Shown here: one piece after another, positions 1 through 64,000 of the stretch
Layout of the letters: each line of letters starts with the position of its first letter
How positions within the stretch are numbered: position 1 is the first letter of the stretch
Sequence record: AP019559
Direction: 5' to 3' (one strand)
Origin: Escherichia phage SP15
DNA length: 64,000 nt
Position numbers and translations under genes: made by a program
The notes under the pieces: generated by a model
The model's database searches: none
Told to the model about the DNA's origin: nothing
Seen by the model: the letters and a program-made list of their open reading frames with translations, nothing else

Positions 1-64
1 AGGAATCGAACCTACCTCTTTCTAGCTTATGAGACTAGCGATCTCTACCAGAGATCTAACCCGC
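1..64 (-). tRNA. partial tRNA, anticodon CAU (Met or Ile-lysidine type); 3' acceptor strand cut by window edge
   Basis: Reverse complement gives GCGGGUU acceptor 5' strand, anticodon stem CUAGU/GCUAG with loop CUCAUAA, T-loop UUCGAUU; truncated at position 1. Confidence 0.5.
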
Positions 65-71
65 AATTGTT

Positions 72-147
72 TGGTCAGTGCGGCAGGACTCGAACCTGCG
101 ACCCGAAGCATCCAAGGCTCCCACGCTACCAACTGCGCTACGCACTG
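72..147 (-). tRNA. tRNA-Pro (anticodon UGG)
   Basis: 7-bp acceptor CAGUGCG/CGCACUG, D-stem GCGC/GCGU, anticodon stem GGAGC/GCUUC, loop CUUGGAU, T-arm GCAGG-UUCGAGU-CCUGC, encoded CCA. Confidence 0.7.
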
Positions 148-156
148 TTAATTCTT

Positions 157-354
157 TTATTGTGGGGGGATATTAATAATTCGTCCATCTACACAATAAA
201 CGGTACTAGGGATTGTACTGTATATGTAGAAATTCTTTATATTACTCTCTCCGCCACAGAAATTTTTAGCAAATTCATACTCTTTATTAATGGTTGAGTC
301 AAGTTTAAAACAACCAGTAAGTAGGAATACAGATAGCAATAAAACTTTCTTCAT
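157..354 (-). CDS. small putative lipoprotein (signal peptide with lipobox LLTGC)
   Basis: 65-aa ORF, N-terminal MKKVLLLSVFLLTGC, 3 further Cys in mature part; upstream TATAAT and AGAGAAGGAAA RBS on minus strand. Confidence 0.5.
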   Translation of the reverse strand: MKKVLLLSVFLLTGCFKLDSTINKEYEFAKNFCGGESNIKNFYIYSTIPSTVYCVDGRIINIPPQ

Positions 355-564
355 TTTGCTTTCCTTCTCTTCACTTTATAAAATATATTATACAGAGAAT
401 TAAGTAAAATAGCAAATGAATTTTTAATAAATTTACTTATTGTGTAGGCCACCTGGAGGCTATGAACCCCACGGCTGACAAAGAAGTTTGCGAGACTTCT
501 CTTAAAAGCCAGAATAGACCCGCCGATCTATCGGAACCTACATAATAAGTAAACTTTATAGTGT

Positions 565-685
565 CATTCTAGACAGGACTCGAACCTGTTATCACTTGTG
601 CGGACTTACGAGAACCATTCTTTCACTCGAATCGAACGAGCTTCTGCCCTAGCCAAGCTGGTTTCCCCATCAACCACGCTAGAAT
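565..685 (-). ncRNA. atypical tRNA-like RNA, about 121 nt, with two T-arm-like hairpins
   Basis: Perfect 7-bp terminal helix AUUCUAG/CUAGAAU, 3' T-arm ACAGG-UUCGAGU-CCUGU, internal hairpin GCUCG-UUCGAUU-CGAGU; too long for a canonical tRNA, no clean anticodon arm, no encoded CCA. Confidence 0.35.
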
Positions 686-807
686 GTTTGATTGTTTTCA
701 GTGCAAGAGTCCGAGTCTTGGACACGACCGCTTCGCAAGTACATAGGCAGCTTATCATGAGTCAGCACTTCCGAATTGCTAGCCCCGTGTTCTGCACTGA
801 AATTTTA

Positions 808-1155
808 TTAGTTTAACCGTAAAGTATTATCTACTTCACCATTAATTGTTCGGCATTCCTCTGGGATTGCTGGTGTAGCCTTGTATTCCCACCACTCAGC
901 ACCATCATATTCCCCACGTTCTAGCCAAGTTCCATCGGCAAACCATACATTACCATAAAGTAATTGTCCACCGTATCCAGAATCATATTCAAAGTCTAGG
1001 TTATTAAGAAACCCCTCAATGTCTTCTTCTGTATAACCTAAAGGTAATACCCAGACTTTTTTGTCCCCATAATACCCAAATTCTATTTTAATACACTTAA
1101 CTTTAGAATTGGTATTTTTTAAGGCGAGTAACAGCTCTTCTTTAGCATTACGCAT
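808..1155 (-). CDS. hypothetical protein
   Basis: 115-aa ORF between tRNA genes. Confidence 0.5.
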   Translation of the reverse strand: MRNAKEELLLALKNTNSKVKCIKIEFGYYGDKKVWVLPLGYTEEDIEGFLNNLDFEYDSGYGGQLLYGNVWFADGTWLERGEYDGAEWWEYKATPAIPEECRTINGEVDNTLRLN

Positions 1156-1180
1156 AGTATATTCTCATACTGAATTAAGT

Positions 1181-1257
1181 TGGCGCGACCGATGGGATTT
1201 GAACCCACATTCTCTCCCGTGACAGGGGAGTACCATTACCAAGCCAGCCCCGGTCGC
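1181..1257 (-). tRNA. tRNA-Asp (anticodon GUC)
   Basis: Acceptor GCGACCG/CGGUCGC, anticodon stem CUCCC/GGGAG, loop CUGUCAC, T-loop UUCAAAU, encoded CCA. Confidence 0.7.
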
Positions 1258-1266
1258 ATAATTCAT

Positions 1267-1452
1267 TTACTCAGCTTTGAGTTTTTCAATAGCTGCATTA
1301 AGTTCTTTAAGAAACTCTTTTCGTACATTAAGACGATTGAGACTTACTAGTATATCGTGTTTAAGTTCTTCGATGTATTTCTTTTCAACTTCAATATTGT
1401 TGATAGTGCTATCACGATGAACTTCTAGCTGCGCAATTACATTCTTGGACAT
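1267..1452 (-). CDS. hypothetical protein (coiled-coil-like)
   Basis: 61-aa ORF with GAGGAAAC RBS. Confidence 0.4.
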   Translation of the reverse strand: MSKNVIAQLEVHRDSTINNIEVEKKYIEELKHDILVSLNRLNVRKEFLKELNAAIEKLKAE

Positions 1453-1554
1453 GCTTGTTTCCTCAGTTATTAATGAAAATGGTATCTGTGGCTGAATTCG
1501 ATGTCAGCAATGATAGCTGGTTGGCTACCGGTTTACTTAACTCTACACAGAATT

Positions 1555-1637
1555 TGGCGGGCCGTGTAGGATTCGAACCTACGTTGTCTTTCGACATGGA
1601 TTAACAGTCCACCGCCAAACCGCTTGGCTAACGACCC
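1555..1637 (-). tRNA. tRNA-Asn (anticodon GUU) with unusually long 13-nt variable region
   Basis: Acceptor GGGUCGU/ACGGCCC (one G-U), D-stem GCCA/UGGC, anticodon stem GUGGA/UCCAU, loop CUGUUAA, variable GUCGAAAGACAAC, T-arm GUAGG-UUCGAAU-CCUAC, CCA. Confidence 0.6.
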
Positions 1638-1789
1638 TAAATTTATATTGCTGACTAGGATTTTCACCTAGACGGAGTTAGCACCGTAGCGTGTAGCGGC
1701 ATACCTCTCCAAACCGTGCCTCATCTTTCAATTACGGAGACAGTGTTCCTACGCGTGCCTGAATTGATTCAACAATTCTTCCAGCAAAT

Positions 1790-1865
1790 TGGACGACCGC
1801 ATGAGATTTGAACTCACATAAAAAGGATTTGCAATCCTTCGCCTAAGCCCTTCAGCCAACGGTCG
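1790..1865 (-). tRNA. tRNA-Cys (anticodon GCA)
   Basis: Acceptor CGACCGU/GCGGUCG, anticodon stem AAGGA/UCCUU, loop UUGCAAA, T-arm GUGAG-UUCAAAU-CUCAU, CCA. Confidence 0.65.
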
Positions 1866-1934
1866 GTTTATCTTGTTCTGTCATGTTGCTTCTCCAGTTC
1901 AATTTATGTAATTATTATACAGAACTTTTGGAAA

Positions 1935-2207
1935 CTAAGCAACTACATTTTTTAAGAATTTGATGCCTTTCTTTTTCTTCTTATATTTCCACGTTAATGG
2001 ATTCTGTCGATTATGAACGCTTGAGATCTTTGTCTCGTCAAAGTTCTTCAATATCATGTAATCACAGGATAATTGTTCTAGTAGAATGTGATCACCGTCA
2101 AAAGCGTATACATAAGGCTGTTGACTAACACGATAATGATAGACTTTGTTAATTCTACGTTTCAGCGACTTATCAGCGCAGTAAATAAAGAAGTTTTCAG
2201 GATGCAT
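1935..2207 (-). CDS. hypothetical protein
   Basis: ORF track 1935..2222 begins at TTG; internal ATG at 2207 follows AAGGAG with 6-nt spacing. Confidence 0.45.
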   Translation of the reverse strand: MHPENFFIYCADKSLKRRINKVYHYRVSQQPYVYAFDGDHILLEQLSCDYMILKNFDETKISSVHNRQNPLTWKYKKKKKGIKFLKNVVA

Positions 2208-2224
2208 CAGCAGCTCCTTCAATT

Positions 2225-2299
2225 TGGTGCACCCTGTTCGTATCGAACGAACCTCTCAAGCTCTTCAGGCAAGCGCTAATCCATCTCAGCTAAAGGTGC
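2225..2299 (-). tRNA. tRNA-like element, possible pseudo-tRNA (anticodon arm does not fold)
   Basis: Good 7-bp acceptor GCACCUU/AGGGUGC, T-arm GUUCG-UUCGAUA-CGAAC and CCA, D-stem GCUG/UAGC, but no 5-bp anticodon stem found. Confidence 0.35.
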
Positions 2300-2305
2300 A
2301 AATTT

Positions 2306-2382
2306 TGGCAAACCTACTAGGACTCGAACCTAGACCGTACGGTTTTGGAGACCGACATGCTGTCCAGTAACACTCTAGGAAT
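2306..2382 (-). tRNA. tRNA-Trp candidate (anticodon CCA), acceptor stem with two U-U mismatches
   Basis: Anticodon stem UCGGU/ACCGU, loop CUCCAAA, T-arm CUAGG-UUCGAGU-CCUAG, CCA; acceptor AUUCCUA/UAGGUUU imperfect. Confidence 0.5.
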
Positions 2383-2390
2383 GCAGAAAT

Positions 2391-2467
2391 TGGCGTCCTG
2401 TGCGGGGATCGAACCCGCAAATCCTACCTTGAAAGGGTAGTGACTTTACCAGTTTGTCTAACAGGAC
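2391..2467 (-). tRNA. tRNA-Glu (anticodon UUC)
   Basis: Acceptor GUCCUGU/ACAGGAC, anticodon stem CUACC/GGUAG, loop CUUUCAA, T-arm GCGGG-UUCGAUC-CCCGC, CCA. Confidence 0.7.
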
Positions 2468-2474
2468 TTAAATT

Positions 2475-2565
2475 TGGTGTTGGATGATGGAGTCGAACCA
2501 CCCGAGACCCTTCCGAGTCGGCAGATTTACAGTCTGCTTCGCTACCTCTACGATACTAATCCAAC
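2475..2565 (-). tRNA. tRNA-Tyr (anticodon GUA), type II with long variable arm
   Basis: Acceptor GUUGGAU/AUCCAAC, anticodon stem GCAGA/UCUGC, loop CUGUAAA, long variable arm, T-arm GGUGG-UUCGACU-CCAUC, CCA. Confidence 0.7.
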
Positions 2566-2695
2566 ATATTTAGAAGTATTCAAAAATTCTCATTTAAACA
2601 CTTTTAAATATGTTTTCAAATTAGGTAACTATTATACCAAGTTTTAAGGCACTGAGCAAGTCAAATTTTAAAGAACTTGCTCAGTGCTATATTAG

Positions 2696-2971
2696 TTAGT
2701 CGAACTTAGGAGTGACAGTTAAGGAGAACGGAAGTTCGAAAACTTCTTCACCCTCATTACTAACGGTAACTACACGACCTTTAAGTTCAGACATTAAAAT
2801 ATCAATATCAGCTTTTGCATCTGGAGCCATACCAGCTTCAACACATTTAGCTTTAACTTCCGGCAGAAGTTCGACATCGTAGAAATAAAGCCATTCAATC
2901 TCACCTTCCCAGCCTTCCCAGGATTTACAGATTGCACTTTCAATACCAGTTGCTACAACACGATTTTGCAT
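2696..2971 (-). CDS. hypothetical protein
   Basis: 91-aa ORF, GGAG RBS. Confidence 0.5.
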   Translation of the reverse strand: MQNRVVATGIESAICKSWEGWEGEIEWLYFYDVELLPEVKAKCVEAGMAPDAKADIDILMSELKGRVVTVSNEGEEVFELPFSLTVTPKFD

Positions 2972-3061
2972 TCGTTAACTCCTTCATCAATTTATACAAC
3001 TATTATATCAGAAATTTAAAGCAAAAGGCAAGTACATTTTTAAAAATTCTGTTTGGAGGAG

Positions 3062-3268
3062 CTAAACTCCAGATTCTTCAGCTAAGTCTAGGCTAATAAG
3101 AGTTATAGCCATAATTGCTGCACCGTGTTCTTTTTCTCCGGTGTTTTTAGCAGAGTCTATAATAGTCTTAATCTGTTCGTAATAGCCTTTTACTTCTTGT
3201 TCAATACCTGCCTCGGCTATCATGCCTTTAGTCATGATTCGTTGCATAGTAATTTCACGGTTAGCCAT
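3062..3268 (-). CDS. hypothetical protein
   Basis: 68-aa ORF, GGAGA RBS, start overlaps stop of upstream small ORF (TAATG-type coupling). Confidence 0.45.
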   Translation of the reverse strand: MANREITMQRIMTKGMIAEAGIEQEVKGYYEQIKTIIDSAKNTGEKEHGAAIMAITLISLDLAEESGV

Positions 3269-3428
3269 GATGTTTCTCCAGCTTCATTTTTAATAGTTTA
3301 CAAATGAAATCAACGTCTTCATCTGTACCTAGATCTCTATCTTCAAGAGTTGCCTTGAAGTTTTTAGTCAATTCCATGAGGATAACTTCTCTAGAACGAC
3401 GTGTTGGCGGAGGTGGATGTCTATACAT
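3261..3428 (-). CDS. small hypothetical protein (55 aa, Pro-rich N-terminus)
   Basis: Not in ORF track (below 60 aa); AAGGAA RBS 5 nt before ATG; translationally coupled to 3062..3268. Confidence 0.3.
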   Translation of the reverse strand: MYRHPPPPTRRSREVILMELTKNFKATLEDRDLGTDEDVDFICKLLKMKLEKHHG

Positions 3429-3443
3429 CTTATTTCCTTAGTT

Positions 3444-3520
3444 TGGTAGGGGTGGTGGGATTCGAACCCACAAAACCTGAATTTTAAGTCCAGTACCTAT
3501 GCCAATTCGATTACACCCCC
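3444..3520 (-). tRNA. tRNA with anticodon UAA (Leu-type anticodon but short variable loop)
   Basis: Acceptor GGGGGUG/CACCCCU, anticodon stem CUGGA/UUCAG, loop CUUAAAA, T-arm GUGGG-UUCGAAU-CCCAC, CCA; D-stem weak. Confidence 0.55.
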
Positions 3521-3527
3521 GTGTAGT

Positions 3528-3716
3528 TTAGTCAATTACTTTTGAGGCTTCAAGGTAGTCGATATAGTGTATGTTTTCTACCGTAATCATATAATCTGTC
3601 ACTTTATCCATAGCTTGGGCTTCAGAGGTAGCTCTGGCTAACCTATATCCTTTTTTATATTCATCCGGGTATTCTCTATCTTGGATAAACACAACATAAA
3701 CTATATATAGATCCAT
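3528..3716 (-). CDS. hypothetical protein
   Basis: 62-aa ORF. Confidence 0.4.
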   Translation of the reverse strand: MDLYIVYVVFIQDREYPDEYKKGYRLARATSEAQAMDKVTDYMITVENIHYIDYLEASKVID

Positions 3717-3725
3717 TTGTGACCT

Positions 3726-3803
3726 CTATTTAATTTGGTGGCTCCCCGAGGATTCGAACCTACGTACCTTCCGGTTATGAGCCGGGTGCTCATACCATAT
3801 GAG
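3726..3803 (-). tRNA. tRNA with anticodon CAU (Met/Ile type), weak T-stem
   Basis: Acceptor GGUUCUC/GGGAGCC, D-arm GCUC-AUAUGGUAU-GAGC, anticodon loop CUCAUAA, T-loop UUCGAAU but T-stem only 3 clean bp, CCA. Confidence 0.5.
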
Positions 3804-3809
3804 CTTGAG

Positions 3810-3898
3810 AACCAGAATTTGGCGGAAGAAGCGGGAATCGAACCCACAAGGCTATATTTCAAACCGACAGATTAGCAATCTGCTGCAATACCGTTATG
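3810..3898 (-). tRNA. tRNA-Ser (anticodon GCU), type II
   Basis: Acceptor GGAAGAA/UUCUUCC, anticodon stem GCAGA/UCUGU, loop UUGCUAA, long variable arm, T-loop UUCGAUU, CCA. Confidence 0.7.
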
Positions 3899-3929
3899 CT
3901 ATTCTTCCGAATTTATAAGATATATTATA

Positions 3930-4448
3930 TTAGAAATTTAGCTTCATAGCAAGAAAATTTTTCAAGTTTTCGGTAGACATCTCATCCACATCTACGGGAG
4001 AAACAAAGCCGTTTAATTTTCTAGCAAATTTTTCACCCGCAGGATCATTATCTCCGACAGCTACCAATTTAAAAGGTAGTAATTTCAGTTGCTTTAATAA
4101 CGCTTTTCCTGGAGAAGAACCCAACATTGCTAGGGCTGGATAACCAGCATTATGTAACGCAACTGCCTTAAATACAGATTCAGCAATCAATACTACTTTT
4201 TCATCTCCATTGAGAGTTTCTAGTCCCCATACACACTGGGTAGTAGAATAAGTAAAGTATTTAGCTTCAAAGGGGCACTTACCATGACCTTTTGGAGCAG
4301 AAGGATTATAAGTTTGATAGCCCCTCAACATCCCAGAGAAGTCATACAACGGGACTGTTAGCCATCCTTCCGGACTTAACCAGCAATGATATTTATCTGT
4401 ATCAAATCCTCTAGATAAGAGGTGCTGTGTTAGCTCATCAACATTCAT
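3930..4448 (-). CDS. stand-alone Toprim-domain protein (DnaG-like catalytic core)
   Basis: Motifs VVLIAESVFKAVALHNAGYPALAMLG and VAVGDNDPAGEKFARKL resemble the DnaG Toprim E...DxD core; start moved to ATG at 4448 (AGAGGA RBS), track extension reads through the promoter. Confidence 0.5.
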   Translation of the reverse strand: MNVDELTQHLLSRGFDTDKYHCWLSPEGWLTVPLYDFSGMLRGYQTYNPSAPKGHGKCPFEAKYFTYSTTQCVWGLETLNGDEKVVLIAESVFKAVALHNAGYPALAMLGSSPGKALLKQLKLLPFKLVAVGDNDPAGEKFARKLNGFVSPVDVDEMSTENLKNFLAMKLNF

Positions 4449-4623
4449 ATTTGGTTCCTCTTTCAAATTTATAGATATATTATACAGAGAATTTAGCATT
4501 CAAGCAATCAAATTTTTTAACTTTTTAGAGGAAAATCATAGGGCACTTAAGGATAGCAGATAAGTGGTGAGGACCAAAATTTGTGACCCCACTAAAAATT
4601 CAGGGGCAATTTTTAAAGACCCC

Positions 4624-4653
4624 TTGACATTTTCGCTGGGGTAGTGTAAAGTA
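4624..4653 (+). promoter_or_regulatory. sigma70-type promoter for the low-complexity cassette
   Basis: TTGACA (4624-4629), 17-nt spacer, TAAAGT; about 60 nt upstream of ATG 4714. Confidence 0.5.
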
Positions 4654-4713
4654 TATGTTATGGATGAGTGATCAAAGAGACACACATTTTCTATATACTA
4701 GGAGGTGTCAAAA

Positions 4714-5697
4714 ATGACAGAAGAAGTAGCTAAGAGTCCTGAGACCGTCGCTAGCGTTGCAGCAGAACTGCACCGTCACGAGGAATCAGATAAGAAAAAG
4801 TGGGAGAAGGTCAGAGCCTACGAAGAAAAACATCGTGAACACGATGATGAAGAAGATGACGATGAACATTGTCATAAATATGGAAAACATAAAATGCAAG
4901 AACCAGTAAACGTATTTACTAGTGGCTTCCCTGGCCTACTGGGTGGTTACCCAGCAAACGCAGGTGCTTTCGGTGGTGAAGGTATGGGACTATTCGGAGC
5001 TATCCTAATCGGTGCTCTATTAACAGGCGGATTCGGTGGTTTCGGTGGATTCGGTGGACGTGGTGTAGTTGGTGATGGTACCGCAGTTGATGCAGTACTT
5101 CAGAACCAAGATACCGCTAGTATTCTAGCAGCTATTAACACTACTCGTACAGAAGCTAACCAGGGTACTGGAGCTGTTTTAAGCGCAGTTAACAATGGGT
5201 TTAGCCAGACATCCCAAAACCAGAGCCGTGATACTCAGTCTGTACTAACTACGATCTATGGTACAGGTGCTAATCTGTCTAATCAGATCTGTCAGGAAAC
5301 TCGCAACGTTATTCAGGGTCAGTTCGATCTTTCTCGCCAGATTGATCAATCTTTCGCAGCTAATCAGATAGCTCGTGCACAAGATAAGTTTGATTCTGCA
5401 CAGATCGCTTTCCAGCAGACTTTACAAACTAATAACCAGTTTGCCGCTGTTCAGGCTCAGATGTGTGCTAACCAGAACTCTCTGGAACGTCAGATCGCTG
5501 AATGTTGCTGTGAACTTCAGACTGCTATCGCTGGTGTAACTACTGCTCGTATTCAGGATGAGTTAGATGCATGTCGCCTACGTGAAGCAATCGCTGCGGG
5601 TAACGGTGCTAACGGTCAGGTAATTAATCAAATCGCTGTAAGTCTTGGTGCTATCACTCAGACTCTGGCTGGTCTGCAGGCTAAACTGCCGGCTTAA
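4714..5697 (+). CDS. low-complexity membrane protein: His/acidic N-terminus, Gly-zipper TM segment, Q/N/S/T-rich C-terminal domain with CCC motif
   Basis: AGGAGG RBS 9 nt before ATG 4714; TM GLFGAILIGALLTGGFGGFGGFGG; codon usage rich in CGT/GGT/GCT/CTG. Confidence 0.6.
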   Translation: MTEEVAKSPETVASVAAELHRHEESDKKKWEKVRAYEEKHREHDDEEDDDEHCHKYGKHKMQEPVNVFTSGFPGLLGGYPANAGAFGGEGMGLFGAILIGALLTGGFGGFGGFGGRGVVGDGTAVDAVLQNQDTASILAAINTTRTEANQGTGAVLSAVNNGFSQTSQNQSRDTQSVLTTIYGTGANLSNQICQETRNVIQGQFDLSRQIDQSFAANQIARAQDKFDSAQIAFQQTLQTNNQFAAVQAQMCANQNSLERQIAECCCELQTAIAGVTTARIQDELDACRLREAIAAGNGANGQVINQIAVSLGAITQTLAGLQAKLPA

Positions 5698-5718
5698 TAT
5701 TAAGGGGAGGAGCCCATT

Positions 5719-6135
5719 ATGAGTAAATATGGTTTTGTAAATAACGGACTTAATCAAAGTATGGGCTCCCAGCAGCCCATTCCGGGTCTGGATAACCCCT
5801 ACTTACAACAATTGCAACAGCGTTTAGCAGAAGCGCAACAGATGCAACAACAACTCCAGCAAAACCCTGGAAGTGTGAGTCCTATGCAAATGATGCAGCA
5901 AATGAGCGGGCAGTCGCAAATGCCTCAACAAATGCAGCAACAGATGCCGCAGCAGCAAGTTCAGCAGCAAACCCAACAACCGCAGGTTTCTGCGGAAGGA
6001 CAGGCAGTACTAGCCCTTTTCGAAGACTTCACAAAGACAGAGGATGGGAAGCAGCTTGTATCACTTATGGGTAAGTTTAATAGCTTCTGCCAAAGCCAAG
6101 TTGCAAAAGCTCAAAATGGTGGTAATAACTCCTAA
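5719..6135 (+). CDS. Q-rich protein
   Basis: 138-aa ORF, RBS AGGGGAGGAG, about 30 percent Gln in central region. Confidence 0.55.
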   Translation: MSKYGFVNNGLNQSMGSQQPIPGLDNPYLQQLQQRLAEAQQMQQQLQQNPGSVSPMQMMQQMSGQSQMPQQMQQQMPQQQVQQQTQQPQVSAEGQAVLALFEDFTKTEDGKQLVSLMGKFNSFCQSQVAKAQNGGNNS

Positions 6136-6144
6136 GGAGAAATT

Positions 6145-6339
6145 ATGTGTTGCAGAAAACCTGTTTCGTGCTGCCCAATGCCTGTAGCACGTTGTTGCTC
6201 TCCAGCAATGTTTACACAAATACCGGCGTTCAATCCCTTTGCCTTTAAGCCTACTCTTATCCTGCCCCCTAGAGTAGATTTTCAGTCAAGATTGGCCTCC
6301 CGTATGGGTGGTTGCTGTACACCGAGAGTGTGGTTCTGA
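6145..6339 (+). CDS. Cys-rich small protein (paired CC motifs)
   Basis: 64-aa ORF, RBS TAAGGAGA, four CC pairs; followed by hairpin terminator. Confidence 0.5.
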   Translation: MCCRKPVSCCPMPVARCCSPAMFTQIPAFNPFAFKPTLILPPRVDFQSRLASRMGGCCTPRVWF

Positions 6340-6354
6340 AGAACCAAACAATAA

Positions 6355-6386
6355 AGCCCCTAGTCGAAAGACTTAGGGGCTTTTCT
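6355..6386 (+). terminator. rho-independent terminator after the low-complexity cassette
   Basis: Hairpin AGCCCCTAG...CTAGGGGCT followed by TTTTCTG. Confidence 0.65.
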
Positions 6387-6399
6387 GTATTTAAGATAA

Positions 6400-6436
6400 A
6401 AGAAAAGCCCTGCGCTCTCCAGGGAACGCAGGGCTT
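6400..6436 (-). terminator. rho-independent terminator after SPFH gene
   Basis: Hairpin GCCCTGCG...CGCAGGGC with U-run on minus strand. Confidence 0.6.
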
Positions 6437-6459
6437 ACTTCAGATGTTACATGCGGATA

Positions 6460-7407
6460 TTATTTATTACGCATATCCATGATCATTTGACCATCGTAGC
6501 CAGTACCTACCACAGTCTGTGGTACACCACCTTGATATTTCTGAGCACGAATCATTTCGACTTCCAGTTGTTTCCAACGAATCATCTCAGGAGTAATGGT
6601 ACGTTGCAGTGCGGCGTTAGCTTCAGCTTCTTTCTTAGCTGCGTACAGTTTAGCATCTGCGTCACGTTCATTAGCGATAGCTTGGTTGTTGCGAGCTTCA
6701 CGATCTGCTTCTGCTTGTTTAACTTTTTGCTGTGCTTCCTGTTCAACACGAGCTAATTCAGCTTTAGCAGCATTAACCTGTTCTTCACGAACTTTGGTAT
6801 TCTGTACCTGTTCCATGATTACCGGTGGCAAAGTAATATCCTGAAGGAATACCTGCTTAACTGTGTAACCATATGGGCGTGCATACTCTTCAACTTCCTG
6901 TTGAATTGCAGTTTGCAATTGAGCCTGAATTTTAGCATCAAACAAATCTTGTGCTTTAGGTACAGACTTACCAAACTCACGAATAGTAGACAGTAATTTT
7001 TCAGTTACATATTTGTCTAACGCTTGATCCTGAGTACCTGCGTTAATACGGTTAATTGGTGCCTTAGAACCATCAAACTGCAACATAACAGTCAGGTCAA
7101 CAGTGGATTTAAACTTATCCTGGCTAGGAACCTGAAGTTTATCTAATTTTACAGCAATATCTTTTGTACTAAAAGTGTCGAAAGATGCAAATGGGTTTAC
7201 AAGATGGAAACCTGGTAATACTGGGTTAGGATCTACTTTACCCAGAAATGTTTGGGTTTTAACCGTACCATCAGAAACAATAGTATATGAATTAAAGGCT
7301 AGAATCAAGCCTGCTAAACCAACTACAGCACCAATACCCCAACGTTTAATAGTACGAATTACTTTCTGCTCAGAAGTCAGTTCTTTCATATTTTTAGTAT
7401 TAAACAT
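6460..7407 (-). CDS. SPFH/band-7 (prohibitin/HflC-like) membrane protein
   Basis: N-terminal TM helix IGAVVGLAGLILAF, then band-7-like domain and Ala/Glu/Gln-rich coiled-coil typical of the SPFH family. Confidence 0.6.
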   Translation of the reverse strand: MFNTKNMKELTSEQKVIRTIKRWGIGAVVGLAGLILAFNSYTIVSDGTVKTQTFLGKVDPNPVLPGFHLVNPFASFDTFSTKDIAVKLDKLQVPSQDKFKSTVDLTVMLQFDGSKAPINRINAGTQDQALDKYVTEKLLSTIREFGKSVPKAQDLFDAKIQAQLQTAIQQEVEEYARPYGYTVKQVFLQDITLPPVIMEQVQNTKVREEQVNAAKAELARVEQEAQQKVKQAEADREARNNQAIANERDADAKLYAAKKEAEANAALQRTITPEMIRWKQLEVEMIRAQKYQGGVPQTVVGTGYDGQMIMDMRNK

Positions 7408-7440
7408 ATATTTCCTTTGTTTTAGTTACAGTTAATAAAA

Positions 7441-7515
7441 TTGGCCGAGGTGACAGGATTCGAACCTGCATAAAGGAATTTAGAAGACTCCTGCCTCTCC
7501 CTTAGACTACACCCC
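7441..7515 (-). tRNA. tRNA-Arg (anticodon UCU)
   Basis: Acceptor CGGGGUG/CACCUCG, anticodon stem GGAGU/AUUCC, loop CUUCUAA, T-arm GCAGG-UUCGAAU-CCUGU, CCA. Confidence 0.7.
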
Positions 7516-8029
7516 GTTTAAATATTTTTAAGAACTCTCGTAAAAACTCTTAAAAATACAGACGATACCGGGAGAGTCATAAGTCTCACTCATTAAGTAT
7601 TTCAAGACAAAATACAGTAACGTCTATTATTTTCCAGTTTAAGTCAGGGTGACTTAGTGGTTAGGTCCTGCGGTATATTGAGGACTCGGTTAGGCTTGGG
7701 GTCATGACTTCCCGCCTTTTGCTGCTACTCAACAGGAGTTATCGCGAATTACCTGTGCTATTGTGCACCATTAGTGACATCTCTCATGTCAGCATTTCCC
7801 ACTTTGTGGATAGCTTGAAAAACTACTCCGATATGGAGAAAAAACTTCACTATCCTAGAATACCTTCTAAAGTTCTTCTTTAGCCTGGACATAGTTAAAT
7901 CGTAATAAAACTATTCAGCAGACTGGTTGGTTAGCCTGGAACCAACTACCGCGTGGTTTAGGCAGTGCGCAACTAACCTCGGAAGCTTTTACGTTAAAAG
8001 CATCAGTTATCCAGTTCTTACCGACCGTA

Positions 8030-8100
8030 GGATTCGAACCTATATCTTCCACCAGTTACGGCTTGATAATACCAATTATACTAGGACGGCAGTGTTACTA
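8030..8100 (-). ncRNA. tRNA-like small RNA (acceptor and T-arm present, D and anticodon arms not canonical)
   Basis: Terminal helix GCCGUCC/GGUCGGU (one mismatch), T-arm AUAGG-UUCGAAU-CCUAC, no encoded CCA, about 71 nt. Confidence 0.35.
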
Positions 8101-8365
8101 CATAAGTGATTTCCACACCCCACTATTTATAAATTAGAGAAGAGTTTAGGGGAGAGGTTTCAGACGCCTCATTTTACACGTTCTAGCCACTAACCGGGAT
8201 TGCCGCCCCCTGTGTACTAGTTTTACAACTAACCTACCGACTCTATTCAACGAATCTTAGTGCTCGACGCATCTTACATTAAGACAAGTTCAGCGTAATC
8301 GGCTCGCTGTTCTCTAATTTATGAATATATTATACAGAATTTATAAGCATTTAGCAAATAAATTT

Positions 8366-8809
8366 TTAATTAAATTCACCAGCAATCTGAGCAGCAGTAC
8401 CACCATCATAACGCCCAGGAAATTCTTCCTTAATCGCTTTCATCAGCATACCTTTTGTAATTCCAGGGTTTAGCTTAACTAATTCTGCAAAGTATTTACG
8501 AATCTCAGTATCAGATAACTGAGGGGGCAGATACTCCTGCAACCACTTATTTAGAATGTACTCATACTGAGCGGACTGCAAGCTATAACTATCAAGATCT
8601 TGACCATGAAGTTTAGCTTTCATCTGGTTAATGCTTTTTAGTTGAGCTTTGAGATAAGACACAAATTGTTCAGAAGTGATGAAATCTTTATTAATACGCT
8701 GAAGATCCCCGATTATGGTCTGATAGCTTTTAGCGACTTCTTTATCAGAACCATTAAACTTAGAATCCTGCAAAGCTCTACGCAAAACATCTAAAATATT
8801 CTCTTCCAT
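8366..8809 (-). CDS. GatB/YqeY-domain protein
   Basis: C-terminal ITKGMLMKAIKEEFPGRYDGGTAAQIAGEF matches the YqeY family signature. Confidence 0.6.
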   Translation of the reverse strand: MEENILDVLRRALQDSKFNGSDKEVAKSYQTIIGDLQRINKDFITSEQFVSYLKAQLKSINQMKAKLHGQDLDSYSLQSAQYEYILNKWLQEYLPPQLSDTEIRKYFAELVKLNPGITKGMLMKAIKEEFPGRYDGGTAAQIAGEFN

Positions 8810-8979
8810 TATTTCATTCCTAACGCTTGGTTAAAAGATTGTTCTGTCATAACTGCTGAGACTTTGGCGAAATCAAACTTTTTAGGGTTCGTAGTGATCT
8901 CAGCAACGTTAGAAGTTTTAACAATTTTCGTAGTACGAATACCGCGAGTGTTAACACCAATAATTACAACTGATTTCAT
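8809..8979 (-). CDS. small hypothetical protein (56 aa)
   Basis: Not in ORF track; stop overlaps start of YqeY gene (TAATG). Confidence 0.3.
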   Translation of the reverse strand: MKSVVIIGVNTRGIRTTKIVKTSNVAEITTNPKKFDFAKVSAVMTEQSFNQALGMK

Positions 8980-9047
8980 ATTTCGCTTCCTCTCATTAAT
9001 TTATGGAAGTATTATACGGAAATTTAAGTATTTAAGCAAGTAAATTT

Positions 9048-9497
9048 TTAAGTTTTAGTGACAACAGGTTTATAAAACGTATGTCCCTTAATCTTAGTTG
9101 TTTTCTTAAACTTCTTTGTCCAGTAAGGTTTATCTTTACCACTATGGAAGTATAGTGCTCCATGTGTAGGATCTTGTGGTAAATCAACGTAGTATATCAC
9201 TCTAGCTAAATTCTTAGCGGTTTGCCAAGCCTCATCAGTTTTATCAACTTTTGGTCTCTTAGATACCCAAGAGAACTGGTTAGACTGATATACTACTTTA
9301 CAGTAGGAATCTGGGAATTTACCGGAGTTTACACGGTTTTTAGTAACGTGTGCAATCGCCGTCATTCCCTTTATGCCCTCACCACGACTTTCGAAATAGA
9401 TATTTTTAGCAATGCAATCTATTTCTTTTGCATCGTGCGATGCCTGACTACTAAAGCTGAAGGTAAGGGCAGCTACTAAAAGCAAAGCTGCCTTCAT
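9048..9497 (-). CDS. SleB-like cell-wall hydrolase (Hydrolase_2 family) with signal peptide
   Basis: Signal peptide MKAALLLVAALTFSFSSQA; motifs AIAHVTKNRV, FPDSYCKVVYQSNQFS, DPTHGALYFH; start at ATG 9497 after GCAGGAG RBS. Confidence 0.6.
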   Translation of the reverse strand: MKAALLLVAALTFSFSSQASHDAKEIDCIAKNIYFESRGEGIKGMTAIAHVTKNRVNSGKFPDSYCKVVYQSNQFSWVSKRPKVDKTDEAWQTAKNLARVIYYVDLPQDPTHGALYFHSGKDKPYWTKKFKKTTKIKGHTFYKPVVTKT

Positions 9498-9502
9498 TCT
9501 TT

Positions 9503-9820
9503 TTACTCCTGCCAATCATATTCAACACGATTGGGGTTTTCTTTGTACCCTAAGTCAAGCAAATCATTACGCATATGTTGCTTAGCTACTGGGTTCGAGG
9601 TTACTAGTACCACTTTCTTTGGTCTCTGCCCAAATTCTAAGAGTAAACGAAGAATTTGATAACCTTCCATACCATCTACAGCCAAGTCATTATCCATATA
9701 AACGAAGTGGCCTGTGGTATCAGTTTTATTCAGAAACTCGACAGCGGCTTCTGGGGTTCGAATGATAATGTCCATTCCGTGAAGATTACGCACATCATCA
9801 ATCAAAATATGAAAAGTCAT
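9503..9820 (-). CDS. receiver (REC)-like domain protein
   Basis: 105 aa; pattern IIRTPEAAVEFL...VYMDNDLAVDGMEGYQILRLL...KVVLVTS resembles a CheY-like fold. Confidence 0.4.
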   Translation of the reverse strand: MTFHILIDDVRNLHGMDIIIRTPEAAVEFLNKTDTTGHFVYMDNDLAVDGMEGYQILRLLLEFGQRPKKVVLVTSNPVAKQHMRNDLLDLGYKENPNRVEYDWQE

Positions 9821-10262
9821 AATAGCCTCGTTTCATCAATTTAAAAATATATTATACAGATAACTTAGTAAATTAGCAAATACATTTTTAAATTGTGAAA
9901 CTAGTAAACCGATAAACAGCCTAGAGGCGCCACAGGCCATATCTTATGAGCCATGTACCTTTGATCTAGGGTTTGAATCATCAACGAATACTTTGCATCT
10001 TTTAGCTTTAGAAGTTTAGAAGTTTGAGTTCTTTAAACTTTTCAGCTTTCATACTTAAATGTTGATCTTTGAAGTTGTGTCGGTAATATCAACGACGCTT
10101 TGTTCTTACGTGTCAGCTTAAAAGGCTGGTGTAATAAACATAATCTCCAATAGATTATACTTTATAGTATGGTCAGCGGTCTTATTTAACCTCGTATTTC
10201 AACCGCTGCTGCGAGGTAAGATGCTTGGGCTTTCGTCTACCGATTTACTAGCTTTTAAATTA

Positions 10263-10901
10263 TTACTCTACTTCAATGAAGGTAGAGGCGTTAGACTCGG
10301 ACAGAACAAAGTCAACATTTGTTGCAAAGTCCTGGTATTCCTCGTCATGCTGCTTAATCAGCTTTTCCAGTTCCAGCGGATCAATCAAGAATGGAGTATT
10401 CTTGAGTTCCAGCAGGTTGAGCTGCATTTTAACTTCATCTTCGGAAGTTTTCTTATCGCGGGTAGCCATGCTATCCTGCAAACGCTCATATTTAGCATCA
10501 AACTGTGCTTTCTGCGTATTAAACTTAACCGTAGCGGCATGGAACTGCTTACGCATGTTAGCCAGCAGTTGAGCTTTAAGTTCCATAGAACGCTTAGCTT
10601 CAATTGCTTCCGCAACAGTCATCTTACGAGAACCGATCTCAACGATTGTTTCTGCATTGCTCTTAATCAGAGCAGATTTAATACGATCACGCCGAGACAT
10701 CATATCCAGCAGAGATTGGAAATCAGTCTTAATACGAGTAGACAGATCAGCTACTTCGATTGCAGCGCCAACTACAACCTGGTTTTTATCCTTACCTTCA
10801 CCAACAGCAATCAGAAGATGTTGTTCAGTAGCTTTACGGATTTTAGCTTCCAGAGATTTGATAGTTGCCAGAGCGCGAGTTTTAGAAATACGAGTAGTCA
10901 T
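10263..10901 (-). CDS. hypothetical protein (coiled-coil rich)
   Basis: 212-aa ORF, AGGAAG RBS. Confidence 0.55.
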   Translation of the reverse strand: MTTRISKTRALATIKSLEAKIRKATEQHLLIAVGEGKDKNQVVVGAAIEVADLSTRIKTDFQSLLDMMSRRDRIKSALIKSNAETIVEIGSRKMTVAEAIEAKRSMELKAQLLANMRKQFHAATVKFNTQKAQFDAKYERLQDSMATRDKKTSEDEVKMQLNLLELKNTPFLIDPLELEKLIKQHDEEYQDFATNVDFVLSESNASTFIEVE

Positions 10902-10954
10902 TATTTGCTTCCTTATATGAAGTTTGAGATTTGAATTTGTTTAAAGTTGGCCTA

Positions 10955-11137
10955 TTACAGACCAATTGCCAGCAGAGTGCGCAGAACAGTATCATTACTG
11001 TTATCAATTTTAGGATTAGCACGATTTAGCAGATCAAAGATTTTCTGGATACCTGATTGACGTTCAGCCATACGACGGATACCAAGATTACGAGTAGCTT
11101 TCTTACCATTTTTACGAACATTTTTAGATACTGGCAT
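10955..11137 (-). CDS. hypothetical small basic protein
   Basis: 60-aa ORF, AGGAAA RBS. Confidence 0.4.
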   Translation of the reverse strand: MPVSKNVRKNGKKATRNLGIRRMAERQSGIQKIFDLLNRANPKIDNSNDTVLRTLLAIGL

Positions 11138-11207
11138 ATTTGTTTTCCTTTTATTGTTTTCTCAAATTTATGAATATATTATACAGAATTTTGGAGCCGG
11201 AAGCAAA

Positions 11208-11909
11208 TCAAATTTTCATTTTTTCGATCATAGCTGCAACACAATAGCTTTCAACTAAGGCATCAAATGCAGGATCATGCTTAACAGGATAGATCCCATA
11301 ACGAATAGTGTCCATCTTCTCCATTTTAGCTATTGCCCAGCTAATACCTTCGGTCTCTAGAGCCTTATAACTGTATCCAGCTTGCATCCAGAGATTACGG
11401 AGAGATCTAACATTACCCAAGTTCCAGAATTTCCACGGAACTATTTCTTCATTGGTTCCAGCATGGAAAGTGTTTGCAGAGTAGATAGTCATATCAAACT
11501 CTGGGCCATTGCCATAATACAAAGCATTTTCGCCTAGAGCCAACTCCATAATATTTTGAGCCATAGAGAAGGCAGCATGGTTAGAGCCAAGTTTATTAGT
11601 GCAATGATGTTTACCATTTTGGAAGGCAATCAGTTTTGGATTACGCTCATTCATAGCTTCCATAATGTGGATAGCAGACGGGCTATGTTTAGCCTGATCC
11701 ATCCAGAATGCTAGAGTAGGTGCTGTAACTTTGGCACCAGAATTAAGTTGATCTTGTACATCTAAAGTAACAAATACTAGATCAGGGTCTTTATCAATTC
11801 CATGCATAGCCACAAAAGCGAATGAAGGCATTACGATATGAGTAGTACCACAATCTCCTGGAGTTCCTAGAGATTCAATATCTAGCATACCAAATGGTTT
11901 TACTTTCAT
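11208..11909 (-). CDS. DEDD-type 3'-5' exonuclease (T4 DexA-like)
   Basis: N-terminal MLDIESLGT (Exo I D-x-E) and C-terminal H-x4-D (KHDPAFDA). Confidence 0.6.
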   Translation of the reverse strand: MKVKPFGMLDIESLGTPGDCGTTHIVMPSFAFVAMHGIDKDPDLVFVTLDVQDQLNSGAKVTAPTLAFWMDQAKHSPSAIHIMEAMNERNPKLIAFQNGKHHCTNKLGSNHAAFSMAQNIMELALGENALYYGNGPEFDMTIYSANTFHAGTNEEIVPWKFWNLGNVRSLRNLWMQAGYSYKALETEGISWAIAKMEKMDTIRYGIYPVKHDPAFDALVESYCVAAMIEKMKI

Positions 11910-11937
11910 AACTTATCCTTTATTGTGTAGAAAACTA

Positions 11938-12174
11938 TTAAAGAGCTGTCTCTTTAATAGACTCCCACTTCTTGGGGTCTTTAAAACCAGGGAGCATATC
12001 CTCACTGACATCCCAGTTCTCTTCCATAGAGAAGTCGGGCCATTCATTCCAGCTACCTTCCAGCTCTTCATAAGAGGTATCCATTACCTCATGACTAGAA
12101 AGTCGTGTATAATCCCTAGCTGACTTATGTGTGCTAGCACGGTTAAAATCATTCTTTGCTACAAAATTACGCAT
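11938..12174 (-). CDS. hypothetical protein
   Basis: 78-aa ORF, GGAGA RBS. Confidence 0.45.
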   Translation of the reverse strand: MRNFVAKNDFNRASTHKSARDYTRLSSHEVMDTSYEELEGSWNEWPDFSMEENWDVSEDMLPGFKDPKKWESIKETAL

Positions 12175-12215
12175 AGTTTCTCCAAATAAGAGGGGCTTTC
12201 GCCCCCTGATTTAAA

Positions 12216-12431
12216 TTACTTGCCCAGCAGTTTAAGGATATTTTCCATAATAGTTTGGGCAGATTTTTCACTCTTGTTGGTTTCAGCCAACTTTAAAGCG
12301 AGTTCTTCCTGCTGTTTCTGAATATCCGCAGCAATTTTTTGATCAGCCTCAATACGAGCTTGAAGCTCATCAGTGATAGTGGTAAAGGAAGCAACGATTT
12401 CAGTAACGGAACGTGGTTTCTTAGAGAACAT
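12216..12431 (-). CDS. hypothetical protein
   Basis: 71-aa ORF. Confidence 0.45.
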   Translation of the reverse strand: MFSKKPRSVTEIVASFTTITDELQARIEADQKIAADIQKQQEELALKLAETNKSEKSAQTIMENILKLLGK

Positions 12432-12496
12432 AAAAAAATATCCTTGATTAGTTAGAGAATCAGTAGATTGTAGGGGCTCTCGCCCCTATTTATCTG

Positions 12497-13012
12497 TTAC
12501 TTCGCTTTACGCTTGCGCGCTGGTTTAGCAGATTTACGAGCAGAATCACCCGTGAACTTAATGCCTACACCGTAACACAGAGCACGAACATTATCTTTAC
12601 TATACTCTACGCCAAAGATATTTGGCTTAACAGAGCCAAACTGTCCACGAGTATCACGCAATACATCTGCTGTTGGTTTACGCTTCTGGTTAACTGCCTT
12701 CTCATAGTCTTTCATAGACATACCATTACGAGAGAACAATTCAGCCCCAGCGTTGAAGCTCAGGGAAACTGGGACAGATTTGTGGCCGTAATTTTCTACA
12801 TACATAACCATTTTGTAGGATTTACGGGTAGCATTTTTAGCTTTAGGCTTCTGACGAATCGGAGCCGGATTATTCAGTGCTTGCGCAGCCTGAGCATCGG
12901 TAGGATGCTTACGCAGGTGACGTTCCAGGCGAGCTTTGCGATTAGCCTCAGTCTTCTGGAAAGTTTTAACTGCCGGAGCTGCTTGAGTTTTTGCGTTTTT
13001 CTGCTTAGCCAT
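12497..13012 (-). CDS. hypothetical basic protein (Lys/Arg-rich termini)
   Basis: 171-aa ORF, AGGAAA RBS. Confidence 0.55.
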   Translation of the reverse strand: MAKQKNAKTQAAPAVKTFQKTEANRKARLERHLRKHPTDAQAAQALNNPAPIRQKPKAKNATRKSYKMVMYVENYGHKSVPVSLSFNAGAELFSRNGMSMKDYEKAVNQKRKPTADVLRDTRGQFGSVKPNIFGVEYSKDNVRALCYGVGIKFTGDSARKSAKPARKRKAK

Positions 13013-13095
13013 TATTTGTTTTCCTTTTTGTTTATCAATTTATGAAGTATATTATACGAGAATTTGAAGCGTTTAGCAAATGAATTTTTTAAAAA

Positions 13096-13374
13096 TTATC
13101 TACCAACCATCTTAGCTTGTTCGGCATCTGAGACATATTGATACGCTCCTTTATTATATGCTGGAGCAGTACACATTTTCTTACGCTCAATCTCTTCTTG
13201 AGCTTTTCTTTCGCGTTCAGCTAATTCTTCGTCCAGATAAACTAAACGTTGTTCTGGAGGAGGTGGAAGACGTGTTTCTGGCTCACCAATATTAGCCTTT
13301 CTTATTTGACGAGGTGATTGTGCACGTTTTCTCAATGGTTTAAATCCTAATGAATTTGAGTTATAAATTCGCAT
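13096..13374 (-). CDS. hypothetical protein
   Basis: 92-aa ORF, GAGGGGG RBS. Confidence 0.45.
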   Translation of the reverse strand: MRIYNSNSLGFKPLRKRAQSPRQIRKANIGEPETRLPPPPEQRLVYLDEELAERERKAQEEIERKKMCTAPAYNKGAYQYVSDAEQAKMVGR

Positions 13375-13449
13375 AAAGCCCCCTCACTTTCAATACGAAT
13401 ATTATACTAAATTAGGGGGCTTTAAGCAAGTGAATTTTTAATTTATTTA

Positions 13450-13926
13450 TTACATCTCGGCCATTTCAGCTTCAGTAATAACTGTGTTACACAGTGCATC
13501 TACAGCTTCATTACCACTAATACCAGAATGCCCTTTAACCTTAATAAAGGTAGGATTAGTATTATGAAAGTTGATATACTGCTGTGTTAATTTAAATGCT
13601 TCCTGCCAAAGTTCTAGATTAAGAGGAACTTCACCATCTGCTTTCTTCCAGCCTTTCCTTTGCCAAGAAAACATCCAACTTTCCATACCATTTTTGCAAT
13701 AAGCAGAATCAGTATAGATAGCAATTGGTCTATTATCTTTTTTAACAGACCAACGTAGAGCTTCTATAATAGCTGTGAGTTCCATCTCATTATTTGTAGT
13801 TTTAGGATTATAACCAGATTTAGAACCTAAACGATCGTCGTTATCATCATAGACAATAAAACCCCAAGCACCTGGACCTGGATTAGACTTACAAGCACCA
13901 TCTGTGTAAATGTGGAAAACCGACAT
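13450..13926 (-). CDS. rnhA: ribonuclease H
   Basis: IYTDGACKSNPGPGAWGF and TDS...H..G motifs of the RNase HI family. Confidence 0.8.
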   Translation of the reverse strand: MSVFHIYTDGACKSNPGPGAWGFIVYDDNDDRLGSKSGYNPKTTNNEMELTAIIEALRWSVKKDNRPIAIYTDSAYCKNGMESWMFSWQRKGWKKADGEVPLNLELWQEAFKLTQQYINFHNTNPTFIKVKGHSGISGNEAVDALCNTVITEAEMAEM

Positions 13927-14189
13927 TATTTTTCACCTTCTGTTACAACTCTAGTTTTTGGCGGAGTAGGAGGCATTGGTGGAACTCTTGGGTACTCTCT
14001 TTGTGGACCATTTGATGCTAAAGACGGCTCAGGAGGCTTAGGTTTTATAACCTCTAATTCCCTATCCAAGAATTCCTCTATTGCTCTATCTACAAAGTAG
14101 TCATAAGGTAAATGATAGTATTCTGATAGAGTAAGAAGTTTGTGTTCTTGCCTTTCTGTTAAATAAATTTTCTTTCTAAAGAGTCCCAT
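13926..14189 (-). CDS. hypothetical protein (Pro-rich C-terminus)
   Basis: 87-aa ORF, GGAGG RBS. Confidence 0.5.
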   Translation of the reverse strand: MGLFRKKIYLTERQEHKLLTLSEYYHLPYDYFVDRAIEEFLDRELEVIKPKPPEPSLASNGPQREYPRVPPMPPTPPKTRVVTEGEK

Positions 14190-14254
14190 ATGTGTACCTC
14201 CAATTTATAAAATATATTATATTTAAATTTCACTAAATAAGCAAATGAAATTTA

Positions 14255-14283
14255 AATATAATAGCCCCGAAGGGCTATTTAAA
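14255..14283 (-). terminator. hairpin terminator downstream of thyA
   Basis: ATAGCCCCGAAGGGCTAT hairpin with T/A-rich tail. Confidence 0.4.
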
Positions 14284-15123
14284 TTAAGAAGACATTTTAG
14301 CTTTAAGAGCTGGATGCGGATCATATCCTTCAAGCTGGAAGGACCAAGCCGCAGTATTATTCTCTAATAAATCATAAAGGTCTACAAATTCTGGCATTAC
14401 TAGAGTTGGCAGATGACGTGGTTTACGTTTCAGTTGCTCCTCTACTTGCTCTATATGATCACTGTAAATGTGTGTATCTCCACCACTAAAGATGAGATAA
14501 CGAGGTTTTAGCCCAGTCAGTTTTGCCAGGATATGTGTTAATAAAGCATAACTAGCAATATTGAAAGGTAGGCCTAGAAAACAGTCTACAGAACGTTGTG
14601 TCCATTTAAGATCTAAGTATCCATCATTACTTACGTAGCACTGAAAACCATAATGACATGGTGGTAGTGCCATCTTATCCAGTTCAGCAACGTTCCATGC
14701 AGATACTAGGTGTCTACGACCATGTGGATTATTCTTGAGTCCCTCAATGAGTTCTAAAATCTGATCTCGTCCACCAAAGTTGCGCCATTGTTTACCATAT
14801 ACTGGTCCCAGATTACCCCTGTCATAACCCATGCTTATGGCTTGGTCTTCATAATTTGGAGTCCAGATAGTCCACTGTCCTTCGTCACGCCCAAATGTGA
14901 ATACTCGCAGATCATGGAGATTTGTAGATCCAGATAAAAACCATAAGAGTTCTCCAACTACCGATTTCCAAGCTAGACGTTTAGTGGTTACGGCAGGGAA
15001 CCCCTCACGTAGATCGAACTTAGCATAGGAATCAAAAATTGAAACTGTGCCTGTTCCTGTACGATCATTACGTGGTTCGCCTAGTAGAATTACATCTGTT
15101 AGAATTTTTAAATATTGTTGCAT
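14284..15123 (-). CDS. thyA: thymidylate synthase
   Basis: 279 aa with active-site LPPCH and conserved ThyA blocks. Confidence 0.9.
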   Translation of the reverse strand: MQQYLKILTDVILLGEPRNDRTGTGTVSIFDSYAKFDLREGFPAVTTKRLAWKSVVGELLWFLSGSTNLHDLRVFTFGRDEGQWTIWTPNYEDQAISMGYDRGNLGPVYGKQWRNFGGRDQILELIEGLKNNPHGRRHLVSAWNVAELDKMALPPCHYGFQCYVSNDGYLDLKWTQRSVDCFLGLPFNIASYALLTHILAKLTGLKPRYLIFSGGDTHIYSDHIEQVEEQLKRKPRHLPTLVMPEFVDLYDLLENNTAAWSFQLEGYDPHPALKAKMSS

Positions 15124-15656
15124 TAATAAGTAACCAATTCCTGTACAAATCGCAGGCTGTTATCACTGTTTGCGCCAGTTGCGTAAACTAAACGAGTAGA
15201 TTCATAGTTGTAATCTAGAATCGTATTATCCAGATGTACATCTGCCTCTAGTTTTTGATTACTAAAGATTGTGGATACAAAAGCACTTTCGATATGTCCA
15301 TGAATGTACATTTCGTACAGTAATGTTGCGCCACCTAAAACCACTGTCTGTTGATCTTTTAAGAATGTAGGTAATGTATCCCCAATCTTAGAAATTGGAG
15401 TGTAAATATCATGTGTAATATCGTCTGGCAGTGGACGATCAGCACGAATAAATAGGTCAGAAGCTCCAATCATACGTTCTCTAACGGCGTATGGAAGAGC
15501 TAAATAAGTACCCGCACCAATGATGATGTTATCTGGATTCAACACGTCCAGTTGAGAATAGAAAGCATCTAGTTCTTCTTTGAAGGAACCCCATGGAAGT
15601 TTACCACGGAGGCCGAACTCTCCATTCGGCCCAACTGCGTACATTGCTGTAATCAT
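15123..15656 (-). CDS. dihydrofolate reductase
   Basis: 177 aa, N-terminal MITAMYAVGPNGEFGLRGKLPW; translationally coupled to thyA. Confidence 0.75.
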   Translation of the reverse strand: MITAMYAVGPNGEFGLRGKLPWGSFKEELDAFYSQLDVLNPDNIIIGAGTYLALPYAVRERMIGASDLFIRADRPLPDDITHDIYTPISKIGDTLPTFLKDQQTVVLGGATLLYEMYIHGHIESAFVSTIFSNQKLEADVHLDNTILDYNYESTRLVYATGANSDNSLRFVQELVTY

Positions 15657-16798
15657 AAGAAATCTCCAAATTCATTACCCAGATCTTTCAGAGTATCAGT
15701 AGAGGTCTCAGTTACCTGACCTACACGGTAAGCTGCACCAATCTGGATTTCTTGTGGAGCAGGCTGTAAAGAAGTGGTATCCAACCAGTTCATGATCCAC
15801 GGAATAGGGTTTTTGGTGATTACTGGTAAATGACTAGGCCATTCTACACCAATGTGCATAAATGCATTACGCCCCACAAAGTACAGATATTCTTCTAGAA
15901 GTTCTGCATTCAAGCCAATCAGACTACGACCTTTGAAAATGAAATGACCCCATTCAATTTCAGTTTTCAGAGTTTTCAGGAGCTGTGCTGGTGCTTTAGC
16001 CACTGCTTCATCTACCAGATCTTTGTCAAACTGCTGGAACATAATCTGGATGATTGTTTTAGACATCTGAGTATGTAGGGCTTCATCTTTAGCAATCAAT
16101 TGCAGATTTTTAGCAATACCTTGCAGAATATCGTTCTCTGCTAACGCAAAGGTACATGCAAAGGATGCGTAAAACTGCATTGCTTCCAGACCATAGATAG
16201 CAAAGTAAGCGTCTAATAGTTTAGCCTGAGTTTCACGTTTAACTTCAGGGAACTCCGTTTCTGGGTATGTATTGTCGCCACGATGATCGCGTACTGCGAT
16301 GAAATACTGACCTAACTGGTATAGTTCATCGAATAGTTCAACAGAATCAGCGATGCGTGCGAATGCTTCTTGGTTTTTGGTTACAGAATCAATAAATTCT
16401 GCTGGATCAGTCAGAACATTACGAATAATATTGCTATAAGCACGACTATGCAGGTCTTCAAAATAGCTCCACTGTTTGAGCATACCTTCCAATTCTGGAC
16501 GACTTACAAGCGGCATAATAGCTGCTTCAGGGGCACGACTGATAAAGGAATCAGTTTGAGTCTGCCATGCTAAGTTCAGGAGTGTAATTTCCTGAATTTC
16601 ACGCGGGAGATTAGGCCATTGTTTCTTATCTGCTTCCAGACTGATTTCAGTTTCAGTCCAAAATTGAGAACGTTGCAGAAGTGCCAGACGTTCTAGTTCT
16701 GGATGTGCTACACGTACATAATCTGCGATACCGAGAGAATCTCCCAGGAAAAGGTCAGCGTTAGTATGATCCCAATTCAGGTTTAGTAAAGTAGTCAT
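15653..16798 (-). CDS. nrdB: ribonucleotide reductase class Ia beta subunit
   Basis: 381 aa with ferritin-like diiron motifs. Confidence 0.85.
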   Translation of the reverse strand: MTTLLNLNWDHTNADLFLGDSLGIADYVRVAHPELERLALLQRSQFWTETEISLEADKKQWPNLPREIQEITLLNLAWQTQTDSFISRAPEAAIMPLVSRPELEGMLKQWSYFEDLHSRAYSNIIRNVLTDPAEFIDSVTKNQEAFARIADSVELFDELYQLGQYFIAVRDHRGDNTYPETEFPEVKRETQAKLLDAYFAIYGLEAMQFYASFACTFALAENDILQGIAKNLQLIAKDEALHTQMSKTIIQIMFQQFDKDLVDEAVAKAPAQLLKTLKTEIEWGHFIFKGRSLIGLNAELLEEYLYFVGRNAFMHIGVEWPSHLPVITKNPIPWIMNWLDTTSLQPAPQEIQIGAAYRVGQVTETSTDTLKDLGNEFGDFL

Positions 16799-16904
16799 TG
16801 ATTTTCCTCTTTCTCACTATTTCAGGAATATTATAGCAAATCTGATAGCGATTAGCAAGTAAAATTTCAAAGAAAAAGGAGACCCGAAGATCTCCTTGTT
16901 TTTA

Positions 16905-19235
16905 TTAAATAGTACAACCACCTGATGCACAACCGGCTGCTTCTTCTCCAGCACCACCACCATTTGCGGTGTTGAAGTTAGCATAATACCAAGTTTTCCA
17001 CCCGTATTTAACAGCAGTCATGAAATCACGAACTACTACTGGGCCAGGAATAATTTCATTCTCAAACTTGGTGTAGTCGTAGTACATATTCGTACTGATA
17101 GACTGACTGAAGAATTTCTGCATAGTTGCTACCCATTTGATCCACTCGATACGATCTACATCATAAGCCAGTTTATAGCTCATTAAAGTTTCCCAATCGG
17201 TTGCACCTGGAGCAATTGCAATTACTTTATTCACTGCACTACCCTTGATAGACACAATCTTACGAGGTGGTTCAATAGAGTTAGTAACCCCTAACAGAAC
17301 GGAAGAACTTTCTCCCGGCATCTGCGCAGTCAGAACAGAGTTACGCATACCATATTTCAGAATATCTGCACGTAGAGACTCCCAATCCATTTCTAGACCT
17401 ACGGATACCAGTTCATCAACAGTTTTCTTGTATGTGTCGATTACCAGAATTCCTTTAGATGGTTTAGTACGATCAAACCACTCACATGCACCCTGTTCTT
17501 TAGCTAGGCGTACAGAGGCTTTATGCAGGAAGTAAGACAGTTTTTCAGCCTCACGGTGAATCCAGTTACGGGCTTCAATACCTTCATAAGCCAGACCTTC
17601 TGCTGCCATTGCACCTGCTGCGTTCATCAGGCCAATACCAACATTACGACGTTTCTTAGCCGTATATTCCATAGTTGGGAACGGATAATCCTGAATTTCA
17701 ATAATTGTATCAACGAATTTCAGGAGGATGTAGCAAGTTTTTTCCCACTCAGCCAGAGATTCCATGCGTCCAAGTACAACACCACCTAAGTTACATAGAG
17801 ATACTTCACCAATATCCTCCGGCTTCATTTGATCAAGTTGTTCTTTTGTTTTATACAGTTCCGTGATATGGTGGAACGGGCGTGTAGGCTGAGTAATCTC
17901 AACACAAAGGTTTGTCATACGGATCGGATCAAGGAAATTACCGTGACGATTAGATTCCCCGATGTGATGCGCATACATACGTCCTGTTTCCATTCGGATA
18001 CGTAGCCAAGTATCTAGGATTTCTTTTGCAGAGACTTTAGGAGCTGCTGGAACTGTTTTTCCTTCGTGGTCGATCTTTGTAAGAGATGCCACACGTTTCT
18101 CCGCTGCCACGTAGATTTCTTCAAATTTAGCCTCGTCATCACTATAAAACGCTTCATGAACTTCTGGAGCATAGAAGTATGACATTAGCGTAATATCTTC
18201 GTTTTTAAGATAACGTTTTAACAAAAGATTGTTGAAGCTCAGAGAATAATCCATCTTATCGATTTTATTCTCATCTGTAGCACGTTGTTGCTTAACCTGC
18301 ATCAATTGAATGATTTCAGGGTCGAAGTATGGATAAGATACTGTAGCAGAACCACCACGAGTTTGCTGAGTATTGGCCTTTACTGAGCGGTCAATGTGTC
18401 GATAATATGGCAGTTTTCCGGAATGCGGGAATGCCCCATTTCGCACCGGATCAGCAATTGATCGGCTTTCAAGATGATACCCGATTCCCGCTCTGGCTGC
18501 GACCATTTTGAAGACGATGTGCTCGGCGGTGTCGATTGAATCCAACGTGTCAGTGGAATCCACGAGACAGCAACTAGCAAATCCACGGTCACTAGAGCGC
18601 AGACCAACCAGTGGCGGCGTAGGAACGTTGATTTTGTGGAGTGACATTGCGTTGTAGAGGTCGATTGCATCTAGAATTGTCCAGTTAGGTTGAGAAAGCA
18701 TCGCCATTGCCATACCCATGTAGGCAAACTGCGGGGTTTCATAAATTTCACCAGTGGCTATATTACGACGGGAATACTTATCAAAGAACTGCTTCAGCCC
18801 ACCACTAGTAAAAAGACGGTCACGATCATGGTCGATAACCTGATTCAGAGCCTCAAATTGCTCATCGGTAATCCATGCACTCATGTCTTCCCATGCACCT
18901 ACGCTAACCATGTGGTCATGGAAGAAGCGTAGAGAAGGCGGTTCGAAAGAGTCATAAAGGCGTTTACGCATTTGCGCAAGACGTAATTCCTTTGCTGGCA
19001 CATCGTATGCTGGGTTATCTTTGATAAGACTTTCAGCAGCTTTAATTAATGCGTCCATCAGAGTGTCGGAATCTACAACCCCTTTAGGTAGAGTTTTTTG
19101 AGCAGCCATAGTAATGGCGGACCAACTTACATCAACTGTTTTGCAACCATACTCTGCCCAACCATTGAGTTTTTCAGGAGCAAAGTCTTCTACAGTACCG
19201 TCACGTTTAATTACTTTTTCAATGCGATGGCTCAT
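16905..19235 (-). CDS. nrdA: ribonucleotide reductase class Ia alpha subunit
   Basis: ATP-cone then RNR catalytic domain; start set at ATG 19235 (MSHRIEK, AGGAAAG RBS); track N-terminal extension reads through the promoter. Confidence 0.85.
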   Translation of the reverse strand: MSHRIEKVIKRDGTVEDFAPEKLNGWAEYGCKTVDVSWSAITMAAQKTLPKGVVDSDTLMDALIKAAESLIKDNPAYDVPAKELRLAQMRKRLYDSFEPPSLRFFHDHMVSVGAWEDMSAWITDEQFEALNQVIDHDRDRLFTSGGLKQFFDKYSRRNIATGEIYETPQFAYMGMAMAMLSQPNWTILDAIDLYNAMSLHKINVPTPPLVGLRSSDRGFASCCLVDSTDTLDSIDTAEHIVFKMVAARAGIGYHLESRSIADPVRNGAFPHSGKLPYYRHIDRSVKANTQQTRGGSATVSYPYFDPEIIQLMQVKQQRATDENKIDKMDYSLSFNNLLLKRYLKNEDITLMSYFYAPEVHEAFYSDDEAKFEEIYVAAEKRVASLTKIDHEGKTVPAAPKVSAKEILDTWLRIRMETGRMYAHHIGESNRHGNFLDPIRMTNLCVEITQPTRPFHHITELYKTKEQLDQMKPEDIGEVSLCNLGGVVLGRMESLAEWEKTCYILLKFVDTIIEIQDYPFPTMEYTAKKRRNVGIGLMNAAGAMAAEGLAYEGIEARNWIHREAEKLSYFLHKASVRLAKEQGACEWFDRTKPSKGILVIDTYKKTVDELVSVGLEMDWESLRADILKYGMRNSVLTAQMPGESSSVLLGVTNSIEPPRKIVSIKGSAVNKVIAIAPGATDWETLMSYKLAYDVDRIEWIKWVATMQKFFSQSISTNMYYDYTKFENEIIPGPVVVRDFMTAVKYGWKTWYYANFNTANGGGAGEEAAGCASGGCTI

Positions 19236-19377
19236 TTGGCTTTCCTTTTTATAGTTATCAGGATTTAAGGAATATTTTACTTTATTATCGGTCATTAGGC
19301 AAATAAAATTTTCTGATAGAAAAGGCCCGAGTATTTTCATACCCAGGCCCTGTATATTACCAGTCTAGCTTTTTAGC

Positions 19378-19599
19378 TTATTCAATTACTTTAGCTCTAG
19401 CTACTTCTTTTAATAGAATATCTATGGAGGTGCTCAGCTCGTTATAATTGAATGGTTTATTTGGATTTGAGGTTACAATTTTCCACGCTAGGGTTGTCTT
19501 AGGACTTTCTTCCCCTTCCTTACGTGTAATCATATTAGCAGCACTCAGTGAAGTACGATGTATTTTAGTTTTACGGCTCAGATGAACGACGTTTCCCAT
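19378..19599 (-). CDS. hypothetical protein
   Basis: Start moved to ATG 19599 (GGGGAAGGTG RBS) immediately after phoH stop. Confidence 0.4.
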   Translation of the reverse strand: MGNVVHLSRKTKIHRTSLSAANMITRKEGEESPKTTLAWKIVTSNPNKPFNYNELSTSIDILLKEVARAKVIE

Positions 19600-19600
19600 A

Positions 19601-20362
19601 TTACACCTTCCCCATGTCTTTAAAGATGTCATAGAATGCTTTAGACTCAACAGAACGAACGTTATCCATCAATTCGATCATTGAGAATGGGGCATTTTCG
19701 TATTTCTCATAGACTTCCATAAGGAGTGCTAGACCTGAGTCACCTTTAATGTCTTTCTGAGCTATATCTCCGCAGATAATTAAACGGCAGTCTTGTCCTA
19801 CACGAGTTAGGAGACAAATCATTGCCTCAACGGAAATATTCTGAGCTTCATCGACAATTACATAGGAGTTGTTGAAAGTTCTGCCACGAGCATGTTCGAT
19901 AGCCAAAAATTTAATTTTCTGACGTTCGACATATCCCTTATAGGCATGTTCGCCGATGGCCCATTTCATACCATCAGCTATTGGCTCCAACCAAGGCTCT
20001 AGCTTTTCTGCTAGATCACCAGGAAGCATACCAAGAGACTTACCTAGAGGTTCATTAGGACGTACGAGGATCACTTGCTCAATATCTGAGTGAATGTCTA
20101 CGAGTTCCTGAGCTGCAAGAACGGACGGAATAAAGGTTTTACCAGTACCTGGCTCACCGATACCCACAGTCACTGTGTTGTTCTTGATCATATTGATATA
20201 TGATTTTTGCTCGCGGTTTTTACCTACTAGGGATTTAGCAACTGGGTTAGCGTAATCATTAGAAAAATCAGCCTGAATTACGTTATTCTCATACTTGTTG
20301 CCACGCTTTCTTGAACCATTGCGGTTCTCTCTTTTTTGACGTGCTTTTCCCATAAATAACAC
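19601..20362 (-). CDS. phoH: PhoH-like ATPase
   Basis: Walker A GEPGTGKTF and PhoH family blocks. Confidence 0.85.
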   Translation of the reverse strand: MLFMGKARQKRENRNGSRKRGNKYENNVIQADFSNDYANPVAKSLVGKNREQKSYINMIKNNTVTVGIGEPGTGKTFIPSVLAAQELVDIHSDIEQVILVRPNEPLGKSLGMLPGDLAEKLEPWLEPIADGMKWAIGEHAYKGYVERQKIKFLAIEHARGRTFNNSYVIVDEAQNISVEAMICLLTRVGQDCRLIICGDIAQKDIKGDSGLALLMEVYEKYENAPFSMIELMDNVRSVESKAFYDIFKDMGKV

Positions 20363-20426
20363 TCCTATAGTGTACTTCGCTAACAGAGGATCAACAAAAA
20401 GATCTTGTTTATCAACTTACAAATAT

Positions 20427-20455
20427 ATTATACCAATATATACAGTAAAAAGCAA
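20427..20455 (-). promoter_or_regulatory. early promoter for phoH/nrd transcription unit
   Basis: On minus strand TTGCTT-17 nt-TATAAT. Confidence 0.55.
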
Positions 20456-20647
20456 CTACAATTTTAAATAAGCCTATGATATTGCATTTAAATAAAAAAT
20501 TTGCTTGCTTTTAACGTGAGATGTGTGATACTAGATAATCATTTTATATCGCGTGCACGAGTGCGTGATTATACAATTTTTAATAGAGATTGGCAAATAA
20601 AATTTTTTGACTCAGATCATGTTACAGAACTTTATAGTAAAATATTG

Positions 20648-20676
20648 TTGACATCCGCCCTCGAATGAGTTATAAT
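20648..20676 (+). promoter_or_regulatory. consensus sigma70 promoter for nrdD
   Basis: TTGACA-17 nt-TATAAT, then GAGAAGGAGA RBS. Confidence 0.65.
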
Positions 20677-20705
20677 AGTAGTCTTAGTTAGAGAAGGAGA
20701 GTATA

Positions 20706-22580
20706 ATGAATCGCAATGAAGAACTGAAGTATAAAGAAATGCAGGCGTTAATTAGAAACTGCAAAGAGATTATCGAAGGGTCAGCAGATGAAGAGCTGCT
20801 GTTTAATAATGCCAATAAACCCTCAGAACGTTTCCCTACACAAAGGGATATGCTTGCAGGTGAGTTGAGTAAGTATCTAATTCTAGAAGAAATGCCAATT
20901 CAGATTCGAAATGCTCATATGATTGGGGATATTCATTTCCATGATGCTGATTATGCTGCATTAGGCATGACTAACTGTTGCCTGGTAGCTCTGGAAGATA
21001 TGTTGAAGAATGGTATGAAGGTTGGTAATGCTGAAATTAGCACTCCAAACTCTATCACTACTGCGGCGGCTATCACTGCTCAGATTATCACTCAAGTTAG
21101 CTCCCATCAGTATGGCGGTACTTCTGTAGATCGCCTTGATGAAGTATTAGCCCCTTATGTTCGTAAATCCTATGACAAAAATCATGCGTTTGCAAAACGT
21201 TGGACTAAGGATGAAGCCAAAGCATCCGTAATGGCTACGGAGATGACTGAAAAAGAAGTCTATGATGCTTGTCAGGGTCTAGAGTATGAAATCAATACGA
21301 TGTTCAACTCTAATGGTCAGAGTCCGTTTATTACCTTTGGCTTTGGTCTGGGAACTTCTTGGGAGGCACGTCTAGTACAGAAAGCAATACTGAAAGTACG
21401 TATGGATGGTTTAGGTATCAATAAACGTACAGCTATCTTCCCGAAACTGGTATTTGTGCTTCGTGATGGCGTAAATATGAAACCAGGAGATGTTAATTAT
21501 GACATCAAGAAGTTAGCTATGAAATGTACTGCTGAACGTATGTATCCAGATTATATCAGCTATGACAAAGTTGTAGAAGTTACTGGAGACTACAAAGTTT
21601 CTATGGGCTGCCGTTCATTCCTAGCTGCTACAGAAGATGGTGAAACTGCCGGTCGTAATAACTTAGGTGTTGTTTCTGTAAACTTGCCTAGAATTGCTAT
21701 CGAAGCTGAAGGAAATATTGACCTATTCTTTGATTTGCTTGAGCTACGTGTGGATACAGCGTTAAAAGCATTGGAGTGGAGAGTTGATCGCTTAAAATAC
21801 ATTCAAGCTAAAGCTGCGCCCATCCTCTATATGTCAGGAGCCTTTGGACTGCGCTTGGAGCCTGATGAATATGTATTCGATCATTTCTATAACCGTGCTT
21901 CTGTATCTCTAGGGTATATTGGTTGCCATGAAATGCTACAGTTCATGTTTGGCAAAGATGTAGACACAATGTCCGAGACCTGCATCAAGTTTGTTCAGCG
22001 TGTATTGCAGTACATGCGGGATAGAGTAGATCAGAAGAAGGAAGAAACTAAGTTAGGTTATAGCCTGTATGCTACACCATCAGAGTCCCTGTGTGACCGT
22101 TTTTGTCGTCTAGACCGTGAATATTTCCCGGAGCATGAAGATATTCTGTCCAAAGGATACTACACTAACTCTCACCACCTTGATGTGGAACGTAAAGTTG
22201 CTCCTAACGTCAAATTTGATTATGAGTCTAACTTTACTCCTATTGCTTCTGGTGGGTGCATCTCCTATGTAGAATTACCGGATATGAAACGATTCCCAGA
22301 TGCACTGGAATGGGTTATTAATTATGCTGCTAGTAAGGTTCATTACTTCGGTATTAATACTCCAGTGGATTCTTGTGGTAAATGTGGATTCTTAGGTGAA
22401 ACAATAGCATCCGAAGATGGATTTAAGTGCCCTATCTGTGGTAATCATGACCCCGAAACTCTTGAAGTAACTCGCCGAGTTTGTGGGTATCTTGGAAATC
22501 CAGGTGCTCGTCCATTTAACCCCGGCAAACAGCACGAGGTGATGGGTAGAGTTAAGCATCAGGATATTCGAGCTAAGTAA
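20706..22580 (+). CDS. nrdD: anaerobic ribonucleoside-triphosphate reductase
   Basis: 624 aa; C-terminal Zn-ribbon CGKCGF...CPICG and glycyl-radical motif RVCGYLG. Confidence 0.85.
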   Translation: MNRNEELKYKEMQALIRNCKEIIEGSADEELLFNNANKPSERFPTQRDMLAGELSKYLILEEMPIQIRNAHMIGDIHFHDADYAALGMTNCCLVALEDMLKNGMKVGNAEISTPNSITTAAAITAQIITQVSSHQYGGTSVDRLDEVLAPYVRKSYDKNHAFAKRWTKDEAKASVMATEMTEKEVYDACQGLEYEINTMFNSNGQSPFITFGFGLGTSWEARLVQKAILKVRMDGLGINKRTAIFPKLVFVLRDGVNMKPGDVNYDIKKLAMKCTAERMYPDYISYDKVVEVTGDYKVSMGCRSFLAATEDGETAGRNNLGVVSVNLPRIAIEAEGNIDLFFDLLELRVDTALKALEWRVDRLKYIQAKAAPILYMSGAFGLRLEPDEYVFDHFYNRASVSLGYIGCHEMLQFMFGKDVDTMSETCIKFVQRVLQYMRDRVDQKKEETKLGYSLYATPSESLCDRFCRLDREYFPEHEDILSKGYYTNSHHLDVERKVAPNVKFDYESNFTPIASGGCISYVELPDMKRFPDALEWVINYAASKVHYFGINTPVDSCGKCGFLGETIASEDGFKCPICGNHDPETLEVTRRVCGYLGNPGARPFNPGKQHEVMGRVKHQDIRAK

Positions 22581-22587
22581 GATAATC

Positions 22588-22620
22588 AGCCGGGTTGCTA
22601 GTCGACCTGGCTTTTATTTT
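22588..22620 (+). terminator. rho-independent terminator after nrdD
   Basis: 7-bp stem AGCCGGG/CCTGGCT then TTTATTTT. Confidence 0.6.
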
Positions 22621-22622
22621 AT

Positions 22623-22651
22623 TTGCTTTCAGCCAAAAATTTATATATAAT
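22623..22651 (+). promoter_or_regulatory. T5-type early promoter
   Basis: TTGCTT-17 nt-TATAAT followed by conserved leader ATAAATTTGAGAGGAG. Confidence 0.6.
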
Positions 22652-22679
22652 AGATTTATAAATTTGAGAGGAGAAAGAT

Positions 22680-23060
22680 ATGGAATTAAAGCCCTATATA
22701 GTTGAGTCTACGTGTGGTAGTTTCCATCTGGGCGTGGATGATATTGCTGAAGCTGTCTTTGCTGCCACAGGTGATTACTCGCATATAGAGGGTGTTGCAT
22801 ACCCTACCATTATTGGCGATTGGGTGGGAACAAATCTAGATGTATCGCCTTATAACCCATATTGCTTGTTTGATGAAGACAGAGATGAAGTAAAATGTAA
22901 TCTTGAATTTGTGTATAATAGAGTGTTAAAAGTATACCAACGTAGCCCCAATGGATACGAAGATATTACTTGGAGTATTAAACAGTATCTTAAAGATGTA
23001 TACTCTAGTTTTTCTGACGAAGACCTAGAAACAGTTGCAGTGGAGTTTAATAATGACTAA
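22680..23060 (+). CDS. hypothetical protein
   Basis: 126-aa ORF with GAGAGGAG RBS. Confidence 0.55.
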   Translation: MELKPYIVESTCGSFHLGVDDIAEAVFAATGDYSHIEGVAYPTIIGDWVGTNLDVSPYNPYCLFDEDRDEVKCNLEFVYNRVLKVYQRSPNGYEDITWSIKQYLKDVYSSFSDEDLETVAVEFNND

Positions 23061-23259
23061 GAATGTAAAACATCTTAAATATCGCTTAATTTATAACGGA
23101 CGTATGGAAACAGAAGATCTGGCCCAGTTAGCTATTAATTCTAATGAGGTTACAGTGCGTGCGCTGGCAATTGAAAAGTTGCGTGCCTCTTATGAAAATC
23201 GTGTTATGGAACTAGAGGAGAAACTTTATGGCATTCTCGAAGCCGATGCTACCAGATAA
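23053..23259 (+). CDS. hypothetical protein
   Basis: ATG 23053 after GGAG; overlaps previous gene. Confidence 0.4.
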   Translation: MTKNVKHLKYRLIYNGRMETEDLAQLAINSNEVTVRALAIEKLRASYENRVMELEEKLYGILEADATR

Positions 23260-23449
23260 GGGTTTAAACGCCGCTTTGGAAAACGCATTAATGCAGCACT
23301 GGGAAACTGGCTATAAGGATGGTGTTGAATCCTGCGCTACTATGCTAGAAGTTATTGCTAATACCTTAATGGAGAAAGGCAATAAAGAATTAGCTGAGCT
23401 ATTAGACAGTATTGGGCAAAACTTCAGAGAACAGGTGAAAAATGCGTAG
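23228..23449 (+). CDS. hypothetical protein
   Basis: 73-aa ORF, GAGGAG RBS. Confidence 0.45.
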   Translation: MAFSKPMLPDKGLNAALENALMQHWETGYKDGVESCATMLEVIANTLMEKGNKELAELLDSIGQNFREQVKNA

Positions 23450-24260
23450 ATTAATTATTATTAGCGGTGCAGGTTTGAGTGTTGAAAGTGGTGTACGAGC
23501 TTTTCGTACTGATACTGCTAGTGGTAAAGCATTGTGGGATGATTATGATCTAGAAGAAGTATGTAATATTCATGCCTTTCGTGGTAATTTTTATCATAAA
23601 ACCCATATGTTTTACAACAAGCGTCGTGAAGAGCTAAAAACTGTTGAACCTAATCTTGCTCATTTGCGTATTGGTGAGTGGTATAAACAATATCCAGGTC
23701 AAGTAGTAAACTTGACTACCAACGTTGATGACCTTATTGAGCGTGCTGGCGTTCCACATAGTGACATTCTGCACATTCATGGGTACTTAAAAGAGGTTGT
23801 TGTGGCTGATAGTCACAATAGTAGTAATAAACGAGTTATTGATGTAGGATACAATTCTATTGATCCAGATGACTATAAATGGGTTAAACCTAATGTAATC
23901 TTCTTTGGGGAGCATGCTCCAGCATATGCAGAAATGTACAATATTTTTGATGGTATTACCAATCAAGATATGATCATTGTGGTTGGTTGCTCTAACCAAG
24001 TAATTAACTTCTACTGGGAATTATTTCCTATTCTTAACCGTACTGCTGCCAAGCTAATGGTAGTTAACTACTATGATAGTGCCCTAGCGGCAGAACCAGG
24101 CTATCAAGGTATGACTCGTAGTGAGATGTACCAGCTGGAAGAACGCGGTATCCCTTACTGGAGTAAAGGGGCTGTAGATGCCTTCAGTGATCCTGATTTT
24201 ATTGCTCGTGTAGAAGCTCATCTAGAGGGTAGACCTTATGTGTCAGGAAGTAAGAAATAA
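23442..24260 (+). CDS. Sir2-family NAD-binding protein lacking the zinc-ribbon module
   Basis: Motifs GAGLSVESGVRAFR, TTNVDDL, HIHGYL, VVGCSNQV; no CxxC...CxxC pair. Confidence 0.65.
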   Translation: MRRLIIISGAGLSVESGVRAFRTDTASGKALWDDYDLEEVCNIHAFRGNFYHKTHMFYNKRREELKTVEPNLAHLRIGEWYKQYPGQVVNLTTNVDDLIERAGVPHSDILHIHGYLKEVVVADSHNSSNKRVIDVGYNSIDPDDYKWVKPNVIFFGEHAPAYAEMYNIFDGITNQDMIIVVGCSNQVINFYWELFPILNRTAAKLMVVNYYDSALAAEPGYQGMTRSEMYQLEERGIPYWSKGAVDAFSDPDFIARVEAHLEGRPYVSGSKK

Positions 24261-24423
24261 TGAATGGGATATTTTCATAACTGAGTCTGGTACTTGGTGC
24301 TATAGATTTGCCTATAGGTTTCCTAGTGTAAGAAAACGGCTGGGGTACACATATAAAATTATCTACACTACAGATAATATATGGTTGTCCTCTGGAGATG
24401 AGGGGAAACAGATATGTCCATAG
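24238..24423 (+). CDS. small hypothetical protein (WCYR motif), paralog 1
   Basis: 61 aa; shares DIF..x..G.WCYR motif with the next ORF. Confidence 0.4.
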   Translation: MCQEVRNNEWDIFITESGTWCYRFAYRFPSVRKRLGYTYKIIYTTDNIWLSSGDEGKQICP

Positions 24424-24596
24424 TTAAATCTGTGTATACACATCCCGATGATATATTTGTATGGGCGGATGGTAGTTGGTGCTATCGATGTGAGCTATGG
24501 GAAATGGACTATAAATCTGATGACTATGGTGTCATATATGTTGATACGGTTGAGTATGATACGTTCTTAGAAAGGGACAAAAATGGAAATAAGTAA
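24414..24596 (+). CDS. small hypothetical protein (WCYR motif), paralog 2
   Basis: 60 aa, GAGGGGAAAC RBS. Confidence 0.45.
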   Translation: MSIVKSVYTHPDDIFVWADGSWCYRCELWEMDYKSDDYGVIYVDTVEYDTFLERDKNGNK

Positions 24597-25089
24597 TACT
24601 CCAATTATTTTTCTAGACATTGATGGGGTGCTTAATTCGAGCATCTCCCACCATCATGCACCTGATGATGAAAAGATTTTCTTTGGAAGTGACTGGGTTT
24701 TTAAGCCACTTCTCAAGGCTTTTCAGGACTTTATTCGTCCTTCTCCAATAATGATTGTTGGGGTATCTTCATGGTTCTCTGTCAGGAATGAGATGGAGAA
24801 CGTTCAGATTATGACCGGATTAGATCTTATCGATCGTTTTCTTGGTACAACGGATTTTACTGGTGGTGGGCTATCTAGGGGTAATTCTGTTCTTCGCTTC
24901 GTTGAAAAGCATAAGCTCAAACATTGGTGTGTGCTGGATGACGCTGGTGCTATGATGTATCAGTATCCAACTGTTATAGTCAATGGTAGAATTGGAATAA
25001 ATCTTCAAGATTTAAGAGCTGTTAGCTATATGTTAGAATTTAGTCCAGATCTTGAAATGTGTAAAGCCCTACAACAATTTAAGGTGTAA
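24583..25089 (+). CDS. HAD-superfamily phosphatase (possible deoxynucleotide 5'-monophosphatase)
   Basis: N-terminal IIFLDIDGVLN (HAD motif I) and downstream Asp-rich motif. Confidence 0.55.
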   Translation: MEISNTPIIFLDIDGVLNSSISHHHAPDDEKIFFGSDWVFKPLLKAFQDFIRPSPIMIVGVSSWFSVRNEMENVQIMTGLDLIDRFLGTTDFTGGGLSRGNSVLRFVEKHKLKHWCVLDDAGAMMYQYPTVIVNGRIGINLQDLRAVSYMLEFSPDLEMCKALQQFKV

Positions 25090-25091
25090 AT

Positions 25092-25520
25092 ATGTTCAAT
25101 AATGTGTTCTCTAAAGAAGCTAACCCAATATTAGTTAATTTTTGGCGTACTCTTCCAGCCAACCTGTACAATGAGGCTATTAATGCTCTGAAAATATGGT
25201 GTGAGAATAATGAAATCTCCTTTGCTTTTAAAGGCGAGGTTGAAGAGGCTCCCTGTATTGGTTTAATTGTGCAGGTGGAGGATGGTCTTGAAGAGATTGT
25301 CGGCTGGAAAGAGTTGGATGAAATGGGCTTGGTTTTTGCGTTAAACTATAAGCTGTTTATGCCCAATAAACACCGTATTGTTGTTAACTATAAAACCAAT
25401 GAATCTCCTGGTTTTCAAGTTAATGAACGGTATGGTTGGTCTTACTCACCGGAAGAGGTAAATGATGGTATCCAGAAACTTCGTCGTTTTGGTTATCAAA
25501 TTCCGGGTTTAACTGCCTAA
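25092..25520 (+). CDS. hypothetical protein, paralog A
   Basis: 142 aa; shares PCIG...W.EL...GL..ALN..LF.P...IPGL pattern with 25530..25922. Confidence 0.5.
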   Translation: MFNNVFSKEANPILVNFWRTLPANLYNEAINALKIWCENNEISFAFKGEVEEAPCIGLIVQVEDGLEEIVGWKELDEMGLVFALNYKLFMPNKHRIVVNYKTNESPGFQVNERYGWSYSPEEVNDGIQKLRRFGYQIPGLTA

Positions 25521-25529
25521 GGAGGCACA

Positions 25530-25922
25530 ATGGAACAAGTATATTGGCGTCAGATCGACCCTAGTTTGGTGAAGCGTGCAGAGAAGCTGCTACAACGTTG
25601 GTTGGGGGTAAGACAAGCCTCCTTCACTTTTCCGGAGCAGCAAATAGACGATCCCTGTATTGGTGTTTTCCTATCAGGCTACGCTAGGGAATGGGAATTG
25701 GATTGGAATGAATTGTCTGCTATGGGTTTAATTGTTGCACTAAATTTCTCTTTGTTCCATCCACGTGGTTTGGCCATATGTCGTGTGCCTGAGGACGGTT
25801 GTTCGCCCCATCTTTTACAGGTGGAAGATGATATTTGGGAGTACACTCCAGATATTCTCAAAGAAGCCAAAGAACAATTAAACCGTGTTGGAATTTATAT
25901 TCCAGGCCTGAATGATGAATGA
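25530..25922 (+). CDS. hypothetical protein, paralog B
   Basis: 130 aa, AGGAGG RBS. Confidence 0.5.
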   Translation: MEQVYWRQIDPSLVKRAEKLLQRWLGVRQASFTFPEQQIDDPCIGVFLSGYAREWELDWNELSAMGLIVALNFSLFHPRGLAICRVPEDGCSPHLLQVEDDIWEYTPDILKEAKEQLNRVGIYIPGLNDE

Positions 25923-26061
25923 TTTTTATTGGTTGACCTCTATAATCCGGGCTATTAGTGCTCGGATTATTGCCTAATCTTTCCAGCTAATTGACAGCAT
26001 GAATAAATTGTCATTGACAAATTGAATAGATTATGTAATAATATGTGTATTGGAGGTAAAG

Positions 26062-26514
26062 ATGTCGCTCACACAACAAGAACTTTTAGATAATTTCCGA
26101 TATGAAGATGGAAAATTATTTAGAACCACAGGAAGAAATGCAGGCAAGGAATGTTGTGTTTCAACGGGAAATGGGTATTATCGTATTTCTCTAGGTAGTA
26201 AAACTATGCTCCGACACAGAGCCATCTTCTTAATGCATCATGGTTATCTCCCTGATTTAGTAGATCATGAGAATACTATAAAAGGTGATGATCGTATTGA
26301 AAATCTTAGAGAGCAGACAGTATCCGGTAATCTAAGAAATATCAAATATAAGAAAGGAATGCATGTTTACCCTTCTGGTAGTAAGAACTGGCAAGTAGTA
26401 TTTACTATTAACCGTAAACGTATAGTTAAAGGAACATATGACAACTATGAGGTTGCATGTTCTATGGCCAAGATGTTTAGAGGTCAATTATACGGTAGGG
26501 AATCAATCCAGTAA
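26062..26514 (+). CDS. HNH homing endonuclease (HNH_3 plus AP2-like domain)
   Basis: HRAIFLMHHGYLPDLVDHENTIKGDDRIENLRE; GGAGG RBS before ATG 26062. Confidence 0.65.
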   Translation: MSLTQQELLDNFRYEDGKLFRTTGRNAGKECCVSTGNGYYRISLGSKTMLRHRAIFLMHHGYLPDLVDHENTIKGDDRIENLREQTVSGNLRNIKYKKGMHVYPSGSKNWQVVFTINRKRIVKGTYDNYEVACSMAKMFRGQLYGRESIQ

Positions 26515-27049
26515 AATTTCATTTGCAAGGGAGTATTATTTTATAGTATAATATTCCCATAAATGAGAGATATTAGTAAAAATTGATTTTGCTAATTTTT
26601 CTTGTTTACAATCCGCGATACGGAACAGTTAGGCTGCCCCATTAAGGGTTGTTTTAACTGTTACGTGTTAGTTTTTAAGCAAATAATTAATAGAATACTT
26701 AGCGATCTGCGTCCCGTAGGAACCCTGGTAAGGCCTCGAAGCAACCTAGATAGAGGTGGTTGTGAAGTGAGACGGGAGGAGTGAAAAACTCCGAGACGTG
26801 ATTCTGTAAGTTATATTGCATCTAGTATGAGCTAGTATATGAAGCATTAGGTGAGCAAATCTGGCTTAGCGGCCATCCTCAAGGATTTGTGCGGTATAGC
26901 AAAGCAGCAGCGCAGCGTGAAAGTGGAAGTTGCCACCCCACTTCAGTATTTGCGATTAATTTGTTGAGAAATTGACAGTAACAGTTGTTCTATTCTTTCT
27001 GAATAGTCCTAAAGAAAACTTATTTCATTTCCAACACAGGAGTATTGTT

Positions 27050-29839
27050 GTGTTTTCAATCCTACAAGGTCATGCAGGATTTCATCGCGATTTAGCCACA
27101 GGCAATTGGCGAGAAGTTAAGGCAGAAGATTATCTTTTTGCTAAAAGATTTTCCTCAAAGCATCCCGAAGGTAAACCAGCTTCAATGCCCTTCAAGTTTG
27201 ATGTAATTGATGAAGTTGATCCTCAAACCCTAGTAGAAATGCTTCCTCTTATGAGACGTTTAACGTCTGACCCTCATATCGTTGCGGTACGAGGTCGATG
27301 TCTTGCACCTAAAAATAATGTGCGACGTAAGAAGGGCAACTTTAATGTATCTAATCCAAGTCATATAATCGCAATGGATGTGGATGGTATTGTAGATACA
27401 GGAGGTTGTAACAAGTTTGATCTTGTTGGCATGGCGCGTCATATTATTAGGATGTTGAATAGTATTAGTGAGGATATGTTTCCTCTTGATGCAGGGTTTA
27501 TTGCTCATGCATCATCTTCGGCTGGCCTAAAACCAGGTATCCGAATGCACTTAATACTAGAATCTAATGTTAAAGTTACACAGGGTCAGATCAAGTTCTT
27601 ATTTACATCTATCAACGAAAGTAGTAGACAAAAGTATGGCTTTGATATTGCCGACTTAGCTTATTACTCTTCCGTACAGCTCCACTATTTTGCAGATCCT
27701 TTATTTACTGATGGTATAGTTGATCCGTTTAAAGCGGAGGGTGCTTCACGTCTGGTATTTGTTAAAGGCTCAAAAGTAAATTTACCTAATAATCTAGTTG
27801 ACTATGAAACAACTAGAGGAGAGTTTAAAGAGGAATTCTACTCTTTACTCGATCAAATTAAAGGTAAAAAAGCCGCCTCCGATAAAGTAGAGGAAACTAT
27901 CAGCGAACTAGAAGAAGCTGAGGATGGAGTGTATCTACGTATTATTCCTAAACTCTATCACAGGGCTTTAGAGGATGGTGTTGATTTTGCATGGCTAGAA
28001 AAAGAAATCCGCCCAGCCTTATCAGAGTATATTGCAACTAAAGATAATAGTCGTAATATTCAAGATTATTTTAACAACGGTAGAAAACAGGCTCTGAAAG
28101 CGTTTGTTAATAATTCTAAACGTGATATACCGGATGTTTTAAAAGGTATTCCACTTAAAAAGCTAGAAACTAACTCTCTAGAGACTGATAACTTCTTGAA
28201 ATTAAATACTGTACCACCAGAAGGTTATATGACTTTTGTAAAAGCAAGTCTAGGTACAGGTAAAACTACGGCGGTTGTGCGTTGGTTAGATTCAGGAGTT
28301 ATTAAGGGTAATTTCTTAGCAATTACCAATACTCGAGCACTGGTATCTTCAAATGCTAAGAAATTTAGTGCAGGACAATATGATAAGTCTGTAGATATGC
28401 TTAATTTTAAGCGTGGCGCTATTGACCGTATGTCCACAACTATACATTCTTTGCATAAGTTCAAGAGTTTTATTGGTCAAATCGATGCAATCTTTATCGA
28501 TGAATGTGACGCTGTAATGAATGACCTATTATTCGCCCCGGTTGTTAAACAACGTCGTGAATGTATTCAGGTTCTTCGGGATATTCTTGCAACTGCAAAA
28601 ATCATTATATTATCTGATGGTGATATTAGTGCTGAAACAATTGAAGCATATGGTTCTTTGATTGAGTTTGATAAACCGGTTGCATTTTATAATCATCACC
28701 GTAAGATGCTGTCAAAAGCTCATGCTTATGAGTTCCCTGATGAATCTAGTATTTGGGTTGCACTTCAGACCTCTCTAGAGATGGGTGAGAAATCTATTCT
28801 GGTATCTGATTGTGGGCCGGATGAGCTGAATGAGAAAGGTATGGCACTGCGTCGTAATACGGGTGCGTTAGTTAAGGAAATCCATTCAAACTCTACCTCA
28901 GATGTGGATATTAGACGTATTCTGGATTACACAACTAATGAACTAATTGATCAACAAATTGATTGTTTATTATGTAGTCCATCCGTAACGAGTGGTGTTG
29001 ACTTTAACTATTTTGATAACGTATTTGTTATTACTAGAACTAGTAATCAAGCGCCAAACATGCGTTTCCAAGCAATCAGGCGCGACCGTGGTGCTCAGAA
29101 TATCTATTATTTTATTGATAAATCCACTAGTGGATTCTCCGCAGGTTCTGAACAATATAATATTGATGAGGGTTGGCTGGAGTTAGCACAGCAATTATAC
29201 GCACGTCGCAGGGAGCTGGAATCTAGGAACTATACTAGTACTTTACGTTATTACTTACTTGATCAGGGTGCAACTATTGATATTTTCAGTGAAAGCTGGG
29301 GAACTATTGAAGGTGCTGGTAAAGAGTATACAGAAGAGCGAATCAAAGCTATTCTGCACTCAACTCCTGATTATTGTGCTCCACGTCATGCGGATGCGTA
29401 TGAAGCTAAACTACTTCTTGTTCGCTATTATCATCTGGAGTCTATTAAAGATGTAACCGTTGAGCATGTTGAACAATATATCAAAGATAAGCCGAATGAT
29501 CGAGCTGCATTCTTCCATAAGATGCATGAGATGTTCTGGGAAGATATTAAGAAGTGTTCAAATGTCACTATCAAACCTTTCATAGAAGCTCTGAAAGGTA
29601 AGAAGAAAGATTTCTTCCTTAAAACAGGTCAGAGTGCTAACCCAAAATATGCTAGAATGTATCTTGGTATGATGGGTATTGGTAAAGATATGAACACGGA
29701 GAATATCGTAGACTGGTACAGAACCTATTGTAAAATCGAGTGTATGCCAATTCCTTTCAAATTCATGACAGAGGAAGAACGTCAGATGCACGAGGAAGCA
29801 ATGTCAGAGCTAGGTGCTAGAAATGACAGTGAAGAATAA
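27050..29839 (+). CDS. large P-loop NTPase, putative replication initiation/origin-binding helicase-like protein
   Basis: Walker A SLGTGKTTAV and Walker B IFIDECDAV; likely GTG start 27050 after AGGAG (track start 26972 is TTG inside a TTGACA box). Confidence 0.6.
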   Translation: MFSILQGHAGFHRDLATGNWREVKAEDYLFAKRFSSKHPEGKPASMPFKFDVIDEVDPQTLVEMLPLMRRLTSDPHIVAVRGRCLAPKNNVRRKKGNFNVSNPSHIIAMDVDGIVDTGGCNKFDLVGMARHIIRMLNSISEDMFPLDAGFIAHASSSAGLKPGIRMHLILESNVKVTQGQIKFLFTSINESSRQKYGFDIADLAYYSSVQLHYFADPLFTDGIVDPFKAEGASRLVFVKGSKVNLPNNLVDYETTRGEFKEEFYSLLDQIKGKKAASDKVEETISELEEAEDGVYLRIIPKLYHRALEDGVDFAWLEKEIRPALSEYIATKDNSRNIQDYFNNGRKQALKAFVNNSKRDIPDVLKGIPLKKLETNSLETDNFLKLNTVPPEGYMTFVKASLGTGKTTAVVRWLDSGVIKGNFLAITNTRALVSSNAKKFSAGQYDKSVDMLNFKRGAIDRMSTTIHSLHKFKSFIGQIDAIFIDECDAVMNDLLFAPVVKQRRECIQVLRDILATAKIIILSDGDISAETIEAYGSLIEFDKPVAFYNHHRKMLSKAHAYEFPDESSIWVALQTSLEMGEKSILVSDCGPDELNEKGMALRRNTGALVKEIHSNSTSDVDIRRILDYTTNELIDQQIDCLLCSPSVTSGVDFNYFDNVFVITRTSNQAPNMRFQAIRRDRGAQNIYYFIDKSTSGFSAGSEQYNIDEGWLELAQQLYARRRELESRNYTSTLRYYLLDQGATIDIFSESWGTIEGAGKEYTEERIKAILHSTPDYCAPRHADAYEAKLLLVRYYHLESIKDVTVEHVEQYIKDKPNDRAAFFHKMHEMFWEDIKKCSNVTIKPFIEALKGKKKDFFLKTGQSANPKYARMYLGMMGIGKDMNTENIVDWYRTYCKIECMPIPFKFMTEEERQMHEEAMSELGARNDSEE

Positions 29840-30056
29840 AAAATGGGAAACAAGGAAGTTTCCAGTAAAAGAACGCAAAGTTCCTGTTTATGATACTTCG
29901 GAGAAGCTATGTAGGGTGGTACCGCATAGATTAGCTGGTATCCCTAACATATCCGAGTGGTTACTTAAACAACGGAGGACTAACGTATCTCTTCGCGTAG
30001 GGTTTGAGTTAGATAAAGTATATGCTGAACTTTCTTCTTTGCTCAAAGAATCATAA
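29823..30056 (+). CDS. hypothetical protein
   Basis: 77 aa from ATG 29823; overlaps end of preceding gene. Confidence 0.4.
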   Translation: MTVKNKKWETRKFPVKERKVPVYDTSEKLCRVVPHRLAGIPNISEWLLKQRRTNVSLRVGFELDKVYAELSSLLKES

Positions 30057-30065
30057 AAAATTTAT

Positions 30066-30094
30066 TTGCTTTCAGGAAAAATTTTCTGTATAAT
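30066..30094 (+). promoter_or_regulatory. T5 P_N25-like early promoter
   Basis: AAATTTATTTGCTTTCAGGAAAATTTTTCTGTATAATAGATTCATAAATTTGAGAGAGGAG matches the P_N25 sequence as I recall it. Confidence 0.75.
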
Positions 30095-30125
30095 AGATTC
30101 ATAAATTTGAGAGAGGAGTTTAAAT

Positions 30126-30830
30126 ATGGCTGGTTCTCGCAGAAAGAAACATATCCATGAAATCCCGGATGAAGTCTTTAAAAAAGTTATAGAGCACCTG
30201 GAGAACGGTGGTACTAAGAAAGCAGCATGTGAAATGCTCGGCGTATCATCCAATCCAACTATGGAAAGGATGATAGAAGAGTGGCAAGACCGGCAGATCC
30301 AAGTTGCCGAGATGAAGAAAAAGAAACGCGGTACACTCATTGAAGGCATTGAGTTGGCCAACGTTATTGAACAGTATCTATCTGGTGATTCCTTTGAGGA
30401 GATTGCCGATCGTAATTATCGTTCTGTAGCAATGGTTAAATCTGTTCTGGAACGCTATGGTGCTCTGCTTCGTTTGAACGATATTGTAGATCCATTGAAC
30501 CCACCAATTATTCCTGATGATGCTGTAGCAGAAGAATTTGAGGTAGGTGAGCTTGTTTGGGTTCCTGGATACCAGTGTATCGGTGAAATCAAAAAAGCAA
30601 TGGATAACCCTGTCGGTTGTTACCGTGTATGGCTTCTATCAGAAGGCAAACAACAGAACGTTCATTATATGAATTACGAGCTGGCTTCTGTTAAACATCT
30701 GGAAAAGTTAGGGGTTGATGTAAAGTCTCTGGGGTACAAATGGTCCCGGGAAGAAGTTATCACACTGATTAACGAAGCTGTTAAGGCTGCCCTGAAACTT
30801 GATAAAGAAAAAGGTAAACGTCGTGAGTAG
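30126..30830 (+). CDS. putative DNA-binding (HTH) early protein downstream of P_N25-like promoter
   Basis: 234 aa; strong promoter and GAGAGGAG RBS upstream. Confidence 0.6.
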   Translation: MAGSRRKKHIHEIPDEVFKKVIEHLENGGTKKAACEMLGVSSNPTMERMIEEWQDRQIQVAEMKKKKRGTLIEGIELANVIEQYLSGDSFEEIADRNYRSVAMVKSVLERYGALLRLNDIVDPLNPPIIPDDAVAEEFEVGELVWVPGYQCIGEIKKAMDNPVGCYRVWLLSEGKQQNVHYMNYELASVKHLEKLGVDVKSLGYKWSREEVITLINEAVKAALKLDKEKGKRRE

Positions 30831-31074
30831 ACTAACTGATTTACTTAAAGATGGGGAAGTAAAAACGCTATATCGTAGAAGCTGGGATAACGATAATAAC
30901 GGCTTAGTGTTACTAACTTTAGATGCTGACTCGGATGTAGCTACTCAGCATACCTGGGTAGCCGGTAACTATCCATATAGCGAGGTTGTTTCATTAACAG
31001 TATGCGAAGCTATTGCGGACGATTGGGAGGTTGCCAGCATTGATGATATGCTCGCTGTTGGCCTGGTGGAGTAA
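30799..31074 (+). CDS. hypothetical protein
   Basis: Start uncertain; GTG at 30823 follows an AAGGTA SD-like sequence. Confidence 0.4.
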   Translation: MIKKKVNVVSRLTDLLKDGEVKTLYRRSWDNDNNGLVLLTLDADSDVATQHTWVAGNYPYSEVVSLTVCEAIADDWEVASIDDMLAVGLVE

Positions 31075-31091
31075 CTACTTAAAAATTTCAG

Positions 31092-31120
31092 TTGCTTAAT
31101 CCTATAATTCTTGATATAAT
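31092..31120 (+). promoter_or_regulatory. T5-type early promoter
   Basis: TTGCTT-17 nt-TATAAT. Confidence 0.55.
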
Positions 31121-31177
31121 ATTCTCATAGTTTGAAAGAACTATTCTGTTTAATTCTTAATTAAGGAAATATAAAAT

Positions 31178-31588
31178 ATGACTACTCCAACTCAGTGGAC
31201 TGATGAACTGTTTGAAAAAATGTCTTCCGAATATGTTGCTCGTATGGAGCAATTCCCAGAGGATGAACGTCCGGGTGTTAGCATGGAAATTGTTAGCGAA
31301 ATTGCCCAGGAAAATGGTGTAACTCCGAACGGTTTTCGTATGAAGCTGACTAAAGCAGGTTTGTATATCAAGAAAGCTGCTGGTTCTACTTCGAAATCTA
31401 GCGCATCTACTGGAGAAAAAGCTTCCGGTGGTTCTCGTACCTCCAAAGCTCAAGCCCATGCCGACCTTCGTTCAGCTTTCTCTGATGCTGGCTTAGCACC
31501 AGATTTTCTGGATGATGCAATTATCGACAAACTGACCGGTAAAGCGGCTGCTCATCTGGCAGAAGCAATCCGAGCTATCACTAAGTAA
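31178..31588 (+). CDS. hypothetical protein
   Basis: 136-aa ORF, AAGGAAA RBS. Confidence 0.55.
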   Translation: MTTPTQWTDELFEKMSSEYVARMEQFPEDERPGVSMEIVSEIAQENGVTPNGFRMKLTKAGLYIKKAAGSTSKSSASTGEKASGGSRTSKAQAHADLRSAFSDAGLAPDFLDDAIIDKLTGKAAAHLAEAIRAITK

Positions 31589-31625
31589 TATTTAGATAAA
31601 TCCACCAACAAAAGGAACTATAGCT

Positions 31626-31922
31626 ATGACTAAAGCTGAAATTATTGCACAGTGCGAAAAATTTGGTGAGTTTTATCTTCATTACGAGAAACTTCGTCAG
31701 AAAGGAACCACGTACCTTCAGGGTACAATGGAATTTGATCCAGCCCAAGATAAATATCTGGCTGAGCGTATTAAACGTGAACGTATTCGTAAAGCGAAAG
31801 ATGATGAAATCCTTGTCTTCTCTCGTACTAATGATAGCTTCCGTTTTATTCCTGTCGAGAAAGTTCGTCGTGTGACTAGCCTCCAATCAGAGTTAGATCG
31901 TGCTTCTCCAGTAGGCCGATAA
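31626..31922 (+). CDS. hypothetical protein
   Basis: 98-aa ORF followed by hairpin terminator. Confidence 0.55.
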   Translation: MTKAEIIAQCEKFGEFYLHYEKLRQKGTTYLQGTMEFDPAQDKYLAERIKRERIRKAKDDEILVFSRTNDSFRFIPVEKVRRVTSLQSELDRASPVGR

Positions 31923-31924
31923 GA

Positions 31925-31952
31925 AAACAATTAGCCCCTATATGGGGCTTTT
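31925..31952 (+). terminator. rho-independent terminator
   Basis: AGCCCCTATATGGGGCT hairpin then TTTTTGTG. Confidence 0.6.
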
Positions 31953-31972
31953 TGTGTATTTGGGATATGTAA

Positions 31973-32281
31973 ATGAGCGAACAGGTAAATCAAAACTATG
32001 AAGGACACGTTGATGACCAGTCCATCATACTTTGGGAGAAGGAGGGGGAACAAGTAAGATTAACAGTATCTGAATTTCGTGGGAATCTATACATGGGTAT
32101 TCGTTACTGGCTTCTTGATATTAATGATGAATGGTTTCCAACGAAATCTGGCTTCTCTTTTCCTTACACCCTAGAAACAACATCACAGCTTTTCTATGCG
32201 TTTACACAGATTCTTAGCGAATCTGAGGTTTTACATGAAGTACAGAAACGAGCTGAAGAACTCAAAGCCAAGAATGCCTAG
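31973..32281 (+). CDS. PC4-like ssDNA-binding protein
   Basis: VRLTVSEFRGNLYMGIRYW...PTKSGFSF resembles the PC4/YdbC fold signature. Confidence 0.45.
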   Translation: MSEQVNQNYEGHVDDQSIILWEKEGEQVRLTVSEFRGNLYMGIRYWLLDINDEWFPTKSGFSFPYTLETTSQLFYAFTQILSESEVLHEVQKRAEELKAKNA

Positions 32282-32308
32282 TTCTTGGCTTTTTCTTTAT
32301 AAATGTAT

Positions 32309-32337
32309 TTGCTTTCAACTCAGTTTTGTTATATAAT
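32309..32337 (+). promoter_or_regulatory. T5-type early promoter
   Basis: TTGCTT-17 nt-TATAAT, conserved leader. Confidence 0.55.
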
Positions 32338-32367
32338 ATTTATATAAATTAATGAGAGGATTGCAAA

Positions 32368-32640
32368 GTGAAAAAGATAAATATAAGTACACTTAAACCT
32401 TTTCCATATATCGGACAGCCTCTCATCCTCATGTGGGAGGAAAAGATTAATGGGGAAAAGTATACTAAAACTAGAATTGGGTATAAACTGATTTCACTTT
32501 ATTACGAAAAAGAAGTATTAATAGCTGAAATATACTCTCCATTATCGGATAGGCTAGTAAAAACTACATATTTGCATCTTTGCAAAAATTATACGTGGCA
32601 CGGATCTACCAGACAACCCACGTACTATGAGGCAGAATAA
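32368..32640 (+). CDS. hypothetical protein
   Basis: 90-aa ORF, GTG start. Confidence 0.45.
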   Translation: MKKINISTLKPFPYIGQPLILMWEEKINGEKYTKTRIGYKLISLYYEKEVLIAEIYSPLSDRLVKTTYLHLCKNYTWHGSTRQPTYYEAE

Positions 32641-33612
32641 ATGACTAATGTAAAAGAATTTATTAAACGCTGTCAAGAAGCATATTATCGGGGTATGTCT
32701 TTAATCTCTGATGAGGAGTATGATTGCCTGGTAAAACGCTTCCCGTTAGAAGAAGAGATCGGGCCTAAGGGTGATATTCCACATCTGTACCGTATGTATT
32801 CTTTACAGAAAGTTTATTATAATCGTGGGGATAAACCACCATTTAATCCTTTAGGTCAGGTAGAAACTGATAAGTTAGATGGTTGTGCAATTTCTCTGCT
32901 ATATATTAACGGCGAATTTGTTCAAGCACTAACTCGTGGTAATGGTATTCTAGGGAATGATGTCACAAGCAACGTAAGACTGCTGAATATCCCTAAAAAG
33001 ATTTCCCAAAAAGTACCAACTCAAATCACTGGTGAAGTTCTAATTACAAAAGAAGTAGAAAATAAACGTAACTTTGCCTCTGGTGCTATTAACCTCAAAG
33101 ATAGTGATGATTTCGTACAACGTATCGGGGAAGGTGGTTTAATCTTCGTTGCATACGGTATCCAGTGTTCTGCCGAATCTGTAGGTATTACAGAAGCATA
33201 CTTAAAAGATATGCTTTGGCTAGAGAATGAGAACTTCTTAACAGTTGTTAATGTGCGTTCCTTCTTTAAATGGATTCCGACGGACGGTAAAGTTGTTCGT
33301 ATTAATGACAACAACAAATTCTTCCGAGAAGGCTGGACTAATAAATTCCCTCGCGGGGCGTTCGCTATTAAAGAGGATGAAGAAGGCGAGATTACAACTC
33401 TTACTAAAGTTGAATGGCAGGTAGGGGCTTCTGGTAAAGTAACTCCAGTTGGTTATTTCGAACCGGTAATTATTGATGATGCTACAATTGTTAAAGCGAC
33501 TCTTAATAACGTTGATTATATTAACTCTCTCGATCTAGAGATCGGTTGCCAGATTCGAGTGATTCGTGCTGGTGGTGTAATCCCGTGCATAGTAGAGCGA
33601 GTATACGATTAA
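32641..33612 (+). CDS. NAD-dependent DNA ligase, adenylation/OB-fold part (split ligase subunit A)
   Basis: Adenylation motif TDKLDG (KxDG), RGDG-like and OB-fold blocks. Confidence 0.75.
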   Translation: MTNVKEFIKRCQEAYYRGMSLISDEEYDCLVKRFPLEEEIGPKGDIPHLYRMYSLQKVYYNRGDKPPFNPLGQVETDKLDGCAISLLYINGEFVQALTRGNGILGNDVTSNVRLLNIPKKISQKVPTQITGEVLITKEVENKRNFASGAINLKDSDDFVQRIGEGGLIFVAYGIQCSAESVGITEAYLKDMLWLENENFLTVVNVRSFFKWIPTDGKVVRINDNNKFFREGWTNKFPRGAFAIKEDEEGEITTLTKVEWQVGASGKVTPVGYFEPVIIDDATIVKATLNNVDYINSLDLEIGCQIRVIRAGGVIPCIVERVYD

Positions 33613-33755
33613 CTAACAACCCTTTGCTACCCATCTACCATATCGGAATTATAAAGTGGTTATTGACATTTTCGCCGCTTAGGTATATACTATTATCATT
33701 CAGTTGAGGGATAGAAAGTTATGGCGAGGGTAAGCAAAGTTAGTTAAAATTGTAG

Positions 33756-33784
33756 TTGCTAAATGCTTAAATACTTGCTATAAT
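33756..33784 (+). promoter_or_regulatory. T5-type early promoter for ligase subunit B
   Basis: TTGCTA-17 nt-TATAAT. Confidence 0.55.
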
Positions 33785-33814
33785 ATTTATATAAATTGAT
33801 AAGGAAGAAATTTG

Positions 33815-34594
33815 ATGAAAATCGAAATTCCAACACAATGTCCCTCTTGTGGTTCTAAGCTCGATCTTGTCAACGGACAATTATTCTGTCGTAATAAGTC
33901 CAACTGTCCAGCACAATCAAGTAAGTTAATTGAGAACTTCTGTACAAAAATGAAGTTAAAGGGTTTTGGCCCAAAAACTATTGAGAAGCTGGAGCTGACG
34001 AAGATTTCAGAACTATTTTACCTAACCGAAGAAGATTTGGTTAGAGCCGTGGGTAGCAAGGTTGCCGCTAAGTTAATTAGCGAATTAAATACTAAAGTTC
34101 GCGGAGACATTGACTTTGGTTCAGTTCTCGGTTCTTTAGGAATCCCTCTAATTGGAGAGGTTGCAGCAAAGAAATTATCCCAAAATTGCACTAGCTTCCA
34201 CGATGTGAAGGCTGACGGCAAGGCTGGAGAAAACTATAAAGCCTGGCTAAATTCCACACAAGGCAAGGATGTTATCGAATTACCGTGGAAATTCACAACT
34301 GGTATTAAAGGTGCTAAAGCCGAGGTCATCATTACTGATGGTCTAGTAGCCCAACCAAATGGAATAACGGTATGTATTACCGGATCTTTGCAAGATTTTG
34401 CAAATAGAACGGATGCAACAAACTATCTAGAAGGTCTAGGGTATACTGTTAAAAAATCAGTTACCAAAGACGTTAAATACCTAATCTGTGAGGATGAATC
34501 TAAGCGTTCTTCCTCATCTTATAAGAAAGCCGAAACGAATGGGATAGAAATCCTGTCGATTAAAGAACTATTGGAGAAAAATAATAATGTCTAA
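33815..34594 (+). CDS. NAD-dependent DNA ligase, Zn-finger/HhH/BRCT part (split ligase subunit B)
   Basis: CPSCGSKL...CRNKSNCPAQ Zn-finger, HhH-like GIPLIGEV, C-terminal BRCT-like region; ATG 33815. Confidence 0.7.
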   Translation: MKIEIPTQCPSCGSKLDLVNGQLFCRNKSNCPAQSSKLIENFCTKMKLKGFGPKTIEKLELTKISELFYLTEEDLVRAVGSKVAAKLISELNTKVRGDIDFGSVLGSLGIPLIGEVAAKKLSQNCTSFHDVKADGKAGENYKAWLNSTQGKDVIELPWKFTTGIKGAKAEVIITDGLVAQPNGITVCITGSLQDFANRTDATNYLEGLGYTVKKSVTKDVKYLICEDESKRSSSSYKKAETNGIEILSIKELLEKNNNV

Positions 34595-35354
34595 ACTGAA
34601 CTGGAACGTAGAGGGTGTAACCGAGTCTCTGAAAGCAAAAGCCACTGCTCTGGGTGTTGATGTAATCTCTCAAGAACAAGTAGCTGCTATCGCTGCTGAA
34701 CTGGCTGCTGAAACTGGCAAAGACGTTACCGCTCGCTCTGTTGGCTCTAAGCTGCGTAAAGAAGGTTTCGAAGTACAGAAAGCTAACGAAGTACAGAAAT
34801 CCCCGTGGACTCCTGAGCAGGAAGCTGAACTGGTTGATTTCCTGAACGCTCATGCTGGTCAGTATACTTATGCTGAAATCGCTGCTGCTGTAGCTGGTGG
34901 TCAGTTCGGTGCTAAACAGGTACAGGGTAAGATCCTGAGTCTGGAAATGACCGCTTCTGTTAAACCAACTGAAAAAGCTGCTGCTGTTCGTTCCTTCACC
35001 CCTGATGAAGAAACTGATTTTGTTAACCAGGTTGTTGCTGGTGCTACTATTGAAGCTATCGCTGCTCACTTCGGTCGCAATATTAAGCAGATCCGTGGTA
35101 AAGCTCTGAGTCTGCTTCGTGAAGGTCGTATCGCCGCTATGCCGGTACAGGAAACTTCAAGTGCTAAAACTCGTGAAGATCTGTTAGAAGGTCTGGATCT
35201 GGCTAACATGACCGTTGCTGAGATTGCTGAGAAAACTGGTAAGTCTGAGCGTGGTGTTAAATCTATGCTGTCTCGTCGTGGTCTGGTTGCTAAGGACTAT
35301 GATGGTGCCGCTAAGCGTGCTAAACTGGATGCAAAAGCTGCGGCTGCTGAATAA
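34587..35354 (+). CDS. putative DNA-binding protein with three tandem HTH-like repeats; highly expressed codon usage
   Basis: Repeats TYAEIAAAVAG, TIEAIAAHFGRNIKQIRGKALSL, TVAEIAEKTGKSERGVKSMLSRRGL; strong CTG/CGT/GCT/GGT bias. Confidence 0.55.
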   Translation: MSKLNWNVEGVTESLKAKATALGVDVISQEQVAAIAAELAAETGKDVTARSVGSKLRKEGFEVQKANEVQKSPWTPEQEAELVDFLNAHAGQYTYAEIAAAVAGGQFGAKQVQGKILSLEMTASVKPTEKAAAVRSFTPDEETDFVNQVVAGATIEAIAAHFGRNIKQIRGKALSLLREGRIAAMPVQETSSAKTREDLLEGLDLANMTVAEIAEKTGKSERGVKSMLSRRGLVAKDYDGAAKRAKLDAKAAAAE

Positions 35355-35372
35355 TCTGGTAAATTAAACCTA

Positions 35373-35403
35373 AGGGGAGGGGGCTATGCTCCTTCCCCTT
35401 TTT
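35373..35403 (+). terminator. rho-independent terminator after the HTH-repeat protein gene
   Basis: 8-bp stem GGGGAGGG/CCTTCCCC then TTTTT. Confidence 0.6.
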
Positions 35404-35436
35404 GCATTTAGAAGGCACGAAAGCGTGCAAAGGAGA

Positions 35437-36909
35437 ATGACCTTGTTTAACGTGCAAGCTGTAGTGTTGAAGATGCTTCTAGCTTCCGAACAGAAGCAAA
35501 TAGCATTGGAAACATTCTCAAAACTGCATAAAGATCATTTTAATGACGCTTTCTCCTCAATTTACCAAGCCGTCCAGAATTATTATAAAAAATATAACAC
35601 AATGCCGTCCATTGACGCACTGATGCTTGAGGCTAATAGGAACGCCCGCCTTTCTCAAGCTCTAGTCGTTTTAGCTAACACTCAAATTCCAGAAGTTAGC
35701 ATGGAACAGGCACTTGAAGTCCTAGAAGCCGAGTATACACAGGATTTATTCCTGAAGCTTCTAGAAACAGACGTGCTTCAAGATTTAACAATGCTGGATC
35801 AGGGAGAAATTCTTAACCGAGTTGCCTCCCTTCACTTAAAATTAGAAGAGAAAGTAACGAATACTGGAAAAGTATTCAACGCAGATAACATGCGTATTTT
35901 CCAGAGAGAAGAAGATACCAAACTGAACTTAATCGCTCTTGGTATCTGTAATGAGTTCGACGCTCAAATTGGTTTAGCTCGCACAGAAACGTTACTGCTT
36001 GGTGGTTGGCGTGGTACTGGTAAATCCATTATCTGTTCAAACATACAGGTTCAGCAATATTTGAATGGGGATATTGCTCCATACTTCTCAATTGAGATGA
36101 AAGAACATGAAGTATTTAGACGTAATCTAGCCATGTTAGCTGGTGTATCCGCACTAGCAATGCGTAATAATACTCTAGAAGGCGCAGCTCTGTTGAGATT
36201 AGCCAGAACTAGAGCTAGGATGTTTAATGGTGGTGAAGAGCTTTTCGATAACTTCGTTAAACAGTACACAATGGCTAAGATGAGTGATTTCTACGATATG
36301 GAAAGTAAGCTAATAGAAGGGTATGAACTACATACTCCTATGATTATTGTTTATGATCCTGAGCTGTCTATTACAACAGTTGACGTAGAATTAAATAAAT
36401 TAGTTGCTAGATATGGGGATAAAGTTACAGTAGCTTTACTGGACTATATTAACCAAACCCGACTTCCAGATTCTAAAACCATTGATATGTATGACTGGAA
36501 AGAACAGATGGTTGTTAGCTCGTCTTTCAAATCTATCTGCCAGAAACATAACGTGGCTGGCGTAGCTCCTTACCAGATCGATCAAGATGGTAGAACACGT
36601 ATGTCAAAAGGGATTCTTGATTCCGCAGACATGGCTGCTAATCTTAATGCTGCAAAAGCTGATAATGGTCAAGGTGCTATTATGTTTGACTTCGTTAAGA
36701 CTCGTTCTTCTGATAGCGTGAAGTTTATGCCTAAAATGAACTGGGAAACCCTGCGGATGGATAATACTACCAACCTAGCAATGGAAGATATATCTCAAAT
36801 GGAAGCTGAGTTCGTTATCCCTATTGAGAAGGATAAGCCGGCTCAATCTAAACGTGCTAAGAAAGACAAAGCTGAAAATTCAACAGGTGAACAGGCCAGC
36901 GATATATGA
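35437..36909 (+). CDS. DnaB-like replicative helicase
   Basis: RecA-fold Walker A GGWRGTGKS and Walker B-like block; start uncertain (ATG 35437 or TTG 35443) because the track start lies in the upstream terminator hairpin. Confidence 0.65.
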   Translation: MTLFNVQAVVLKMLLASEQKQIALETFSKLHKDHFNDAFSSIYQAVQNYYKKYNTMPSIDALMLEANRNARLSQALVVLANTQIPEVSMEQALEVLEAEYTQDLFLKLLETDVLQDLTMLDQGEILNRVASLHLKLEEKVTNTGKVFNADNMRIFQREEDTKLNLIALGICNEFDAQIGLARTETLLLGGWRGTGKSIICSNIQVQQYLNGDIAPYFSIEMKEHEVFRRNLAMLAGVSALAMRNNTLEGAALLRLARTRARMFNGGEELFDNFVKQYTMAKMSDFYDMESKLIEGYELHTPMIIVYDPELSITTVDVELNKLVARYGDKVTVALLDYINQTRLPDSKTIDMYDWKEQMVVSSSFKSICQKHNVAGVAPYQIDQDGRTRMSKGILDSADMAANLNAAKADNGQGAIMFDFVKTRSSDSVKFMPKMNWETLRMDNTTNLAMEDISQMEAEFVIPIEKDKPAQSKRAKKDKAENSTGEQASDI

Positions 36910-37439
36910 TAACACAGGAAAGGCTAAAAGAGTTATTTGATTACTCCCCAGAAACTGGGGAGTTTACTAGAAAAGTATCTAGAGGTAATCAGAAAGCTGG
37001 TAGTATAATAACCAGAAAAGACTCTAACGGTTATATAATTATTGGTATAGATGGCAAGGGTTACAAAGCCCATCGGATGGCTTTTCTATTTATGGAAAAT
37101 ACATTGCCGGAAAAAGTAGACCATGTAAACAGAATACCTTTTGATAATAGGTGGTGTAATCTAAGAGACGCCACAGCTCAGGAAAATAGTAGAAATAAAA
37201 CCGCATGTAGTAAGTCTGGATATTTGGGAGTTGCTTGGGATATCGAAAAACAAAGATGGAGAGTTCAAGTAAGAGACTCTAATAGCACTCTTAAAAATGG
37301 TGGCAGATTTAAGTATGAAGAGCTAGAGCTAGCTGTAAATTCAGCAAATATATTAAGGACTAAGTTACATGGAGAACGTGCTGTTATAGAAATTTTTGAT
37401 ACATCCAATTATCCTTCACTGGAGGAGTTAAATTCATGA
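36906..37439 (+). CDS. HNH homing endonuclease (HNH_3 plus AP2-like domain)
   Basis: YKAHRMAFLFMENTLPEKVDHVNRIPFDNRWCNLR; paralogous to 26062..26514. Confidence 0.65.
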   Translation: MITQERLKELFDYSPETGEFTRKVSRGNQKAGSIITRKDSNGYIIIGIDGKGYKAHRMAFLFMENTLPEKVDHVNRIPFDNRWCNLRDATAQENSRNKTACSKSGYLGVAWDIEKQRWRVQVRDSNSTLKNGGRFKYEELELAVNSANILRTKLHGERAVIEIFDTSNYPSLEELNS

Positions 37440-38326
37440 GTCGAATAACAGAATTACTTGATCTTAAGGGAATTGAGTATAAAGATACTGGTGGAGATAT
37501 TTTAATCTGTTGTCTCAATCCAGATCATGACGATAAACACCCAAGTTTGCGTATTGACCCTGAAACAGGTATTATGCACTGCTTGAGTTGTGGCTTCGGT
37601 AAAGGTATACCGAGCATTTACCATTATTTTAATGAGACTCAGTACCGACAGTCCCCAAGGCTATCACAAGTACGTAAAAAGATTTCAGAGATTAGGAATG
37701 GATCAACGAATCTTGCAATTCCTGAATCTGCTTACCTTTTTGAAGGTGATTTCCGAGGTATAAGTTCTAAGACCTTGAAGAAATATTTTGCTTTCCAACA
37801 CCAAGCAGACTGGGAAGGCAGAATCGTATTCCCAATCACAGATGCTGTTGGACGCAATATCCTATTTTTGGGTCGTTCTATAAACAGTTCTGCCCCTCCT
37901 AAATACTTAGTAAAACCAAAACAAGTTTCACCGCCAATTTTTCCTGTACGATATAATACTCCAGTTCTTATTCTAGTTGAAGGCATCTTTGATATGCTGA
38001 ACCTAGAGGATAATGGTATAGACTACGCTTCTTGCTGCTTTGGTACACATCAGTTTACTTCGGATAACATTGCAGATAAGTTCAGTCCTTATATTATTGC
38101 CGGTGTAAAAGTTGTTGTTATCTTACTAGATAATGATGCTTCTGGTAATAAAGCTGCACAAGCATTGGCCAAGCTAATTCGTACAAAAACGCGTTTAACA
38201 CCTGTAGTTGCTAACTTTCTTCTGCCTGAAGGTAAAGACCCGGGTGACTTAAATAAAGAAGAGATTGATATGTTAGCAAAACGTATTGAAATTTTAGTTG
38301 CTGAATCGCTTAAAGATTTGGTATAA
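37436..38326 (+). CDS. DNA primase (Zn-ribbon plus Toprim)
   Basis: CCLNPDHDDKHPSL...CLSCGFGKG Zn-binding; Toprim LILVEGIFDML...LLDNDASGNKAA. Confidence 0.8.
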   Translation: MSRITELLDLKGIEYKDTGGDILICCLNPDHDDKHPSLRIDPETGIMHCLSCGFGKGIPSIYHYFNETQYRQSPRLSQVRKKISEIRNGSTNLAIPESAYLFEGDFRGISSKTLKKYFAFQHQADWEGRIVFPITDAVGRNILFLGRSINSSAPPKYLVKPKQVSPPIFPVRYNTPVLILVEGIFDMLNLEDNGIDYASCCFGTHQFTSDNIADKFSPYIIAGVKVVVILLDNDASGNKAAQALAKLIRTKTRLTPVVANFLLPEGKDPGDLNKEEIDMLAKRIEILVAESLKDLV

Positions 38327-38352
38327 TAGTCCTAAATAACTGAGGAGCTACT

Positions 38353-38682
38353 ATGGAATATGTATATATTTACGAGGATGTTCCAGTATACGATAGTATA
38401 ACACACGAAGAGGTTAAACTAGAGCTGTTTACAGTACTAGAGTCCCTTAATAAACGGAAGGATTTTCATTTATTTGGTGATCCTAAATTACCTGCATCTT
38501 ATATTTTCTTTAAAGTAAAAGATACAGGTCAAGAGGTGTATCTAACTTATGATTGGGCTGTTGTAGAAAATACTGAGCAATCTATGAAAGTGTTAGGTGC
38601 TTTTCTGCGTATAGTTGAAGAATTTCAGGCACTAGAAAAGCAGCGCAATGAAATGCGTAAATTACTACATACCTATAAATAG
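38353..38682 (+). CDS. hypothetical protein
   Basis: 109-aa ORF. Confidence 0.5.
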   Translation: MEYVYIYEDVPVYDSITHEEVKLELFTVLESLNKRKDFHLFGDPKLPASYIFFKVKDTGQEVYLTYDWAVVENTEQSMKVLGAFLRIVEEFQALEKQRNEMRKLLHTYK

Positions 38683-38685
38683 TAT

Positions 38686-38714
38686 TTGCTATTATCCCAA
38701 TATTTTGATATAAT
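38686..38714 (+). promoter_or_regulatory. T5-type early promoter for DNA polymerase gene
   Basis: TTGCTA-17 nt-TATAAT. Confidence 0.55.
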
Positions 38715-38717
38715 ATA

Positions 38718-38762
38718 TTGGTAAGTTAGAGAAGAAACACTGAAGTTATACTTACTTACCAA
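38718..38762 (+). promoter_or_regulatory. 5' UTR stem-loop immediately upstream of the DNA polymerase SD (candidate translational operator)
   Basis: Perfect 9-bp stem TTGGTAAGT/ACTTACCAA, 27-nt loop, ends 1 nt before AGAGGAG and the TTG start. Confidence 0.45.
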
Positions 38763-38775
38763 GAGGAGATTAAAT

Positions 38776-41343
38776 TTGAAAATCGCAGTAGTTGATAAAG
38801 CCCTAAATAACACTCGTTATGATAAACATTTCCAGCTATACGGCGAGGAAGTTGATGTATTCCATATGTGTAACGAGAAGTTGTCCGGTCGTTTGCTCAA
38901 AAAGCATATTACTATCGGGACTCCGGAAAACCCATTTGACCCGAATGATTATGATTTTGTTATACTGGTAGGTGCCGAACCTTTCCTGTACTTTGCAGGT
39001 AAAAAAGGTATTGGTGATTATACCGGTAAACGTGTAGAGTATAATGGGTATGCTAACTGGATTGCGAGTATCAGCCCAGCCCAGTTACACTTTAAACCTG
39101 AAATGAAACCAGTTTTTGATGCAACAGTAGAGAATATCCACGATATTATCAATGGTCGTGAGAAGATTGCAAAAGCTGGTGATTACCGTCCTATTACTGA
39201 CCCTGATGAGGCAGAAGAATATATCAAGATGGTGTATAATATGGTTATCGGACCTGTCGCATTCGACTCCGAAACCTCAGCACTATACTGTCGAGATGGT
39301 TATCTGCTTGGTGTTTCTATTTCTCACCAAGAGTATCAGGGTGTATATATCGATTCTGATTGTCTCACAGAGGTTGCAGTATATTACCTCCAGAAAATTC
39401 TGGATAGTGAAAACCACACTATTGTTTTTCACAACTTGAAGTTTGATATGCACTTTTATAAGTACCATCTGGGACTTACTTTTGATAAAGCACATAAAGA
39501 ACGCAGGCTCCATGATACCATGTTGCAGCACTATGTTCTAGATGAACGTCGGGGTACTCATGGCTTGAAATCTCTAGCAATGAAGTATACCGATATGGGT
39601 GACTATGACTTCGAACTAGATAAGTTCAAAGATGATTACTGCAAAGCACATAAAATCAAGAAAGAAGATTTCACCTATGATTTAATTCCGTTTGATATTA
39701 TGTGGCCTTACGCTGCGAAAGATACAGATGCCACCATACGTTTGCACAACTTCTTCTTACCAAAAATTGAGAAGAATGAAAAACTTTGCAGTCTGTATTA
39801 CGATGTTTTGATGCCTGGTTGCGTATTCTTGCAACGTGTTGAAGATCGTGGTGTACCTATTTCTATTGATCGTTTAAAAGAAGCTCAATATCAGTTAACC
39901 CATAATCTGAATAAGGCCCGTGAGAAACTGTACACTTATCCAGAAGTTAAACAGCTAGAACAAGATCAGAATGAAGCATTTAACCCAAACTCTGTTAAGC
40001 AGCTACGTGTTCTTCTGTTTGATTACGTTGGCTTAACTCCAACAGGTAAACTGACGGATACTGGAGCAGATTCTACGGATGCAGAAGCTCTAAATGAACT
40101 GGCTACGCAGCATCCAATTGCTAAAACTCTGCTAGAGATTCGTAAGCTGACTAAGCTGATCTCTACTTATGTTGAGAAGATTCTACTGAGTATTGATGCA
40201 GATGGTTGCATTCGTACTGGTTTCCATGAACATATGACTACTTCTGGTCGTCTGAGTTCTTCTGGTAAACTGAACCTGCAACAGTTACCTCGTGATGAAT
40301 CTATTATCAAGGGTTGTGTAGTAGCTCCTCCGGGGTATCGTGTAATCGCATGGGACTTAACAACTGCGGAAGTTTATTATGCTGCTGTTCTATCTGGGGA
40401 TAGAAATATGCAACAAGTATTTATCAACATGAGAAATGAACCTGATAAATACCCTGACTTCCACTCTAACATCGCACACATGGTATTTAAGCTCCAATGC
40501 GAACCTCGTGATGTTAAAAAGTTATTCCCAGCTCTGCGTCAAGCAGCTAAAGCAATTACCTTTGGTATTTTGTATGGTTCTGGCCCAGCTAAAGTAGCTC
40601 ATTCTGTTAACGAAGCTCTTCTGGAGCAGGCTGCTAAGACAGGCGAACCGTTTGTAGAGTGTACTGTTGCAGATGCTAAAGAGTACATTGAAACTTACTT
40701 CGGTCAGTTCCCGCAGCTTAAGCGTTGGATTGATAAGTGCCACGATCAGATCAAGAATCATGGATTTATCTACAGTCACTTTGGTCGTAAACGTCGTCTG
40801 CATAATATCCACTCCGAAGACCGTGGTGTTCAGGGTGAAGAAATCCGTTCTGGATTTAACGCAATCATTCAGTCTGCTTCTTCTGATAGTCTCCTTTTAG
40901 GTGCTGTAGATGCAGATAATGAGATCATTTCTCTTGGCCTAGAACAAGAGATGAAGATTGTTATGCTGGTTCATGACTCCGTAGTTGCTATTGTTCGTGA
41001 AGACTTGATTGATCAATACAATGAAATCCTGATTCGTAATATTCAGAAAGACCGTGGTATCAGTATTCCTGGCTGTCCGATTGGTATTGATTCAGATTCT
41101 GAAGCTGGAGGTTCTCGTGACTATTCTTGCGGTAAGATGAAGAAACAGCACCCATCAATCGCTTGTATTGATGATGATGAATATACTCGTTATGTTAAAG
41201 AAATGCTACTTGATGCAGATTTCGAGTATAAGAAATTAGCTGCAATGGATAAAGAGCATCCAGATCATAGCAAGTACAAGGATGATAAGTTTATTGCTGT
41301 ATGTAAAGATCTGGATAACGTGAAAAGGATTCTCGGTGCTTAA
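38776..41343 (+). CDS. DNA polymerase, family A, with 3'-5' exonuclease domain
   Basis: Exo motif VAFDSETSALY, Pol A motifs; TTG start 38776 after AAGAGGAG. Confidence 0.9.
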   Translation: MKIAVVDKALNNTRYDKHFQLYGEEVDVFHMCNEKLSGRLLKKHITIGTPENPFDPNDYDFVILVGAEPFLYFAGKKGIGDYTGKRVEYNGYANWIASISPAQLHFKPEMKPVFDATVENIHDIINGREKIAKAGDYRPITDPDEAEEYIKMVYNMVIGPVAFDSETSALYCRDGYLLGVSISHQEYQGVYIDSDCLTEVAVYYLQKILDSENHTIVFHNLKFDMHFYKYHLGLTFDKAHKERRLHDTMLQHYVLDERRGTHGLKSLAMKYTDMGDYDFELDKFKDDYCKAHKIKKEDFTYDLIPFDIMWPYAAKDTDATIRLHNFFLPKIEKNEKLCSLYYDVLMPGCVFLQRVEDRGVPISIDRLKEAQYQLTHNLNKAREKLYTYPEVKQLEQDQNEAFNPNSVKQLRVLLFDYVGLTPTGKLTDTGADSTDAEALNELATQHPIAKTLLEIRKLTKLISTYVEKILLSIDADGCIRTGFHEHMTTSGRLSSSGKLNLQQLPRDESIIKGCVVAPPGYRVIAWDLTTAEVYYAAVLSGDRNMQQVFINMRNEPDKYPDFHSNIAHMVFKLQCEPRDVKKLFPALRQAAKAITFGILYGSGPAKVAHSVNEALLEQAAKTGEPFVECTVADAKEYIETYFGQFPQLKRWIDKCHDQIKNHGFIYSHFGRKRRLHNIHSEDRGVQGEEIRSGFNAIIQSASSDSLLLGAVDADNEIISLGLEQEMKIVMLVHDSVVAIVREDLIDQYNEILIRNIQKDRGISIPGCPIGIDSDSEAGGSRDYSCGKMKKQHPSIACIDDDEYTRYVKEMLLDADFEYKKLAAMDKEHPDHSKYKDDKFIAVCKDLDNVKRILGA

Positions 41344-41833
41344 TTTCAAATTGCCCGTCTATGCGTTACGGGCGTTTGTATCAATTGAGCAAGAAGGTGA
41401 TTATTCCGTAATTACAACAAGATATAATAAATATGTGCTAGATAACAGGAAGTTGCCTGGCACGTTTTCTCAACGTAGGCTTATTCTATTTGAGAAACGG
41501 AAAGAATTACCATACAAGCTCTATCCTATTAGAGGTAGAATATCAATGTTGTCTCAATTAGTTGGGTCAAAGCGTAACCAATTTATAGATTCTGATGGAA
41601 ATCTTATTAATTGGAAGAAAACTACGTTCTACGATGTTGTCACCTCTAAAGTTTTGCATTCAGCTAGAATTTATAATGGAAAATACCAATGCTATGTGGC
41701 TAAAGTCCCTTATCCATTTGTATTATCCTATGTTCCAGCTTATATAAGCTATATTCTGGTAAATAATAGCCCTGTTATTTATCAAGTCCATCAAGAGGAG
41801 CCTGAAATTCCTAGACTTAGAATAAAATTATGA
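41336..41833 (+). CDS. hypothetical protein (no in-frame ATG until codon 69; GTG start)
   Basis: GTG 41336 after AAAGGA; translationally coupled to downstream helicase (ATGA overlap). Confidence 0.4.
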   Translation: MLNFKLPVYALRAFVSIEQEGDYSVITTRYNKYVLDNRKLPGTFSQRRLILFEKRKELPYKLYPIRGRISMLSQLVGSKRNQFIDSDGNLINWKKTTFYDVVTSKVLHSARIYNGKYQCYVAKVPYPFVLSYVPAYISYILVNNSPVIYQVHQEEPEIPRLRIKL

Positions 41834-43182
41834 AGGTTGTTATATCTAATAAAGCCTATTTCAAGCCCGATGATGAACTTTGGGATTATTGTAGTAAGCA
41901 AACCACTTATCACATAGAGACAATGACTAGTAAATACCCTATTATGTATAAGAATAGTGGTGTTGTTGCCAAAGAGATTAAGTGGATTCCTATTACGCGT
42001 CTGGACTTACTAGATGCTAAAGGAGTAAAATACGAATTAGTCGATAAACGCACATTAGCTCCGGTAGATATACCAAAACCTAAGTTCAAACTGCGTGAAG
42101 AAGATCAGCTTCCAATATATGAAGAATGCGATGATACCTGTATTATTAATGGTAAGCCTGGATTTGGTAAGACTATTCTAGCCCTTGCACTTGCGTATAA
42201 ATTTGGCCAGAAAACTTTGGTAATCTGTACGAATACATCCATTCGTGAAATGTGGGCGGCAGAAGTTCGTAAATGGTTTGGGTTTGAACCAGGCATCATA
42301 GGTTCTGGGAAATACAATATTGATCCACCAATTGTAGTCAGTAATATTCAAACAGTGAATAAACATGCGAATAATCTTTCTAAAGTATTTGGTACTGTTA
42401 TAGTTGATGAAGTTCACCATTGTGTGGCTACAACTTTCACTAACTTCCTAGAAATATCATGTGCTCGCTATAAAATTGGACTATCCGGCACACTAAAACG
42501 AAAAGATGGTTTACAAGTTATGTTCAAAGATTTCTTTGGATATAAGATATTTAGCCCGCCGGTTAATAATACTGTTGCACCTACAATCCATAGGTACTCC
42601 GTGCCTGTTGAGCTATCAGGAAACCAAAACGTGCCGTGGGCATTACGTGCTAACGATGTGTATAATCATCCTGAATATCGAGAGACTATTATAAACCTAG
42701 CACATTTATATGTGAATATGGGACATAAAGTACTCATTGTAAGTGATAGAACAGAGTTAATCCAAACAGTACTAGAAGCACTATCTCAGCGAGGAGTCAC
42801 AACCTATGAGATTATTGGCGCAACCCACTTAGATAACCGATTAAAAATTCAGGAAGATATAGCAAAAGGTGGCCCTTGTGTACTTGCAGCAGCTCAAAGT
42901 ATCTTCTCTGAAGGTATTTCCCTTAATGAGCTATCTTGTTTAATAATGGGAAGCCTCATTAATAATGAATCTCTCATTGAACAGCTTGCAGGCCGTGTTC
43001 AACGTATTGTCGATGGTAAACTCGACCCTATTGTTGTAGATCTAATTATGAAAGGTGGCACTGGACTAAGGCAGGCTTCTGGACGGATGGCAGTATATCG
43101 TAACAATGGGTGGAAAACTATTACTATGACTCCTGAGAAAGCAGTTCAATTAGCTAAAATTGCATTTGGCAACAGCTCATAA
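41830..43182 (+). CDS. SF2 DNA helicase (T5 D10-like)
   Basis: Walker A GKPGFGKT, DEAH-like VDEVHH, helicase C-terminal motifs. Confidence 0.8.
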   Translation: MKVVISNKAYFKPDDELWDYCSKQTTYHIETMTSKYPIMYKNSGVVAKEIKWIPITRLDLLDAKGVKYELVDKRTLAPVDIPKPKFKLREEDQLPIYEECDDTCIINGKPGFGKTILALALAYKFGQKTLVICTNTSIREMWAAEVRKWFGFEPGIIGSGKYNIDPPIVVSNIQTVNKHANNLSKVFGTVIVDEVHHCVATTFTNFLEISCARYKIGLSGTLKRKDGLQVMFKDFFGYKIFSPPVNNTVAPTIHRYSVPVELSGNQNVPWALRANDVYNHPEYRETIINLAHLYVNMGHKVLIVSDRTELIQTVLEALSQRGVTTYEIIGATHLDNRLKIQEDIAKGGPCVLAAAQSIFSEGISLNELSCLIMGSLINNESLIEQLAGRVQRIVDGKLDPIVVDLIMKGGTGLRQASGRMAVYRNNGWKTITMTPEKAVQLAKIAFGNSS

Positions 43183-43194
43183 ATGATGTATAAT
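43166..43194 (+). promoter_or_regulatory. promoter copy 1 (no ORF immediately downstream)
   Basis: TTGGCA-17 nt-TATAAT followed by conserved leader ATATACATAAATTTGAGAGAG. Confidence 0.45.
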
Positions 43195-43265
43195 ATATAC
43201 ATAAATTTGAGAGAGAAAGTTTCGGATTGATAAGAAAGTCCGAAGCAGAAAAATAAAAATTTTAG

Positions 43266-43295
43266 TTGCTAAATTCTCTCGAAATCTAGTATAAT
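43266..43295 (+). promoter_or_regulatory. promoter copy 2 upstream of SSB-like gene region
   Basis: TTGCTA-18 nt-TATAAT followed by ATATACATAAATTCGAGGAG. Confidence 0.5.
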
Positions 43296-43402
43296 ATATA
43301 CATAAATTCGAGGAGAAAACAAAAATTAAATTCTTCGATTATGAAAAGCTATACTTACTAGCTAGAGGAAATTCCGACCTAATTATTAAGTTATTCAAAA
43401 GA

Positions 43403-43687
43403 ATGCTTATAGAGCCTGATGCTCACCAATTATTGGTCGGTTCCTCATTCATTTTGAATGAGTCAACAATAGTTGATAATCCAAATAAATTGTCTAATAG
43501 ACAACTGGCAGAATATCTAGGAATTTTAAGTCTACGAAATTATGCCGAATACAAGTTTACAAACGATCCTAGTTTGAACATACAATATGTTCCAGTATGG
43601 ATACCACGTTTAGTAATCGACACTAACCCACTAATCGCAATTAACAAATCGAAATTAATCTTTAAAGAGGAAATAAAATATGGCTAA
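43403..43687 (+). CDS. hypothetical protein (weak; may be 5' UTR)
   Basis: 94-aa ORF without recognisable RBS. Confidence 0.25.
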   Translation: MLIEPDAHQLLVGSSFILNESTIVDNPNKLSNRQLAEYLGILSLRNYAEYKFTNDPSLNIQYVPVWIPRLVIDTNPLIAINKSKLIFKEEIKYG

Positions 43688-44453
43688 GTCTTGGGGCGAA
43701 ACTACTGGCGGTTCTAACGATAAAATCGAATTCCTGAAGTTCAACAACGGTATCACTCGTGTTCGTATCGTTTCTGGTGTTCTTCCACGTTATGTCTATT
43801 GGCTGACTAATAAAGAGGGTAACGTAGCTCCTTTCGAATGTCTCCGTTTTAACCGTGACAAAGAGAGCTTTGTTCGTGGTAAAGCTGATCCAGTTCATGA
43901 GATGGGCTTCTTCGAGAAAGAGCTGGATAAAGATGGTAATCGTGTTCCGCTGAAACCGAAGAAAAACTATATCGCTTTTGTTATCGACCGTTCTGATAAC
44001 AAACTGAAAGTAATGGAAGTCAAGGCTACTATTCTGAAAGGCATCCAGTCTATCATGAAGCAGTTGAATCTGGCAACTCCGTTTGATATTGATATTTCTA
44101 TCGAGAAAAAAGGTAAAGGTTTCGATACTGAGTATGATGTGCAGCAGATTGCTGCTATGCAGTTCCAGATTAAGCTGCAAGACCCTAACAGTGCGGAATC
44201 TAAGCAATATGCTGCGGATGTAGATCTGATCGGTGAAGCTATGTGTGATGAAGATGGCGACATCATTAAGTTCGAAAAAGTTCCTTCTCTGGAACAAACC
44301 TATCCGGTTCCTACCTATGAAGAGCAGAAAGAAGCAATTCAAGCCTTCATGGAAGGTCGTGAGAATAAAGATGATGATGCCAAATCTGGTAATAGCAATG
44401 CAGGCTCCCAGAAAGGTATTGACACAGAAGCTGCAAGCGATCTGGACGACTAA
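43680..44453 (+). CDS. putative ssDNA-binding protein with acidic C-terminal tail; highly expressed codon usage
   Basis: 257 aa, AAGAGGA RBS, acidic tail ending ASDLDD, strong codon bias. Confidence 0.45.
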   Translation: MAKSWGETTGGSNDKIEFLKFNNGITRVRIVSGVLPRYVYWLTNKEGNVAPFECLRFNRDKESFVRGKADPVHEMGFFEKELDKDGNRVPLKPKKNYIAFVIDRSDNKLKVMEVKATILKGIQSIMKQLNLATPFDIDISIEKKGKGFDTEYDVQQIAAMQFQIKLQDPNSAESKQYAADVDLIGEAMCDEDGDIIKFEKVPSLEQTYPVPTYEEQKEAIQAFMEGRENKDDDAKSGNSNAGSQKGIDTEAASDLDD

Positions 44454-44458
44454 TAAAT

Positions 44459-44486
44459 AGAGGGGCTTCGGCCCCTTTCTTTTTAA
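44459..44486 (+). terminator. rho-independent terminator after SSB-like gene
   Basis: AGGGGCTTCGGCCCCT then TTCTTTTT. Confidence 0.65.
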
Positions 44487-44489
44487 CAA

Positions 44490-45467
44490 ATGAGAATATT
44501 ATTTAGTGCTGATCATCATATCAAACTAGGACAAGATAAAGTTCCAAAGGAATGGCAGAAGCGTCGCTTCCTGATGCTAGGAGAACGGTTAAATGATATA
44601 TTCCATAATCATAACTGTGATCTTCATATTGCTGGTGGTGATATACTTGATGTTGCCGACCCGTCGTCAGAAGAAATAGAACTGCTTGAACAGTTCATGT
44701 CAAGACTTGACCATCCAGGCAAAATCTTTACTGGAAATCATGAAATGTTAACGAAAACCATTTCATGCCTATATCATTATGCAGGAGTTATTAATAAAGT
44801 AACGAGTGGGAAGTGGGAGGTAGTTACCAAACCATATCGTTCCCCTGAATTTGATATTGTTCCGTATGATGAAATCCATAAGTCTAAGTGGAAACCATCT
44901 GAATCAAAACTATGTTTCACGCATGTTCGTGGTGAAATCCCTCCACATGTAAAACCAGAAATTGATCTAACTAAGTACAACTGTTATGATACTGTAATTG
45001 CTGGCGATTTACACTCTTATACTAATAGCCAGACTATCGGATCTACCAGACTCCTCTACCCAGGGTCTCCATTAACTACATCGTTCCATAGAGAACGCAC
45101 AAAAGGTACAAATGGTTGCTTTATCGTTGATACCGACACATTAAAAGTAGAATGGATTGAACTAGGTGATTTACCACAACTGATTCGTAAAACAATCGGA
45201 GCGGGTGAAGAGATGGAACCTAGTGATTATGATCGTGTAGTCTATGAAGTTACTGGTGACGTTGTTCAATTAAAGTCTATCAAAGACTCTGATTTATTAG
45301 ATAAGAAGATTAACCATCGAGTTACTAAAGACGCTAAGTTAAATCTTGTTGATCTTGATATGTTAGGTGAACTTGAACTTTACTTCCGTGAAGTTGAGAA
45401 GCTATCTCAAGGTGACATTGATAGAATCTTGGCTAGAGCTGCGAAATATGTCAAAGATTACAATTAA
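44490..45467 (+). CDS. SbcD/Mre11-like nuclease (T5 D12-like)
   Basis: Calcineurin-like phosphoesterase motifs DHH, GD..D, GNHE. Confidence 0.75.
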   Translation: MRILFSADHHIKLGQDKVPKEWQKRRFLMLGERLNDIFHNHNCDLHIAGGDILDVADPSSEEIELLEQFMSRLDHPGKIFTGNHEMLTKTISCLYHYAGVINKVTSGKWEVVTKPYRSPEFDIVPYDEIHKSKWKPSESKLCFTHVRGEIPPHVKPEIDLTKYNCYDTVIAGDLHSYTNSQTIGSTRLLYPGSPLTTSFHRERTKGTNGCFIVDTDTLKVEWIELGDLPQLIRKTIGAGEEMEPSDYDRVVYEVTGDVVQLKSIKDSDLLDKKINHRVTKDAKLNLVDLDMLGELELYFREVEKLSQGDIDRILARAAKYVKDYN

Positions 45468-47286
45468 GACACTAAAATTTAGTAACGTTATGTCTTACGG
45501 TAAGGACATCGTAATTCATTTCGACAAGAATCCAGTTACTCAACTAATTGGTGGCAATGGGCTAGGGAAATCCACCATCGCTACGGTTATCGAGGAATTG
45601 TTTTATAACAAGAACTCACGGGGTATTAAGAAAGATGCTCTGTTCTCTTGGTCTTCTCCGAAAAAAGAGTATGATATGCACGCTTATTTCTCGAAAGATG
45701 AAGATGAGTATGAATTGCATAAAGTAGTTAAGTCAACTGCTAAAGTAACTCTTATTAAGAATGGGGAAGATATTAGTGGACACACGGCAACCCAAACATA
45801 CAAGATGATTGAGGAGATTATGGGCGGTGACTTCCAAACATTCACCAAACTAATTTATCAATCAGTGGGTTCCAATCTAGACTTTCTAAAAGCAACAGAT
45901 GCAACACGTAAGGCTTTTCTTGTCAACTTGTTCAATCAAGAACAGTATAAAGAAATGTCAGAAACTATTAAGGCTGATCGTAAAGAAATAGCAAATACCT
46001 TAAATAATTTGCAGGGCCAAATGGCTGTAATTACGAAAATCCTTAATGGAAAGAATAATCTGGGAACTTTGCAGGAACCTGTAGAAGTACCAGAGTTTGA
46101 TGAAGAGCCATTAGCACAAGAACTTACTGAATCGAAAATTAAGGCGGCATTAGCCAAGTCTCAAGAGGCTAATATTACTAAATTGCGTAATTTGGACAAA
46201 GCTGTACAAGTTGCCGAACAATCTTTCGAGCCTTTCAAAAATTTACCCGCGCCCACTGACCAAAATGAAGAGATCTCGAGTGTTACGCGTGACCTAACGA
46301 TTGTGACCTCACGTGCGAGCGAAGTTAAGAAACGTTATCAGAAGTTCAAGCAAGAGGCTTCAAATACTGAATGTCCTACCTGTGGTACTCATCTGGATAC
46401 AACTGCTGCGCAAAAAGCAATGGATATGGCTAGAACAGAATATGATCCTCTGTTCAAAGAGAAGCAATCTCTTGAAGCTAAGCTAGAACAGTTGAAGAAA
46501 GAACAACTTGAGTACGTTGCATATACTAGAGCAAGGGATGCTTTGGATAAGGCAGTAGCATCTAGAGACGAATTCAAAAATTCAATGAGTGATACTTCTT
46601 TTGAAGAACTCAATGTGCAAAACCTACAGGTGCAAATCCGACAACTAGAACAGGAAATCGCTGATGGCCGTTCTAAGGTTGCAATTGCCAAAGAGCATAA
46701 TGCAAATGTTGAATTAGCCAATGCAAAATATAAAGCGAAACTAGAACAGATTGAGAAAGCTGAGGCAGAAATGTCTGAGATTACTTCCAAACTGGATGGA
46801 GTATCAGAAGCTGTTGCTGATCTCGATATTCTGATTGCTGCATTGAAGAATCTAGTAGGATATAAACTAGAGCATAGTGTGAAAGTATTTGAAGAGCTTA
46901 TCAATAAATACCTTTCTATTATGACTGGCGGTAAATTCGCACTTGGATTTGAACTTGATGAAACAAAATTACAAGTAGTAATCTTCAATGATGGAAATCG
47001 TACCAGTATGGAGAACTGCTCTACTGGTCAACAGAGTCGAATTAACCTAGCAACCCTGTTAGCTATTCGGATGCTGTTAACATCTATTAGTAAAGTTAAT
47101 ATTAATCTTCTATTCCTTGATGAAGTAATTAGCTTTATTGATACAAAAGGACTTGATACTCTTGTTGAATTATTAAATGAGGAAGAAAGTCTAAATTCTA
47201 TCATTGTTTCTCATGGGCATACGCATCCATTAGCCCATAAGATTACTGTCAAAAAAGATGCAGAAGGATTTTCCTACTTAGAATAA
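45448..47286 (+). CDS. SbcC/Rad50-like ATPase (T5 D13-like)
   Basis: Walker A GGNGLGKST, coiled-coil, Walker B LLFLDEV; start at ATG 45448 overlapping the SbcD-like stop by 20 nt. Confidence 0.75.
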   Translation: MSKITIKTLKFSNVMSYGKDIVIHFDKNPVTQLIGGNGLGKSTIATVIEELFYNKNSRGIKKDALFSWSSPKKEYDMHAYFSKDEDEYELHKVVKSTAKVTLIKNGEDISGHTATQTYKMIEEIMGGDFQTFTKLIYQSVGSNLDFLKATDATRKAFLVNLFNQEQYKEMSETIKADRKEIANTLNNLQGQMAVITKILNGKNNLGTLQEPVEVPEFDEEPLAQELTESKIKAALAKSQEANITKLRNLDKAVQVAEQSFEPFKNLPAPTDQNEEISSVTRDLTIVTSRASEVKKRYQKFKQEASNTECPTCGTHLDTTAAQKAMDMARTEYDPLFKEKQSLEAKLEQLKKEQLEYVAYTRARDALDKAVASRDEFKNSMSDTSFEELNVQNLQVQIRQLEQEIADGRSKVAIAKEHNANVELANAKYKAKLEQIEKAEAEMSEITSKLDGVSEAVADLDILIAALKNLVGYKLEHSVKVFEELINKYLSIMTGGKFALGFELDETKLQVVIFNDGNRTSMENCSTGQQSRINLATLLAIRMLLTSISKVNINLLFLDEVISFIDTKGLDTLVELLNEEESLNSIIVSHGHTHPLAHKITVKKDAEGFSYLE

Positions 47287-47289
47287 AAC

Positions 47290-47772
47290 ATGGCTGTAGA
47301 TAGTAGAGAGAAAGGTAAACGTGGTGAATATCAGGTAAGAGATATTCTACGTGAGCGTACAGGTCTTGAGTGGGAACGTGTTCCTGGCTCTGGTGCTTTT
47401 GGCCAGAGCCACGGATTGAAGGGTGACATCTACCTTCCACCACAAAGCGGACACATTAGTAAATACTGCTTCGAAGTTAAGTGGTATAAAGATGATAATA
47501 TATCAAGTAATTTATTTAATGTTGGTGAATCCACTCTAGAGAAGTGGTGGCAGCAGTGCTCACGTGAAGGCGAGCAGATGAACTCCAAACCTGCATTAAT
47601 ATTCAAAAAAGACAGAGGACAGTGGTTAATAGCTTTGGATAGCTCAGACCCGATGGTTGACAACTTAATGAGTCGTACCCATATGGTGTTAAATAAGAAA
47701 GACATGGAAATCGTAATTGGTTTATTTGAACCGTGGCTACATCATGCATCTGTTGAGGACTTAATTAAATAA
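47290..47772 (+). CDS. putative PD-(D/E)xK nuclease / Holliday-junction resolvase-like protein
   Basis: 160 aa with GKRGE...D...E.K-like pattern. Confidence 0.4.
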   Translation: MAVDSREKGKRGEYQVRDILRERTGLEWERVPGSGAFGQSHGLKGDIYLPPQSGHISKYCFEVKWYKDDNISSNLFNVGESTLEKWWQQCSREGEQMNSKPALIFKKDRGQWLIALDSSDPMVDNLMSRTHMVLNKKDMEIVIGLFEPWLHHASVEDLIK

Positions 47773-48647
47773 TGAGTAAATCCTGGGGAAAATTTATTGA
47801 AGAAGAGGAAGCTGAAATGGCTTCCCGTCGTAACCTAATGATTGTTGATGGAACTAACTTAGGCTTTCGCTTCAAGCATAACAATAGTAAAAAACCCTTT
47901 GCCTCAAGTTATGTTTCTACAATTCAATCTCTAGCAAAATCTTATTCTGCTAGAACTACAATAGTTTTAGGGGATAAAGGAAAGTCTGCATTCCGCTTAG
48001 AGCATCTTCCCGAGTATAAAGGGAATCGAGATGAGAAATACTCTCAGCGCACGGAAGAGGAGAAGGCGTTAGATGAGCAGTTCTTCGAGTATTTGAAAGA
48101 TGCTTTCGAACTATGTGAAACTACATTCCCAACCTTCACTATTCGTGGCGTAGAAGCAGATGATATGGCAGCTTATATTGTTAAGCTGATTGGGCATCTA
48201 TATGATCATGTTTGGCTAATTTCTACCGATGGTGACTGGGATACTTTATTAACTGATAAAGTTTCTCGCTTCTCTTTCACAACACGTCGTGAATATCATC
48301 TTCGTGATATGTACGAGCATCATAATGTTGACGATGTAGAGCAGTTTATCTCTCTGAAAGCAATTATGGGTGATTTAGGAGATAATATCCGTGGTGTTGA
48401 GGGCATTGGGGCAAAACGCGGGTATAACATTATTCGTGAATTTGGTAACGTTCTGGATATTATTGATCAGCTTCCACTGCCTGGAAAACAGAAATATATA
48501 CAGAATTTAAATGCTTCGGAAGAGTTGCTTTACCGAAACCTAATTCTGGTTGATTTACCTACCTACTGTGTGGATGCTATTGCTGCTGTAGGTCAAGATG
48601 TATTAGATAAGTTTACAAAAGATATTTTGGAGATTGCAAAACAATGA
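47772..48647 (+). CDS. 5'-3' exonuclease / flap endonuclease (T5 D15 exonuclease)
   Basis: 291 aa; sequence matches T5 exonuclease as I recall it (MSKSWGKFIEEEEAEMASRRNL...), FEN motifs. Confidence 0.9.
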   Translation: MSKSWGKFIEEEEAEMASRRNLMIVDGTNLGFRFKHNNSKKPFASSYVSTIQSLAKSYSARTTIVLGDKGKSAFRLEHLPEYKGNRDEKYSQRTEEEKALDEQFFEYLKDAFELCETTFPTFTIRGVEADDMAAYIVKLIGHLYDHVWLISTDGDWDTLLTDKVSRFSFTTRREYHLRDMYEHHNVDDVEQFISLKAIMGDLGDNIRGVEGIGAKRGYNIIREFGNVLDIIDQLPLPGKQKYIQNLNASEELLYRNLILVDLPTYCVDAIAAVGQDVLDKFTKDILEIAKQ

Positions 48648-49090
48648 TTAAAATTAAACTAACTCATCCAGATTGTATGCCTAAGATTGGTTCCGAAGAT
48701 GCCGCAGGTATGGATCTGCGAGCATTCTTTGGTACTAACCCTGCCGCAGATTTACGCGCTATTGCACCAGGCAAATCCTTAATGATTGACACCGGTGTCG
48801 CGGTAGAAATTCCGCGAGGTTGGTTCGGTTTGGTAGTTCCTCGCAGTTCTTTAGGTAAACGCCATTTGATGATTGCAAATACCGCAGGAGTGATTGACTC
48901 AGACTATCGTGGAACTATTAAGATGAACTTGTTCAATTACGGTTCTGAAATTCAAACTCTGGAGAATTTTGAAAGACTTTGTCAGTTAGTAGTAGTACCG
49001 CACTATTCAACTCATAATTTTGAAATCGTTGACGAACTAGGGGAGACTGATCGTGGGGAAGGCGGATTTGGAAGCTCAGGAAGTAAATAA
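48644..49090 (+). CDS. dut: dUTPase
   Basis: Motifs AGMDLRA, PRSSL, GVIDSDYRG, RGEGGFGSSG. Confidence 0.9.
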   Translation: MIKIKLTHPDCMPKIGSEDAAGMDLRAFFGTNPAADLRAIAPGKSLMIDTGVAVEIPRGWFGLVVPRSSLGKRHLMIANTAGVIDSDYRGTIKMNLFNYGSEIQTLENFERLCQLVVVPHYSTHNFEIVDELGETDRGEGGFGSSGSK

Positions 49091-49109
49091 TCTACGTATC
49101 AAATAAATA

Positions 49110-49146
49110 ATAAACCCCAGTGGATTTTGTCCACTGGGGTTTTCTT
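49110..49146. terminator. bidirectional terminator between convergent early (dut) and late (tail fibre) units
   Basis: 10-bp stem CCCCAGTGGA/TCCACTGGGG flanked by A-run and T-run. Confidence 0.7.
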
Positions 49147-49149
49147 ACA

Positions 49150-50898
49150 TTACTGCACTAGGTTTGCTCTTAATTGCTTGAGTTCTTCCTCTAAGTCTTC
49201 AACCCTTTTAATAAGATCCTGCACAACATGCATAGTATCAAGAAGCATTGGAGTTGTATCTAATTCCTTTTGCTCCTGTTCTACTCCGTCATCATTATAG
49301 AATCTTCTAGTCTTTACATAGAGTGGCTCTATAGTCTCTACTTGCTGTGCAATAACCCCACGTCGGATACGAGATTTTTCATCGTTATTATATATAAAGG
49401 ACTGGAATTCTAATCCTTTTAATACCTCGATGGACTTAGTTGCATCTATAGCTTTAATATCATGCTTTAAACGAGAATCAGATATAGCATTTAACTGCAG
49501 AGTATACGTTGCTGCGCCATTGGGCCACCAAGAATAGAAATAAATACTATTATTGTTCGGTTGAATTTTTAAACGTACACCATATCTGTTATCCGCGTCT
49601 CCCGATACGTGCCAGCAAGAATCAGCAAAGGAACCTAAGTCATTATGAATTAATCCAAAATGTGCAGATGTTTTATACCCCGCATTAGAATACTGGGAAC
49701 CACTCAAAATACTGTTAAAAGCGTAATTTGTTCCAATAGCCTGTTCTTCTGTACTAAATGTACCTTTAACAAGACCTGTTTCACTCCAAGCCATCATAGT
49801 CCCATAGCGGGCGCTATATCTATCAGAGTTTAATGTACCTGTGTCATCAAAGGCAAGGTCTTTTGTCACCCCTTTTGTCTTGTTGTATACAGACAGAATC
49901 GCATAATAAAGGCCATCCATGTACGCATCGCAACGAAGGCCAGCATCAGCTTCAACAACGGTGCCGATTTTGTATTGCGCCTTTACCTGCCCAGAGTATG
50001 CTCTTACTCCAGAACCTGGGCGAACAGCATCACCATTGATCACACTCCAAGAGGTATTCGCAGCAACAAATCCACCAGATGCACGAATCACCCAGACGCC
50101 GACAAAGTTTCGTGTAAGGATTTCGTCATTTGATGCCCCGTAGATCGGGCTTGAGCGTGACGCATCAATCTCAAGGGTGTTGTAGCGCCCAGATATTGAA
50201 ATTGCACCCGTCATTGGGATTGCATCACCTGCCGCAGCAGGGTATAGATCATTACTTGTTCTAAATGCACCTTGATTGATATCGCTGAATACCTGAGCAT
50301 ATGACGAGCCAGAATAACTAGCAATACGCCCATAGATATTAGGCGCAGCGGATTCAAAAACACGCCCGTTAGCGTCGGACATACCACCATCTCCACGGCC
50401 ATAAAGAGCACGTATTGATCCCTCCTGCACCCCATTCTTATCTGGAACACGAAAAGTTGTTGCTCCGTCACCATTAGAGTATTTGCCACGCTGGAATTTA
50501 TCAGCTAACCATACCGAATCCTCTATAACACCAACCATTTGAGCGTACGCCCAAAGCTCCGGCCAGTCGGCTCTATTAAGAAGTTGTCCATCAGAAACCA
50601 CTTCGTACGGTTGGATATACGCACGACTATCTCGAAGGTGGAAATCACCAACCCCGTAATTCATAACGCCGTTCATAGTAGGACCGACTGTGCCAGTATT
50701 AATCTTATTCTCCACCCAACGTTTAGTTGCAGCGTCATAGTCTCTCACAGGATCCCCCGCAAGAGGGGTAGACCCAATAGGACGTACATTTAGCCATGCT
50801 GCTGCACGGTCCGCAAGATCGGATAAGTTATTACTTTTATCCATCTTTTCATCTTTAAGTTTTGTAATGTCCCGAGGGATATTAGTATAAGTAGTCAT
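49150..50898 (-). CDS. tail fibre protein with C-terminal intramolecular chaperone domain (LtfB-like receptor-binding fibre)
   Basis: C-terminal S74-type chaperone signature (SDSRLKHDI...GLEF...GVIAQQVE) and coiled-coil end; GAGGTG RBS. Confidence 0.65.
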   Translation of the reverse strand: MTTYTNIPRDITKLKDEKMDKSNNLSDLADRAAAWLNVRPIGSTPLAGDPVRDYDAATKRWVENKINTGTVGPTMNGVMNYGVGDFHLRDSRAYIQPYEVVSDGQLLNRADWPELWAYAQMVGVIEDSVWLADKFQRGKYSNGDGATTFRVPDKNGVQEGSIRALYGRGDGGMSDANGRVFESAAPNIYGRIASYSGSSYAQVFSDINQGAFRTSNDLYPAAAGDAIPMTGAISISGRYNTLEIDASRSSPIYGASNDEILTRNFVGVWVIRASGGFVAANTSWSVINGDAVRPGSGVRAYSGQVKAQYKIGTVVEADAGLRCDAYMDGLYYAILSVYNKTKGVTKDLAFDDTGTLNSDRYSARYGTMMAWSETGLVKGTFSTEEQAIGTNYAFNSILSGSQYSNAGYKTSAHFGLIHNDLGSFADSCWHVSGDADNRYGVRLKIQPNNNSIYFYSWWPNGAATYTLQLNAISDSRLKHDIKAIDATKSIEVLKGLEFQSFIYNNDEKSRIRRGVIAQQVETIEPLYVKTRRFYNDDGVEQEQKELDTTPMLLDTMHVVQDLIKRVEDLEEELKQLRANLVQ

Positions 50899-50908
50899 TA
50901 ATCACCTC

Positions 50909-51175
50909 TTATGCCCAGTTACGTACACGGGGATTCTTAATAATAAATTGTTCAAGATTTGATAAGTCCACATCGTCCCCTATTATTCTTATGTTTATAT
51001 AATACCCCTCTTTGCCAATGACAACTGGAGTCTTACTTTTAGGGTCATCTACTAGGAGGACAAAACCAATTTCATCTACAAACACTTTACCATAGTTTGT
51101 CTTAAGCCACTCACTATCAATGACAACATCCCGATAATGTTTTTCGTCTTTAAATTGCAAATTAATATCTTTCAT
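50909..51175 (-). CDS. hypothetical protein inside tail-fibre locus
   Basis: 88 aa, GAGGGAGAAAG RBS, start overlaps ltfA stop (TAAAATG). Confidence 0.5.
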   Translation of the reverse strand: MKDINLQFKDEKHYRDVVIDSEWLKTNYGKVFVDEIGFVLLVDDPKSKTPVVIGKEGYYINIRIIGDDVDLSNLEQFIIKNPRVRNWA

Positions 51176-52639
51176 TTTAAACTTTCTCCCTCATTTGATT
51201 ATCCGTTAATACTCGATTCCATATTCTAAGGTTACGAATATGACCGTACAATTTTGACGGATCAGTTGGTCTTCCACCTATTTCCACTAGCGAGTCCGAG
51301 TCCGTTCCTTTCCATGTAAAACCGTGTGAGGTCCCACCTTTATTCCCATTAACAAACGATGTGACATCCCCATTACCACTAAAAATAAAACCAAATATAT
51401 GTGGAGAAAATTTATTTTCAAACGAATAACCTCTAGACAACGTAGCTGATTCATCCTCATTTAGTACATACGTGTAAGGTGTCACGGAGATTATGTCAAA
51501 TTCCGCAATAAATGCTTTTCCTCCTACATTGTATTGATTATTATCAATTATCATTGGGTATATATTATTTAATTGAAAGCTATCCCAGTTAACGCTCACT
51601 TCAGCAAGGAATGAAATATTCGTCCCCGAGAAATTATTTCTTGCAGGTATAGTAACATAATCCAGAGTCCTTGTTGCAGGCGTGCTTCCCGTAATAATGA
51701 AGGAGGATGCACAAAAGCCCTTTTCAAATTGCGGAGTACAAAATGATATTGTATCCCCAACTTGCACAGGTTGATCATTATTTCGACAATAATTTACAGA
51801 TCCAATAGAACTACCTCCACGTTCTACAAATTTACACATAGCTTCAACTTTCAACCATCCGTTGTCTTCTCTATATATTCTATGTGTTATAGTCCCTCTC
51901 CCTTCTACTACAGAAGAAACTTCGCCGGTTTCGCAATTTATGAAAGATCTAGCGCCGAGAATAAGACCTCCATCCTCACCTACTAAATAAAATTGTGGGG
52001 TGATATAGATATCCAAGTTTGCCTTTACTCGTATAGATAAAGAAACGTATTCATTTTGCTGACAGTTGATTGCATTTACTGTTTCACAATAAAATAATGA
52101 AGGATACTCACCTTGTGAATTTTCGTTTGCTGTTGCGGTTGCATATGCAAAACCATACTTATCAATATTATAAGTAACATCACTACGGTATTTATCTGTA
52201 TTTAATGAAGCGGGGTCATTACTGAAAGTAATGTGATTTGTCCGCTGGCCTTCAATTAAGAGTCCTTGCTTTTCAAATCTAGGTTCATCGATATTAGCAA
52301 TACAAAATTCACCATGCTTATTTATATATGTTGCGTTTGATGCACGCGAGAAACTAACAACCTTATCAGAAGGCATTGTAATAACATCTTCACCAACTGT
52401 TATTTTCTTATAGCCTGGTGAATAACCTGCAAGCATATCAAGCGAGTCATTAAATGGAATCCATACGTCAGGGAATGGTTGAAGATCCGGAGCCCTGTTA
52501 GCTGCAACTTCCGCACGGTCTGCTTCTGTTTTTGCACGGTCTGCTTCTGCTTTAGAGCTGTTTGCACTACCAGCAGCATTGCTAGCTTGTTGCCCGGCCT
52601 CAATAGCACTATTACCAGCTTGTGTAGCAGAAGCAGCAG

Positions 52640-52870
52640 CTTGGTTTTTTAAAGCTGTTGTATCAGATACCGCGCTATCCTTAATACCTTGTGTATCCGT
52701 TTTTAATTGCTCAACATCTGCTTTTAAAGTTGTTATCTCGGATACCGAGCTATTTTTAATGGCCTGGGTATCAGATTTTAACTGTTCTACATCTGCTTTT
52801 AAAGCTGTTGTCTCTGTTACAGCACTATTTTTAATGGACTGGGTATCAGATTTTAACTGTTCGACATCTG
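52640..52870. repeat. three in-frame 66-bp tandem repeats encoding 22-aa fibre shaft repeats
   Basis: Protein repeats KADVEQLKSDTQ.IKNS.VS..T.L x3 in ltfA. Confidence 0.7.
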
Positions 52871-53023
52871 ATTTAAGTCCTTGAATAGCAGCTACAGATT
52901 GGCTGGCAGAAGTTGCAGATCCCGCAGCATTAGTTTCACTAGCCTTAGCTTTTGTTTCCGAGGTTTTTGCATTGGTTTCAGAGATTTTTGCCGCAGATGC
53001 CGATGCAGCAGCTTGCCCAGAAA

Positions 53024-53211
53024 ATATTTCCGCCTCATTCCTAAAACCGCTAGAATCAGCCGCTGATTGAGCTGCATTAGTCTCACTTGCCTTTGCGTTA
53101 CCCTCGCTAAGTTTTGCATATTTCCGCCTCATTCCTAAAACCGCTAGAATCAGCCGCTGATTGAGCTGCATTAGTCTCACTTGCCTTTGCGTTACCCTCG
53201 CTAAGTTTTGC
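53024..53211. repeat. perfect 94-bp direct tandem duplication (2 copies) inside ltfA
   Basis: Units 53024-53117 and 53118-53211 are identical; unit length is not a multiple of 3. Confidence 0.9.
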
Positions 53212-53717
53212 ATCAGCCGCTGATTGAGCTGCATTAGTCTCACTTGCCTTTGCGTTACCCTCGCTAAGTTTTGCAGCAGTAGCTGATGCGTCAGCGTTAG
53301 TTTCACTAGTCTTTGCATTAGTTTCACTAGCCTTTGCGTTAGTTTCACTAGTTTTTGCGTTAGTCTCAGATATTTTTGCAGCCGCCGCTGATTCTGCAGA
53401 TCTATCCGCGGATGCAGCAGATTGAGTAGCAGATGTAGCGGATTGAGTAGCAGAAGTTTCAGAAGCTCCAGCAGAAATAGCAGCTTCCTGTTCAGAGTTC
53501 TTAGCGTTAAGTTCCGAAGTCTTAGCAGCTATCTCAGAATCTTTTGCAGCTGCAGCAGACTTAGCTGCTGCCTCAATAGAAGATACTAACTCACTTGCAG
53601 TAATAGAACTAATAGAGTTACCAAGAGTTACTGTATATCTAGGAAATTTACTCGCAGTAGCCTTAGTATCATCAATATTTAATATCTGTTGTACAATAAT
53701 TTTAGTAGTTACTGCCA

Positions 53718-54140
53718 TTATTTAGTTACCCCATCACTGATAAATACTTTACCCTCCATTATACGAAAGGAGCTAATTGCAGATCCTATAACATCTCTAG
53801 TCATAATTATATCATAGTATCCTGCGAATCGCTGACGAGGATTATACTTATCTCTATCTTTAGATGCTTTAGCTCCTATATTTTCCACGGATTCTACGGG
53901 TAAACTTATAGCTACAGCTCCTTGAGCAGCATCAATAATATTAGTAGTAAAGGATGCTAATATCTCCGCATTCTCATCTAGGCTACTTTTTATAGTGCCC
54001 CTTAAAGAATACCCAGTTAAGTTAACGGGGGTATTTGTAGGTGGATAAGCACTATCATCAACGTCTAAGAACTGCATCATTAGACCATATGGTACATTTT
54101 CGTCTATTACTAAATCTATAACTCTATTTTCAGTACTCAT
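53718..54140 (-). CDS. tail collar protein (T5 p132-like)
   Basis: 140 aa at the position of p132 between pb4 and ltf. Confidence 0.6.
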
Positions 54141-54143
54141 TAT

Positions 54144-56201
54144 TTACCTTATATGAATGTACCCGTTTTGCAGGTCTATCTTCATTCTATAATAGGCTTC
54201 CGGATTATCAGATAATGCAGCGTTTCTATCATAAATAACGTTAACACCGATCTGAGATAAGAAGGCATTATTTGCTACAATCTTACTGGCGGTTACCGTA
54301 CCGTTAACTATCATATCGCCATGCAGTACCATTGCAGGGTTAATCCAACCGGAACCATTCCATTGACGAGTAAATGCAGATTGCGGAGCATTACTATTAA
54401 ACTCAGTCAATACATCATATCTAACTGGTGGACTACCAAAGTTATTCTGGAAGAAGGCATTAGCTTGTCCATCATCCCAGCCTCCAAGACCTGGAATACC
54501 TAAGGAGTACATGCCAGGCCCCCTTTGACCATCTGCACCAATAGTACCTTCAGTACCGCTCCACTGAACTACATCAGACCAGCTAGTACCTTCAAGAAGT
54601 TTGTTAGTAACTGGATCAAGTGTACCCGTAGTCGCATAAATATTTTGAGTCATATCTGTGCGGTTAGGTGGGGTTTTAGACCAACCAGGAGGTGGGTAAT
54701 CTTGTTCTAGTGGTTTAGCAGGTAGAGATGTTGCTAACTTATAAACAAATACTGTTTGCTTACCTTGCATACCAGTACCTAGATCTACATCGCCATTAGG
54801 AGTTCCAATAACTACTCCACTAGAAATACGTAGCACATCACCATCATAACGAATCCACTGTGTGGCATTACCAATGTCTAATTTAGCTTTGGCAGAGGTA
54901 TTATCCATACCCATCCAAATACCAGAGTTATTATCTCCCCAAGATTTACCTTGAGTGTAAATTGCTGGGTTATCCTTACCAGATAAGTTAGTCATGATAA
55001 AGTTCGCAGCATTAATATCTCTAGTAATTACTTTACCATCAACGTTAACAACACGGTTTATAGGGTCGAAAGAAATAGGTGCTTTTCCTTCTTCATCTAG
55101 CAGACCAATGTTAATAGCACCAGTAGCTGCGTCGATTAAGAATGTCTGTCTCCAGATTTCTCCATCTTTCATGCTGCCCTTAATAAAGGCATAATTAACA
55201 TCAATACCCGTCTCATTGACAAAGCTGTTGTCTAGAGGAGTATCTTCATTCAATATAAATGTTACAGGAGCTGATTCTGTTATATCTTGCTTATTTGGTC
55301 CCCAGGCAATTGATGATACCTTAAAAGTATGCTCAACTTTCCATGGGAATGATATAATTGTTGCAGCTCTAGCAGCCCCAACGTTTATCTTTTGAGCTTT
55401 AGCCCAACCAGTCTTAGCGTATTCTTCAGAGTTTATATAAGTAACCAGAAATTCACGGACATTAGCACCAGCACCACGTTCCCAGTCCCATTCTATTCTA
55501 ACATCATATCGTTCCTTACCGTCTGCGATTCGTGCAGCTTTAAAGGCAATGTTAGTAGGTGCAGTAGGTGGTACGAAATTATAAGCTACAGTGAAAACGC
55601 TAGGATATTCATAATAACCAGATGAGTCAACTGTAACACCATCTGGCATCGTAACTTGACCAGATATTCTGATCTTATAGTCACCAACAGGAACACCACC
55701 AAATTTGATAGTAGGTCCCAGTGCGCCTATATAATATTTAACCCATTCACTATCTTCTGATGCAGTACTTTTTAATTCAATAGTGCAGTAATTAGCTTCA
55801 CCAGCAGTCTCTACAACAACTATTGGAGCACCAACACCAACGTCAACGGGTTCTGATTCAGATCTTGCTGCAGTAATTATTGGCTTTTCCTTTGTTCTAA
55901 AGTTAGTTTCATTAGAGAGGTTGATACCAATCTTAGCTTCCAGTAACTCTGAGTCAATAATTGAGTCATAGAAAGCCCCCTGAATCTCATAGGAGGTAGA
56001 GGGGGTTAGATTATTAATCATTACGAAGAAAGTATCTATACCGGTGTAATCACGTCTATCTATACTTTCTCCTATTTTTAACCAAAAAGATCTACCAATA
56101 ACATCATAATCAGTATAAATGGAGTGCTGGACATAAGCCAAAGTATATCCAGTCATTATACTATTTAAGACCATTTTGGCTGGTGCATTATTTGAAATCA
56201 T
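54144..56201 (-). CDS. pb4: central straight-fibre/baseplate protein (T5 pb4-like)
   Basis: Size and position match pb4; start at ATG 56201 (MISNNAPAK) overlapping pb3 stop (TAATG). Confidence 0.7.
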   Translation of the reverse strand: MISNNAPAKMVLNSIMTGYTLAYVQHSIYTDYDVIGRSFWLKIGESIDRRDYTGIDTFFVMINNLTPSTSYEIQGAFYDSIIDSELLEAKIGINLSNETNFRTKEKPIITAARSESEPVDVGVGAPIVVVETAGEANYCTIELKSTASEDSEWVKYYIGALGPTIKFGGVPVGDYKIRISGQVTMPDGVTVDSSGYYEYPSVFTVAYNFVPPTAPTNIAFKAARIADGKERYDVRIEWDWERGAGANVREFLVTYINSEEYAKTGWAKAQKINVGAARAATIISFPWKVEHTFKVSSIAWGPNKQDITESAPVTFILNEDTPLDNSFVNETGIDVNYAFIKGSMKDGEIWRQTFLIDAATGAINIGLLDEEGKAPISFDPINRVVNVDGKVITRDINAANFIMTNLSGKDNPAIYTQGKSWGDNNSGIWMGMDNTSAKAKLDIGNATQWIRYDGDVLRISSGVVIGTPNGDVDLGTGMQGKQTVFVYKLATSLPAKPLEQDYPPPGWSKTPPNRTDMTQNIYATTGTLDPVTNKLLEGTSWSDVVQWSGTEGTIGADGQRGPGMYSLGIPGLGGWDDGQANAFFQNNFGSPPVRYDVLTEFNSNAPQSAFTRQWNGSGWINPAMVLHGDMIVNGTVTASKIVANNAFLSQIGVNVIYDRNAALSDNPEAYYRMKIDLQNGYIHIR

Positions 56202-59050
56202 TAAATGGATGCCCACTCCACAGACTGTTCTCCATCATCCCCTTCTGCCCTAATACGAAAATACAATTTTCTATTTATACCTAGAGCACCGCTGTTCTGG
56301 AGAGCAAAGTCTGCCTTATTATATGTTAATAAATAGTCATAAGTATACTGATTTTCAATACGTACACTTCTTAACATCCTATTTTGCGAATCGTGTATTT
56401 CAAGGGTATAAAATATACTCTCTATTATATCTTCTTCAGGTATTCTATCCCAGGCTAGTTTCACATCTGGGCCAACAAACTCAGTTACATCTCCAGAAGC
56501 AGTATTAGTTACCCTAAAATTAGATACTACACTAAGGTTTTTAGCAGAGTTAAGTTCTATAGACAGAGTCACCGGGGAACTTCTTCTACCATTAATATCT
56601 ACTGCCCTTATCTCAAATATAGCCAGACCTGCTGGTTCCCCAATTATTTCTTGGATCATACGTTCGTTAGGATTGGTCTCTAACTGTTGTATTATGTAAG
56701 GTTCAGCATGACCGGAATGCACGATAGAGTAATAAACTACATTATTGGTTAGACTCGGAAGCCAGGATAACTCACCATTTTTACCTATAGAACCAACTAA
56801 GCCACCGGGTGTAGGAGTATACTTAAAATCTCTAGGAGGAAGAACATTGTTACTAATATCTGGTATATCATTACCGCTATTATCAACCTGCTCAGAGTTG
56901 ATGAATACATCTTCTCCATACTCCTGTAGAGTAACATTTATCTTACCCTCTCTAGAGTTTTCAACCTCATCAACTAGGAAATACTTTTTGTCCCATCCAT
57001 AACGATCATATGTGAATGCAATAGCATCATTAGGCTCAATACCAATGAATTGATATGGCAATGAAAAAGAAAGTGTTCTTGAGTATCTGGATTTCTTAAG
57101 TTCTCTATCCGCAAAACTTCTTGCAGTATAGTAATTAGTAATATTAGCAAAAGATAGTTGTAATTTTTTATCCAGGTTCTTGTCCTGTTCCTTATACTTG
57201 GAGTTATAGAATGTAATGGAATTAGTTTTCCAGCTAAGGGCTGGGTCTACGATAGATGCTTGAACTGAGTTGAATTTATTTCTACCAGTAGTATCTGATA
57301 GCTCCAAATCACCATAAGTATCTAGAAAATTAATCTCTAATGGAGTATTAGAGTATTTTTCTACAGTAACCCTGTACTGGCCAGATAAGTTGTTAATAGC
57401 CCCACCGTAGGACTCTAATAAACCTTGCACATTTTTAAATACTGATTCAGATGTATCCAGAATAGTATTCATTTGTACTATTTGTCTATTTTCTGCTAGT
57501 GGATCAGTCCACCCAACGTATCTCCAATATGGCTGCCAAGATACCTGATAGGATTCATCTATAATATCTAAAATAGCTGCTTCCTGTATTAATTGCTGAA
57601 GAGGGAACTGATCAATGGTAATATTAGCACCGTATCTATCAGAGGTTAAGTAATCAAGTGTTTGCCAAATACCATTTAAACTAGTACTATTAGCAGTTAC
57701 TCTACCATCAGAATGATAGACTTTTACTTTTTTACCTTGAATTTCAGCACTAACTTCAGGAATCTCAGTCCTATTTTCATTAATAGTGAAGCGCACCACT
57801 GCGTATGCAGTATCTAGTAGTTTATATCTAGCATCCCAGTACTCCGGTCCATTGCCATTCATATTCTGAAGGTAGAACCCACGTTCTTTAGCTATATCTA
57901 CTAGTACTTCAGAAGCCGTTTGATCAGATTTTCCATGATACGTCCAGATTCTTATATCACCATTACCATCATTATACTTATACTCCTGCCCATGCATAGA
58001 AGGACTACTAGAAGGTGTTCCTGACGCTATTCTTTGCATGGTATCTCCGGCTACTTTTTTAACACCGAAACAGGTTCTAGCAGAGCTATCATTAGAGTCC
58101 ATACAAATCATGGGGTTATCCCCAAATGAAAAGTCAAGAAAACCGTCTATCTCTCCTTCAGCAAAAGCATATACTACGTAAACTATATTAGGATTGTGTA
58201 ATTCCGTATCCGCAAAAATAGGTATTCCCGGTATTTTTTGAACTCCATAAACCACCGGTATATATTTAGCAGCAAGGTTAAAATCTATATCTACTTCTTT
58301 AGTAACAGTCTCATAGTACTTTTTAAGACTATAGCTTCTAGATAGACCAAATAGTTTTTTCTTAGACTTTAGCTTGTATCTTTCTTCCTGTACCTGATAT
58401 TTTGCTAGGATAGAGATACTTTTATTAGAGTGGAAGAATCCATAGTCTTCTTGGTACTCAGGTCTTTTAGCCCCATTAGATGGTACTAACTGTCCAGCTA
58501 CAACTTCAAGCCCCCTATGGGAAGCGTCATCAGTATATCTGCCATTAACTCTATCAAAGTCATAGAATTGGTTAGAACAATTCCAGGTAATTATAGAGGT
58601 TCCTACTCCAGAGGTACTAATGTTATCTTTAATGCCCCCTCCAGTAATCCTCCCCCTAAAATATAGTAAAGGACCATTTGTATCTGGGTCTACTGGTAGA
58701 ATAGAACCATCTTCAGTAATAATTGCTTGATGAATTGATACGGTTCTATCTAAGAAGGATACACCATTTTGTACTAGTTTTAGTACTTCATCCTGTGCTG
58801 TACCAGTAATAGTAAAAGATAGACTACCAATAGATAAATCTCTATTTTGTTTGTGTGAGCTAATAGACTTAACTTTACCCGCCTGGTATAAGATGCCATT
58901 ATATAGTACATCCCTAAAATAATCAGTTAAATAAATAAAAGCAGTACTAGTACCAGTAGAGCCAGGTAACTCTAGAGAAATTAGACTAGCAGTTTTTATT
59001 CTGCTATTATTTTTTAAGTAGTTTCTAGCACTATCTAGTATTTTTTTCAT
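56201..59050 (-). CDS. pb3: baseplate hub protein (T5 pb3-like)
   Basis: 949 aa, position between pb9 and pb4. Confidence 0.7.
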   Translation of the reverse strand: MKKILDSARNYLKNNSRIKTASLISLELPGSTGTSTAFIYLTDYFRDVLYNGILYQAGKVKSISSHKQNRDLSIGSLSFTITGTAQDEVLKLVQNGVSFLDRTVSIHQAIITEDGSILPVDPDTNGPLLYFRGRITGGGIKDNISTSGVGTSIITWNCSNQFYDFDRVNGRYTDDASHRGLEVVAGQLVPSNGAKRPEYQEDYGFFHSNKSISILAKYQVQEERYKLKSKKKLFGLSRSYSLKKYYETVTKEVDIDFNLAAKYIPVVYGVQKIPGIPIFADTELHNPNIVYVVYAFAEGEIDGFLDFSFGDNPMICMDSNDSSARTCFGVKKVAGDTMQRIASGTPSSSPSMHGQEYKYNDGNGDIRIWTYHGKSDQTASEVLVDIAKERGFYLQNMNGNGPEYWDARYKLLDTAYAVVRFTINENRTEIPEVSAEIQGKKVKVYHSDGRVTANSTSLNGIWQTLDYLTSDRYGANITIDQFPLQQLIQEAAILDIIDESYQVSWQPYWRYVGWTDPLAENRQIVQMNTILDTSESVFKNVQGLLESYGGAINNLSGQYRVTVEKYSNTPLEINFLDTYGDLELSDTTGRNKFNSVQASIVDPALSWKTNSITFYNSKYKEQDKNLDKKLQLSFANITNYYTARSFADRELKKSRYSRTLSFSLPYQFIGIEPNDAIAFTYDRYGWDKKYFLVDEVENSREGKINVTLQEYGEDVFINSEQVDNSGNDIPDISNNVLPPRDFKYTPTPGGLVGSIGKNGELSWLPSLTNNVVYYSIVHSGHAEPYIIQQLETNPNERMIQEIIGEPAGLAIFEIRAVDINGRRSSPVTLSIELNSAKNLSVVSNFRVTNTASGDVTEFVGPDVKLAWDRIPEEDIIESIFYTLEIHDSQNRMLRSVRIENQYTYDYLLTYNKADFALQNSGALGINRKLYFRIRAEGDDGEQSVEWASI

Positions 59051-59661
59051 AAACTTTCCCGTAAATTTAATGAGATGCCGGAGTATGTTCCGTTATTATT
59101 TAATGTAGATCCGAAAGCATCACCATTCATGAGTTTTGTTCTAAATAATATCCCATTAAATACTGGTTTTTCAGCTCCAGTAGTAGTTACAAATAAATCA
59201 GGATATACGTTAATAGACCATGAATTACCAGATCTATTAAATGATGTTATTTTATAAACTTTTGGGTGATTGGATAACTTAAATAAATCACCTGGTTTAG
59301 GAATACCGGTAAGAACACCTTTTGTATCCATAGTAATATTGGAACCTTTCTGTCCAGCAGGTATACTTACTAAGTTAGTATTGCCACTAACCCTAAAAGC
59401 CTCATACTGAGGTAATATAACATCAATGTAGCCTCCTGTCCTCTTATACTCTAGAATAAAGGAATCTAGAACACTGAATTCATCAGGAAACAATTCTGGG
59501 TAAGAAATGTTTATACCCCAGTACTGAGCGGATACCTTAACTTCGTTAACTTTACCATTAGGTAACTCATCACGAATTACTGGGTCATTATCAATCAGGT
59601 TAACACTTTCGAATCCTAAGCCTGAAAGTTCTGGATTCGTGTATGGGTCTGGTAATCTCAT
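59047..59661 (-). CDS. pb9: distal tail protein (T5 pb9-like, Dit)
   Basis: 204 aa directly downstream of the tape measure gene; GGAGA RBS. Confidence 0.7.
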   Translation of the reverse strand: MRLPDPYTNPELSGLGFESVNLIDNDPVIRDELPNGKVNEVKVSAQYWGINISYPELFPDEFSVLDSFILEYKRTGGYIDVILPQYEAFRVSGNTNLVSIPAGQKGSNITMDTKGVLTGIPKPGDLFKLSNHPKVYKITSFNRSGNSWSINVYPDLFVTTTGAEKPVFNGILFRTKLMNGDAFGSTLNNNGTYSGISLNLRESL

Positions 59662-59734
59662 AGTTAATTTCTCCTCTTTAATAACAATATTATAATAGTA
59701 TTAGAAAATTTTATCAAGAAATTTTTATTTTTCC

Positions 59735-59765
59735 ATAAAGAAAAGGAGGACTCAAAGTCCTCCTC
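59735..59765 (-). terminator. terminator-like hairpin between tape measure and distal tail protein genes
   Basis: GGAGGACTCAAAGTCCTCC hairpin with U-run on minus strand. Confidence 0.45.
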
Positions 59766-59770
59766 CAGTT

Positions 59771-62700
59771 TTAAGAATTTCCTAATGTTTTCAGACTAGC
59801 ACCGTTCTCATTCAGAGCTAGTTCTACTGCGTCTCTTAGAGCACTACTATTACTAGAGGCAAACTCTCTAAAACTTGCAGCATCCATAGCACTAATATTC
59901 AGGATGATAGGTCTTCCTGAAGTTGAGTTAGACGAGGTTTTTAGCTCATCATTAGGTGTAGCTTTCATAGGAATCATAGGTGTAATTACTTCTGTACCAT
60001 GTTCTCCCATCTGGTAGCTAACCCCGGGGTACATATTACCACCTTCGGCACGCGGCACAAATGAATTAGCGTTACCAATACCTTGATCGCCACGAATATA
60101 AGATAGTTCACCTGCATTAGCAGACATGGACACATCAATGTTCTTCTGTCGCTCCCCTAAGGTTAAGTAACTAGTTGTATCTGCCCCAGAATCCGCAATA
60201 CTTGACATACTAGATGCAGAGGATGCCTGAGCAAGAGCTAATGCACCTGCCAAACCTGCCGCTACCATTAGAGGAATAGAGAACGGGTAAGGTACAGCTG
60301 TTGCTGCCTGCATAACTGCTACTGCAGTTTGGATGATAATCTGCTTCTTAGCTGCATCTTGTTGAATCTTCAGCTTTTCAGCTTCTAGCTTCTTCAATTT
60401 AGCTTTAGATGCTTCTGATTTACCATCACGTTTCTGCTCCGCTGCGATAGCTGCATCAATAGCACTAACCTGTTGACTAGTACTATACTGAATCATAGAA
60501 GATACAGTTTGCATGCCAGAAGCAATCAAGGAGGTAGTATCTAGTGATCCCTGAGAGAACTGGATCATAGCGTTAGTTAAGTTACCCATACTTTGAGCCA
60601 CAGCGGTTGCTTCAGAATTTAATTCAGATAGCTTAGAGATTGCCTGATCATAAGAAGCCATTCTATTTTGCATATCTGCAAAATCTTTGTCTTCCCCAGA
60701 TAGTCCAGTTGTAGGAGTGTACACAGCACCCACAGAAGATCCTACCTGTTGCTGCATTTGGCCTTCTCTTTGCTTTCTAAGTTGCTCTAGAGCAGCAGCA
60801 GTTTTATAGATCTCATTACGATACTTGATCTCTTCTTCGGTATTGCCCTTAGATAGTTCTAGCTGTTCTTGCAAAACAGATAATCTTTCCGTAAGAATCT
60901 GAGCTTGGCCAGTAACATTTCTTTGTGTTTGGCTGACTTCTAGTGCATCCATGAGAGCTGATACATGTGAGGCAGTTGCCTGCTTCTCCGTTTCCCATAG
61001 TTCCCTGCTTATTTGTGCTTGAGCACGTCTAGACTGTTCCGCCTCTTTCTGTTTGTCCGCTTGTTTTGTATACCATTCGTACTTCTCTTTCTCTACAGTT
61101 AGTTCTAGTTTTAGCTGAGCTAATCTATATTGAGTAGTAGTCATAGTACGGTCATTCAGAAGAGCTATCTCACGATCTACACCAAGAATTTTATCTGTGT
61201 AATCCTTGACCTTCTTCTGAGCTTCCATACCCTGATTGGTAAGTTTAAGTTTCTCCAGCTGAATTTTTTCAATTTCTTTCTCAACAGCTTTATTCCCCTG
61301 GTTTGTTTGAAGAACACGGCGTAAAGCAGCTTCTTGCTCTTCTAACTGTTGCAACTCTAAACGTCTACCAGCTTCCTGAGCCTTTTCCTTATCCTTAGTT
61401 TGATTGTATACATCAGCTATCTTCTGTTGAACTGCTAACTGATTTTTAGTTTCATTACCAGTTAGTTTAACATACTCAGATAGAGCCTGAGATGCAGTTT
61501 TCATTTCAGACAGGGTGTTATAACCCAGATTAAGGTTTTTAACATATTCATCAGCACTCTTACCAGTACCTAGAGATAGAGATTCTATGTTTTTTATAGC
61601 ATCTGCTAAAGTAGCACTAGTTTTAGCAGCAGTATCTGTATTCTGAGCAACGTTCTGTATGTCATTAGCTAAGTCACTAGCCGTTTTCTTAGTCTGATTG
61701 TACGCTTTCTGCTGCTCAGTTAGTCCTTTTAATACAGTAGAGTTAAAATCGTATACAGCATCAGGATCAGTAGTATCTCTCTGTAGATTAATTTGCTTCT
61801 GAAACTCTGGACTAGCCTTTGCAGCAGCGGCCCCAGCAGCTTGATACGCTGATTTCCAAGCATTGAGATTCTCTGTAGAATCCTCTACTTCCTTACCAAG
61901 TCTAGTTACTTGTAAACCCATAGCTGCAGTTTCTGCTACAAATTGCTTATTGGCCTCCGAAGCACCTGCTGCTGCAAGACCAACAGGAATACCTTCACCA
62001 ACTTGACGTATAGCTAATTTTGTATAGAAATCTGCTTGTTCCATTCGTTTATCGAACTCAGATTTTAGCTTATTACGCTTATCAAGAGATTCCTTATACA
62101 TATCTAGAGCTTTATTATACCCTTCTTCAGAAGCGGCTAAACTTAAAGCAACAGCACCAACGTTGGTAGGATCTATCTGTCTATTAGTTTTTTCTTGAGC
62201 TCTAGCTGCTTCAGCAGATACAGAAGCCTGAGAAGTATAAAATACTGTGTTGATAGCATCAATTACGGGCCCTAAGTATTTAGCAGCAGCCTGCTGAATC
62301 TTTCTCAGTGCGGCATCAGCATTAGCGGCAAATTGCTCCCACGGAGTAGCACGTAAAACTTCATCTAAGTAGCCAAAACGTTTAGTAGACTCTGCTATAA
62401 CAGCATTAGCATACGCCTGCTGTTTCTGGAAAGTAGTAAGGCTGTTAATATTATATGTTATACCTGTGTTTGCAGCATTTAACTGCTTAACGTAATCAGC
62501 ATAAGCATCATTAAGACGAATAGTAACACCAAGTTCATCCAGAAGTTCGATTTCTTGTTTAGATACACCCTTAATTACACGGTTAAGTGCATCAGTCATA
62601 TCAACGCCAAGAACAGCAGCAGCACGACGAGCTACTAAACCAAATTTATTAAGTTGTTCGGCGTCAAATCCATAAGCGGACGCTGAGGATGCTTGCCTCA

Positions 62701-63451
62701 TAGCTTCTTCAAAAGAGATTGCATAGCCAGCTGCCTCTTGTAGTGATCTAGCAAGGGACTGAACAGGAGTACCTGTCTGAGTACCTACTATAACACCAAA
62801 TTTTTCTAGACGATTTAGCTGATCACCTAGTTTAAGTTGCTCGAATGCAGATTGCAAAACGAAGATGTTGGAAGCAAGAGCTGCGTACATAATAGGTAAA
62901 CTACCACCGATCTTAGCCATTGCTGCAAAATCACGAGTTGCACCGCGTGCCGAACCAGAAGTATTACCGATAGCTCTGGAAGCTCTTCCAGCAGCACCAG
63001 TAGTATCATTAAAGCCCTTAGCTGTACCACCTAAAGCTCTATTAGTATCGTATAACCTATCTTGAACTTTCTCTGTTGCAGCTGCAACATCATTGCCCAT
63101 TGTTTTAACAGATCTAGAAACTCCATCGAATCCAACTTCTAGTTTATCTGCTACTTCAATCATTGTAATAGCTAGGTCATCCAGCTTAGTCCCTATATCA
63201 TTAATAGATTTAGTAATACTAAGCATGCCCCTACTAGCCTGCATTTTAGTAAGACTTTTCGCTGCTCTATCTGCTGCCCTCTCAATGGAGTATAGAGTTT
63301 TGGGCATTTTACCTAACTGTTCATTCGTTAGCTCAGAAGCCGCAGCAGCATTCTCTAATGCATCAGATACGTTTTCAATAGACTTTGCAGTACGAGTTGC
63401 CCCCTTCTGTTTAACGTCTATCAGTAATTCTCGTATTAGCTTATCAGTCAT
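59771..63451 (-). CDS. pb2: tail tape measure protein (T5 pb2-like)
   Basis: 1226 aa, extended coiled-coil, Ala/Gly-rich hydrophobic stretch near C-terminus. Confidence 0.85.
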   Translation of the reverse strand: MTDKLIRELLIDVKQKGATRTAKSIENVSDALENAAAASELTNEQLGKMPKTLYSIERAADRAAKSLTKMQASRGMLSITKSINDIGTKLDDLAITMIEVADKLEVGFDGVSRSVKTMGNDVAAATEKVQDRLYDTNRALGGTAKGFNDTTGAAGRASRAIGNTSGSARGATRDFAAMAKIGGSLPIMYAALASNIFVLQSAFEQLKLGDQLNRLEKFGVIVGTQTGTPVQSLARSLQEAAGYAISFEEAMRQASSASAYGFDAEQLNKFGLVARRAAAVLGVDMTDALNRVIKGVSKQEIELLDELGVTIRLNDAYADYVKQLNAANTGITYNINSLTTFQKQQAYANAVIAESTKRFGYLDEVLRATPWEQFAANADAALRKIQQAAAKYLGPVIDAINTVFYTSQASVSAEAARAQEKTNRQIDPTNVGAVALSLAASEEGYNKALDMYKESLDKRNKLKSEFDKRMEQADFYTKLAIRQVGEGIPVGLAAAGASEANKQFVAETAAMGLQVTRLGKEVEDSTENLNAWKSAYQAAGAAAAKASPEFQKQINLQRDTTDPDAVYDFNSTVLKGLTEQQKAYNQTKKTASDLANDIQNVAQNTDTAAKTSATLADAIKNIESLSLGTGKSADEYVKNLNLGYNTLSEMKTASQALSEYVKLTGNETKNQLAVQQKIADVYNQTKDKEKAQEAGRRLELQQLEEQEAALRRVLQTNQGNKAVEKEIEKIQLEKLKLTNQGMEAQKKVKDYTDKILGVDREIALLNDRTMTTTQYRLAQLKLELTVEKEKYEWYTKQADKQKEAEQSRRAQAQISRELWETEKQATASHVSALMDALEVSQTQRNVTGQAQILTERLSVLQEQLELSKGNTEEEIKYRNEIYKTAAALEQLRKQREGQMQQQVGSSVGAVYTPTTGLSGEDKDFADMQNRMASYDQAISKLSELNSEATAVAQSMGNLTNAMIQFSQGSLDTTSLIASGMQTVSSMIQYSTSQQVSAIDAAIAAEQKRDGKSEASKAKLKKLEAEKLKIQQDAAKKQIIIQTAVAVMQAATAVPYPFSIPLMVAAGLAGALALAQASSASSMSSIADSGADTTSYLTLGERQKNIDVSMSANAGELSYIRGDQGIGNANSFVPRAEGGNMYPGVSYQMGEHGTEVITPMIPMKATPNDELKTSSNSTSGRPIILNISAMDAASFREFASSNSSALRDAVELALNENGASLKTLGNS

Positions 63452-63535
63452 ATTTTATTTTTCCCAATAAAAAAAGGCTCTGGGCAAATCACCCAGAGCC
63501 AAGCCTCATCGTGGAACGCCCATTGGAGGAAACTT

Positions 63536-63904
63536 TTATCGCGCCCGAGATCTAGCATGTGGCTTAACGTTAGGTATTCTACCGTTTTGCGGCTTATGCT
63601 TCTCAGCACGTTTACGTGCAGCGTCTACAGCTTTAGCATCAAATATATTGATAATGTGTAGAACAAATTCTTTCTCTATAGGATCGGTAATCCCATAAAT
63701 ATCAAATAAAACACCTAGAGCAGCTTTATCTTTGCCTATAAAGATAGGAAAGTCACCCGGTATGAAACAGTCAACTAGACTATTATAAATATTCATACTA
63801 ATAGCTACAATAGGTGGAAAATCTTCAAGTTCAACAGGCATAGCCTTAGGATCAGGTTCTATACCCATTGACTCGCAAAGTATTAGATATTGTTGTTTAG
63901 TCAT
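63536..63904 (-). CDS. hypothetical protein upstream of tape measure (possible tail assembly chaperone)
   Basis: 122 aa; position typical of tail assembly chaperones. Confidence 0.45.
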   Translation of the reverse strand: MTKQQYLILCESMGIEPDPKAMPVELEDFPPIVAISMNIYNSLVDCFIPGDFPIFIGKDKAALGVLFDIYGITDPIEKEFVLHIINIFDAKAVDAARKRAEKHKPQNGRIPNVKPHARSRAR

Positions 63905-64000
63905 TTTAGACGCTGAGCTTTTAATACATTTATCAGCAAAGTCGGCAACAGCATCTAGTAGTTCTTTACGCTTTTGAGCTACGAAAAGTGTCTAAGTGGA

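Follow-up and report, generated by a model that had tools for sequence, protein, structure and literature searches.

A large, conserved plus-strand RNA structure predicted in front of the origin-binding-protein helicase gene of T5-like phages

The window under study, a stretch of 64,000 nucleotides from Escherichia phage SP15 (AP019559), contains a gap of 535 bp (26515–27049) between a gene for an HNH endonuclease (PF13392) and obp, the gene starting at 27050, both neighbours being as the initial annotation had described them. The product of obp has 929 amino acids and carries the helicase domain of the herpes origin-binding protein (PF02399, residues 394–533 by Pfam search). The gene is the homologue of T5.108, which codes for the D2 helicase; the product was identified with T5 D2 because PF02399 lies at the same position, and T5 D2 has been studied biochemically as a bipolar helicase (PMC3632103). 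For the N-terminal 390 residues no relative was found in Pfam or the PDB, and a single-sequence AlphaFold model of this part proved unusable (pLDDT 35); as a guess, its DxD...H...D pattern with invariant D110, D112, H167, and D202 may be primase-polymerase-like. In T5 the counterpart of the gap is the intergenic region 58928–59544, located at 58.9–59.5 kb of 121.75 kb and, thus, at 48.5–49% of the genome. The region is present in 444 phage records, conservation across T5-like phages having been proposed as a check. GenBank records either leave it unannotated or carry spurious small ORFs, and full-text searches of the literature turned up neither a description of the region nor a sequence for the T5 origin nor a map of T5 transcripts.

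The claim that the gap holds no credible ORF stands. The ORF at 26602–26784 (60 amino acids) is shortened to 50 amino acids in near relatives and missing from T5, while the one at 26851–26967 (38 amino acids) varies between 38, 51, and 66 residues among relatives and is absent elsewhere; neither gave a Pfam match. With reading frames cut, extended, or missing in relatives, and with substitutions that are compensatory in RNA helices, the region does not behave as a protein-coding gene. The locally raised GC content was likewise borne out, with values of 0.445–0.475 across 26600–26899 versus 0.29–0.39 to both sides.

The gap begins with a predicted sigma-70 promoter on the + strand, TTGCAA-18-TATAAT (26523–26552; 10 of 12 matches in the promoter scan), from which transcription would start near 26559. 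It is homologous to the annotated T5 promoter 58999–59073, a promoter is also annotated in AKFV33, and a TTGCAA/TTGACA...TATAAT site precedes the leader in phages of Pectobacterium, Klebsiella, Providencia, and Proteus as well, such that the hexamers, a spacing within 16–18 nt, and conservation all agree with the assignment. Downstream follows hairpin P0, read from the sequence (UUAGUAAAA/UUUUGCUAA, 26573–26595, + strand), with a counterpart at the same place in DU_PP_V (UUAGACAA/UUGUCUAA). A second, weaker promoter-like site (26583–26612; 9 of 12 in the scan) overlaps P0 and is conserved only in the phages of E. coli and Salmonella. The near-invariant 5' motif UACGGAACAGUUAGGCUGCCCCA (26619–26641, + strand), present once per T5-like genome and in 32 IMG/VR contigs, includes a small hairpin, GG-AA-CAG-UUAGG-CUG-CC, in which two stem positions covary: A-U replaces G-C and G-C replaces A-U in AAS21 and Sugarland. 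At the other end, the Shine-Dalgarno sequence AGGAG and the GTG start codon of obp occupy 27038–27052 on the same strand. No terminator-like site was found on the + strand between 26000 and 27500, hence none between the RNA and the gene, and transcription through to obp is supported by the upstream promoter, the lack of a terminator, and the common orientation.

The inverted repeat noticed in the initial annotation is present, with arms of 12 nt (26620–26631 and 26655–26666) that are 92% complementary and 23 nt apart, its core being AACAGTTA (26624–26631) and TAACTGTT (26655–26662); the third copy of AACAGTT is found at 26980–26986, 64 nt 5' of the start codon. This heptamer occurs 24 times in the window, counting both strands, versus 12.6 expected, so that three copies within 363 nt are far above the local expectation (≈ 0.14). 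Copy 1 (26624–26630) is part of the 5' motif. Copy 2 belongs to the 5' arm (26655–26699) and copy 3 to the 3' arm (26945–26987) of a long closing stem, P1, on the + strand, which in nine lineages is predicted as a duplex of 30–41 bp, always at the same distance from the invariant CUUAGCGG (z −3.0 to −7.7). The arm sequences cannot be aligned between these nine lineages, and the positions of bulges differ. At its base, where copy 2 pairs with copy 3, P1 covaries: the window has G-C pairing (AACUGUUAC/GUAACAGUU), T5 has G·U, AKFV33 and Eps7 have A-U (AACUAUUAC/GUAAUAGUU), and AAS21 has another sequence altogether (GCUACUAC/GUAGUGGC). In most T5-type phages, on the other hand, a C·A mismatch interrupts the pairing of copy 1 with copy 2 at its centre, and the phages of Pectobacterium, Pantoea, and Klebsiella lack this pairing altogether; the idea that the leader switches in a conserved manner between a copy1:copy2 hairpin and P1 was dropped for this reason. 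P1 is AU/GU-rich, and G·U pairs make up 57 of its 322 pairs (18%). In most lineages the energy of the P1 duplex drops to about half on the minus strand, where the domain as a whole is weaker by 12–31 kcal/mol; when energy parameters for DNA are used, the base of P1 fails to form (z only −1.7). Judged from these comparisons, the repeats are helices of a large predicted + strand RNA and not DNA binding sites.

P1 encloses a core of ≈ 330 nt, to which nine further helices were assigned (P2–P9 with P3b and P6a, leaving out P8, located 3' of P1); all coordinates refer to the + strand. P2 is formed by GCG-AU-CUGCGU (26702–26712), with a conserved 2-nt bulge, and GCGCAGCGU (26910–26918); four of its nine pairs are changed on both sides and all remain paired, as in the T5 type (CUGUG/CACAG) or in Sugarland (CUAGA/UCUAG). 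The adjacent P3-P4 arm (26713–26776) consists of P3 (26713–26717/26772–26776), a hairpin (26724–26733), P3b (26735–26738/26768–26771), and P4 (26741–26746/26758–26763). Both-side changes occur in three of the five pairs of P3 and four of the six of P4; among helices 2–6, which make up this arm, the share of paired cells is 100% for helices 2 and 5, 98% for helix 6, and 75–83% for the small helices 3 and 4. The hairpin GGAGU-GAAAA-ACUCC described at the outset (GGAGTGAAAAACTCC) maps to 26778–26792 and is P5, in which two of four pairs are compensatory, with the variants AGAGU/ACUCU, CCGU/ACGG, AGGG/CCCU, and GGUC/GACC among relatives. In the P6 domain (26810–26900), helix P6 (26810–26819/26891–26900) surrounds the hairpin P6a (26820–26826/26846–26852) and P7 (26855–26861/26884–26890); compensatory pairs number 7/10, 3/7, and 6/7 in the domain's helices 8, 9, and 11, and the T5 type has the same topology. 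Within P7 sits the hairpin GGC-UUAGCG-GCC (26863–26874), whose loop is identical in the window, T5, Eps7, AAS21, DU_PP_V, My1, Sugarland, Providencia phage PR1, and Proteus phages, whose 3-bp stem covaries (GAC/GUC, GCC/GGU), and which in all lineages lies 243–254 nt from the 5' motif of the leader. P9 (AAGUGG/CCACUU, 26921–26943) carries the conserved loop AAGUUGCCAC and has three compensatory pairs out of six; in the T5 type it reads AUAUGA/UCAUAU against GUAUGA/UCAUAC. Directly 3' of P1, finally, P8 (CUAUUC-UUUCU-GAAUAG, 26990–27006) occupies a position where AAS21, DU_PP_V, Sugarland, and PR1 hold stems of other sequence.

Taken over the core, 37 of the 62 alifold pairs show compensatory double changes, and 95.2% of the cells are paired versus 35–48% with the partners slid; in 0 of 500 shuffles was the observed value matched on any of five measures. 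In the cross-lineage helix table, for which the helix arms were picked by the author, there are 12 G·U and no A·C combinations. Since G·U is tolerated, A·C is not, and the other strand folds much more weakly, the molecule under selection would be single-stranded and of + sense, and not a duplex protein site. Both the compensatory changes and the strand asymmetry are those of a generic structured RNA, which had been offered as an alternative in the initial annotation and is now strongly supported by P1 in nine lineages and by the compensatory changes in the core helices. The covariation as such fits a + strand RNA and a + strand single-stranded DNA equally. A search of Rfam 15, whose families include riboswitches, leaders, ribozymes, RNase P, tmRNA, Y RNA, HEARO, ROOL, and GOLLD, gave over 25500–28000 no match at E ≤ 1, and at E ≤ 10 only three chance-level matches in 26540–27060, with 13–14 bits against thresholds of 34–100. 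Resemblances to RNase P (ACAGAAC...CCGGCU, GGCUUA) and to tRNA (GGUUCG) lack support from Rfam and were treated as coincidence. A guide-like match elsewhere in the genome was considered and rejected, with k-mer sharing at the chance level and nothing of at least 14 nt shared with the rest of the window.

The element lies directly 5' of obp, on the same strand, in Markadamsvirinae, Sugarlandvirus, Providencia phages, and Proteus phages, and within the searches made it is confined to Demerecviridae. By comparison of sequence and predicted fold, the putative RNA is kept in phages of Escherichia, Salmonella, Pantoea, Pectobacterium, Klebsiella, and Providencia, and probably in those of Proteus. 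Two types of core, that of the window and that of T5, share their topology and are mutually unalignable; the T5 type has six compensatory pairs of its own. Within a type the core is 92–95% identical, in contrast to 64–70% identity at third-codon positions of obp where this gene has diverged; the window and STG2 (L026), which have the window-type core in common, are 95% identical in the core and 0.70 at third-codon positions. The primary sequence of the core is thus under purifying selection. The window and T5 differ across the core and the whole obp gene, and the T5-type core is common to T5 and an SH9-like phage. These very different cores have been exchanged among phages that are otherwise 96% identical, irrespective of the obp allele. 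Co-evolution of the RNA type with the allele was considered and discarded, as several obp alleles of ≈ 85% nucleotide identity occur regardless of the RNA type; core types do not track obp alleles, and nothing, therefore, points to the obp product as the binding partner.

Built from the 3' half (R1), a covariance model found window-type relatives and placed Sugarland correctly, with only 12.7 bits; it returned no second copy in the window and missed the T5-type, Providencia, Proteus, and Vibrio leaders, so that the homology of these leaders rests on flanks, anchors, and topology, and not on a model score. For the Vibrio demerecviruses the alignment of the leaders is too poor for structural claims. 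In search of further diversity, a metagenome scan with the 5' motif yielded just near-identical sequences and one chance match, and a protein word search yielded two matches.

In the interpretation that we tentatively prefer, at a probability somewhat short of even, the region comprises a conserved early promoter followed by a structured 5' leader of ≈ 490 nt of the obp message, with P1 cut by RNase III. For RNase III of E. coli, every duplex that spans at least two helical turns is a substrate, with roughly 22 bp required, and P1, with 30–41 pairs in all nine lineages, is accordingly a predicted substrate. Our best guess is that the element acts at the RNA level on the expression of obp, and that cleavage of P1 by the host enzyme frees the core. 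The leader would act as RNA, in cis or jointly with the initiator gene that it always precedes, and cleavage of P1 would most likely be the first step. The folded core would thereby be excised as a discrete RNA closed by a stem, much as rRNA is released from its precursor, and the obp message would receive a new 5' end starting at the P8 hairpin. Synthesis of the initiator could then be independent of the original 5' end, which stems from a very strong early promoter, and the invariant loops may be where a protein or another RNA binds. Several observations weigh against this proposal. A core of 330 nt goes beyond what a simple RNase III site would call for, the bulges of P1 are not conserved in position, and the core types do not follow the obp alleles. 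No conserved expression platform and no terminator were found, and the complementarity between the P8 region and the Shine-Dalgarno sequence has z values of −1.4 to +0.8.

Clearly less probable, yet the first to be weighed among the alternatives, is a leader that escapes excision and functions as a cis-regulatory sensor, either riboswitch-like or as an operator for a protein; its core, on binding a tRNA, a metabolite, or a protein, perhaps D2 itself, would tune the translation or decay of the obp message. Precedents exist in T4, where gp32 and gp43 bind their own leaders. The invariable position directly 5' of obp, on the same strand and with no terminator in between, would suit such a device, as would invariant loops and junctions set within covarying helices. 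The Shine-Dalgarno sequence is predicted to be mostly paired in seven lineages, but its partners vary by lineage, and neither a conserved sequestering helix nor a terminator/antiterminator pair was found; an anti-Shine-Dalgarno switch at P8 was also considered and discarded, its duplex energies not exceeding those of shuffles. Against a sensor one may further cite that no riboswitch or leader family of Rfam matches at E ≤ 10, that core types are uncoupled from obp alleles, and that a stem of ≈ 40 bp is unlikely to escape RNase III in an enterobacterial host.

It is unlikely that the structured transcript serves as an origin, forming, in the manner of ColE1 RNA II or the T4 oriF/oriG transcripts, an R-loop or a primer at which helicase and replisome start DNA synthesis. 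Replicon modules usually adjoin the initiator gene, as this element does, and the distance from promoter to gene (≈ 490 nt) is comparable to the 555 nt of RNA II. The T5 locus is central, and in the electron microscopy of Bourguignon et al. (1976) the origin used in the first round was reportedly located about midway along T5 DNA. Yet no AT-rich unwinding element was found 3' of the structure, no iterons, no turn of the GC skew at the locus, and within the leader no promoter for an antisense transcript like RNA I, and the sequence offers nothing to tell it from an ordinary leader. The GC skew in this genome tracks gene orientation. Also unlikely is the related proposal that the P1-closed core, once cut from the initiator leader, is an RNA cofactor working with D2 as R-loop former, primer, or scaffold to fire the primary T5 origin in mid-genome, and is no regulator of obp; if true, a classical lytic phage would have an origin that depends on RNA.

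An independent phage ncRNA acting in trans, for example one that acts on a host protein or a defence system as decoy or sponge, and merely sharing the promoter of obp, must be regarded as rather improbable. The core is self-contained and closed by a stem of the processing type, and its types are swapped independently of the obp allele, a kind of exchange that is common at loci of conflict between host and phage. Strict synteny with obp over distant genera speaks against it, however, as do the absence of a known family, the lack of any sequence of at least 14 nt in common with the remainder of the 64 kb, and the number of GGA motifs, which at 7 (counted by eye) versus ≈ 5.5 expected is not enriched. 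Very improbable, finally, is a double-stranded DNA origin or operator with its AACAGTTA repeats bound by the downstream ATPase (or, as a variant, an initiation site on structured + strand single-stranded DNA), the main reading in the initial annotation: three heptamer copies do lie beside the gene of a UL9-like helicase, but no positive evidence for this reading emerged, one repeat pair is not conserved while the other covaries as a helix, G·U pairs would be mismatches in a DNA palindrome, the repeat sequence is missing in the relatives from Pectobacterium, Pantoea, and Klebsiella, direct repeats are only of chance size, and GC content is higher in the core than around it.

For seventy years T5 has served as a model phage, and laboratories use its promoters as standard tools; to our knowledge, no sequence-level definition of its origin exists. 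The predicted RNA would rank among the larger structured RNAs of lytic coliphages known so far and would offer a defined target, open to mutation, for studying how T5 controls or starts replication. It is a candidate for a new RNA family in the databases, and several hundred phage genomes, of the kind used for phage therapy and biocontrol, would have their annotation corrected accordingly.

Among known systems, the closest parallels to the preferred reading are the RNase III stalks of the E. coli 16S and 23S rRNA precursors, the R sites of T7 early mRNA, and the lambda N leader, in which, as here, a long duplex flanks a folded RNA or lies in an mRNA leader. As in the phage cases, host RNA polymerase would synthesize the transcript early in infection, and the stem, at 30–41 bp, is well above the substrate minimum; the T7 and lambda sites, however, are simple hairpins of 20–30 bp with nothing functional inside, whereas P1 is predicted to surround a conserved core of ≈ 330 nt that has nine further helices. 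The leader pseudoknot of T4 gene 32 and the gene 43 operator of T4 and RB69, which are autogenous translational operators, are likewise RNA structures that precede a replication gene within its message and are conserved in related phages, but these operators measure 20–40 nt and overlap the ribosome-binding site, in contrast to an element more than ten times larger that ends ≈ 40 nt before the Shine-Dalgarno sequence and has no conserved pairing with it. ColE1 RNA II and the transcripts of T4 oriF and oriG also extend over several hundred nucleotides from a strong promoter, and the specific folding of RNA II sets its function in replication, the present element being situated in the replication gene cluster; unlike in those systems, neither an antisense regulator nor an evident pair of G-rich and C-rich hybrid segments is seen, and the transcript runs into a protein gene. 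Size (hundreds of nucleotides), many covarying helices, invariant loops, and location in a phage genome are shared with the large ncRNAs ROOL, GOLLD, HEARO/omega RNA, raiA, and OLE, which are often phage-associated, and HEARO adjoins IscB much as this element adjoins the gene of a nucleic-acid enzyme; unlike these families, it has no match in Rfam, is limited to Demerecviridae as far as searched, and resides inside an mRNA leader. With oriS of herpes simplex virus, the locus has in common the helicase domain of UL9, present in the obp product, and a nearby inverted repeat. The UL9 boxes of oriS, however, are duplex sites around an AT-rich spacer, whereas the helices described here are of the RNA type, with G·U pairs and compensatory changes.

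The 535-bp gap between the HNH endonuclease gene and obp (26515-27049) very probably encodes a structured + strand RNA element. The window represents a T5-like phage (Tequintavirus), and the locus is 99.5% identical to that of Escherichia phage BB1. The gap is bounded upstream by the HNH gene (26050-26514, PF13392) and downstream by a 929-aa gene with a GTG start at 27050, a homologue of T5.108 annotated as 'replication origin binding', with a PF02399 domain at residues 394-533. In the bipolar 'D2' helicase, which has been studied biochemically, this domain occupies residues 392-532 (PMC3632103); judging by the matching position, the obp product is the D2 helicase protein. The promoter TTGCAA-18-TATAAT at 26523-26552 is annotated as such in T5 and AKFV33 and recurs in other genera. 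Since this promoter lies upstream and no + strand terminator-like site was found between it and obp, the RNA can be regarded as the 5' leader of the obp mRNA; the inferred transcription start near 26559 would make it ~490 nt long. The T5 counterpart of the gap spans 58928-59544, its sole annotations being a terminator (58952-58976) and a promoter (58999-59073). The HNH gene, which has its own promoter-like site (26014-26042), is an optional insertion, which the window, BB1, AKFV33 and S132 carry and T5, chee24 and Eps7 lack; it displaces the T5 terminator and the -35/spacer portion of the leader promoter, with T5 homology restarting at ~26547. A 25-nt direct repeat (26516-26540 and 27022-27046, 76% identical) flanks the entire leader, such that the sequence directly past the HNH stop codon resembles that directly ahead of the ribosome-binding site of obp; the repeat could be a relic of the acquisition of the HNH cassette. 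Elsewhere in the window, 11 tRNA genes clustered on the minus strand at 72-7516 correspond to the usual T5 tRNA region.

Conservation across T5-like phages, on which the initial annotation had let its reading depend, was found in 444 phage records, the region lying each time directly upstream of obp. The absence of a credible ORF was likewise borne out: neither the 60-aa nor the 38-aa ORF is conserved in relatives, the former measuring 50 aa in close relatives and missing from T5, the latter being 38, 51 or 66 aa long or missing, and a Pfam search of both gave no match. Both are annotated on the leader in some GenBank records and were rejected as genes on these grounds of unstable length and lack of a Pfam match. 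The 'hypothetical protein' genes in recent records (OR896820, PV577657 and others), annotated at 1703-1885 and 1952-2068 in one relative's sequence (L001) and at 1703-1855 and 1952-2068 in another (L002), match these non-conserved ORFs and are probably spurious. The GC content is indeed raised locally, at 0.445-0.475 across 26600-26899 vs 0.29-0.39 around it.

The repeats noticed initially turned out to be real. The arms of the inverted repeat (26620-26631 and 26655-26666) are 12 nt long, 92% complementary and spaced by 23 nt, and a third AACAGTT copy is located at 26980-26986. Three heptamer copies within 363 nt are not due to chance, because the whole 64 kb contains 24 occurrences of the heptamer and its complement, against an expected 12.6 (0 of 100 shuffles reach 24); the genome-wide excess itself is not explained by the three leader copies. 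In most T5-type phages a C·A mismatch interrupts the pairing of copy 1 (26624-26630) with copy 2 (within 26655-26666), and in Pectobacterium, Pantoea and Klebsiella phages this pairing is absent. Copy 2 (AACUGUUAC) is also complementary to copy 3 (GUAACAGUU), and both change together, one pair being G-C in the window, G·U in T5 and A-U in AKFV33 and Eps7, with GCUACUAC/GUAGUGGC in AAS21. The very long stem P1 (26655-26699/26945-26987), which closes the core, has these two copies at its base. When both flanks, cut out at set distances from the invariant CUUAGCGG, were folded and compared with shuffled controls, a P1 duplex of 30-41 bp emerged in nine lineages with unrelated arm sequences (z -3.0 to -7.7). 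The structured RNA that had been offered as an alternative thus finds strong support in covarying helices and in the P1 duplex of nine lineages. P1 is AU-rich, with G·U accounting for 57 of 322 pairs; on the opposite strand its arms yield about half the energy in most lineages, and in each of the nine the minus-strand version of the entire domain is less stable by 12-31 kcal/mol. Under DNA parameters the copy 2:copy 3 helix at the foot of P1 fails to form. Because P1 is rich in G·U, is weaker on the minus strand and loses its base with DNA parameters, the folded molecule is concluded to be the + strand, which has the same sense as obp, with RNA as the simplest reading.

The core (26693-26956) was aligned from five window-type variants, Pantoea phage AAS21 and the Pectobacterium phages DU_PP_V and My1. 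RNAalifold returned 62 pairs, 37 of which have at least one sequence changed on both sides with the pair kept; sliding the 3' partners by 1-3 columns reduced the double-change pairs to 5-11 and the standard pairs from 95.2% of cells to 35-48%, and on each of five measures none of 500 shuffles reached the observed value. The + strand fold comprises P2 with a conserved 2-nt bulge (26702-26712/26910-26918), P3 (26713-26717/26772-26776), a small hairpin (26724-26733), P3b (26735-26738/26768-26771), P4 (26741-26746/26758-26763), P5 (26778-26792), which is the GGAGTGAAAAACTCC hairpin of the initial annotation, P6 (26810-26819/26891-26900) and P9 (26921-26926/26938-26943). P6 encloses P6a (26820-26826/26846-26852) and P7 (26855-26861/26884-26890), the latter in turn a hairpin GGC-UUAGCG-GCC (26863-26874), whose six-nucleotide loop UUAGCG is identical in all lineages examined, Providencia and Proteus phages included, while its stem covaries. 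The T5-type core, folded from eight variants of two genera, is arranged likewise: P2 has the same bulge, P6 surrounds both a hairpin and the P7 that bears the UUAGCG hairpin, and P9 follows; six of its pairs are compensatory. A cross-lineage table of the helices common to both types, whose hand-chosen arms lean towards pairing, lists 33 pairs, of which 26 show double changes; 238 of its 241 cells are canonical, 12 are G·U and none is A·C. Outside P1 lie the promoter-proximal hairpin P0 (26573-26595), a small one with two covarying positions inside the invariant 5' motif, and the P8 hairpin (26990-27006), whose sequence differs in each genus, all on the + strand. GAACA in the 5' motif (26622-26627) can pair with UGUUU/UGUUC at the Met-Phe start of obp (27050-27056) in the window, T5, My1, Sugarland and DU_PP_V, as read by eye; at only 5 bp, this pairing could be chance.

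In a nine-phage alignment the promoter, the 5' motif UACGGAACAGUUAGGCUGCCCCA and the final ~70 nt are nearly identical, and the central ~300 nt split into two classes that BLAST cannot align with each other: the window type, also found in AAS21, and the T5 type of T5, AKFV33, Eps7 and Stitch. Both are equal in length and have the short islands GAUCUG, GCUUAGCGGCC and GCGCAGC/GCACAGC in common. The 5' motif occurs once per genome and lies 416-441 nt from the start codon in all E. coli, Salmonella, Pantoea, Pectobacterium and Klebsiella phage lineages; the island CUUAGCGG lies 243-254 nt from the leader start in all of these and in Providencia phage PR1. A metagenome scan added nothing new. Within one core type, conservation of the RNA exceeds that of silent sites in the neighbouring gene: window and STG2 (L026) have a core identity of 0.95 and an obp third-codon identity of 0.70, and T5 and an SH9-like phage have a T5-type core ~92% identical, with obp at 80-92% nucleotide identity. 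Between types the core identity is 0.56, the same as between genera, with obp silent sites 0.66 identical. Co-evolution of core and obp, suggested by the co-divergence of window and T5, was rejected, as obp alleles do not follow the RNA type. The obp gene itself (27050-29839) is a hot spot of divergence: it has several alleles at ~85% nucleotide identity (window vs the relatives L003, L026 and L038), third-codon identity of 0.60-0.73 in the first 1.8 kb, and flanking genes 96.5% identical; between window and T5, residues 551-900 are 100% identical and residues 351-400 only 66%. Residues 1-390 (27050-28219) have no Pfam or PDB relative, and a single-sequence AlphaFold model reached pLDDT 35; D110, D112, H167 and D202, invariant across eight distant homologues, would by inference resemble the DxD...H...D of archaeo-eukaryotic primase-polymerases.

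Phage vB_EcoS-26175I (L009, ~868-964; alignment columns 168-263) carries a ~97-nt insertion in the P0 part of the leader, flanked by duplicated TTTTTCTT and with an internal inverted repeat ATTTACGG...CCGTAAAT, which looks like a miniature mobile element; the regions of Kenya-K36, Kenya-K45, phC11 and atrejo are also ~100 nt longer. Vibrio demerecviruses have an ORF-poor leader of 650-860 nt between a strong promoter and obp (L013 705-1416, L014 773-1635, L015 643-1362; also L089, L091 and L094), with a motif GUGACUAACC common to three lineages and an internal duplication of ~150 nt in VspSw_1; no homology of these leaders with the enterobacterial RNA could be shown.

By the established substrate rule of RNase III, a duplex of the length of P1 in an abundant early transcript should be cut in an enterobacterial host. 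Cleavage of P1 would free the core as a stem-closed RNA of ~300 nt and leave an obp message with P8 at its 5' end; the invariant loops UUAGCG and GUUGCCA look like sites where a protein or a second RNA may bind. We hold this processing model tentatively, at slightly less than an even chance. From the size and conservation of the core we infer that it does more than offer a cleavage site. That the element acts as a sensor or operator and is not excised seems rather unlikely; no conserved helix sequestering the ribosome-binding site was found. An origin function exerted through the transcript is distinctly unlikely: electron microscopy reportedly placed the first-round origin of T5 near the genome centre, and the locus maps there, at 48.5-49% of the T5 genome length; nothing else speaks for it. 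An unrelated trans-acting RNA is very unlikely; no sequence of at least 14 nt is common to the region and the rest of the window. The replication origin or operator initially favoured, taken as duplex DNA, is not supported and, together with its variant as a single-stranded DNA site, highly improbable, as the region contains no iterons, the GC skew does not turn at the locus and copy 1:copy 2 pairing is not conserved.

Compared with processing by RNase III elsewhere, the T7 and lambda sites lack the large conserved cargo of the present element. The T4 gene 32 and gene 43 operators differ from it in size and in distance from the ribosome-binding site, and, unlike ColE1 RNA II, it has neither an antisense partner nor a mapped origin. 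It matches no model of ROOL, GOLLD or HEARO, and Rfam gave no family match even at E <= 10; a covariance model of the 3' half detected no second copy in the window and, outside its training set, places only Klebsiella phage Sugarland, and weakly. In the literature searched, neither the element nor a sequence for the T5 origin nor a map of T5 transcripts is described; the element, undescribed in these sources, is a candidate for a new RNA family in the Demerecviridae. In its proposed mode of action it comes closest to an rRNA-type processing stalk that surrounds a functional RNA, here located in a phage mRNA leader.

Follow-up and report, generated by a model that had tools for sequence, protein, structure and literature searches.

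The leader of the DNA polymerase gene (pol) of Escherichia phage SP15 carries a hairpin which is a conserved, single-copy RNA structure of the pol mRNA in enterobacterial T5-like phages. Three helices (P1, P1b and P2) and a hexaloop fill the space between the −10 hexamer with its ATATT motif and the Shine-Dalgarno (SD) sequence. We tentatively favour the possibility that this cis-acting stem-loop, located beside the ribosome-binding site, protects the 5′ end of the mRNA. The analysed window, that is, the whole stretch of 64,000 nucleotides (64 kb; AP019559), represents a T5-like phage genome, with the 1 kb around the hairpin being 98.9% identical to BF23 and the genes following the T5-like arrangement pri–(ORF109)–pol; no genes were found on the minus strand here.

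Hairpin architecture and conservation

The leader and the gene that follows it comprise the following features:

38718–38726, + strand: P1 5′ arm, TTGGTAAGT; core 38721–38726 paired in all lineages, outer 38718–38720 paired in some, with compensatory changes
38732–38734, + strand: P1b 5′ strand, AAG; pairs with 38751–38753 (RNAalifold consensus)
38736–38738, + strand: P2 5′ strand, AAC; pairs with 38745–38747 (covariation)
38739–38744, + strand: apical hexaloop, ACTGAA; G38742 and A38743 invariant
38745–38747, + strand: P2 3′ strand, GTT (covariation, RNAalifold consensus)
38751–38753, + strand: P1b 3′ strand, CTT (RNAalifold consensus)
38754–38762, + strand: P1 3′ arm, ACTTACCAA; U-A changed to U-G at 38726/38754 in 5 of 14 sequences
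38763–38768, + strand: Shine-Dalgarno sequence GAGGAG, directly 3′ of the stem; AGGAG or GGAG at the same place in all lineages
38776–41343, + strand: DNA polymerase gene, TTG start, 855 aa, family A with 3′–5′ exonuclease

A preliminary description of this DNA reported a stable, perfect 9-bp stem with a 27-nt loop, ending 1 nt before AGAGGAG and the TTG start codon of the polymerase gene. Both arms were found and are perfect 9-bp complements flanking a loop of 27 nt (38727–38753), and the TTG at 38776 indeed opens an open reading frame matching Pfam DNA_pol_A (2e-66) and DNA_pol_A_exo1, the closest PDB relatives of the product being Klenow and Taq. The adjacency to AGAGGAG also holds, but the exact gap is 0–1 nt, because A38762 is both the last base of the stem and the first A of AGAGGAG. 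Stability is where the description overreached: the hairpin is present, but the minimum free energy of the full stem is −10.7 kcal/mol, with z scores of only −1.12 (38715–38790) and −1.78 (38718–38778). Furthermore, perfect inverted repeats of at least 9 bp with loops of 3–40 nt are common (29 in the window versus 10.4 ± 2.9 in Markov-simulated sequence), so that the hairpin is not significant by itself in a single sequence.

What raises the hairpin above chance is its conservation with covariation across T5-like lineages, a check that the preliminary description had called for. We compared 14 leaders representing at least seven such lineages. Among these, 90% of the pair cells are paired, as opposed to 31–50% with slid partners, and the covariation score is 0.265, which none of 500 shuffles reached, compared to at most 0.067 for slid partners. 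For instance, the pair 38719/38761 is seen as U-A, C-G, A-U and G-U, and 38720/38760 as G-C and U-A. In P2, C-G is replaced by U-A in 6 of the 14 sequences, and the Pectobacterium phages have GCC/GGC, so that this 3-bp helix exists in three states (AAC/GUU, AAU/AUU and GCC/GGC) surrounding a loop with a conserved YGA. The Proteus phages carry G-C instead of A-U in P1b and a different stem, GTTGGAT/ATCCAAC, at the same place. Neither Erwinia/Pantoea/L259 nor Providencia retains intact outer pairs. Overall, it is the pairing rather than the sequence of the stem that is preserved; the inner loop additionally shows sequence conservation, its nucleotides being as well conserved as those of the stem. 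Conservation of the leader exceeds that of synonymous third positions in adjacent codons in three comparisons (98% versus 70%, 80% versus 61% and 78% versus 50%). Wherever the hairpin occurs, it lies directly against the SD. In more distant T5-like phages, the polymerase is homologous, N-terminal region included, but there is no hairpin, and in most of them pri and pol abut or overlap.

With a covariance model, a single copy was detected in the 64 kb, scoring 74 bits at 38716–38764 on the + strand. There was no second match in the window, and the minus strand yielded 18 bits which, together with the U-G wobbles, indicates that the pairing takes place in + strand RNA; a minus-strand function was rejected given this score and the lack of minus-strand genes. 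The Vibrio, Pectobacterium and marine leaders all escaped the model, and homology with these was judged by manual comparison only; matches of the degenerate pattern TATAAT-N6-GTAAGT-N24-34-CTTAC to viral contigs were mostly due to chance. No Rfam family matched at the gathering score, the best scores being 13.7–15.4 bits against thresholds of 65–100. Several other candidates were rejected as well. Nothing points to a regulon built on related hairpins or half-sites, with no second copy found by the model, a unique loop motif and no enrichment of the half-site GGTAAGT (8 versus 7.85 expected). An intrinsic terminator would require a U-tract after the stem, which is followed by GAGGAGAUU with no T-run, and no terminator-like sites were found in 38000–39500. 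For an RNase III site, the helix lacks sufficient length and is interrupted. Finally, a pseudoknot between ACUG of the apical loop and CAGU of codons 4–5 was dismissed, since the match is due to the conservation of the AVVD codons and is not maintained by covariation when the loop changes.

An early promoter overlapping the stem

Immediately upstream of the hairpin, and overlooked in the preliminary description, is what we recognize by sequence as the early promoter Ppol (TTGCTA-17-TGaTATAAT-ATATT). The relevant features are:

38298–38327, + strand: ancestral pol promoter copy, TTGCTG-18-TATAAT, at the 3′ end of the primase gene (comparison with T5)
38686–38691, + strand: −35 hexamer TTGCTA (BF23-type copy); TTGCTA-17-TATAAT, 10 of 12 matches; the BF23 record annotates a promoter at 66356..66436
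38706–38714, + strand: extended −10, TGaTATAAT (TATAAT at 38709–38714); a promoter is also annotated at this site in T5
38715–38719, + strand: ATATT discriminator, the last two bases of which are the first two of the P1 5′ arm
38720–38721, + strand: predicted transcription start; G38721 aligned to +1, G38720 as the alternative

The promoter is a strong one of the early sigma-70 class. Its end lies 4 nt upstream of the stem, and it displays all features of its T5 counterparts, namely, a TTGCT-type −35, a spacer of 17–18 nt, TATAAT and ATATT; homology to T5 starts at 38704. The sequence TATAATATATT occurs in 20 copies in the window versus 5.1 expected. In T5 infection, a promoter ‘Ppol’, matched to ours by name only, has been identified as an early promoter by primer extension, its transcripts vanishing in the ~10 min after their peak, and ATATT has been described as a discriminator typical of T5 early promoters (Klimuk et al., 2020; PMC7472727). 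The second promoter, at 38298–38327, now lies 5′ of ORF109, which is an insertion, and is a plausible source of read-through transcripts containing the full hairpin.

The promoter features of T5 in AY543070 by convention span −55 to +20, with TATAAT at positions 44–49, which places the +1 of Ppol at the G equivalent to 38721. Thus, transcription is predicted to start at G38721, inside the P1 5′ arm, and the part of P1 that is paired in every lineage appears to begin at this very nucleotide. Placement of the hairpin ‘in the 5′ UTR’, as originally proposed, is therefore only partly accurate, given that the aligned +1 falls within the 5′ arm. Such a start implies that the Ppol mRNA carries only a 5′-terminal stem of 6–7 bp, whereas the full 9-bp stem forms only in RNA begun further upstream, that is, in read-through transcripts. 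The promoter-initiated version has a predicted free energy of −4.9 to −9.1 kcal/mol, and the hairpin starting at G38721 is marginal (−4.9 kcal/mol, z +0.48). The predicted leaders of T5, Klebsiella, Eos, Erwinia/Pantoea, L260 and Providencia phages all have zero or one unpaired 5′ nucleotide; Pectobacterium phage DU_PP_V retains the SD-adjacent hairpin but is predicted to have ~7 unpaired 5′ nucleotides. We found neither a measured 5′ end nor a described hairpin for the T5 pol mRNA in the literature.

Possible roles of the leader hairpin

A start site within the 5′ arm offers a rationale that is different from, and simpler than, an operator, namely, a 5′-terminal stem-loop. Under this tentatively preferred explanation, the 5′ end of the Ppol mRNA would be base-paired and lead directly into the ribosome-binding site, with the SD remaining unpaired, as it is in the predicted minimum free energy structure. 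On Ppol transcripts, the hairpin would leave the enzymes of 5′-end-dependent decay (RppH, and RNase E at entry or during scanning) without a single-stranded 5′ end to act on, and the longer 9-bp form would serve as a barrier in read-through transcripts from upstream promoters. Both the lifetime of the pol mRNA and its translation yield would be affected, and no dedicated repressor would be needed. Several observations do not sit easily with a protective stem. A start at G38721 would leave the hairpin thermodynamically marginal, and the unpaired 5′ nucleotides predicted for DU_PP_V also speak against it, as does the in silico disruption of the stem in four transcript contexts, which produced no consistent change in predicted SD accessibility. 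Furthermore, the conserved apical P2 hairpin with its invariant GA exceeds what generic protection needs; the covarying outer pairs (38718–20/38760–62) lie upstream of +1 and are unexplained by the 5′-terminal form alone; and the rapid loss of Ppol transcripts reported for T5 infection (PMC7472727) indicates that these are not strikingly stable.

Some of these features would fit a translational operator, whereby the T5 polymerase itself or another early phage RNA-binding protein binds the hairpin and the SD and represses pol, with contact probably made through the conserved apical P2 loop. Such an operator is unlikely, even though the hairpin is single-copy, pol-specific and SD-abutting in every lineage that has it, the apical helix covaries in its three states around the YGA loop, the loop is as conserved as the stem, as expected of a recognition site, and autoregulation of the T4 DNA polymerase, for which binding and repression have been demonstrated, provides a precedent (PMC3014915). 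However, the SP15 enzyme belongs to family A and has no relationship to gp43; in T4/RB69, the operator hairpin is of another size and has another loop; the distant T5-like phages keep the homologous polymerase without the hairpin; and the conserved initial transcribed sequence common to T5 early promoters accounts for some of the loop conservation. We consider it quite improbable that the family A polymerase or another early T5 protein recognizes the conserved apical hairpin to repress pol translation. If it did, this would be a second, independently evolved RNA-level feedback control of a phage DNA polymerase and, with the stem embedded in the promoter, control would differ between promoter-initiated and read-through transcripts.

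Comparably unlikely is that the full 9-bp hairpin functions in read-through RNA, as a processing or insulation signal between pri (or ORF109) and pol. Read-through RNA is plausible, because the T5 annotation shows no terminator between the upstream promoters and pol; it would originate from PK28a/b in T5 and from the 38298–38327 promoter in the SP15 window. This explanation would account for the covariation of the outer pairs upstream of +1 and draws on the far greater stability of the full stem compared to the truncated one (−10.7 versus −4.9 kcal/mol), on the ~95% pairing of the arms in simulated read-through RNA, and on the position of the pri stop codon, which lies inside or directly 5′ of the −10 in all lineages without ORF109. 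The element might even descend from a promoter-overlapping terminator such as that of the Vibrio T5-like phages of the pVp-1 type, in which a 13-bp hairpin with a T-run occupies the same position directly after the −10. Nevertheless, the T5-type stem has no T-run and was not called as a terminator, its outer pairs are broken in some lineages (Erwinia/Pantoea/L259 and Providencia), it is too short for RNase III, and there is no known processing site at the hairpin.

A promoter-linked DNA feature is still less probable. In this case, conservation would reflect the initial transcribed and downstream region of the early promoter, with the repeat being a by-product or a DNA-binding site, and the 5′ arm with the 5′ half of the loop (GTAAGTTAGAGAAGAAAC) does resemble positions +1 to +20 of other T5 early promoters (ATAAATTTGAGAGAGGAG). 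Yet the 3′ arm, which has no promoter role, is conserved and covaries with the 5′ arm, and P2 covaries as well; G-U pairs occur on the + strand only, GGTAAGT is not enriched, the other early promoters in the window are not accompanied by such a hairpin, and some pol promoters of other lineages likewise occur without it. Finally, a chance inverted repeat without function, compatible with the ~10 perfect repeats of at least 9 bp expected per window and with folding z scores of only −1.1 to −1.8, is contradicted by covariation and conservation across lineages and is extremely unlikely.

Among model phages, T5 is a classic, and expression technology relies heavily on its early promoters. To our knowledge, post-transcriptional control in T5 is almost unexplored. 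The pol-specific leader structure is now defined, with clear boundaries, covarying pairs and variants in Eos, L260, Proteus and Pectobacterium phages, making it a concrete mutational target for studying how polymerase dosage is set. More generally, promoter-adjacent phage hairpins need to be read against the transcription start site, given that one and the same DNA specifies a hairpin that is strong in read-through RNA but weak and 5′-terminal in RNA initiated at the promoter.

Comparison with known systems

The layout resembles the T4/RB69 gp43 operator, as the preliminary description had suggested, in that a gene-specific hairpin in the polymerase mRNA leader is located just 5′ of the SD; the resemblance does not extend to hairpin size, loop or polymerase family. 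The T4/RB69 operator is a hairpin of 16–18 nt with an 8-nt loop containing UAAC (PMC3014915). In our analysis, the T4 sequence folds accordingly, into 5 bp closing a loop of 8 nt (AAUAACUC), spans 18 nt and ends 8 nt before the SD, whereas the SP15 hairpin spans 45 nt, consists of three helices with the hexaloop ACUGAA and ends 0–1 nt before the SD. No conserved UAAC was found in the hairpin. The T4 operator extends over the ribosome-binding site, and in SP15 the stem, ending at A38762, and the SD, GAGGAG from 38763, are adjacent. Unlike the T4 operator, the SP15 hairpin overlaps the promoter start site, and gp43 belongs to family B (pol alpha-like), whereas the SP15 polymerase is a Klenow-like member of family A. 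As far as can be judged from sequence comparison, every testable defining feature of a gp43-type operator appears to fail.

The promoter itself matches the T5 early cassettes (PN25, PK28a, P31A/B and others), sharing the TTGCT −35, the 17–18-nt spacer, TATAAT, ATATT and a related initial transcribed sequence. In these cassettes, the purine-rich stretch at +10 to +20 is the SD of a gene starting ~25 nt downstream; by contrast, in Ppol it is located in the hairpin loop, and the real SD follows ~35 nt later. The Vibrio pVp-1 group (L037–L040) likewise has a hairpin starting 3–5 nt after the −10 and upstream of pol, with the same GGTAA/TTACC core. However, its near-perfect 13-bp stem with a 4-nt loop and T-run, which scores only 12 bits with the covariance model, represents a canonical terminator.

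In the E. coli ompA-type 5′ UTR, 5′-terminal stem-loops stabilize the mRNA, and structures hinder scanning by RNase E. The SP15 leader differs from this type in the weakness of its truncated form (−4.9 kcal/mol) and in the conservation of its inner helices and loop beyond generic protective need. The two are alike in having 0–1 unpaired nucleotides at the predicted 5′ end, a ribosome-binding site close by and a stem that is free to vary as long as it remains paired, and the terminal position would hold, DU_PP_V with its ~7 predicted unpaired nucleotides apart, if +1 is G38720 or G38721, as in the PN25-type alignment.

The stem-loop and the polymerase gene

The gene order in the window is D5, D6 helicase, HNH endonuclease, primase, a 109-aa ORF (ORF109) and DNA polymerase (pol). 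Over the 1 kb surrounding the hairpin, sequence identity is 98.9% with Escherichia phage BF23 and 95-98% with many other T5-like phages. The nearest solved-structure relatives of the pol product are the Klenow fragment and Taq, which makes it a family A polymerase. T5, BF23 and Epseptimavirus begin pol with TTG, and phages of Klebsiella, Erwinia/Pantoea, Proteus and Pectobacterium, as well as Eos, begin it with ATG.

Features upstream of and including pol
38686-91, + strand: -35 TTGCTA of a near-consensus sigma-70 promoter, 17-nt spacer
38706-14, + strand: extended -10 TGaTATAAT, immediately upstream of the hairpin
38715-19, + strand: discriminator ATATT, directly after the -10
38718-38726, + strand: 5' arm of the outer stem P1, TTGGTAAGT, perfect complement of ACTTACCAA
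38754-38762, + strand: 3' arm of P1, ACTTACCAA, 27 nt separating the arms
38763-38768, + strand: Shine-Dalgarno (SD) GAGGAG, directly 3' of the stem; TTG start at 38776
38776..41343, + strand: pol ORF, TTG start, 855 aa, Pfam DNA_pol_A and DNA_pol_A_exo1

The perfect 9-bp stem with a 27-nt loop adjoining the SD and TTG of pol, as noted in the preliminary description, is indeed present. It was also called stable: the predicted RNA fold, the hairpin with two small helices inside it, has an energy of -10.7 kcal/mol, but relative to dinucleotide shuffles z reaches only -1.12 (38715-38790) or -1.78 (38718-38778). Given these scores, and 29 perfect inverted repeats of at least 9 bp (loops of 3-40 nt) in the window versus 10.4 +/- 2.9 in simulated sequence, the hairpin could be explained by chance when judged from the window sequence by itself. 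The element is single-copy within the 64-kb window according to a covariance model, and an Rfam search with it matched no family. A second perfect 9-bp inverted repeat, likewise with a 27-nt loop, lies inside ORF109 (38598-38606 / 38634-38642; TGCTTTTCT/AGAAAAGCA).

Further upstream, an HNH endonuclease ORF (36906..37439, Pfam HNH_3) separates the D6 helicase and primase genes, the same placement as hegJ in T5. At the D5-D6 boundary, a strong terminator-like hairpin (35372-35400, +; 13 bp with 8 G-C pairs, then TTTGCATTT) extends across the start codon of the D6 helicase gene (ATG, 35386), where the T5 record carries no terminator annotation; it could dampen read-through transcription or regulate how D6 is translated.

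An early promoter overlapping the stem-loop

Absent from the preliminary description was the sigma-70 promoter upstream of the hairpin. Placement in the 5' UTR holds only in part: the 5' arm overlaps the predicted start of the early promoter Ppol, so that the anatomy has to be corrected. The promoter is annotated at this site in both the BF23 and T5 GenBank records. According to Klimuk et al. (2020, PMC7472727), all known T5 early promoters have ATATT as their discriminator, and Ppol is early in infected cells, as detected by primer extension; we identify the window promoter with that Ppol, matched by name only.

The window contains 20 occurrences of TATAATATATT versus 5.1 expected, and 14 promoters of the ATATT early type, including PN25 at 30089. 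Early-type sites (TTGCT-17/18-TATAAT-ATATT, then (C/T)ATAAATTTGAGAG) are strongly over-represented; examples are 30089 + (matching the PN25 sequence of the T5 record), 13056 - (which we take to be P207), 43189 + and 43290 +. Their purine-rich +10..+20 region usually doubles as the SD of a gene starting ~25 nt downstream.

In the T5 record every promoter feature covers -55 to +20, and TATAAT occupies positions 44-49; aligned on this basis with promoters whose starts are known, the pol promoter has its predicted +1 at G38721. The 5' arm thus opens with two to three discriminator bases, which promoter-initiated RNA probably lacks. RNA beginning at G38720 folds at -9.1 kcal/mol and RNA beginning at G38721 at only -4.9 kcal/mol (z +0.48). 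The complete 9-bp stem would be confined to RNA begun upstream of the Ppol start. The T5 annotation has no terminator between PK28a/b and pol, and in the window the ancestral copy of the promoter, at the 3' end of the primase gene (38298-38327), would supply read-through RNA as well.

ORF109 (38353..38682, region 38327-38708) has no Pfam match, is present in only ~49 of ~530 T5-like records (the BF23 subgroup) and is flanked on each side by a TATAAT hexamer (38322-27 and 38709-14). This cassette was apparently inserted at, and thereby duplicated, the pol promoter; the second copy is the one meant by the BF23 record note 'promoter absent in T5'. In the T5, Eos, Klebsiella, Pantoea and Proteus loci, primase invariably stops on either the TGA of the extended -10 (TGAtataat) or a TAA within TATAAT; hence the promoter overlaps the primase CDS end in every lineage without ORF109.

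Vibrio pVp-1-type phages instead carry a canonical terminator at this site.

L037 1393-1464, also L038-L040: consensus-like promoter TTGCAA-17-TATAAT upstream of pol, then, 3 nt past the -10, a 13-bp hairpin and T-run

The aligned start site falls within the terminator 5' arm; upstream transcripts should terminate here, and promoter-initiated ones should lack the stem base.

Conservation and covariation across T5-like phages

Pol upstream regions were gathered from GenBank phages, metagenomes and IMG/VR. Tequintavirus and Epseptimavirus show little or no variation in the hairpin; in lineages further removed, the sequence is altered and the structure retained. Conservation in related phages, a check proposed at the outset, is thus borne out, with compensatory changes.

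Stems in other lineages, relative to T5/BF23
Phage Eos: TCTGTAAGT / GCTTACAGA; two compensatory pairs and one U-G
Metagenomic locus L260: TATGTAAG / CTTACATA; two compensatory pairs
Klebsiella phages: TTGGGTAAGT / GCTTACCTAA; G-U pairs
Erwinia/Pantoea phages and locus L259: 6-bp core retained; one outer C-U mismatch
Providencia phages: core retained; 2x2 internal loop
Proteus phages: GTTGGAT / ATCCAAC; different stem, same place, homologous loop

Across 14 aligned sequences, 90% of pair cells hold a pair, versus 31-50% with partners slid by 1-3 columns, and the covariation score is 0.265 versus at most 0.067 for slid partners; none of 500 shuffles reached the observed values. The RNAalifold consensus adds two inner helices, P1b (AAG/CUU, with A-U replaced by G-C in Proteus phages) and P2 (AAC/GUU, or AAU/AUU in six sequences); in Pectobacterium phages, GCC/GGC takes the place of P2 around a CUGAUA loop. 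U-G wobbles are restricted to the + strand and the covariance model scores 74 bits on that strand versus 18 on the other, which argues for a + strand RNA rather than a DNA palindrome. The leader is also more conserved than synonymous third positions of neighbouring pol codons: 98% versus 70% in Epseptimavirus, 80% versus 61% in Klebsiella phages and 78% versus 50% in Eos. In T5-like phages further away (marine), the primase gene and pol mostly abut or overlap, without a promoter; in others, a promoter is followed by a short leader that lacks structure. Taken together, the alignments indicate that the structure is real, selected and acts as + strand RNA, and confirm, on phylogenetic rather than thermodynamic grounds, that the hairpin is more than chance.

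Possible roles and comparison with the T4 operator

Three aspects of geometry are conserved: the universally paired P1 core begins at the base aligned with +1, the 3' arm terminates 0-3 nt ahead of the SD, and the SD is predicted to stay unpaired. Both the 5' arm and the 5' half of the loop are similar to the initial transcribed region that is conserved at other T5 early promoters, which explains part of their conservation; therefore, the conserved, co-varying 3' arm is the informative partner.

We tentatively favour a cis-acting stem-loop at the 5' end, which, beside the ribosome-binding site, would protect the transcript in cis, because this accounts for both the geometry and the freedom of stem sequence. 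By itself, such protection leaves the covarying pairs upstream of +1 and the conserved apical hairpin unexplained; for this reason we retain a role confined to read-through RNA and an operator bound by a protein, both rather unlikely and on a par. A role purely at the DNA level is improbable, fitting the covariation data poorly, and chance, which fits them poorly too, is barely credible.

The preliminary description had likened the layout to the operator through which T4 DNA polymerase autoregulates its translation, and had suggested an analogous mechanism. That operator comprises an 18-nt hairpin (16 nt in RB69) with UAAC in the loop, and its sequence reaches into the ribosome-binding site (PMC3014915); in agreement, the T4 gene 43 sequence, verified in ~500 T4-like genomes, folds into a 5-bp stem that closes an 8-nt loop and lies 8 nt upstream of the SD. 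The T5-type element has only the general layout in common with it and differs in the family of its polymerase, in the size of the hairpin and in the loop, ruling out membership of the T4 operator class, although it may still work in a similar way. We rate the element as a conserved leader stem-loop, a known kind of structure.

Follow-up and report, generated by a model that had tools for sequence, protein, structure and literature searches.

Why should a phage carry two copies of one early promoter-leader element about 100 bp apart, the first followed by a hairpin and not by a gene? The question is raised by a locus of Escherichia phage SP15 (record AP019559), of which a stretch of 64,000 nucleotides, referred to here as the window, was analysed. 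The window comes from a T5-like phage (Tequintavirus). At the locus it shares 99% identity with T5, and its closest records there are vB_Eco_mar004NP2 and SPLA5b (99.2% over 1 kb). The T5 reference sequence (NC_005859) is identical throughout 43135-43390, its flanking genes are likewise D10, T5.125 and D11, and nothing substantive differs.

Copies 1 and 2 map base-for-base onto two features of NC_005859, 'promoter P31A' and 'promoter P31B'. Judged from this match, the duplicated element is the already annotated pair of T5 tandem early promoters P31A/P31B, ahead of the SSB operon. A second T5 record, AY587007, labels copy 1 'repeat c copy 7' and copy 2 'putative early promoter T5P38'. The promoter pair itself is therefore known, and little follows from its presence. 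Of 19 in-vitro T5 promoters, only 11 could be seen by primer extension in vivo in a study that makes no mention of P31A or P31B (Klimuk et al. 2020, PMC7472727); likewise, a search of open papers for P31A/P31B, tandem T5 promoters and T5 start-site maps returned none covering the site and no transcript data. The elements concerned are as follows.

41830-43182, + strand: D10-type helicase gene (open reading frame; annotated as D10 helicase in T5 and relatives).
43146-43220, + strand: promoter P31A, copy 1 (match to the NC_005859 feature, sigma-70 scan, profile score).
43247-43321, + strand: promoter P31B, copy 2 (match to P31B of NC_005859 and T5P38 of AY587007, sigma-70 scan).

The last ~35 nt of the D10 helicase gene double as the upstream and -35 region of P31A, and the open reading frame list of the window holds no minus-strand frame of at least 25 aa overlapping 43150-43400. 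The spacing given in the preliminary description was borne out: the 19-nt sequence TATAATATATACATAAATT is found without mismatch at 43189-43207 and at 43290-43308, which puts the two TATAAT hexamers (43189 and 43290) 101 bp from each other. At 87% identity the repeat reaches a length of 31 nt. With up to three mismatches to TATAATATATACATAAATT allowed, the window contains 12 copies against 0.09 expected, and these two are the only exact ones.

The same description took the copies for a conserved early promoter-leader module, and the NC_005859 features, together with the fit of both copies to the sigma-70 and T5 early-promoter patterns, agree with it. The extended pattern specific to the family is found, namely an upstream A-rich block, an AT-rich discriminator, an ATAAAT transcript start and a GAGAG-type Shine-Dalgarno sequence. 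P31A combines a -35 element TTGGCA (43166-43171), a 17-bp spacer and a -10 element TATAAT (43189-43194), matching the sigma-70 consensus at 11 of 12 positions, and its leader and downstream region reads ATAAATTTGAGAGAGAAAG. P31B has TTGCTA (43266-43271), an 18-bp spacer and TATAAT (43290-43295), with 10 of 12 positions matched. The A-rich block at 43248-43263 upstream of it may act as a UP element, its predicted transcription start is A43302, and its Shine-Dalgarno sequence GAGGAG lies at 43310-43315.

P-N25 is a promoter of very high strength, and its initial transcribed region is functional. It serves as the type of the T5 early promoters (Gentz and Bujard 1985, as cited in Klimuk et al. 2020, PMC7472727), and its homologue in the window lies at 30089. 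Features of its family recur here: an A-rich block near -45, a TTGCT-type -35 element, a spacer of 17-18 bp, TATAAT, an AT-rich discriminator and the transcript start ATAAATTTGAGAGAG. By analogy with P-N25, transcription from P31A is predicted to begin at A43201. Unlike members of that family, P31A has its -35 element, TTGGCA, inside coding sequence, and what comes after it is not a gene but a hairpin and then a second promoter.

The window's 15 other canonical T5 early promoters were used to construct an ungapped early-promoter profile (leave-one-out mean 47.4 bits). P31A scores 50.1 bits against this training mean and ranks 15th of 127,840 positions. Its upstream half contributes 16.1 of these bits, so that P31A is a whole promoter and not a mere leader repeat. 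The score of P31B is 25.0, because its 18-bp spacer moves the upstream half by one base in a profile that admits no gaps.

Could copy 1 nevertheless be an inactive relic of a local duplication, with P31B alone in use? AY587007 labels it as a repeat only and not as a promoter. Furthermore, the discriminator of both copies, ATATAC, is absent from every other copy in the window, which suggests local duplication or gene conversion (the consensus discriminator of T5 early promoters is 'ATATT'; Klimuk et al. 2020, PMC7472727). A relic would be expected to decay, yet the -35 element, spacer length, -10 element and leader of copy 1 are intact and hardly vary between two genera, its profile score exceeds the average of bona fide copies, and NC_005859 annotates it as a promoter. 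Its elements were also kept in those Epseptimavirus genomes in which an HNH gene is inserted after the helicase gene. There a different sequence has taken over the coding of the helicase C-terminus, and the old helicase 3' end (AAAATTGCATTTGGCAAC...) is retained downstream of the HNH gene, where it has ceased to code for helicase and serves only as the -35 region of P31A. We consider the relic very unlikely.

The region downstream of copy 2 had been described as a long AT-rich leader preceding the SSB-like gene. This is mistaken: the stretch is coding sequence, since T5 records annotate the open reading frame T5.125 at 43403-43687, and its true start is the ATT at 43325. The related statement that no open reading frame lies adjacent can stand at most for copy 1, as T5.125 opens 9 nt past the GAGGAG of copy 2.

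43325-43687, + strand: T5.125 (phrog_4258), 120 codons from ATT (PHROG profile, homologue alignment, selection).
43680-44453, + strand: D11, the T5 single-stranded-DNA-binding protein (open reading frame; phrog_1607 SSB; T5 annotation).
44459-44478, + strand: intrinsic terminator closing the T5.125-D11 operon (8-bp GC-rich stem and T-run; annotated as rho-independent in T5).

T5.125 is thus predicted to begin at a rare AUU start codon, ~23-24 nt past the predicted P31B start site. Residues 2-120 match positions 2-120 of the 120-position phrog_4258 profile (E = 3e-60), all 16 aligned homologues have Met at the ATT column, and the alignment of the homologues, which are 116-122 aa long, starts at residue 1 in every case. 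The ATT is present in 22 of 22 Tequintavirus-type IMG/VR loci and in all 27 ATT-type open reading frames examined. In nearly all other lineages the homologous start is ATG or GTG, and in one distant locus ATA. Within the ATT lineage, codons 2-26 carry six synonymous variants against one non-synonymous variant and no stops, and 1-nt indels are confined to the region upstream of ATT; this pattern of variation indicates that the codons are under purifying selection.

Gene callers ignore ATT starts, which explains why all T5-type records and protein entries examined give a T5.125 of 94 aa (43403-43687), 26 codons too short. Hundreds of contigs carry 94-aa forms, and a collection of 15 billion proteins lacks the two commonest 120-aa forms. 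The extended frame removes the apparent 100-nt "leader". AUU-initiated genes are known in bacteria, for example E. coli infC and pcnB. T5.125 resembles these in having an in-frame AUU where its homologues have AUG, with a good Shine-Dalgarno sequence at 9 nt; unlike theirs, its AUU initiation is predicted from sequence. We know of no link between this AUU and autoregulation of the IF3 type. Sequestration of the Shine-Dalgarno sequence by codons 3-5 was considered and rejected, as the structure is weak (-6.1 kcal/mol, z = -1.4) and not conserved.

The D11 ATG overlaps the T5.125 stop codon (ATGGCTAA). D11 matches the phrog_1607 SSB profile (E = 6.6e-106) and is taken as the T5 SSB elsewhere (bioRxiv 10.64898/2026.02.22.705581); a Pfam search returned no matches for T5.125 or D11. 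The terminator scan makes no call between 43200 and 44458, and the first convincing terminator downstream is that at 44459-44478, after D11.

Taken together, P31A and P31B are likely to be tandem sigma-70 early promoters that feed a single T5.125-D11 operon, with P31A adding an mRNA with a long leader. Both would fire in vivo from start sites at or near those predicted, and the short operon, T5.125 then D11, would end at 44459-44478. The P31B mRNA would have a leader of ~23 nt, consisting mainly of GAGGAG and nine bases before the AUU of T5.125. P31A, 101 bp upstream with its -35 element inside the end of the helicase gene, would yield the same mRNA with a leader of ~124 nt, containing a conserved 10-bp hairpin and then the P31B promoter sequence as RNA. 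Two strong promoters in series would raise the output of the operon, whose SSB is presumably needed in large amounts.

This arrangement is not confined to the T5 lineage. Two or three tandem promoters ~100 bp apart precede the T5.125 homologue in Epseptimavirus, Sugarlandvirus and two further lineages, and in phage My1 the promoter at the P31A position is the sole one and drives the T5.125 homologue directly. Within T5, P-K28b and P-K28a form the other annotated tandem pair, similar in layout, on one strand and 93 bp apart, upstream of ligB-D5, an operon that, like T5.125-D11, encodes an abundant DNA-binding protein. Downstream of P-K28b, as of P31A, come in order a Shine-Dalgarno sequence, a mini-ORF of 8 codons, and the UP region and -35 element of the second promoter. 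P-K28b differs in its elements (TTGACA / TATACT, not the TATAAT...ATAAAT type), and no counterpart of the conserved hairpin was seen in this pair.

What, then, is the role of the sequence between the two promoters? It holds two candidate elements.

43219-43246, + strand: conserved hairpin (folds, uniqueness, conservation).
43227-43256, + strand: 9-codon mini-ORF, TTG...TAA (read from the sequence), after the P31A Shine-Dalgarno-like GAGAGAGAAAG.

The hairpin was correctly noted in the preliminary description. Its stem (43219-43228/43237-43246) has 10 bp and its loop (43229-43236) 8 nt, with a dG of -14.0 kcal/mol and z = -6.5, and its core arms, TTCGGA (43221-43226) and TCCGAA (43239-43244), occur once in the window, with 0 expected. 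The absence of a start codon after copy 1, claimed in the same place, holds for ATG and fails for TTG. The TTG at 43227 sits where canonical copies carry their start codon and opens the mini-ORF. A leader peptide was nevertheless rejected: in Sugarlandvirus a 9-nt loop deletion removes this start codon while the stem stays, so the mini-ORF is probably meaningless.

The hairpin is common to three genera, over which its conservation equals that of the best-conserved coding blocks nearby, and it is nearly invariant within Epseptimavirus. Between the window and three Epseptimavirus genomes, 59 of the 60 positions at 43195-43254 are identical, against 84% overall. Extrapolating from known T5 promoters, the invariant block at 43187-43258 would be mostly explained by promoter function, the hairpin excepted: the -10 element, discriminator and initial transcribed region of P31A and the A-rich upstream block of P31B would account for its constraints. 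When folded individually, the hairpin of each lineage is stable; the 'broken' Sugarlandvirus pairs in the covariation alignment are an alignment artefact of the loop deletion. In the lineage alignment (RNAalifold), compensatory double substitutions were found at 0 of 10 stem pairs, with single wobble-compatible changes only, and three singleton genomes (L019, L024 and L033) carry a stem mismatch. For these two reasons an RNA-level function of the hairpin is not proven. A long-range stem between the GAGAGAG of the P31A leader and CUCUCUC in the P31B spacer was also tried; it was rejected as a conserved feature because this spacer is the least conserved part and Epseptimavirus folds differently there.

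The hairpin had prompted the proposal that copy 1 makes a short non-coding transcript or acts as a decoy or regulatory promoter. Under such a reading, P31A transcripts would end near the hairpin, or P31A would be a decoy or RNA polymerase sink that modulates P31B. In its favour, positions +19 to +46 of the predicted transcript form a stable conserved hairpin that no conserved open reading frame follows, and T5 offers a precedent in the early-type promoter P16-17, which drives rnaX and tRNA (AY734508). The sequence, however, lends the proposal no support. The stem is followed by GCAGAAAAAUAAAAA, which is no U-tract, and the terminator scan does not call the hairpin, which was rejected as an intrinsic terminator on either strand. 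A permissive Rfam 15 scan of 43100-43750 on both strands gave nothing credible, the best match being on the opposite strand with 18.9 bits (E = 0.17), where the gathering score is 100. The direct use of the My1 promoter for a protein gene and the recurrence of tandem promoters ahead of both T5.125-D11 and ligB-D5 also speak against a short RNA or decoy, which we consider very unlikely. With no U-tract and no terminator until after D11, P31A transcripts should read through into T5.125-D11.

The inverted repeat might instead act as DNA, as a palindromic operator with its centre ~70 bp upstream of the P31B start, where a phage or host regulator would bind and control P31B, for example in early-gene shut-off. 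The distance from its 3' arm to the P31B -35 element is fixed in T5, Epseptimavirus and Sugarlandvirus, while that to the upstream start site varies, a constancy that would equally fit a DNA-level site belonging to P31B. The 9 bp deleted in Sugarlandvirus amount to nearly one helical turn, T5 and Epseptimavirus conserve the loop sequence along with the stem, and different inverted repeats overlap the -35 element of the second promoter in two other lineages. Yet both imperfect positions of the stem are G.U pairs, and the substitutions that more than one genome shares (U.G to C-G; U-A to U.G) leave G.U or G-C pairs and preserve pairing only in the + strand RNA. Moreover, the motif occurs once in 64 kb and is thus not a repeated operator, and no candidate binding protein is known. 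An operator seems unlikely, and the hairpin is most likely an RNA structure in the long P31A leader, where it may affect transcript stability, processing or pausing. At 28 nt it is a small and cheap target for studies of T5 early-gene expression or for expression vectors based on T5 promoters. It is, with the re-annotation of T5.125, a by-product of modest practical value.

T4 gp32 represses translation of its own mRNA, and the autoregulatory leader of gene 32, which encodes the T4 SSB, consists of a structured element and, after it, an A/U-rich tract that is unstructured. A hairpin and a long A/U-rich leader upstream of an SSB operon resemble this, as a resemblance only. Unlike in T4, the A/U-rich tract doubles as a promoter, with the start codon of the SSB gene following ~435 nt downstream and no predicted pseudoknot. 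It is improbable, though conceivable, that the SSB operon is controlled post-transcriptionally at a point made up of the hairpin, the long A/U-rich leader and the lineage-specific AUU. D11 or T5.125 might bind the P31A-derived leader and repress translation, or the AUU might make T5.125 synthesis sensitive to the levels of initiation factors. Translation would then differ between the P31A and P31B mRNAs, setting the T5.125:D11 ratio. The start region of T5.125 turns over rapidly between genera, with a weak Shine-Dalgarno sequence and AUG, a strong one and AUU, one with GUG, an AUG 4 nt past the -10 hexamer and a 26-nt deletion among its states, and this turnover would fit a tuning of that ratio.

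The exact 19-mer TATAATATATACATAAATT occurs twice in the window, at 43189-43207 and at 43290-43308, and the repeat grows to 31 nt at 87% identity with a spacing of 101 bp. Allowing up to 3 mismatches, 12 copies of it are found in 64 kb (0.09 expected by chance), and these two are the only exact ones. Both the duplicated promoter-leader, with copies about 100 bp apart, and the hairpin reported in the preliminary description are thus real, and they correspond to a known, annotated tandem promoter pair. In an alignment, window 43135-43390 equals reference T5 (NC_005859) at each base, and that record carries two regulatory features between D10 (helicase) and T5.125, a small conserved gene:

43146-43220, promoter P31A, copy 1, mapped from NC_005859 by alignment
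43247-43321, promoter P31B, copy 2, mapped from NC_005859 by alignment

The independent T5 annotation AY587007 names copy 1 'repeat c copy 7' and copy 2 'putative early promoter T5P38'. Its 'repeat c' is a 29-bp module of -10 plus leader, copy 6 of which sits within T5P33, the P-N25 of NC_005859. Since both annotations mark the copies, the duplication had been noticed twice before, but they disagree on the promoter status of copy 1. A literature search returned no published start-site data for the P31A/P31B locus in the searchable literature.

A sigma-70 scan reads P31A as TTGGCA-17-TATAAT (11/12) and P31B as TTGCTA-18-TATAAT (10/12). Against a profile of positions -50 to +30 around the -10, built from 15 canonical T5 early promoter-leaders in the window, P31A scores 50.1 bits (leave-one-out mean 47.4), ranking 15th of 127,840 positions, with 16.1 bits contributed by the half upstream of the -10. 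Such a score, upstream half included, indicates that P31A is probably a whole promoter of the T5 early family, not a mere copy of the leader. P31B scores 25.0, a lower value due solely to its 18-bp spacer, which misaligns its upstream half with the ungapped profile. The sequence lends no support to copy 1 as a decoy or source of a short RNA, and the statement that no start codon follows it holds only in part: a TTG at 43227, at the canonical start-codon position, opens a mini-ORF of 9 codons.

Copy 2 had been described as followed by a long AT-rich leader, with no adjacent ORF; what lies there is T5.125 coding sequence. T5-type records and protein entries examined give this gene 285 bp (window 43403-43687), a 94-aa form from an internal ATG at 43403, although the frame is open from 43295. 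Epseptimavirus records annotate the homologous gene at 363 bp, and its ATG aligns with the window ATT at 43325-43327, 9 nt past GAGGAG. The ATT-initiated translation matches positions 2-120 of the 120-position PHROG profile phrog_4258 (E = 3e-60), and all 16 homologues compared (116-122 aa) start with Met at the alignment column of the ATT. Tequintavirus-type IMG/VR loci read ATT here in 22/22 cases; Epseptimavirus, Sugarlandvirus and more distant phages use ATG, My1 uses GTG, and a single distant locus (L055) carries ATA.

Window 43325-43402, and Tequintavirus loci L015-L035 and L041: ATT-start loci

Among the 24 distinct ORF sequences of the ATT lineage, codons 2-26 hold 6 synonymous variable sites and 1 non-synonymous one, with no stops or frameshifts; the remainder of T5.125 holds 20 and 8. 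By our binomial estimate, at least 6 synonymous changes in 7 would have P ~0.001 if about 1/4 of random changes are synonymous. The A-run that separates GAGGAG from the ATT varies in length by 1 base in two loci (L026 and L033), and no such change lies downstream, which places the translation start at the ATT. T5.125 is thus predicted to be longer than annotated, starting at ATT 43325; this unannotated start, a small new point, adds 26 codons in the T5-type genomes examined. The Shine-Dalgarno GAGGAG of the ATT lineage is stronger than GAUGAGAGAC of the ATG lineage, which we infer to be compensation. Versions of 94 aa are found on hundreds of contigs in public collections; the two most frequent T5-type versions of 120 aa do not occur in a collection of 15 billion proteins.

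The T5.125 stop overlaps the ATG of D11 (ATGGCTAA, 43680-43687), a hint that translation of the small protein and that of the SSB are coupled. D11 matches phrog_1607 and is treated as the T5 SSB (bioRxiv 10.64898/2026.02.22.705581). In Sugarlandvirus the two homologues lie 2 nt apart, with no overlap. The scan called no terminator from P31A to 44459, where the following one begins:

44459-44478, strong intrinsic terminator 3' of D11, found by scan and annotated in T5 too

The 1-kb stretch around the two promoters shares 98-99% identity with many T5-like phages (Tequintavirus). Megablast matched 440 phage records and a more sensitive mode 547, the latter reaching Epseptimavirus (~88%), Yersinia phiR2-01 (82%), Klebsiella Sugarlandvirus (~66%) and also Pectobacterium My1. 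Epseptimavirus has the same two promoters and the hairpin. Between this window and three of its genomes, 59/60 positions are identical at 43195-43254, against 84% overall and just 21-22/30 in the -35, spacer and leader part of P31B. The invariant block contains the -10, discriminator and initial transcribed sequence of P31A, together with P31B's A-rich upstream block, elements that matter in T5 promoters; apart from the hairpin, promoter function accounts for it.

The inverted repeat TTCGGA-N12-TCCGAA (43221-43244) occurs just once in the window (0 expected by chance). Folded as RNA it extends to a stable stem of 10 bp (43219-43228/43237-43246) closed by a loop of 8 nt (dG -14.0 kcal/mol, z = -6.5), and its stability by lineage is -14.0 kcal/mol in T5, -13.6 in an Epseptimavirus G variant, -12.6 in phiR2-01 and -9.7 in Sugarlandvirus. 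Two substitutions are common to more than one genome: phiR2-01 and Sugarlandvirus have C-G in place of U.G, and an Epseptimavirus subgroup has U.G in place of U-A. These and a singleton A-U to G.U (L021) keep pairing in the + strand RNA. Three singleton genomes (L019, L024, L033) have a stem mismatch, and double compensatory changes numbered 0 in the genomes compared. An outer long-range stem predicted in T5 was not reproduced in the Epseptimavirus fold, and Rfam gave no match for the hairpin region. An intrinsic terminator is ruled out, because an A-run follows instead of a U-run. A less likely reading is that the hairpin is a DNA-level operator for P31B, in line with its fixed distance from the P31B -35. 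The favoured reading is that it would act as an RNA element of the long P31A leader, in stability, processing or pausing. This conserved hairpin is the second small new point.

Some Epseptimavirus genomes have an HNH homing-endonuclease gene directly 3' of the helicase gene:

L007 677-1207, L008 668-1198 and L010 706-1203 (Epseptimavirus relatives), HNH gene between helicase and P31A

There the helicase C-terminus comes from a different, diverged sequence, 2 codons shorter. The old helicase 3' end, AAAATTGCATTTGGCAAC..., is kept 3' of the HNH gene, no longer helicase-coding; its sole role would be as non-coding promoter DNA, the P31A -35 region. Klebsiella Sugarlandvirus has three tandem promoters upstream of its T5.125 homologue:

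L011 1430-1660 and L012 1340-1570, three tandem promoters

The stem of the hairpin and the subsequent GCAGAAAAATAAAAA are kept directly upstream of the last promoter, with 9 nt deleted from the loop. Two further lineages (L046, L048) have two promoters ~100 bp apart with differing inverted repeats. My1 has a single promoter at the P31A position, its -35 TTGGCA inside the helicase 3' end, driving the T5.125 homologue directly with a 20-nt leader; a single promoter is likewise found in Vibrio phages. The other tandem pair annotated in T5, P-K28b/P-K28a, lies upstream of ligB-D5 and resembles P31A/P31B in its build: a promoter comes first, next a Shine-Dalgarno and a mini-ORF of 8 codons, and last the UP region and -35 belonging to the second promoter:

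33663-33815 (NC_005859 66366-66533), P-K28b/P-K28a pair
33663-33668 TTGACA and 33686-33691 TATACT, upstream promoter
ATG 33721 to TAA 33747, 8-codon mini-ORF after the Shine-Dalgarno GAGGGA

Together with this pair, the relatives' layouts argue, at the level of sequence comparison, for a functional tandem layout.

Several minor observations were made. In the last Sugarlandvirus promoter, the ATG of the T5.125 homologue lies just 4 nt past the -10 hexamer (TATAATaatcATG), so the transcript would be (nearly) leaderless. In phiR2-01 (L009 780-1160) a 26-nt deletion takes the P31B leader, Shine-Dalgarno and first codon of the T5.125 homologue; by eye, the remaining ORF appears open to the normal stop, and the record leaves the homologue unannotated. 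Small slippage variants occur within promoter modules of two Tequintavirus IMG/VR loci: L035 has its P31B discriminator lengthened by two TA units (TATAATATATATATAC, window 43296-43301 in the alignment), and L027 has one GA more in its P31A leader (GAGAGAGAG, window 43209-43216). Downstream of the canonical early promoter-leader copies at 8317-8334 (-) and 3911-3929 (-) lies tRNA or other non-coding sequence, without Shine-Dalgarno and start codon, and the T5 record AY734508 annotates a homologous promoter, P16-17, as the driver of a 719-nt 'RNAX' and tRNA-Arg.

Follow-up and report, generated by a model that had tools for sequence, protein, structure and literature searches.

The lateral tail fibre locus of Escherichia phage SP15 was examined within a window of 64,000 nucleotides (the whole stretch of DNA that was analysed, sequence record AP019559). 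It is a lateral-fibre operon of the type found in phages AKFV33, SelmaRatti (Bas34) and IrisVonRoten (Bas32). The best overall explanation is probably an operon with the order ltfC-ltfA-small gene-fibre B, in which the small protein is the dedicated partner of a LamG-ended proximal fibre, LtfA. Three features place the locus in this type: the proximal fibre ends in a LamG/galectin-like domain with a ..GHxRNxRxW..LxDxQ.. tail, a gene of the phrog_1361 family abuts the proximal-fibre stop codon, and a distal fibre with a characteristic anchor motif starts approximately 10 nt downstream. Gene content, domain content, homologies, synteny rules and module boundaries were established directly in this analysis.

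Organization of the lateral tail fibre operon

The features of the locus are listed in Table 1. A sequence-only reading had proposed a separate 582-aa fibre ORF and an 88-aa ORF in this region, and a split locus in place of the single pb1 gene of T5. Both ORFs are present where that reading had placed them, neither is a chance ORF, and the locus is indeed split. The region that holds them makes up the distal two-thirds of the operon. The LtfC gene is located directly upstream of ltfA, the same position as in DT57C and SelmaRatti. A single nucleotide separates the ltfA stop codon from the start of the small gene (TAA A ATG), whose Shine-Dalgarno sequence, AGGGAG, lies within the 3' end of ltfA. 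Ten bases separate the stop codon of the small gene from the start of fibre B, which is preceded, five bases before the start codon, by its own Shine-Dalgarno sequence (GAGGTGA). The intrinsic terminator sits between the fibre operon and the convergent dut gene (+ strand, ending at 49090), at the same site as the annotated bidirectional terminator of T5.

Table 1. Features of the lateral tail fibre locus, with positions in the window.
Feature	Position	Strand	Evidence or description
Intrinsic terminator	49112..49142	.	Terminator scan; 13-bp stem, 7 G-C pairs
Fibre B gene, distal lateral tail fibre	49150..50898	-	582-aa ORF; C-terminal intramolecular chaperone
Intramolecular chaperone region	49153..49482	-	aa 473-582 of fibre B
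Fibre B N-terminal ~20 residues (MTTYTNIPRDITKLKDEKMD)	50839..50898	-	Anchor motif T-x-I-P-x-D-I-T-x-L-K
Small accessory gene	50909..51175	-	88-aa ORF; phrog_1361 / phrog_18574 family
ltfA, proximal lateral tail fibre gene, disrupted	51177..53718	-	203- and 723-aa ORFs; phrog_1419, E 9e-200
LtfA C-terminal 427-aa lectin-like module	51180..52460	-	GTA head-spike-fibre-like domain and LamG jelly roll
Laminin_G_3 of LtfA	51195..51449	-	LamG jelly roll of the lectin-like module
Perfect 94-nt tandem duplication	53024..53211	.	53024-53117 = 53118-53211, copies 100% identical
LtfC, collar protein attaching lateral fibres	53718..54140	-	Pfam LtfC, E 1e-14; phrog_34807

T5 pb1 (Ltf) is one L-shaped polypeptide of 1396 aa, whereas the fibre in the window is split over genes. 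The ORFs might be read as pieces of a single pb1-like gene broken by frameshifts, and the adjacent ltfA is truly frameshifted. Against this, LtfA, the 88-aa protein and fibre B share no mutual similarity, the small gene and fibre B each have their own Shine-Dalgarno sequence and start codon, and the three genes recur intact in dozens of phages and prophages. The alignment that had been suggested as a check refuted this reading: BLASTP gave no similarity between T5 pb1 and fibre B, T5 pb1 has no match to the small protein, and LtfA matches pb1 at its N-terminus only. The probability of a fragmented pb1 gene is therefore close to nil. What T5 pb1 and fibre B have in common is the principle of a C-terminal intramolecular chaperone.

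Fibre B, the distal fibre

The 582-aa fibre B protein matched phrog_6921 (E 1e-204). The S74-type chaperone previously suggested at its C-terminus is supported by a match to Pfam Peptidase_S74 (PF13884) at aa 473-525 (49324-49482, E 5.3e-12), with a score of 46.3 bits against the Pfam gathering cut-off of 22, and by the SD-R-K motif (SDSRLKHDI) at residue 473. Following the K1F and T5 precedent cited in PMC4728585, cleavage of fibre B is predicted at Ser473/Asp474. S74 is the C-terminal domain in each of the six phage-genome fibre B proteins that were tested and in a 234-aa prophage form, while one prophage fibre B of 330 aa carries T4 gp34/gp37-like domains in place of S74.

Fibre B shares 90.2% identity with the tail fibre of SelmaRatti and 70.7%, over its full length, with IrisVonRoten Gp24. 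It also aligns with residues 206-528 of DT57C LtfB (61% identity) and residues 508-1074 of DT57C LtfA (45% identity). The protein is a mosaic, in which residues 31-120 are nearly invariant among relatives and there are two variable patches (aa 181-240 and aa 301-390). In the C-terminal third, identity is nearly complete to SelmaRatti and HMD-P3 and approximately 20% to AKFV33 and DT57C. A putative assignment of fibre B to the T-shaped, dual-receptor-binding-domain type rests on its identity to Gp24 and on the occurrence of the two patches at the expected places.

The proximal fibre gene and its 94-nt duplication

In the window, the tandem duplication shifts the ltfA frame after residue ~200, and removal of one 94-nt copy yields a single ltfA ORF of 815 aa. 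The duplication junction was not found in phage records; relatives such as NBEco002, in which ltfA is intact (816 aa), carry one copy. Assembly of this highly repetitive stretch could also have produced the duplication as an artefact. When the repaired LtfA was compared with DT57C LtfA and T5 pb1, identity (55% and 52%, respectively) was confined to the N-terminal ~190-230 aa.

Because ltfA is frameshifted in this genome, the fibre may not be displayed; barring an error of assembly, it is probably absent as a whole from the virion surface. A real duplication would mean that neither the fibre shaft nor the lectin module is made and that fibre B has no attachment point. The phage would then resemble a fibreless laboratory T5 stock (PMC11313276) and would lose its O-antigen targeting. 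The frameshifting duplication in ltfA is thus of note to users of the phage. The distal fibre had also been proposed as the host-range determinant. This is plausible but incomplete, since the lectin-like module of LtfA is a further candidate receptor-binding module and ltfA itself is disrupted here.

Comparison with known lateral fibre loci

The order ltfA-small gene-fibre B is annotated in SelmaRatti, AKFV33 and IrisVonRoten, and occurs also in Queuovirinae (VogelGryff, JenP1). The right comparators for the locus are AKFV33 ORF137/ORF136/ORF135 (PMC3326045) and IrisVonRoten Gp22/Gp23/Gp24 (PMC11990801).

In AKFV33, the phage from which the layout was first described, ORF137 (ltpA), ORF136 and ORF135 (ltpB) show the same gene order and spacing as the window (Niu et al. 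2012, PMC3326045). The small protein of AKFV33 is 79.5% identical to the 88-aa protein, its LtfA ends in the same LamG-type motif, and its fibre B is 95% identical to that of the window over residues 1-20 and 98% over residues 21-120. After approximately aa 300, however, fibre B identity falls to only 6-33%, which makes it a different receptor-binding allele, and ltfA is intact in AKFV33, unlike in the window. ORF137 was detected in AKFV33 virions, and ORF136 is never discussed in that study (PMC3326045). SelmaRatti (bas34_0021-0023) is the closest locus overall, with 88% nucleotide identity over 82% of the 5.2-kb region and a small protein 80.7% identical to the 88-aa protein; its LtfA is shorter (537 aa) and, unlike that of the window, intact.

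IrisVonRoten has a galectin/LamG-ended proximal fibre (Gp22), a gene of ~90 aa (Gp23) and a T-shaped fibre (Gp24), as here, but differs in belonging to another joint subtype. In the published model (Humolli et al. 2025, PMC11990801), the T-shaped Gp24 attaches to the proximal fibre Gp22 and consists of a gp12-like RBD1, a T5-like RBD2 and an intramolecular chaperone, while the galectin-like domain at the C-terminus of Gp22 may be a further receptor-binding domain.

The locus had also been likened to the LtfA/LtfB arrangement of DT57C, and this likeness stands only in part. DT57C and DT571/2 share with the window the LtfC collar, a T5-like LtfA N-terminus and the presence of two fibre proteins, and the DT57C fibres share stem and S74 modules with fibre B. 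The LtfA-LtfB fibre of DT57C and DT571/2 is branched, as reportedly described by Ayala et al. in 2023.

In a fibre of the DT57C type, LtfB would dock by a gp15-like domain to a gp14-like mid-region of LtfA, and each of the two tips would have its own S74 chaperone. Such an arrangement would agree with the two fibre genes downstream of ltfC, with the homology of the LtfA N-terminus to T5 pb1 and DT57C LtfA, and with the matches of fibre B to both DT57C fibres. The elements of the docking itself are not found. The first 45 residues of DT57C LtfB resemble phiEco32 gp15, and residues 223-471 of LtfA resemble gp14 (Golomidova et al. 2016, PMC4728585). The gp15-like anchor is absent from fibre B, which begins with MTTYTNIPRDITKLK and not with MSRPLMPKSG (DT57C LtfB) or MSRELMPKSG (the gp15-like protein of IME267), and the BLASTP alignment with DT57C LtfB starts only at query residue 30 and LtfB residue 206. 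For the gp14-like region, LtfA has no significant match to DT57C LtfA past the N-terminus and the low-complexity shaft; the sole alignment there was a weak, low-complexity one (query 328-451 against subject 179-290, E 6e-4). Both DT57C fibres end in S74 (PMC4728585), whereas LtfA of the window ends in Laminin_G_3, leaving fibre B as the only S74-ended fibre. Finally, ltfA and ltfB of DT57C are 38 nt apart with no small gene between them, whereas the window has one, and no homologue of the small gene was found in the fibre regions of T5 or DT57C. A DT57C-type branched fibre is thus very unlikely in this phage, and the AKFV33/SelmaRatti/IrisVonRoten type is retained.

The small accessory protein family

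The sole match of the 88-aa protein was the functionally unannotated family phrog_1361 (E 2.8e-28), and its distant relatives belong to phrog_18574 and phrog_1361. In clustering, the family yielded 275 homologue clusters at 90% identity; at 50% identity there were about 155 representatives, nearly all of them stand-alone proteins of 85-110 aa. No Pfam or NCBIfam model or name was found for it. A dN/dS of 0.10-0.13 was obtained against four orthologues; the small gene is real and under purifying selection. An exhaustive profile search also returned giant proteins (1360-3677 aa, with 5-12 matched stretches). These are PKD-repeat proteins and were rejected as spurious, because a weak per-repeat likeness (..IDENG.., ..YTVNVTVTDDDG..) adds up along their length.

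The AlphaFold2 model, of high overall confidence (pLDDT 88.5), predicts a beta-alpha-alpha-beta-beta-alpha sandwich followed by a conserved, flexible C-terminal tail (P-x-R-x-W-A), modelled with low confidence. The structural neighbours retrieved from PDB and BFVD were generic or uncharacterised, and none was informative. Membership of the Tfa-type chaperones (lambda Tfa, Mu U, T4 gp38) was not detected by sequence or by fold, and neither was a relationship to the T4 joint proteins gp35/gp36. In the literature on DT57C, AKFV33, BASEL 2021/2025, RBPseg and phiHS1, neither a function nor a presence in virions was found for the small protein.

The genomic neighbourhood of the family follows strict rules. 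Among the readable IMG/VR loci found with the small-family profile, the small gene lies at the stop codon of a LamG-ended fibre gene of 600-817 aa in all 79, either overlapping it by 4 nt or following it after 0-1 nt. The tail of these proximal fibres reads ..GH(I/V)RN(F/L)R(I/V)W..L(T/N)D.Q... This tight coupling spans T5-like phages, Queuovirinae, lambdoid prophages and a Leclercia prophage. A second fibre gene begins 9-10 nt 3' of the small gene in T5-like phages, Queuovirinae and some prophages; in most lambdoid prophages of the set, and in phage 21, the small gene is followed only by a membrane protein of ~98 aa. Roughly 60 of the 79 loci closest to the 88-aa protein show this second arrangement, with an intact small gene and no fibre B. 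In genome contigs, a degenerate DNA pattern retrieved only two loci, and the one examined, in a Leclercia prophage, has the order proximal fibre-small gene-distal fibre. The small gene is thereby tied to LtfA and not to fibre B, since in lambdoid prophages most loci have it but lack fibre B.

The 88-aa ORF could instead have no part in the fibre and be a passenger of its cassette, such as a moron or a regulator, as its generic small alpha/beta fold and its lack of an annotated homologue would allow. Its invariant coupling to the stop codon of one fibre class across phage and prophage groups argues against this. So does the way in which identity in the small protein co-varies with that in the C-terminal 120 residues of LtfA (rho 0.77), a value confounded by linkage and used qualitatively only. 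We regard such a passenger as improbable and return to the small protein as a partner of the proximal fibre.

The anchor motif of fibre B

The T-x-I-P-x-D-I-T-x-L-K motif is common to otherwise unrelated fibre B proteins. When IMG/VR was searched motif-first, with a DNA pattern encoding it, 93 matches were obtained, 89 of them at codons 5-9 of an ORF. A small-family gene was located directly upstream of the anchor-motif ORF in every evaluable locus, that is, in each of the 88 (of 89) with enough upstream sequence, whereas none of the four out-of-context matches in the same scan had one. The anchor-bearing proteins are otherwise diverse, with lengths of 227-583 aa and S74 in most of them.

Residues 1-20 of fibre B, but not residues 21-120, vary in step with the subtypes of the small protein and the LtfA C-terminus. 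In the comparison with IrisVonRoten, the small protein is ~32% identical (31.5%) and the last 120 residues of LtfA ~31%, whereas fibre B is 97% identical over residues 21-120 and 60% over residues 1-20. This drop indicates a recombination boundary at about residue 20 of fibre B. Since residues 1-20 diverge as the small protein and the LtfA tail do, the anchor was assigned to a joint module together with them. Small-protein forms of 88-92 aa pair with the T-x-I-P-x-D-I-T N-terminus of fibre B. A second joint subtype, observed in HMD-P3 and the Leclercia prophage, combines a small protein of 100-101 aa with a distal fibre starting MA(L/N)RID.

These pairings could also suit a structural connector, a knee or hinge like T4 gp35/gp36, in which the 88-aa protein would be present in the virion and link the tip of LtfA to the anchor of fibre B. 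The gene order would mirror the order of assembly, the anchor motif is in every evaluable case preceded by the small gene, small-protein subtypes co-vary with the types of fibre B N-terminus, and the conserved C-terminal tail looks like a docking peptide. The prophage loci that hold an intact small gene, but nothing for it to connect, speak against this. The small protein was also not among the four AKFV33 bands identified by MS, which is weak evidence as only major bands were covered (PMC3326045). A connector in this sense is rather unlikely as the role of the protein. The dependencies run in one direction: where there is an anchor there is a small gene, and where there is a small gene there is a LamG-ended fibre, but a small gene can occur without a distal fibre. 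On this asymmetry, the small protein is argued to serve mainly the lectin-like tip of the proximal fibre.

Proposed architecture of the fibre and role of the small protein

From these observations we infer the physical contacts within the fibre, what the small protein does, and the binding of glycans. The N-terminus of LtfA would bind the LtfC collar, as in T5, and would be followed by a long Ala/Ser/Glu-rich shaft and then by the lectin-like (LamG/CBM-like) module. The first ~20 residues of fibre B, with the T-x-I-P-x-D-I-T-x-L-K motif, would join it to the distal end of LtfA. Beyond the anchor, fibre B would consist of the conserved stem, the two variable patches as putative receptor-binding regions, and the S74 chaperone. 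By analogy, this chaperone would fold the fibre B trimer before autocleavage at Ser473. Fibre B may need no helper, because it carries its chaperone in cis.

Lambda Tfa, Mu U and T4 gp38 are encoded directly after the fibre gene whose C-terminus they serve. The 88-aa gene resembles them in its genomic position and in its pairing with one class of fibre C-terminus, and the small protein may by analogy take the position and role that Tfa-type proteins have for other fibres; it is about half the size of Tfa, Mu U and gp38, and also of T4 gp35/gp36. Its most likely role, which we put forward tentatively, is that of an assembly chaperone or cap bound to the tip of LtfA. Once bound, such a cap could also help to build the docking platform for the fibre B anchor. 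A pure connector is less likely than this role at the proximal tip, given the many prophages in which the small gene is present but a distal fibre is not.

Taken as a whole, the locus is not new: descriptions of lateral fibres made of two proteins in T5-like phages date from 2012 and 2016, and a model of this exact architecture appeared in 2025. Its one unexplored element is the family of small accessory proteins, for which the synteny rules are described here and a function is suggested. Whether the family is an obligatory partner of LamG-tipped fibres, either as a tip chaperone unrelated to Tfa/gp38 or as a plug-in subunit of the joint, appears to us an evenly balanced question. If it is, the LamG tip, the small protein and the anchor would together form a joint for swapping distal receptor-binding fibres, in use by T5-like phages, Queuovirinae and lambdoid prophages. 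After tests of what the small protein does, the rules of this portable joint could guide the engineering of host range in T5-like and lambda-like phages.

Disruption and repeat structure of the proximal fibre gene

The proximal lateral tail fibre gene, ltfA, contains a tandem duplication that divides it into ORFs of 203 aa and 723 aa; the duplicated unit of 94 nt is not a multiple of three, hence the frameshift. Relatives carry a single copy of this unit, and the duplication junction was absent from all phage records searched. Either the duplication arose recently as a mutation that inactivates the fibre, or it reflects misassembly of a stretch rich in repeats. In phage HMD-P3, the proximal fibre was deposited as two overlapping CDS of 222 aa and 481 aa, which suggests that ltfA lesions are recurrent among sequenced T5-like phages. 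The shaft-encoding part of ltfA comprises three 75-nt units, corresponding to 25-aa KADVEQLKSDTQ.IKNS... repeats, together with several 21-nt units corresponding to SETNAK. heptads. Given these in-frame DNA repeats, the shaft is likely a hotspot for slippage and unequal recombination.

Coordinates of features in the SP15 window and in related loci
Feature	Sequence	Coordinates
Perfect tandem duplication, 94 nt, inside ltfA	window	53024-53211
In-frame DNA repeats of the ltfA shaft	window	52647-52874; 53294-53420
LtfA lectin-like module	window	51180-52460
dut-fibre intergenic segment	window	49091-49149
Replication-gene backbone	window	36000-49000
Proximal fibre, two CDS	HMD-P3 (L008)	1598-3693
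~98-aa predicted membrane protein	prophage locus L022	4289-4582
~98-aa predicted membrane protein	phage 21 (L004)	4792-5085

Boundaries of the fibre locus and related prophage arrangements

The gap between dut and the fibre gene is only 59 nt long and contains the terminator. While T5, AKFV33, and SelmaRatti possess a T5.132-like ORF overlapping the end of dut, this ORF is missing here, as it is in IrisVonRoten. The GC skew switches sign near 49-50 kb (window 48000-52000), where replication genes on the plus strand give way to tail genes on the minus strand.

In lambdoid prophages that lack a distal fibre (loci L017-L089) and in phage 21, the small phrog_1361-family gene is followed, after 9-12 nt, by a conserved ~98-aa protein, a predicted membrane protein (MDISPLLHALCAVAAQ...) for which a Pfam match was not found. 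Many E. coli prophages (L093-L183, e.g., L095) encode a very short distal protein of 227-234 aa, whose parts are the anchor motif, a coiled coil and, from residue 116 onwards, an S74 chaperone; the mature product would thus comprise only ~115 residues.

Origin of the lectin-like module and genome mosaicism

The nearest relatives of the LtfA lectin-like module (P0122-P0143) share 73-88% aa identity with it, are mostly located on ~60-kb contigs, and carry a prophage/Queuovirinae-type N-terminus (PF08400) rather than a T5-like one. Additionally, the phages BRET, SA126VB, and phiG7 (59-62 kb) exhibit 81-87% DNA identity over 2.4-2.7 kb. Together, these N-termini and DNA matches indicate that Queuovirinae and T5-like phages have exchanged cassettes. 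Over the replication-gene backbone, identity to Escherichia phage slur09 is about 96.7%, whereas no relative of the fibre region exceeds about 91% nucleotide identity; judged by this difference, the phage is a mosaic.
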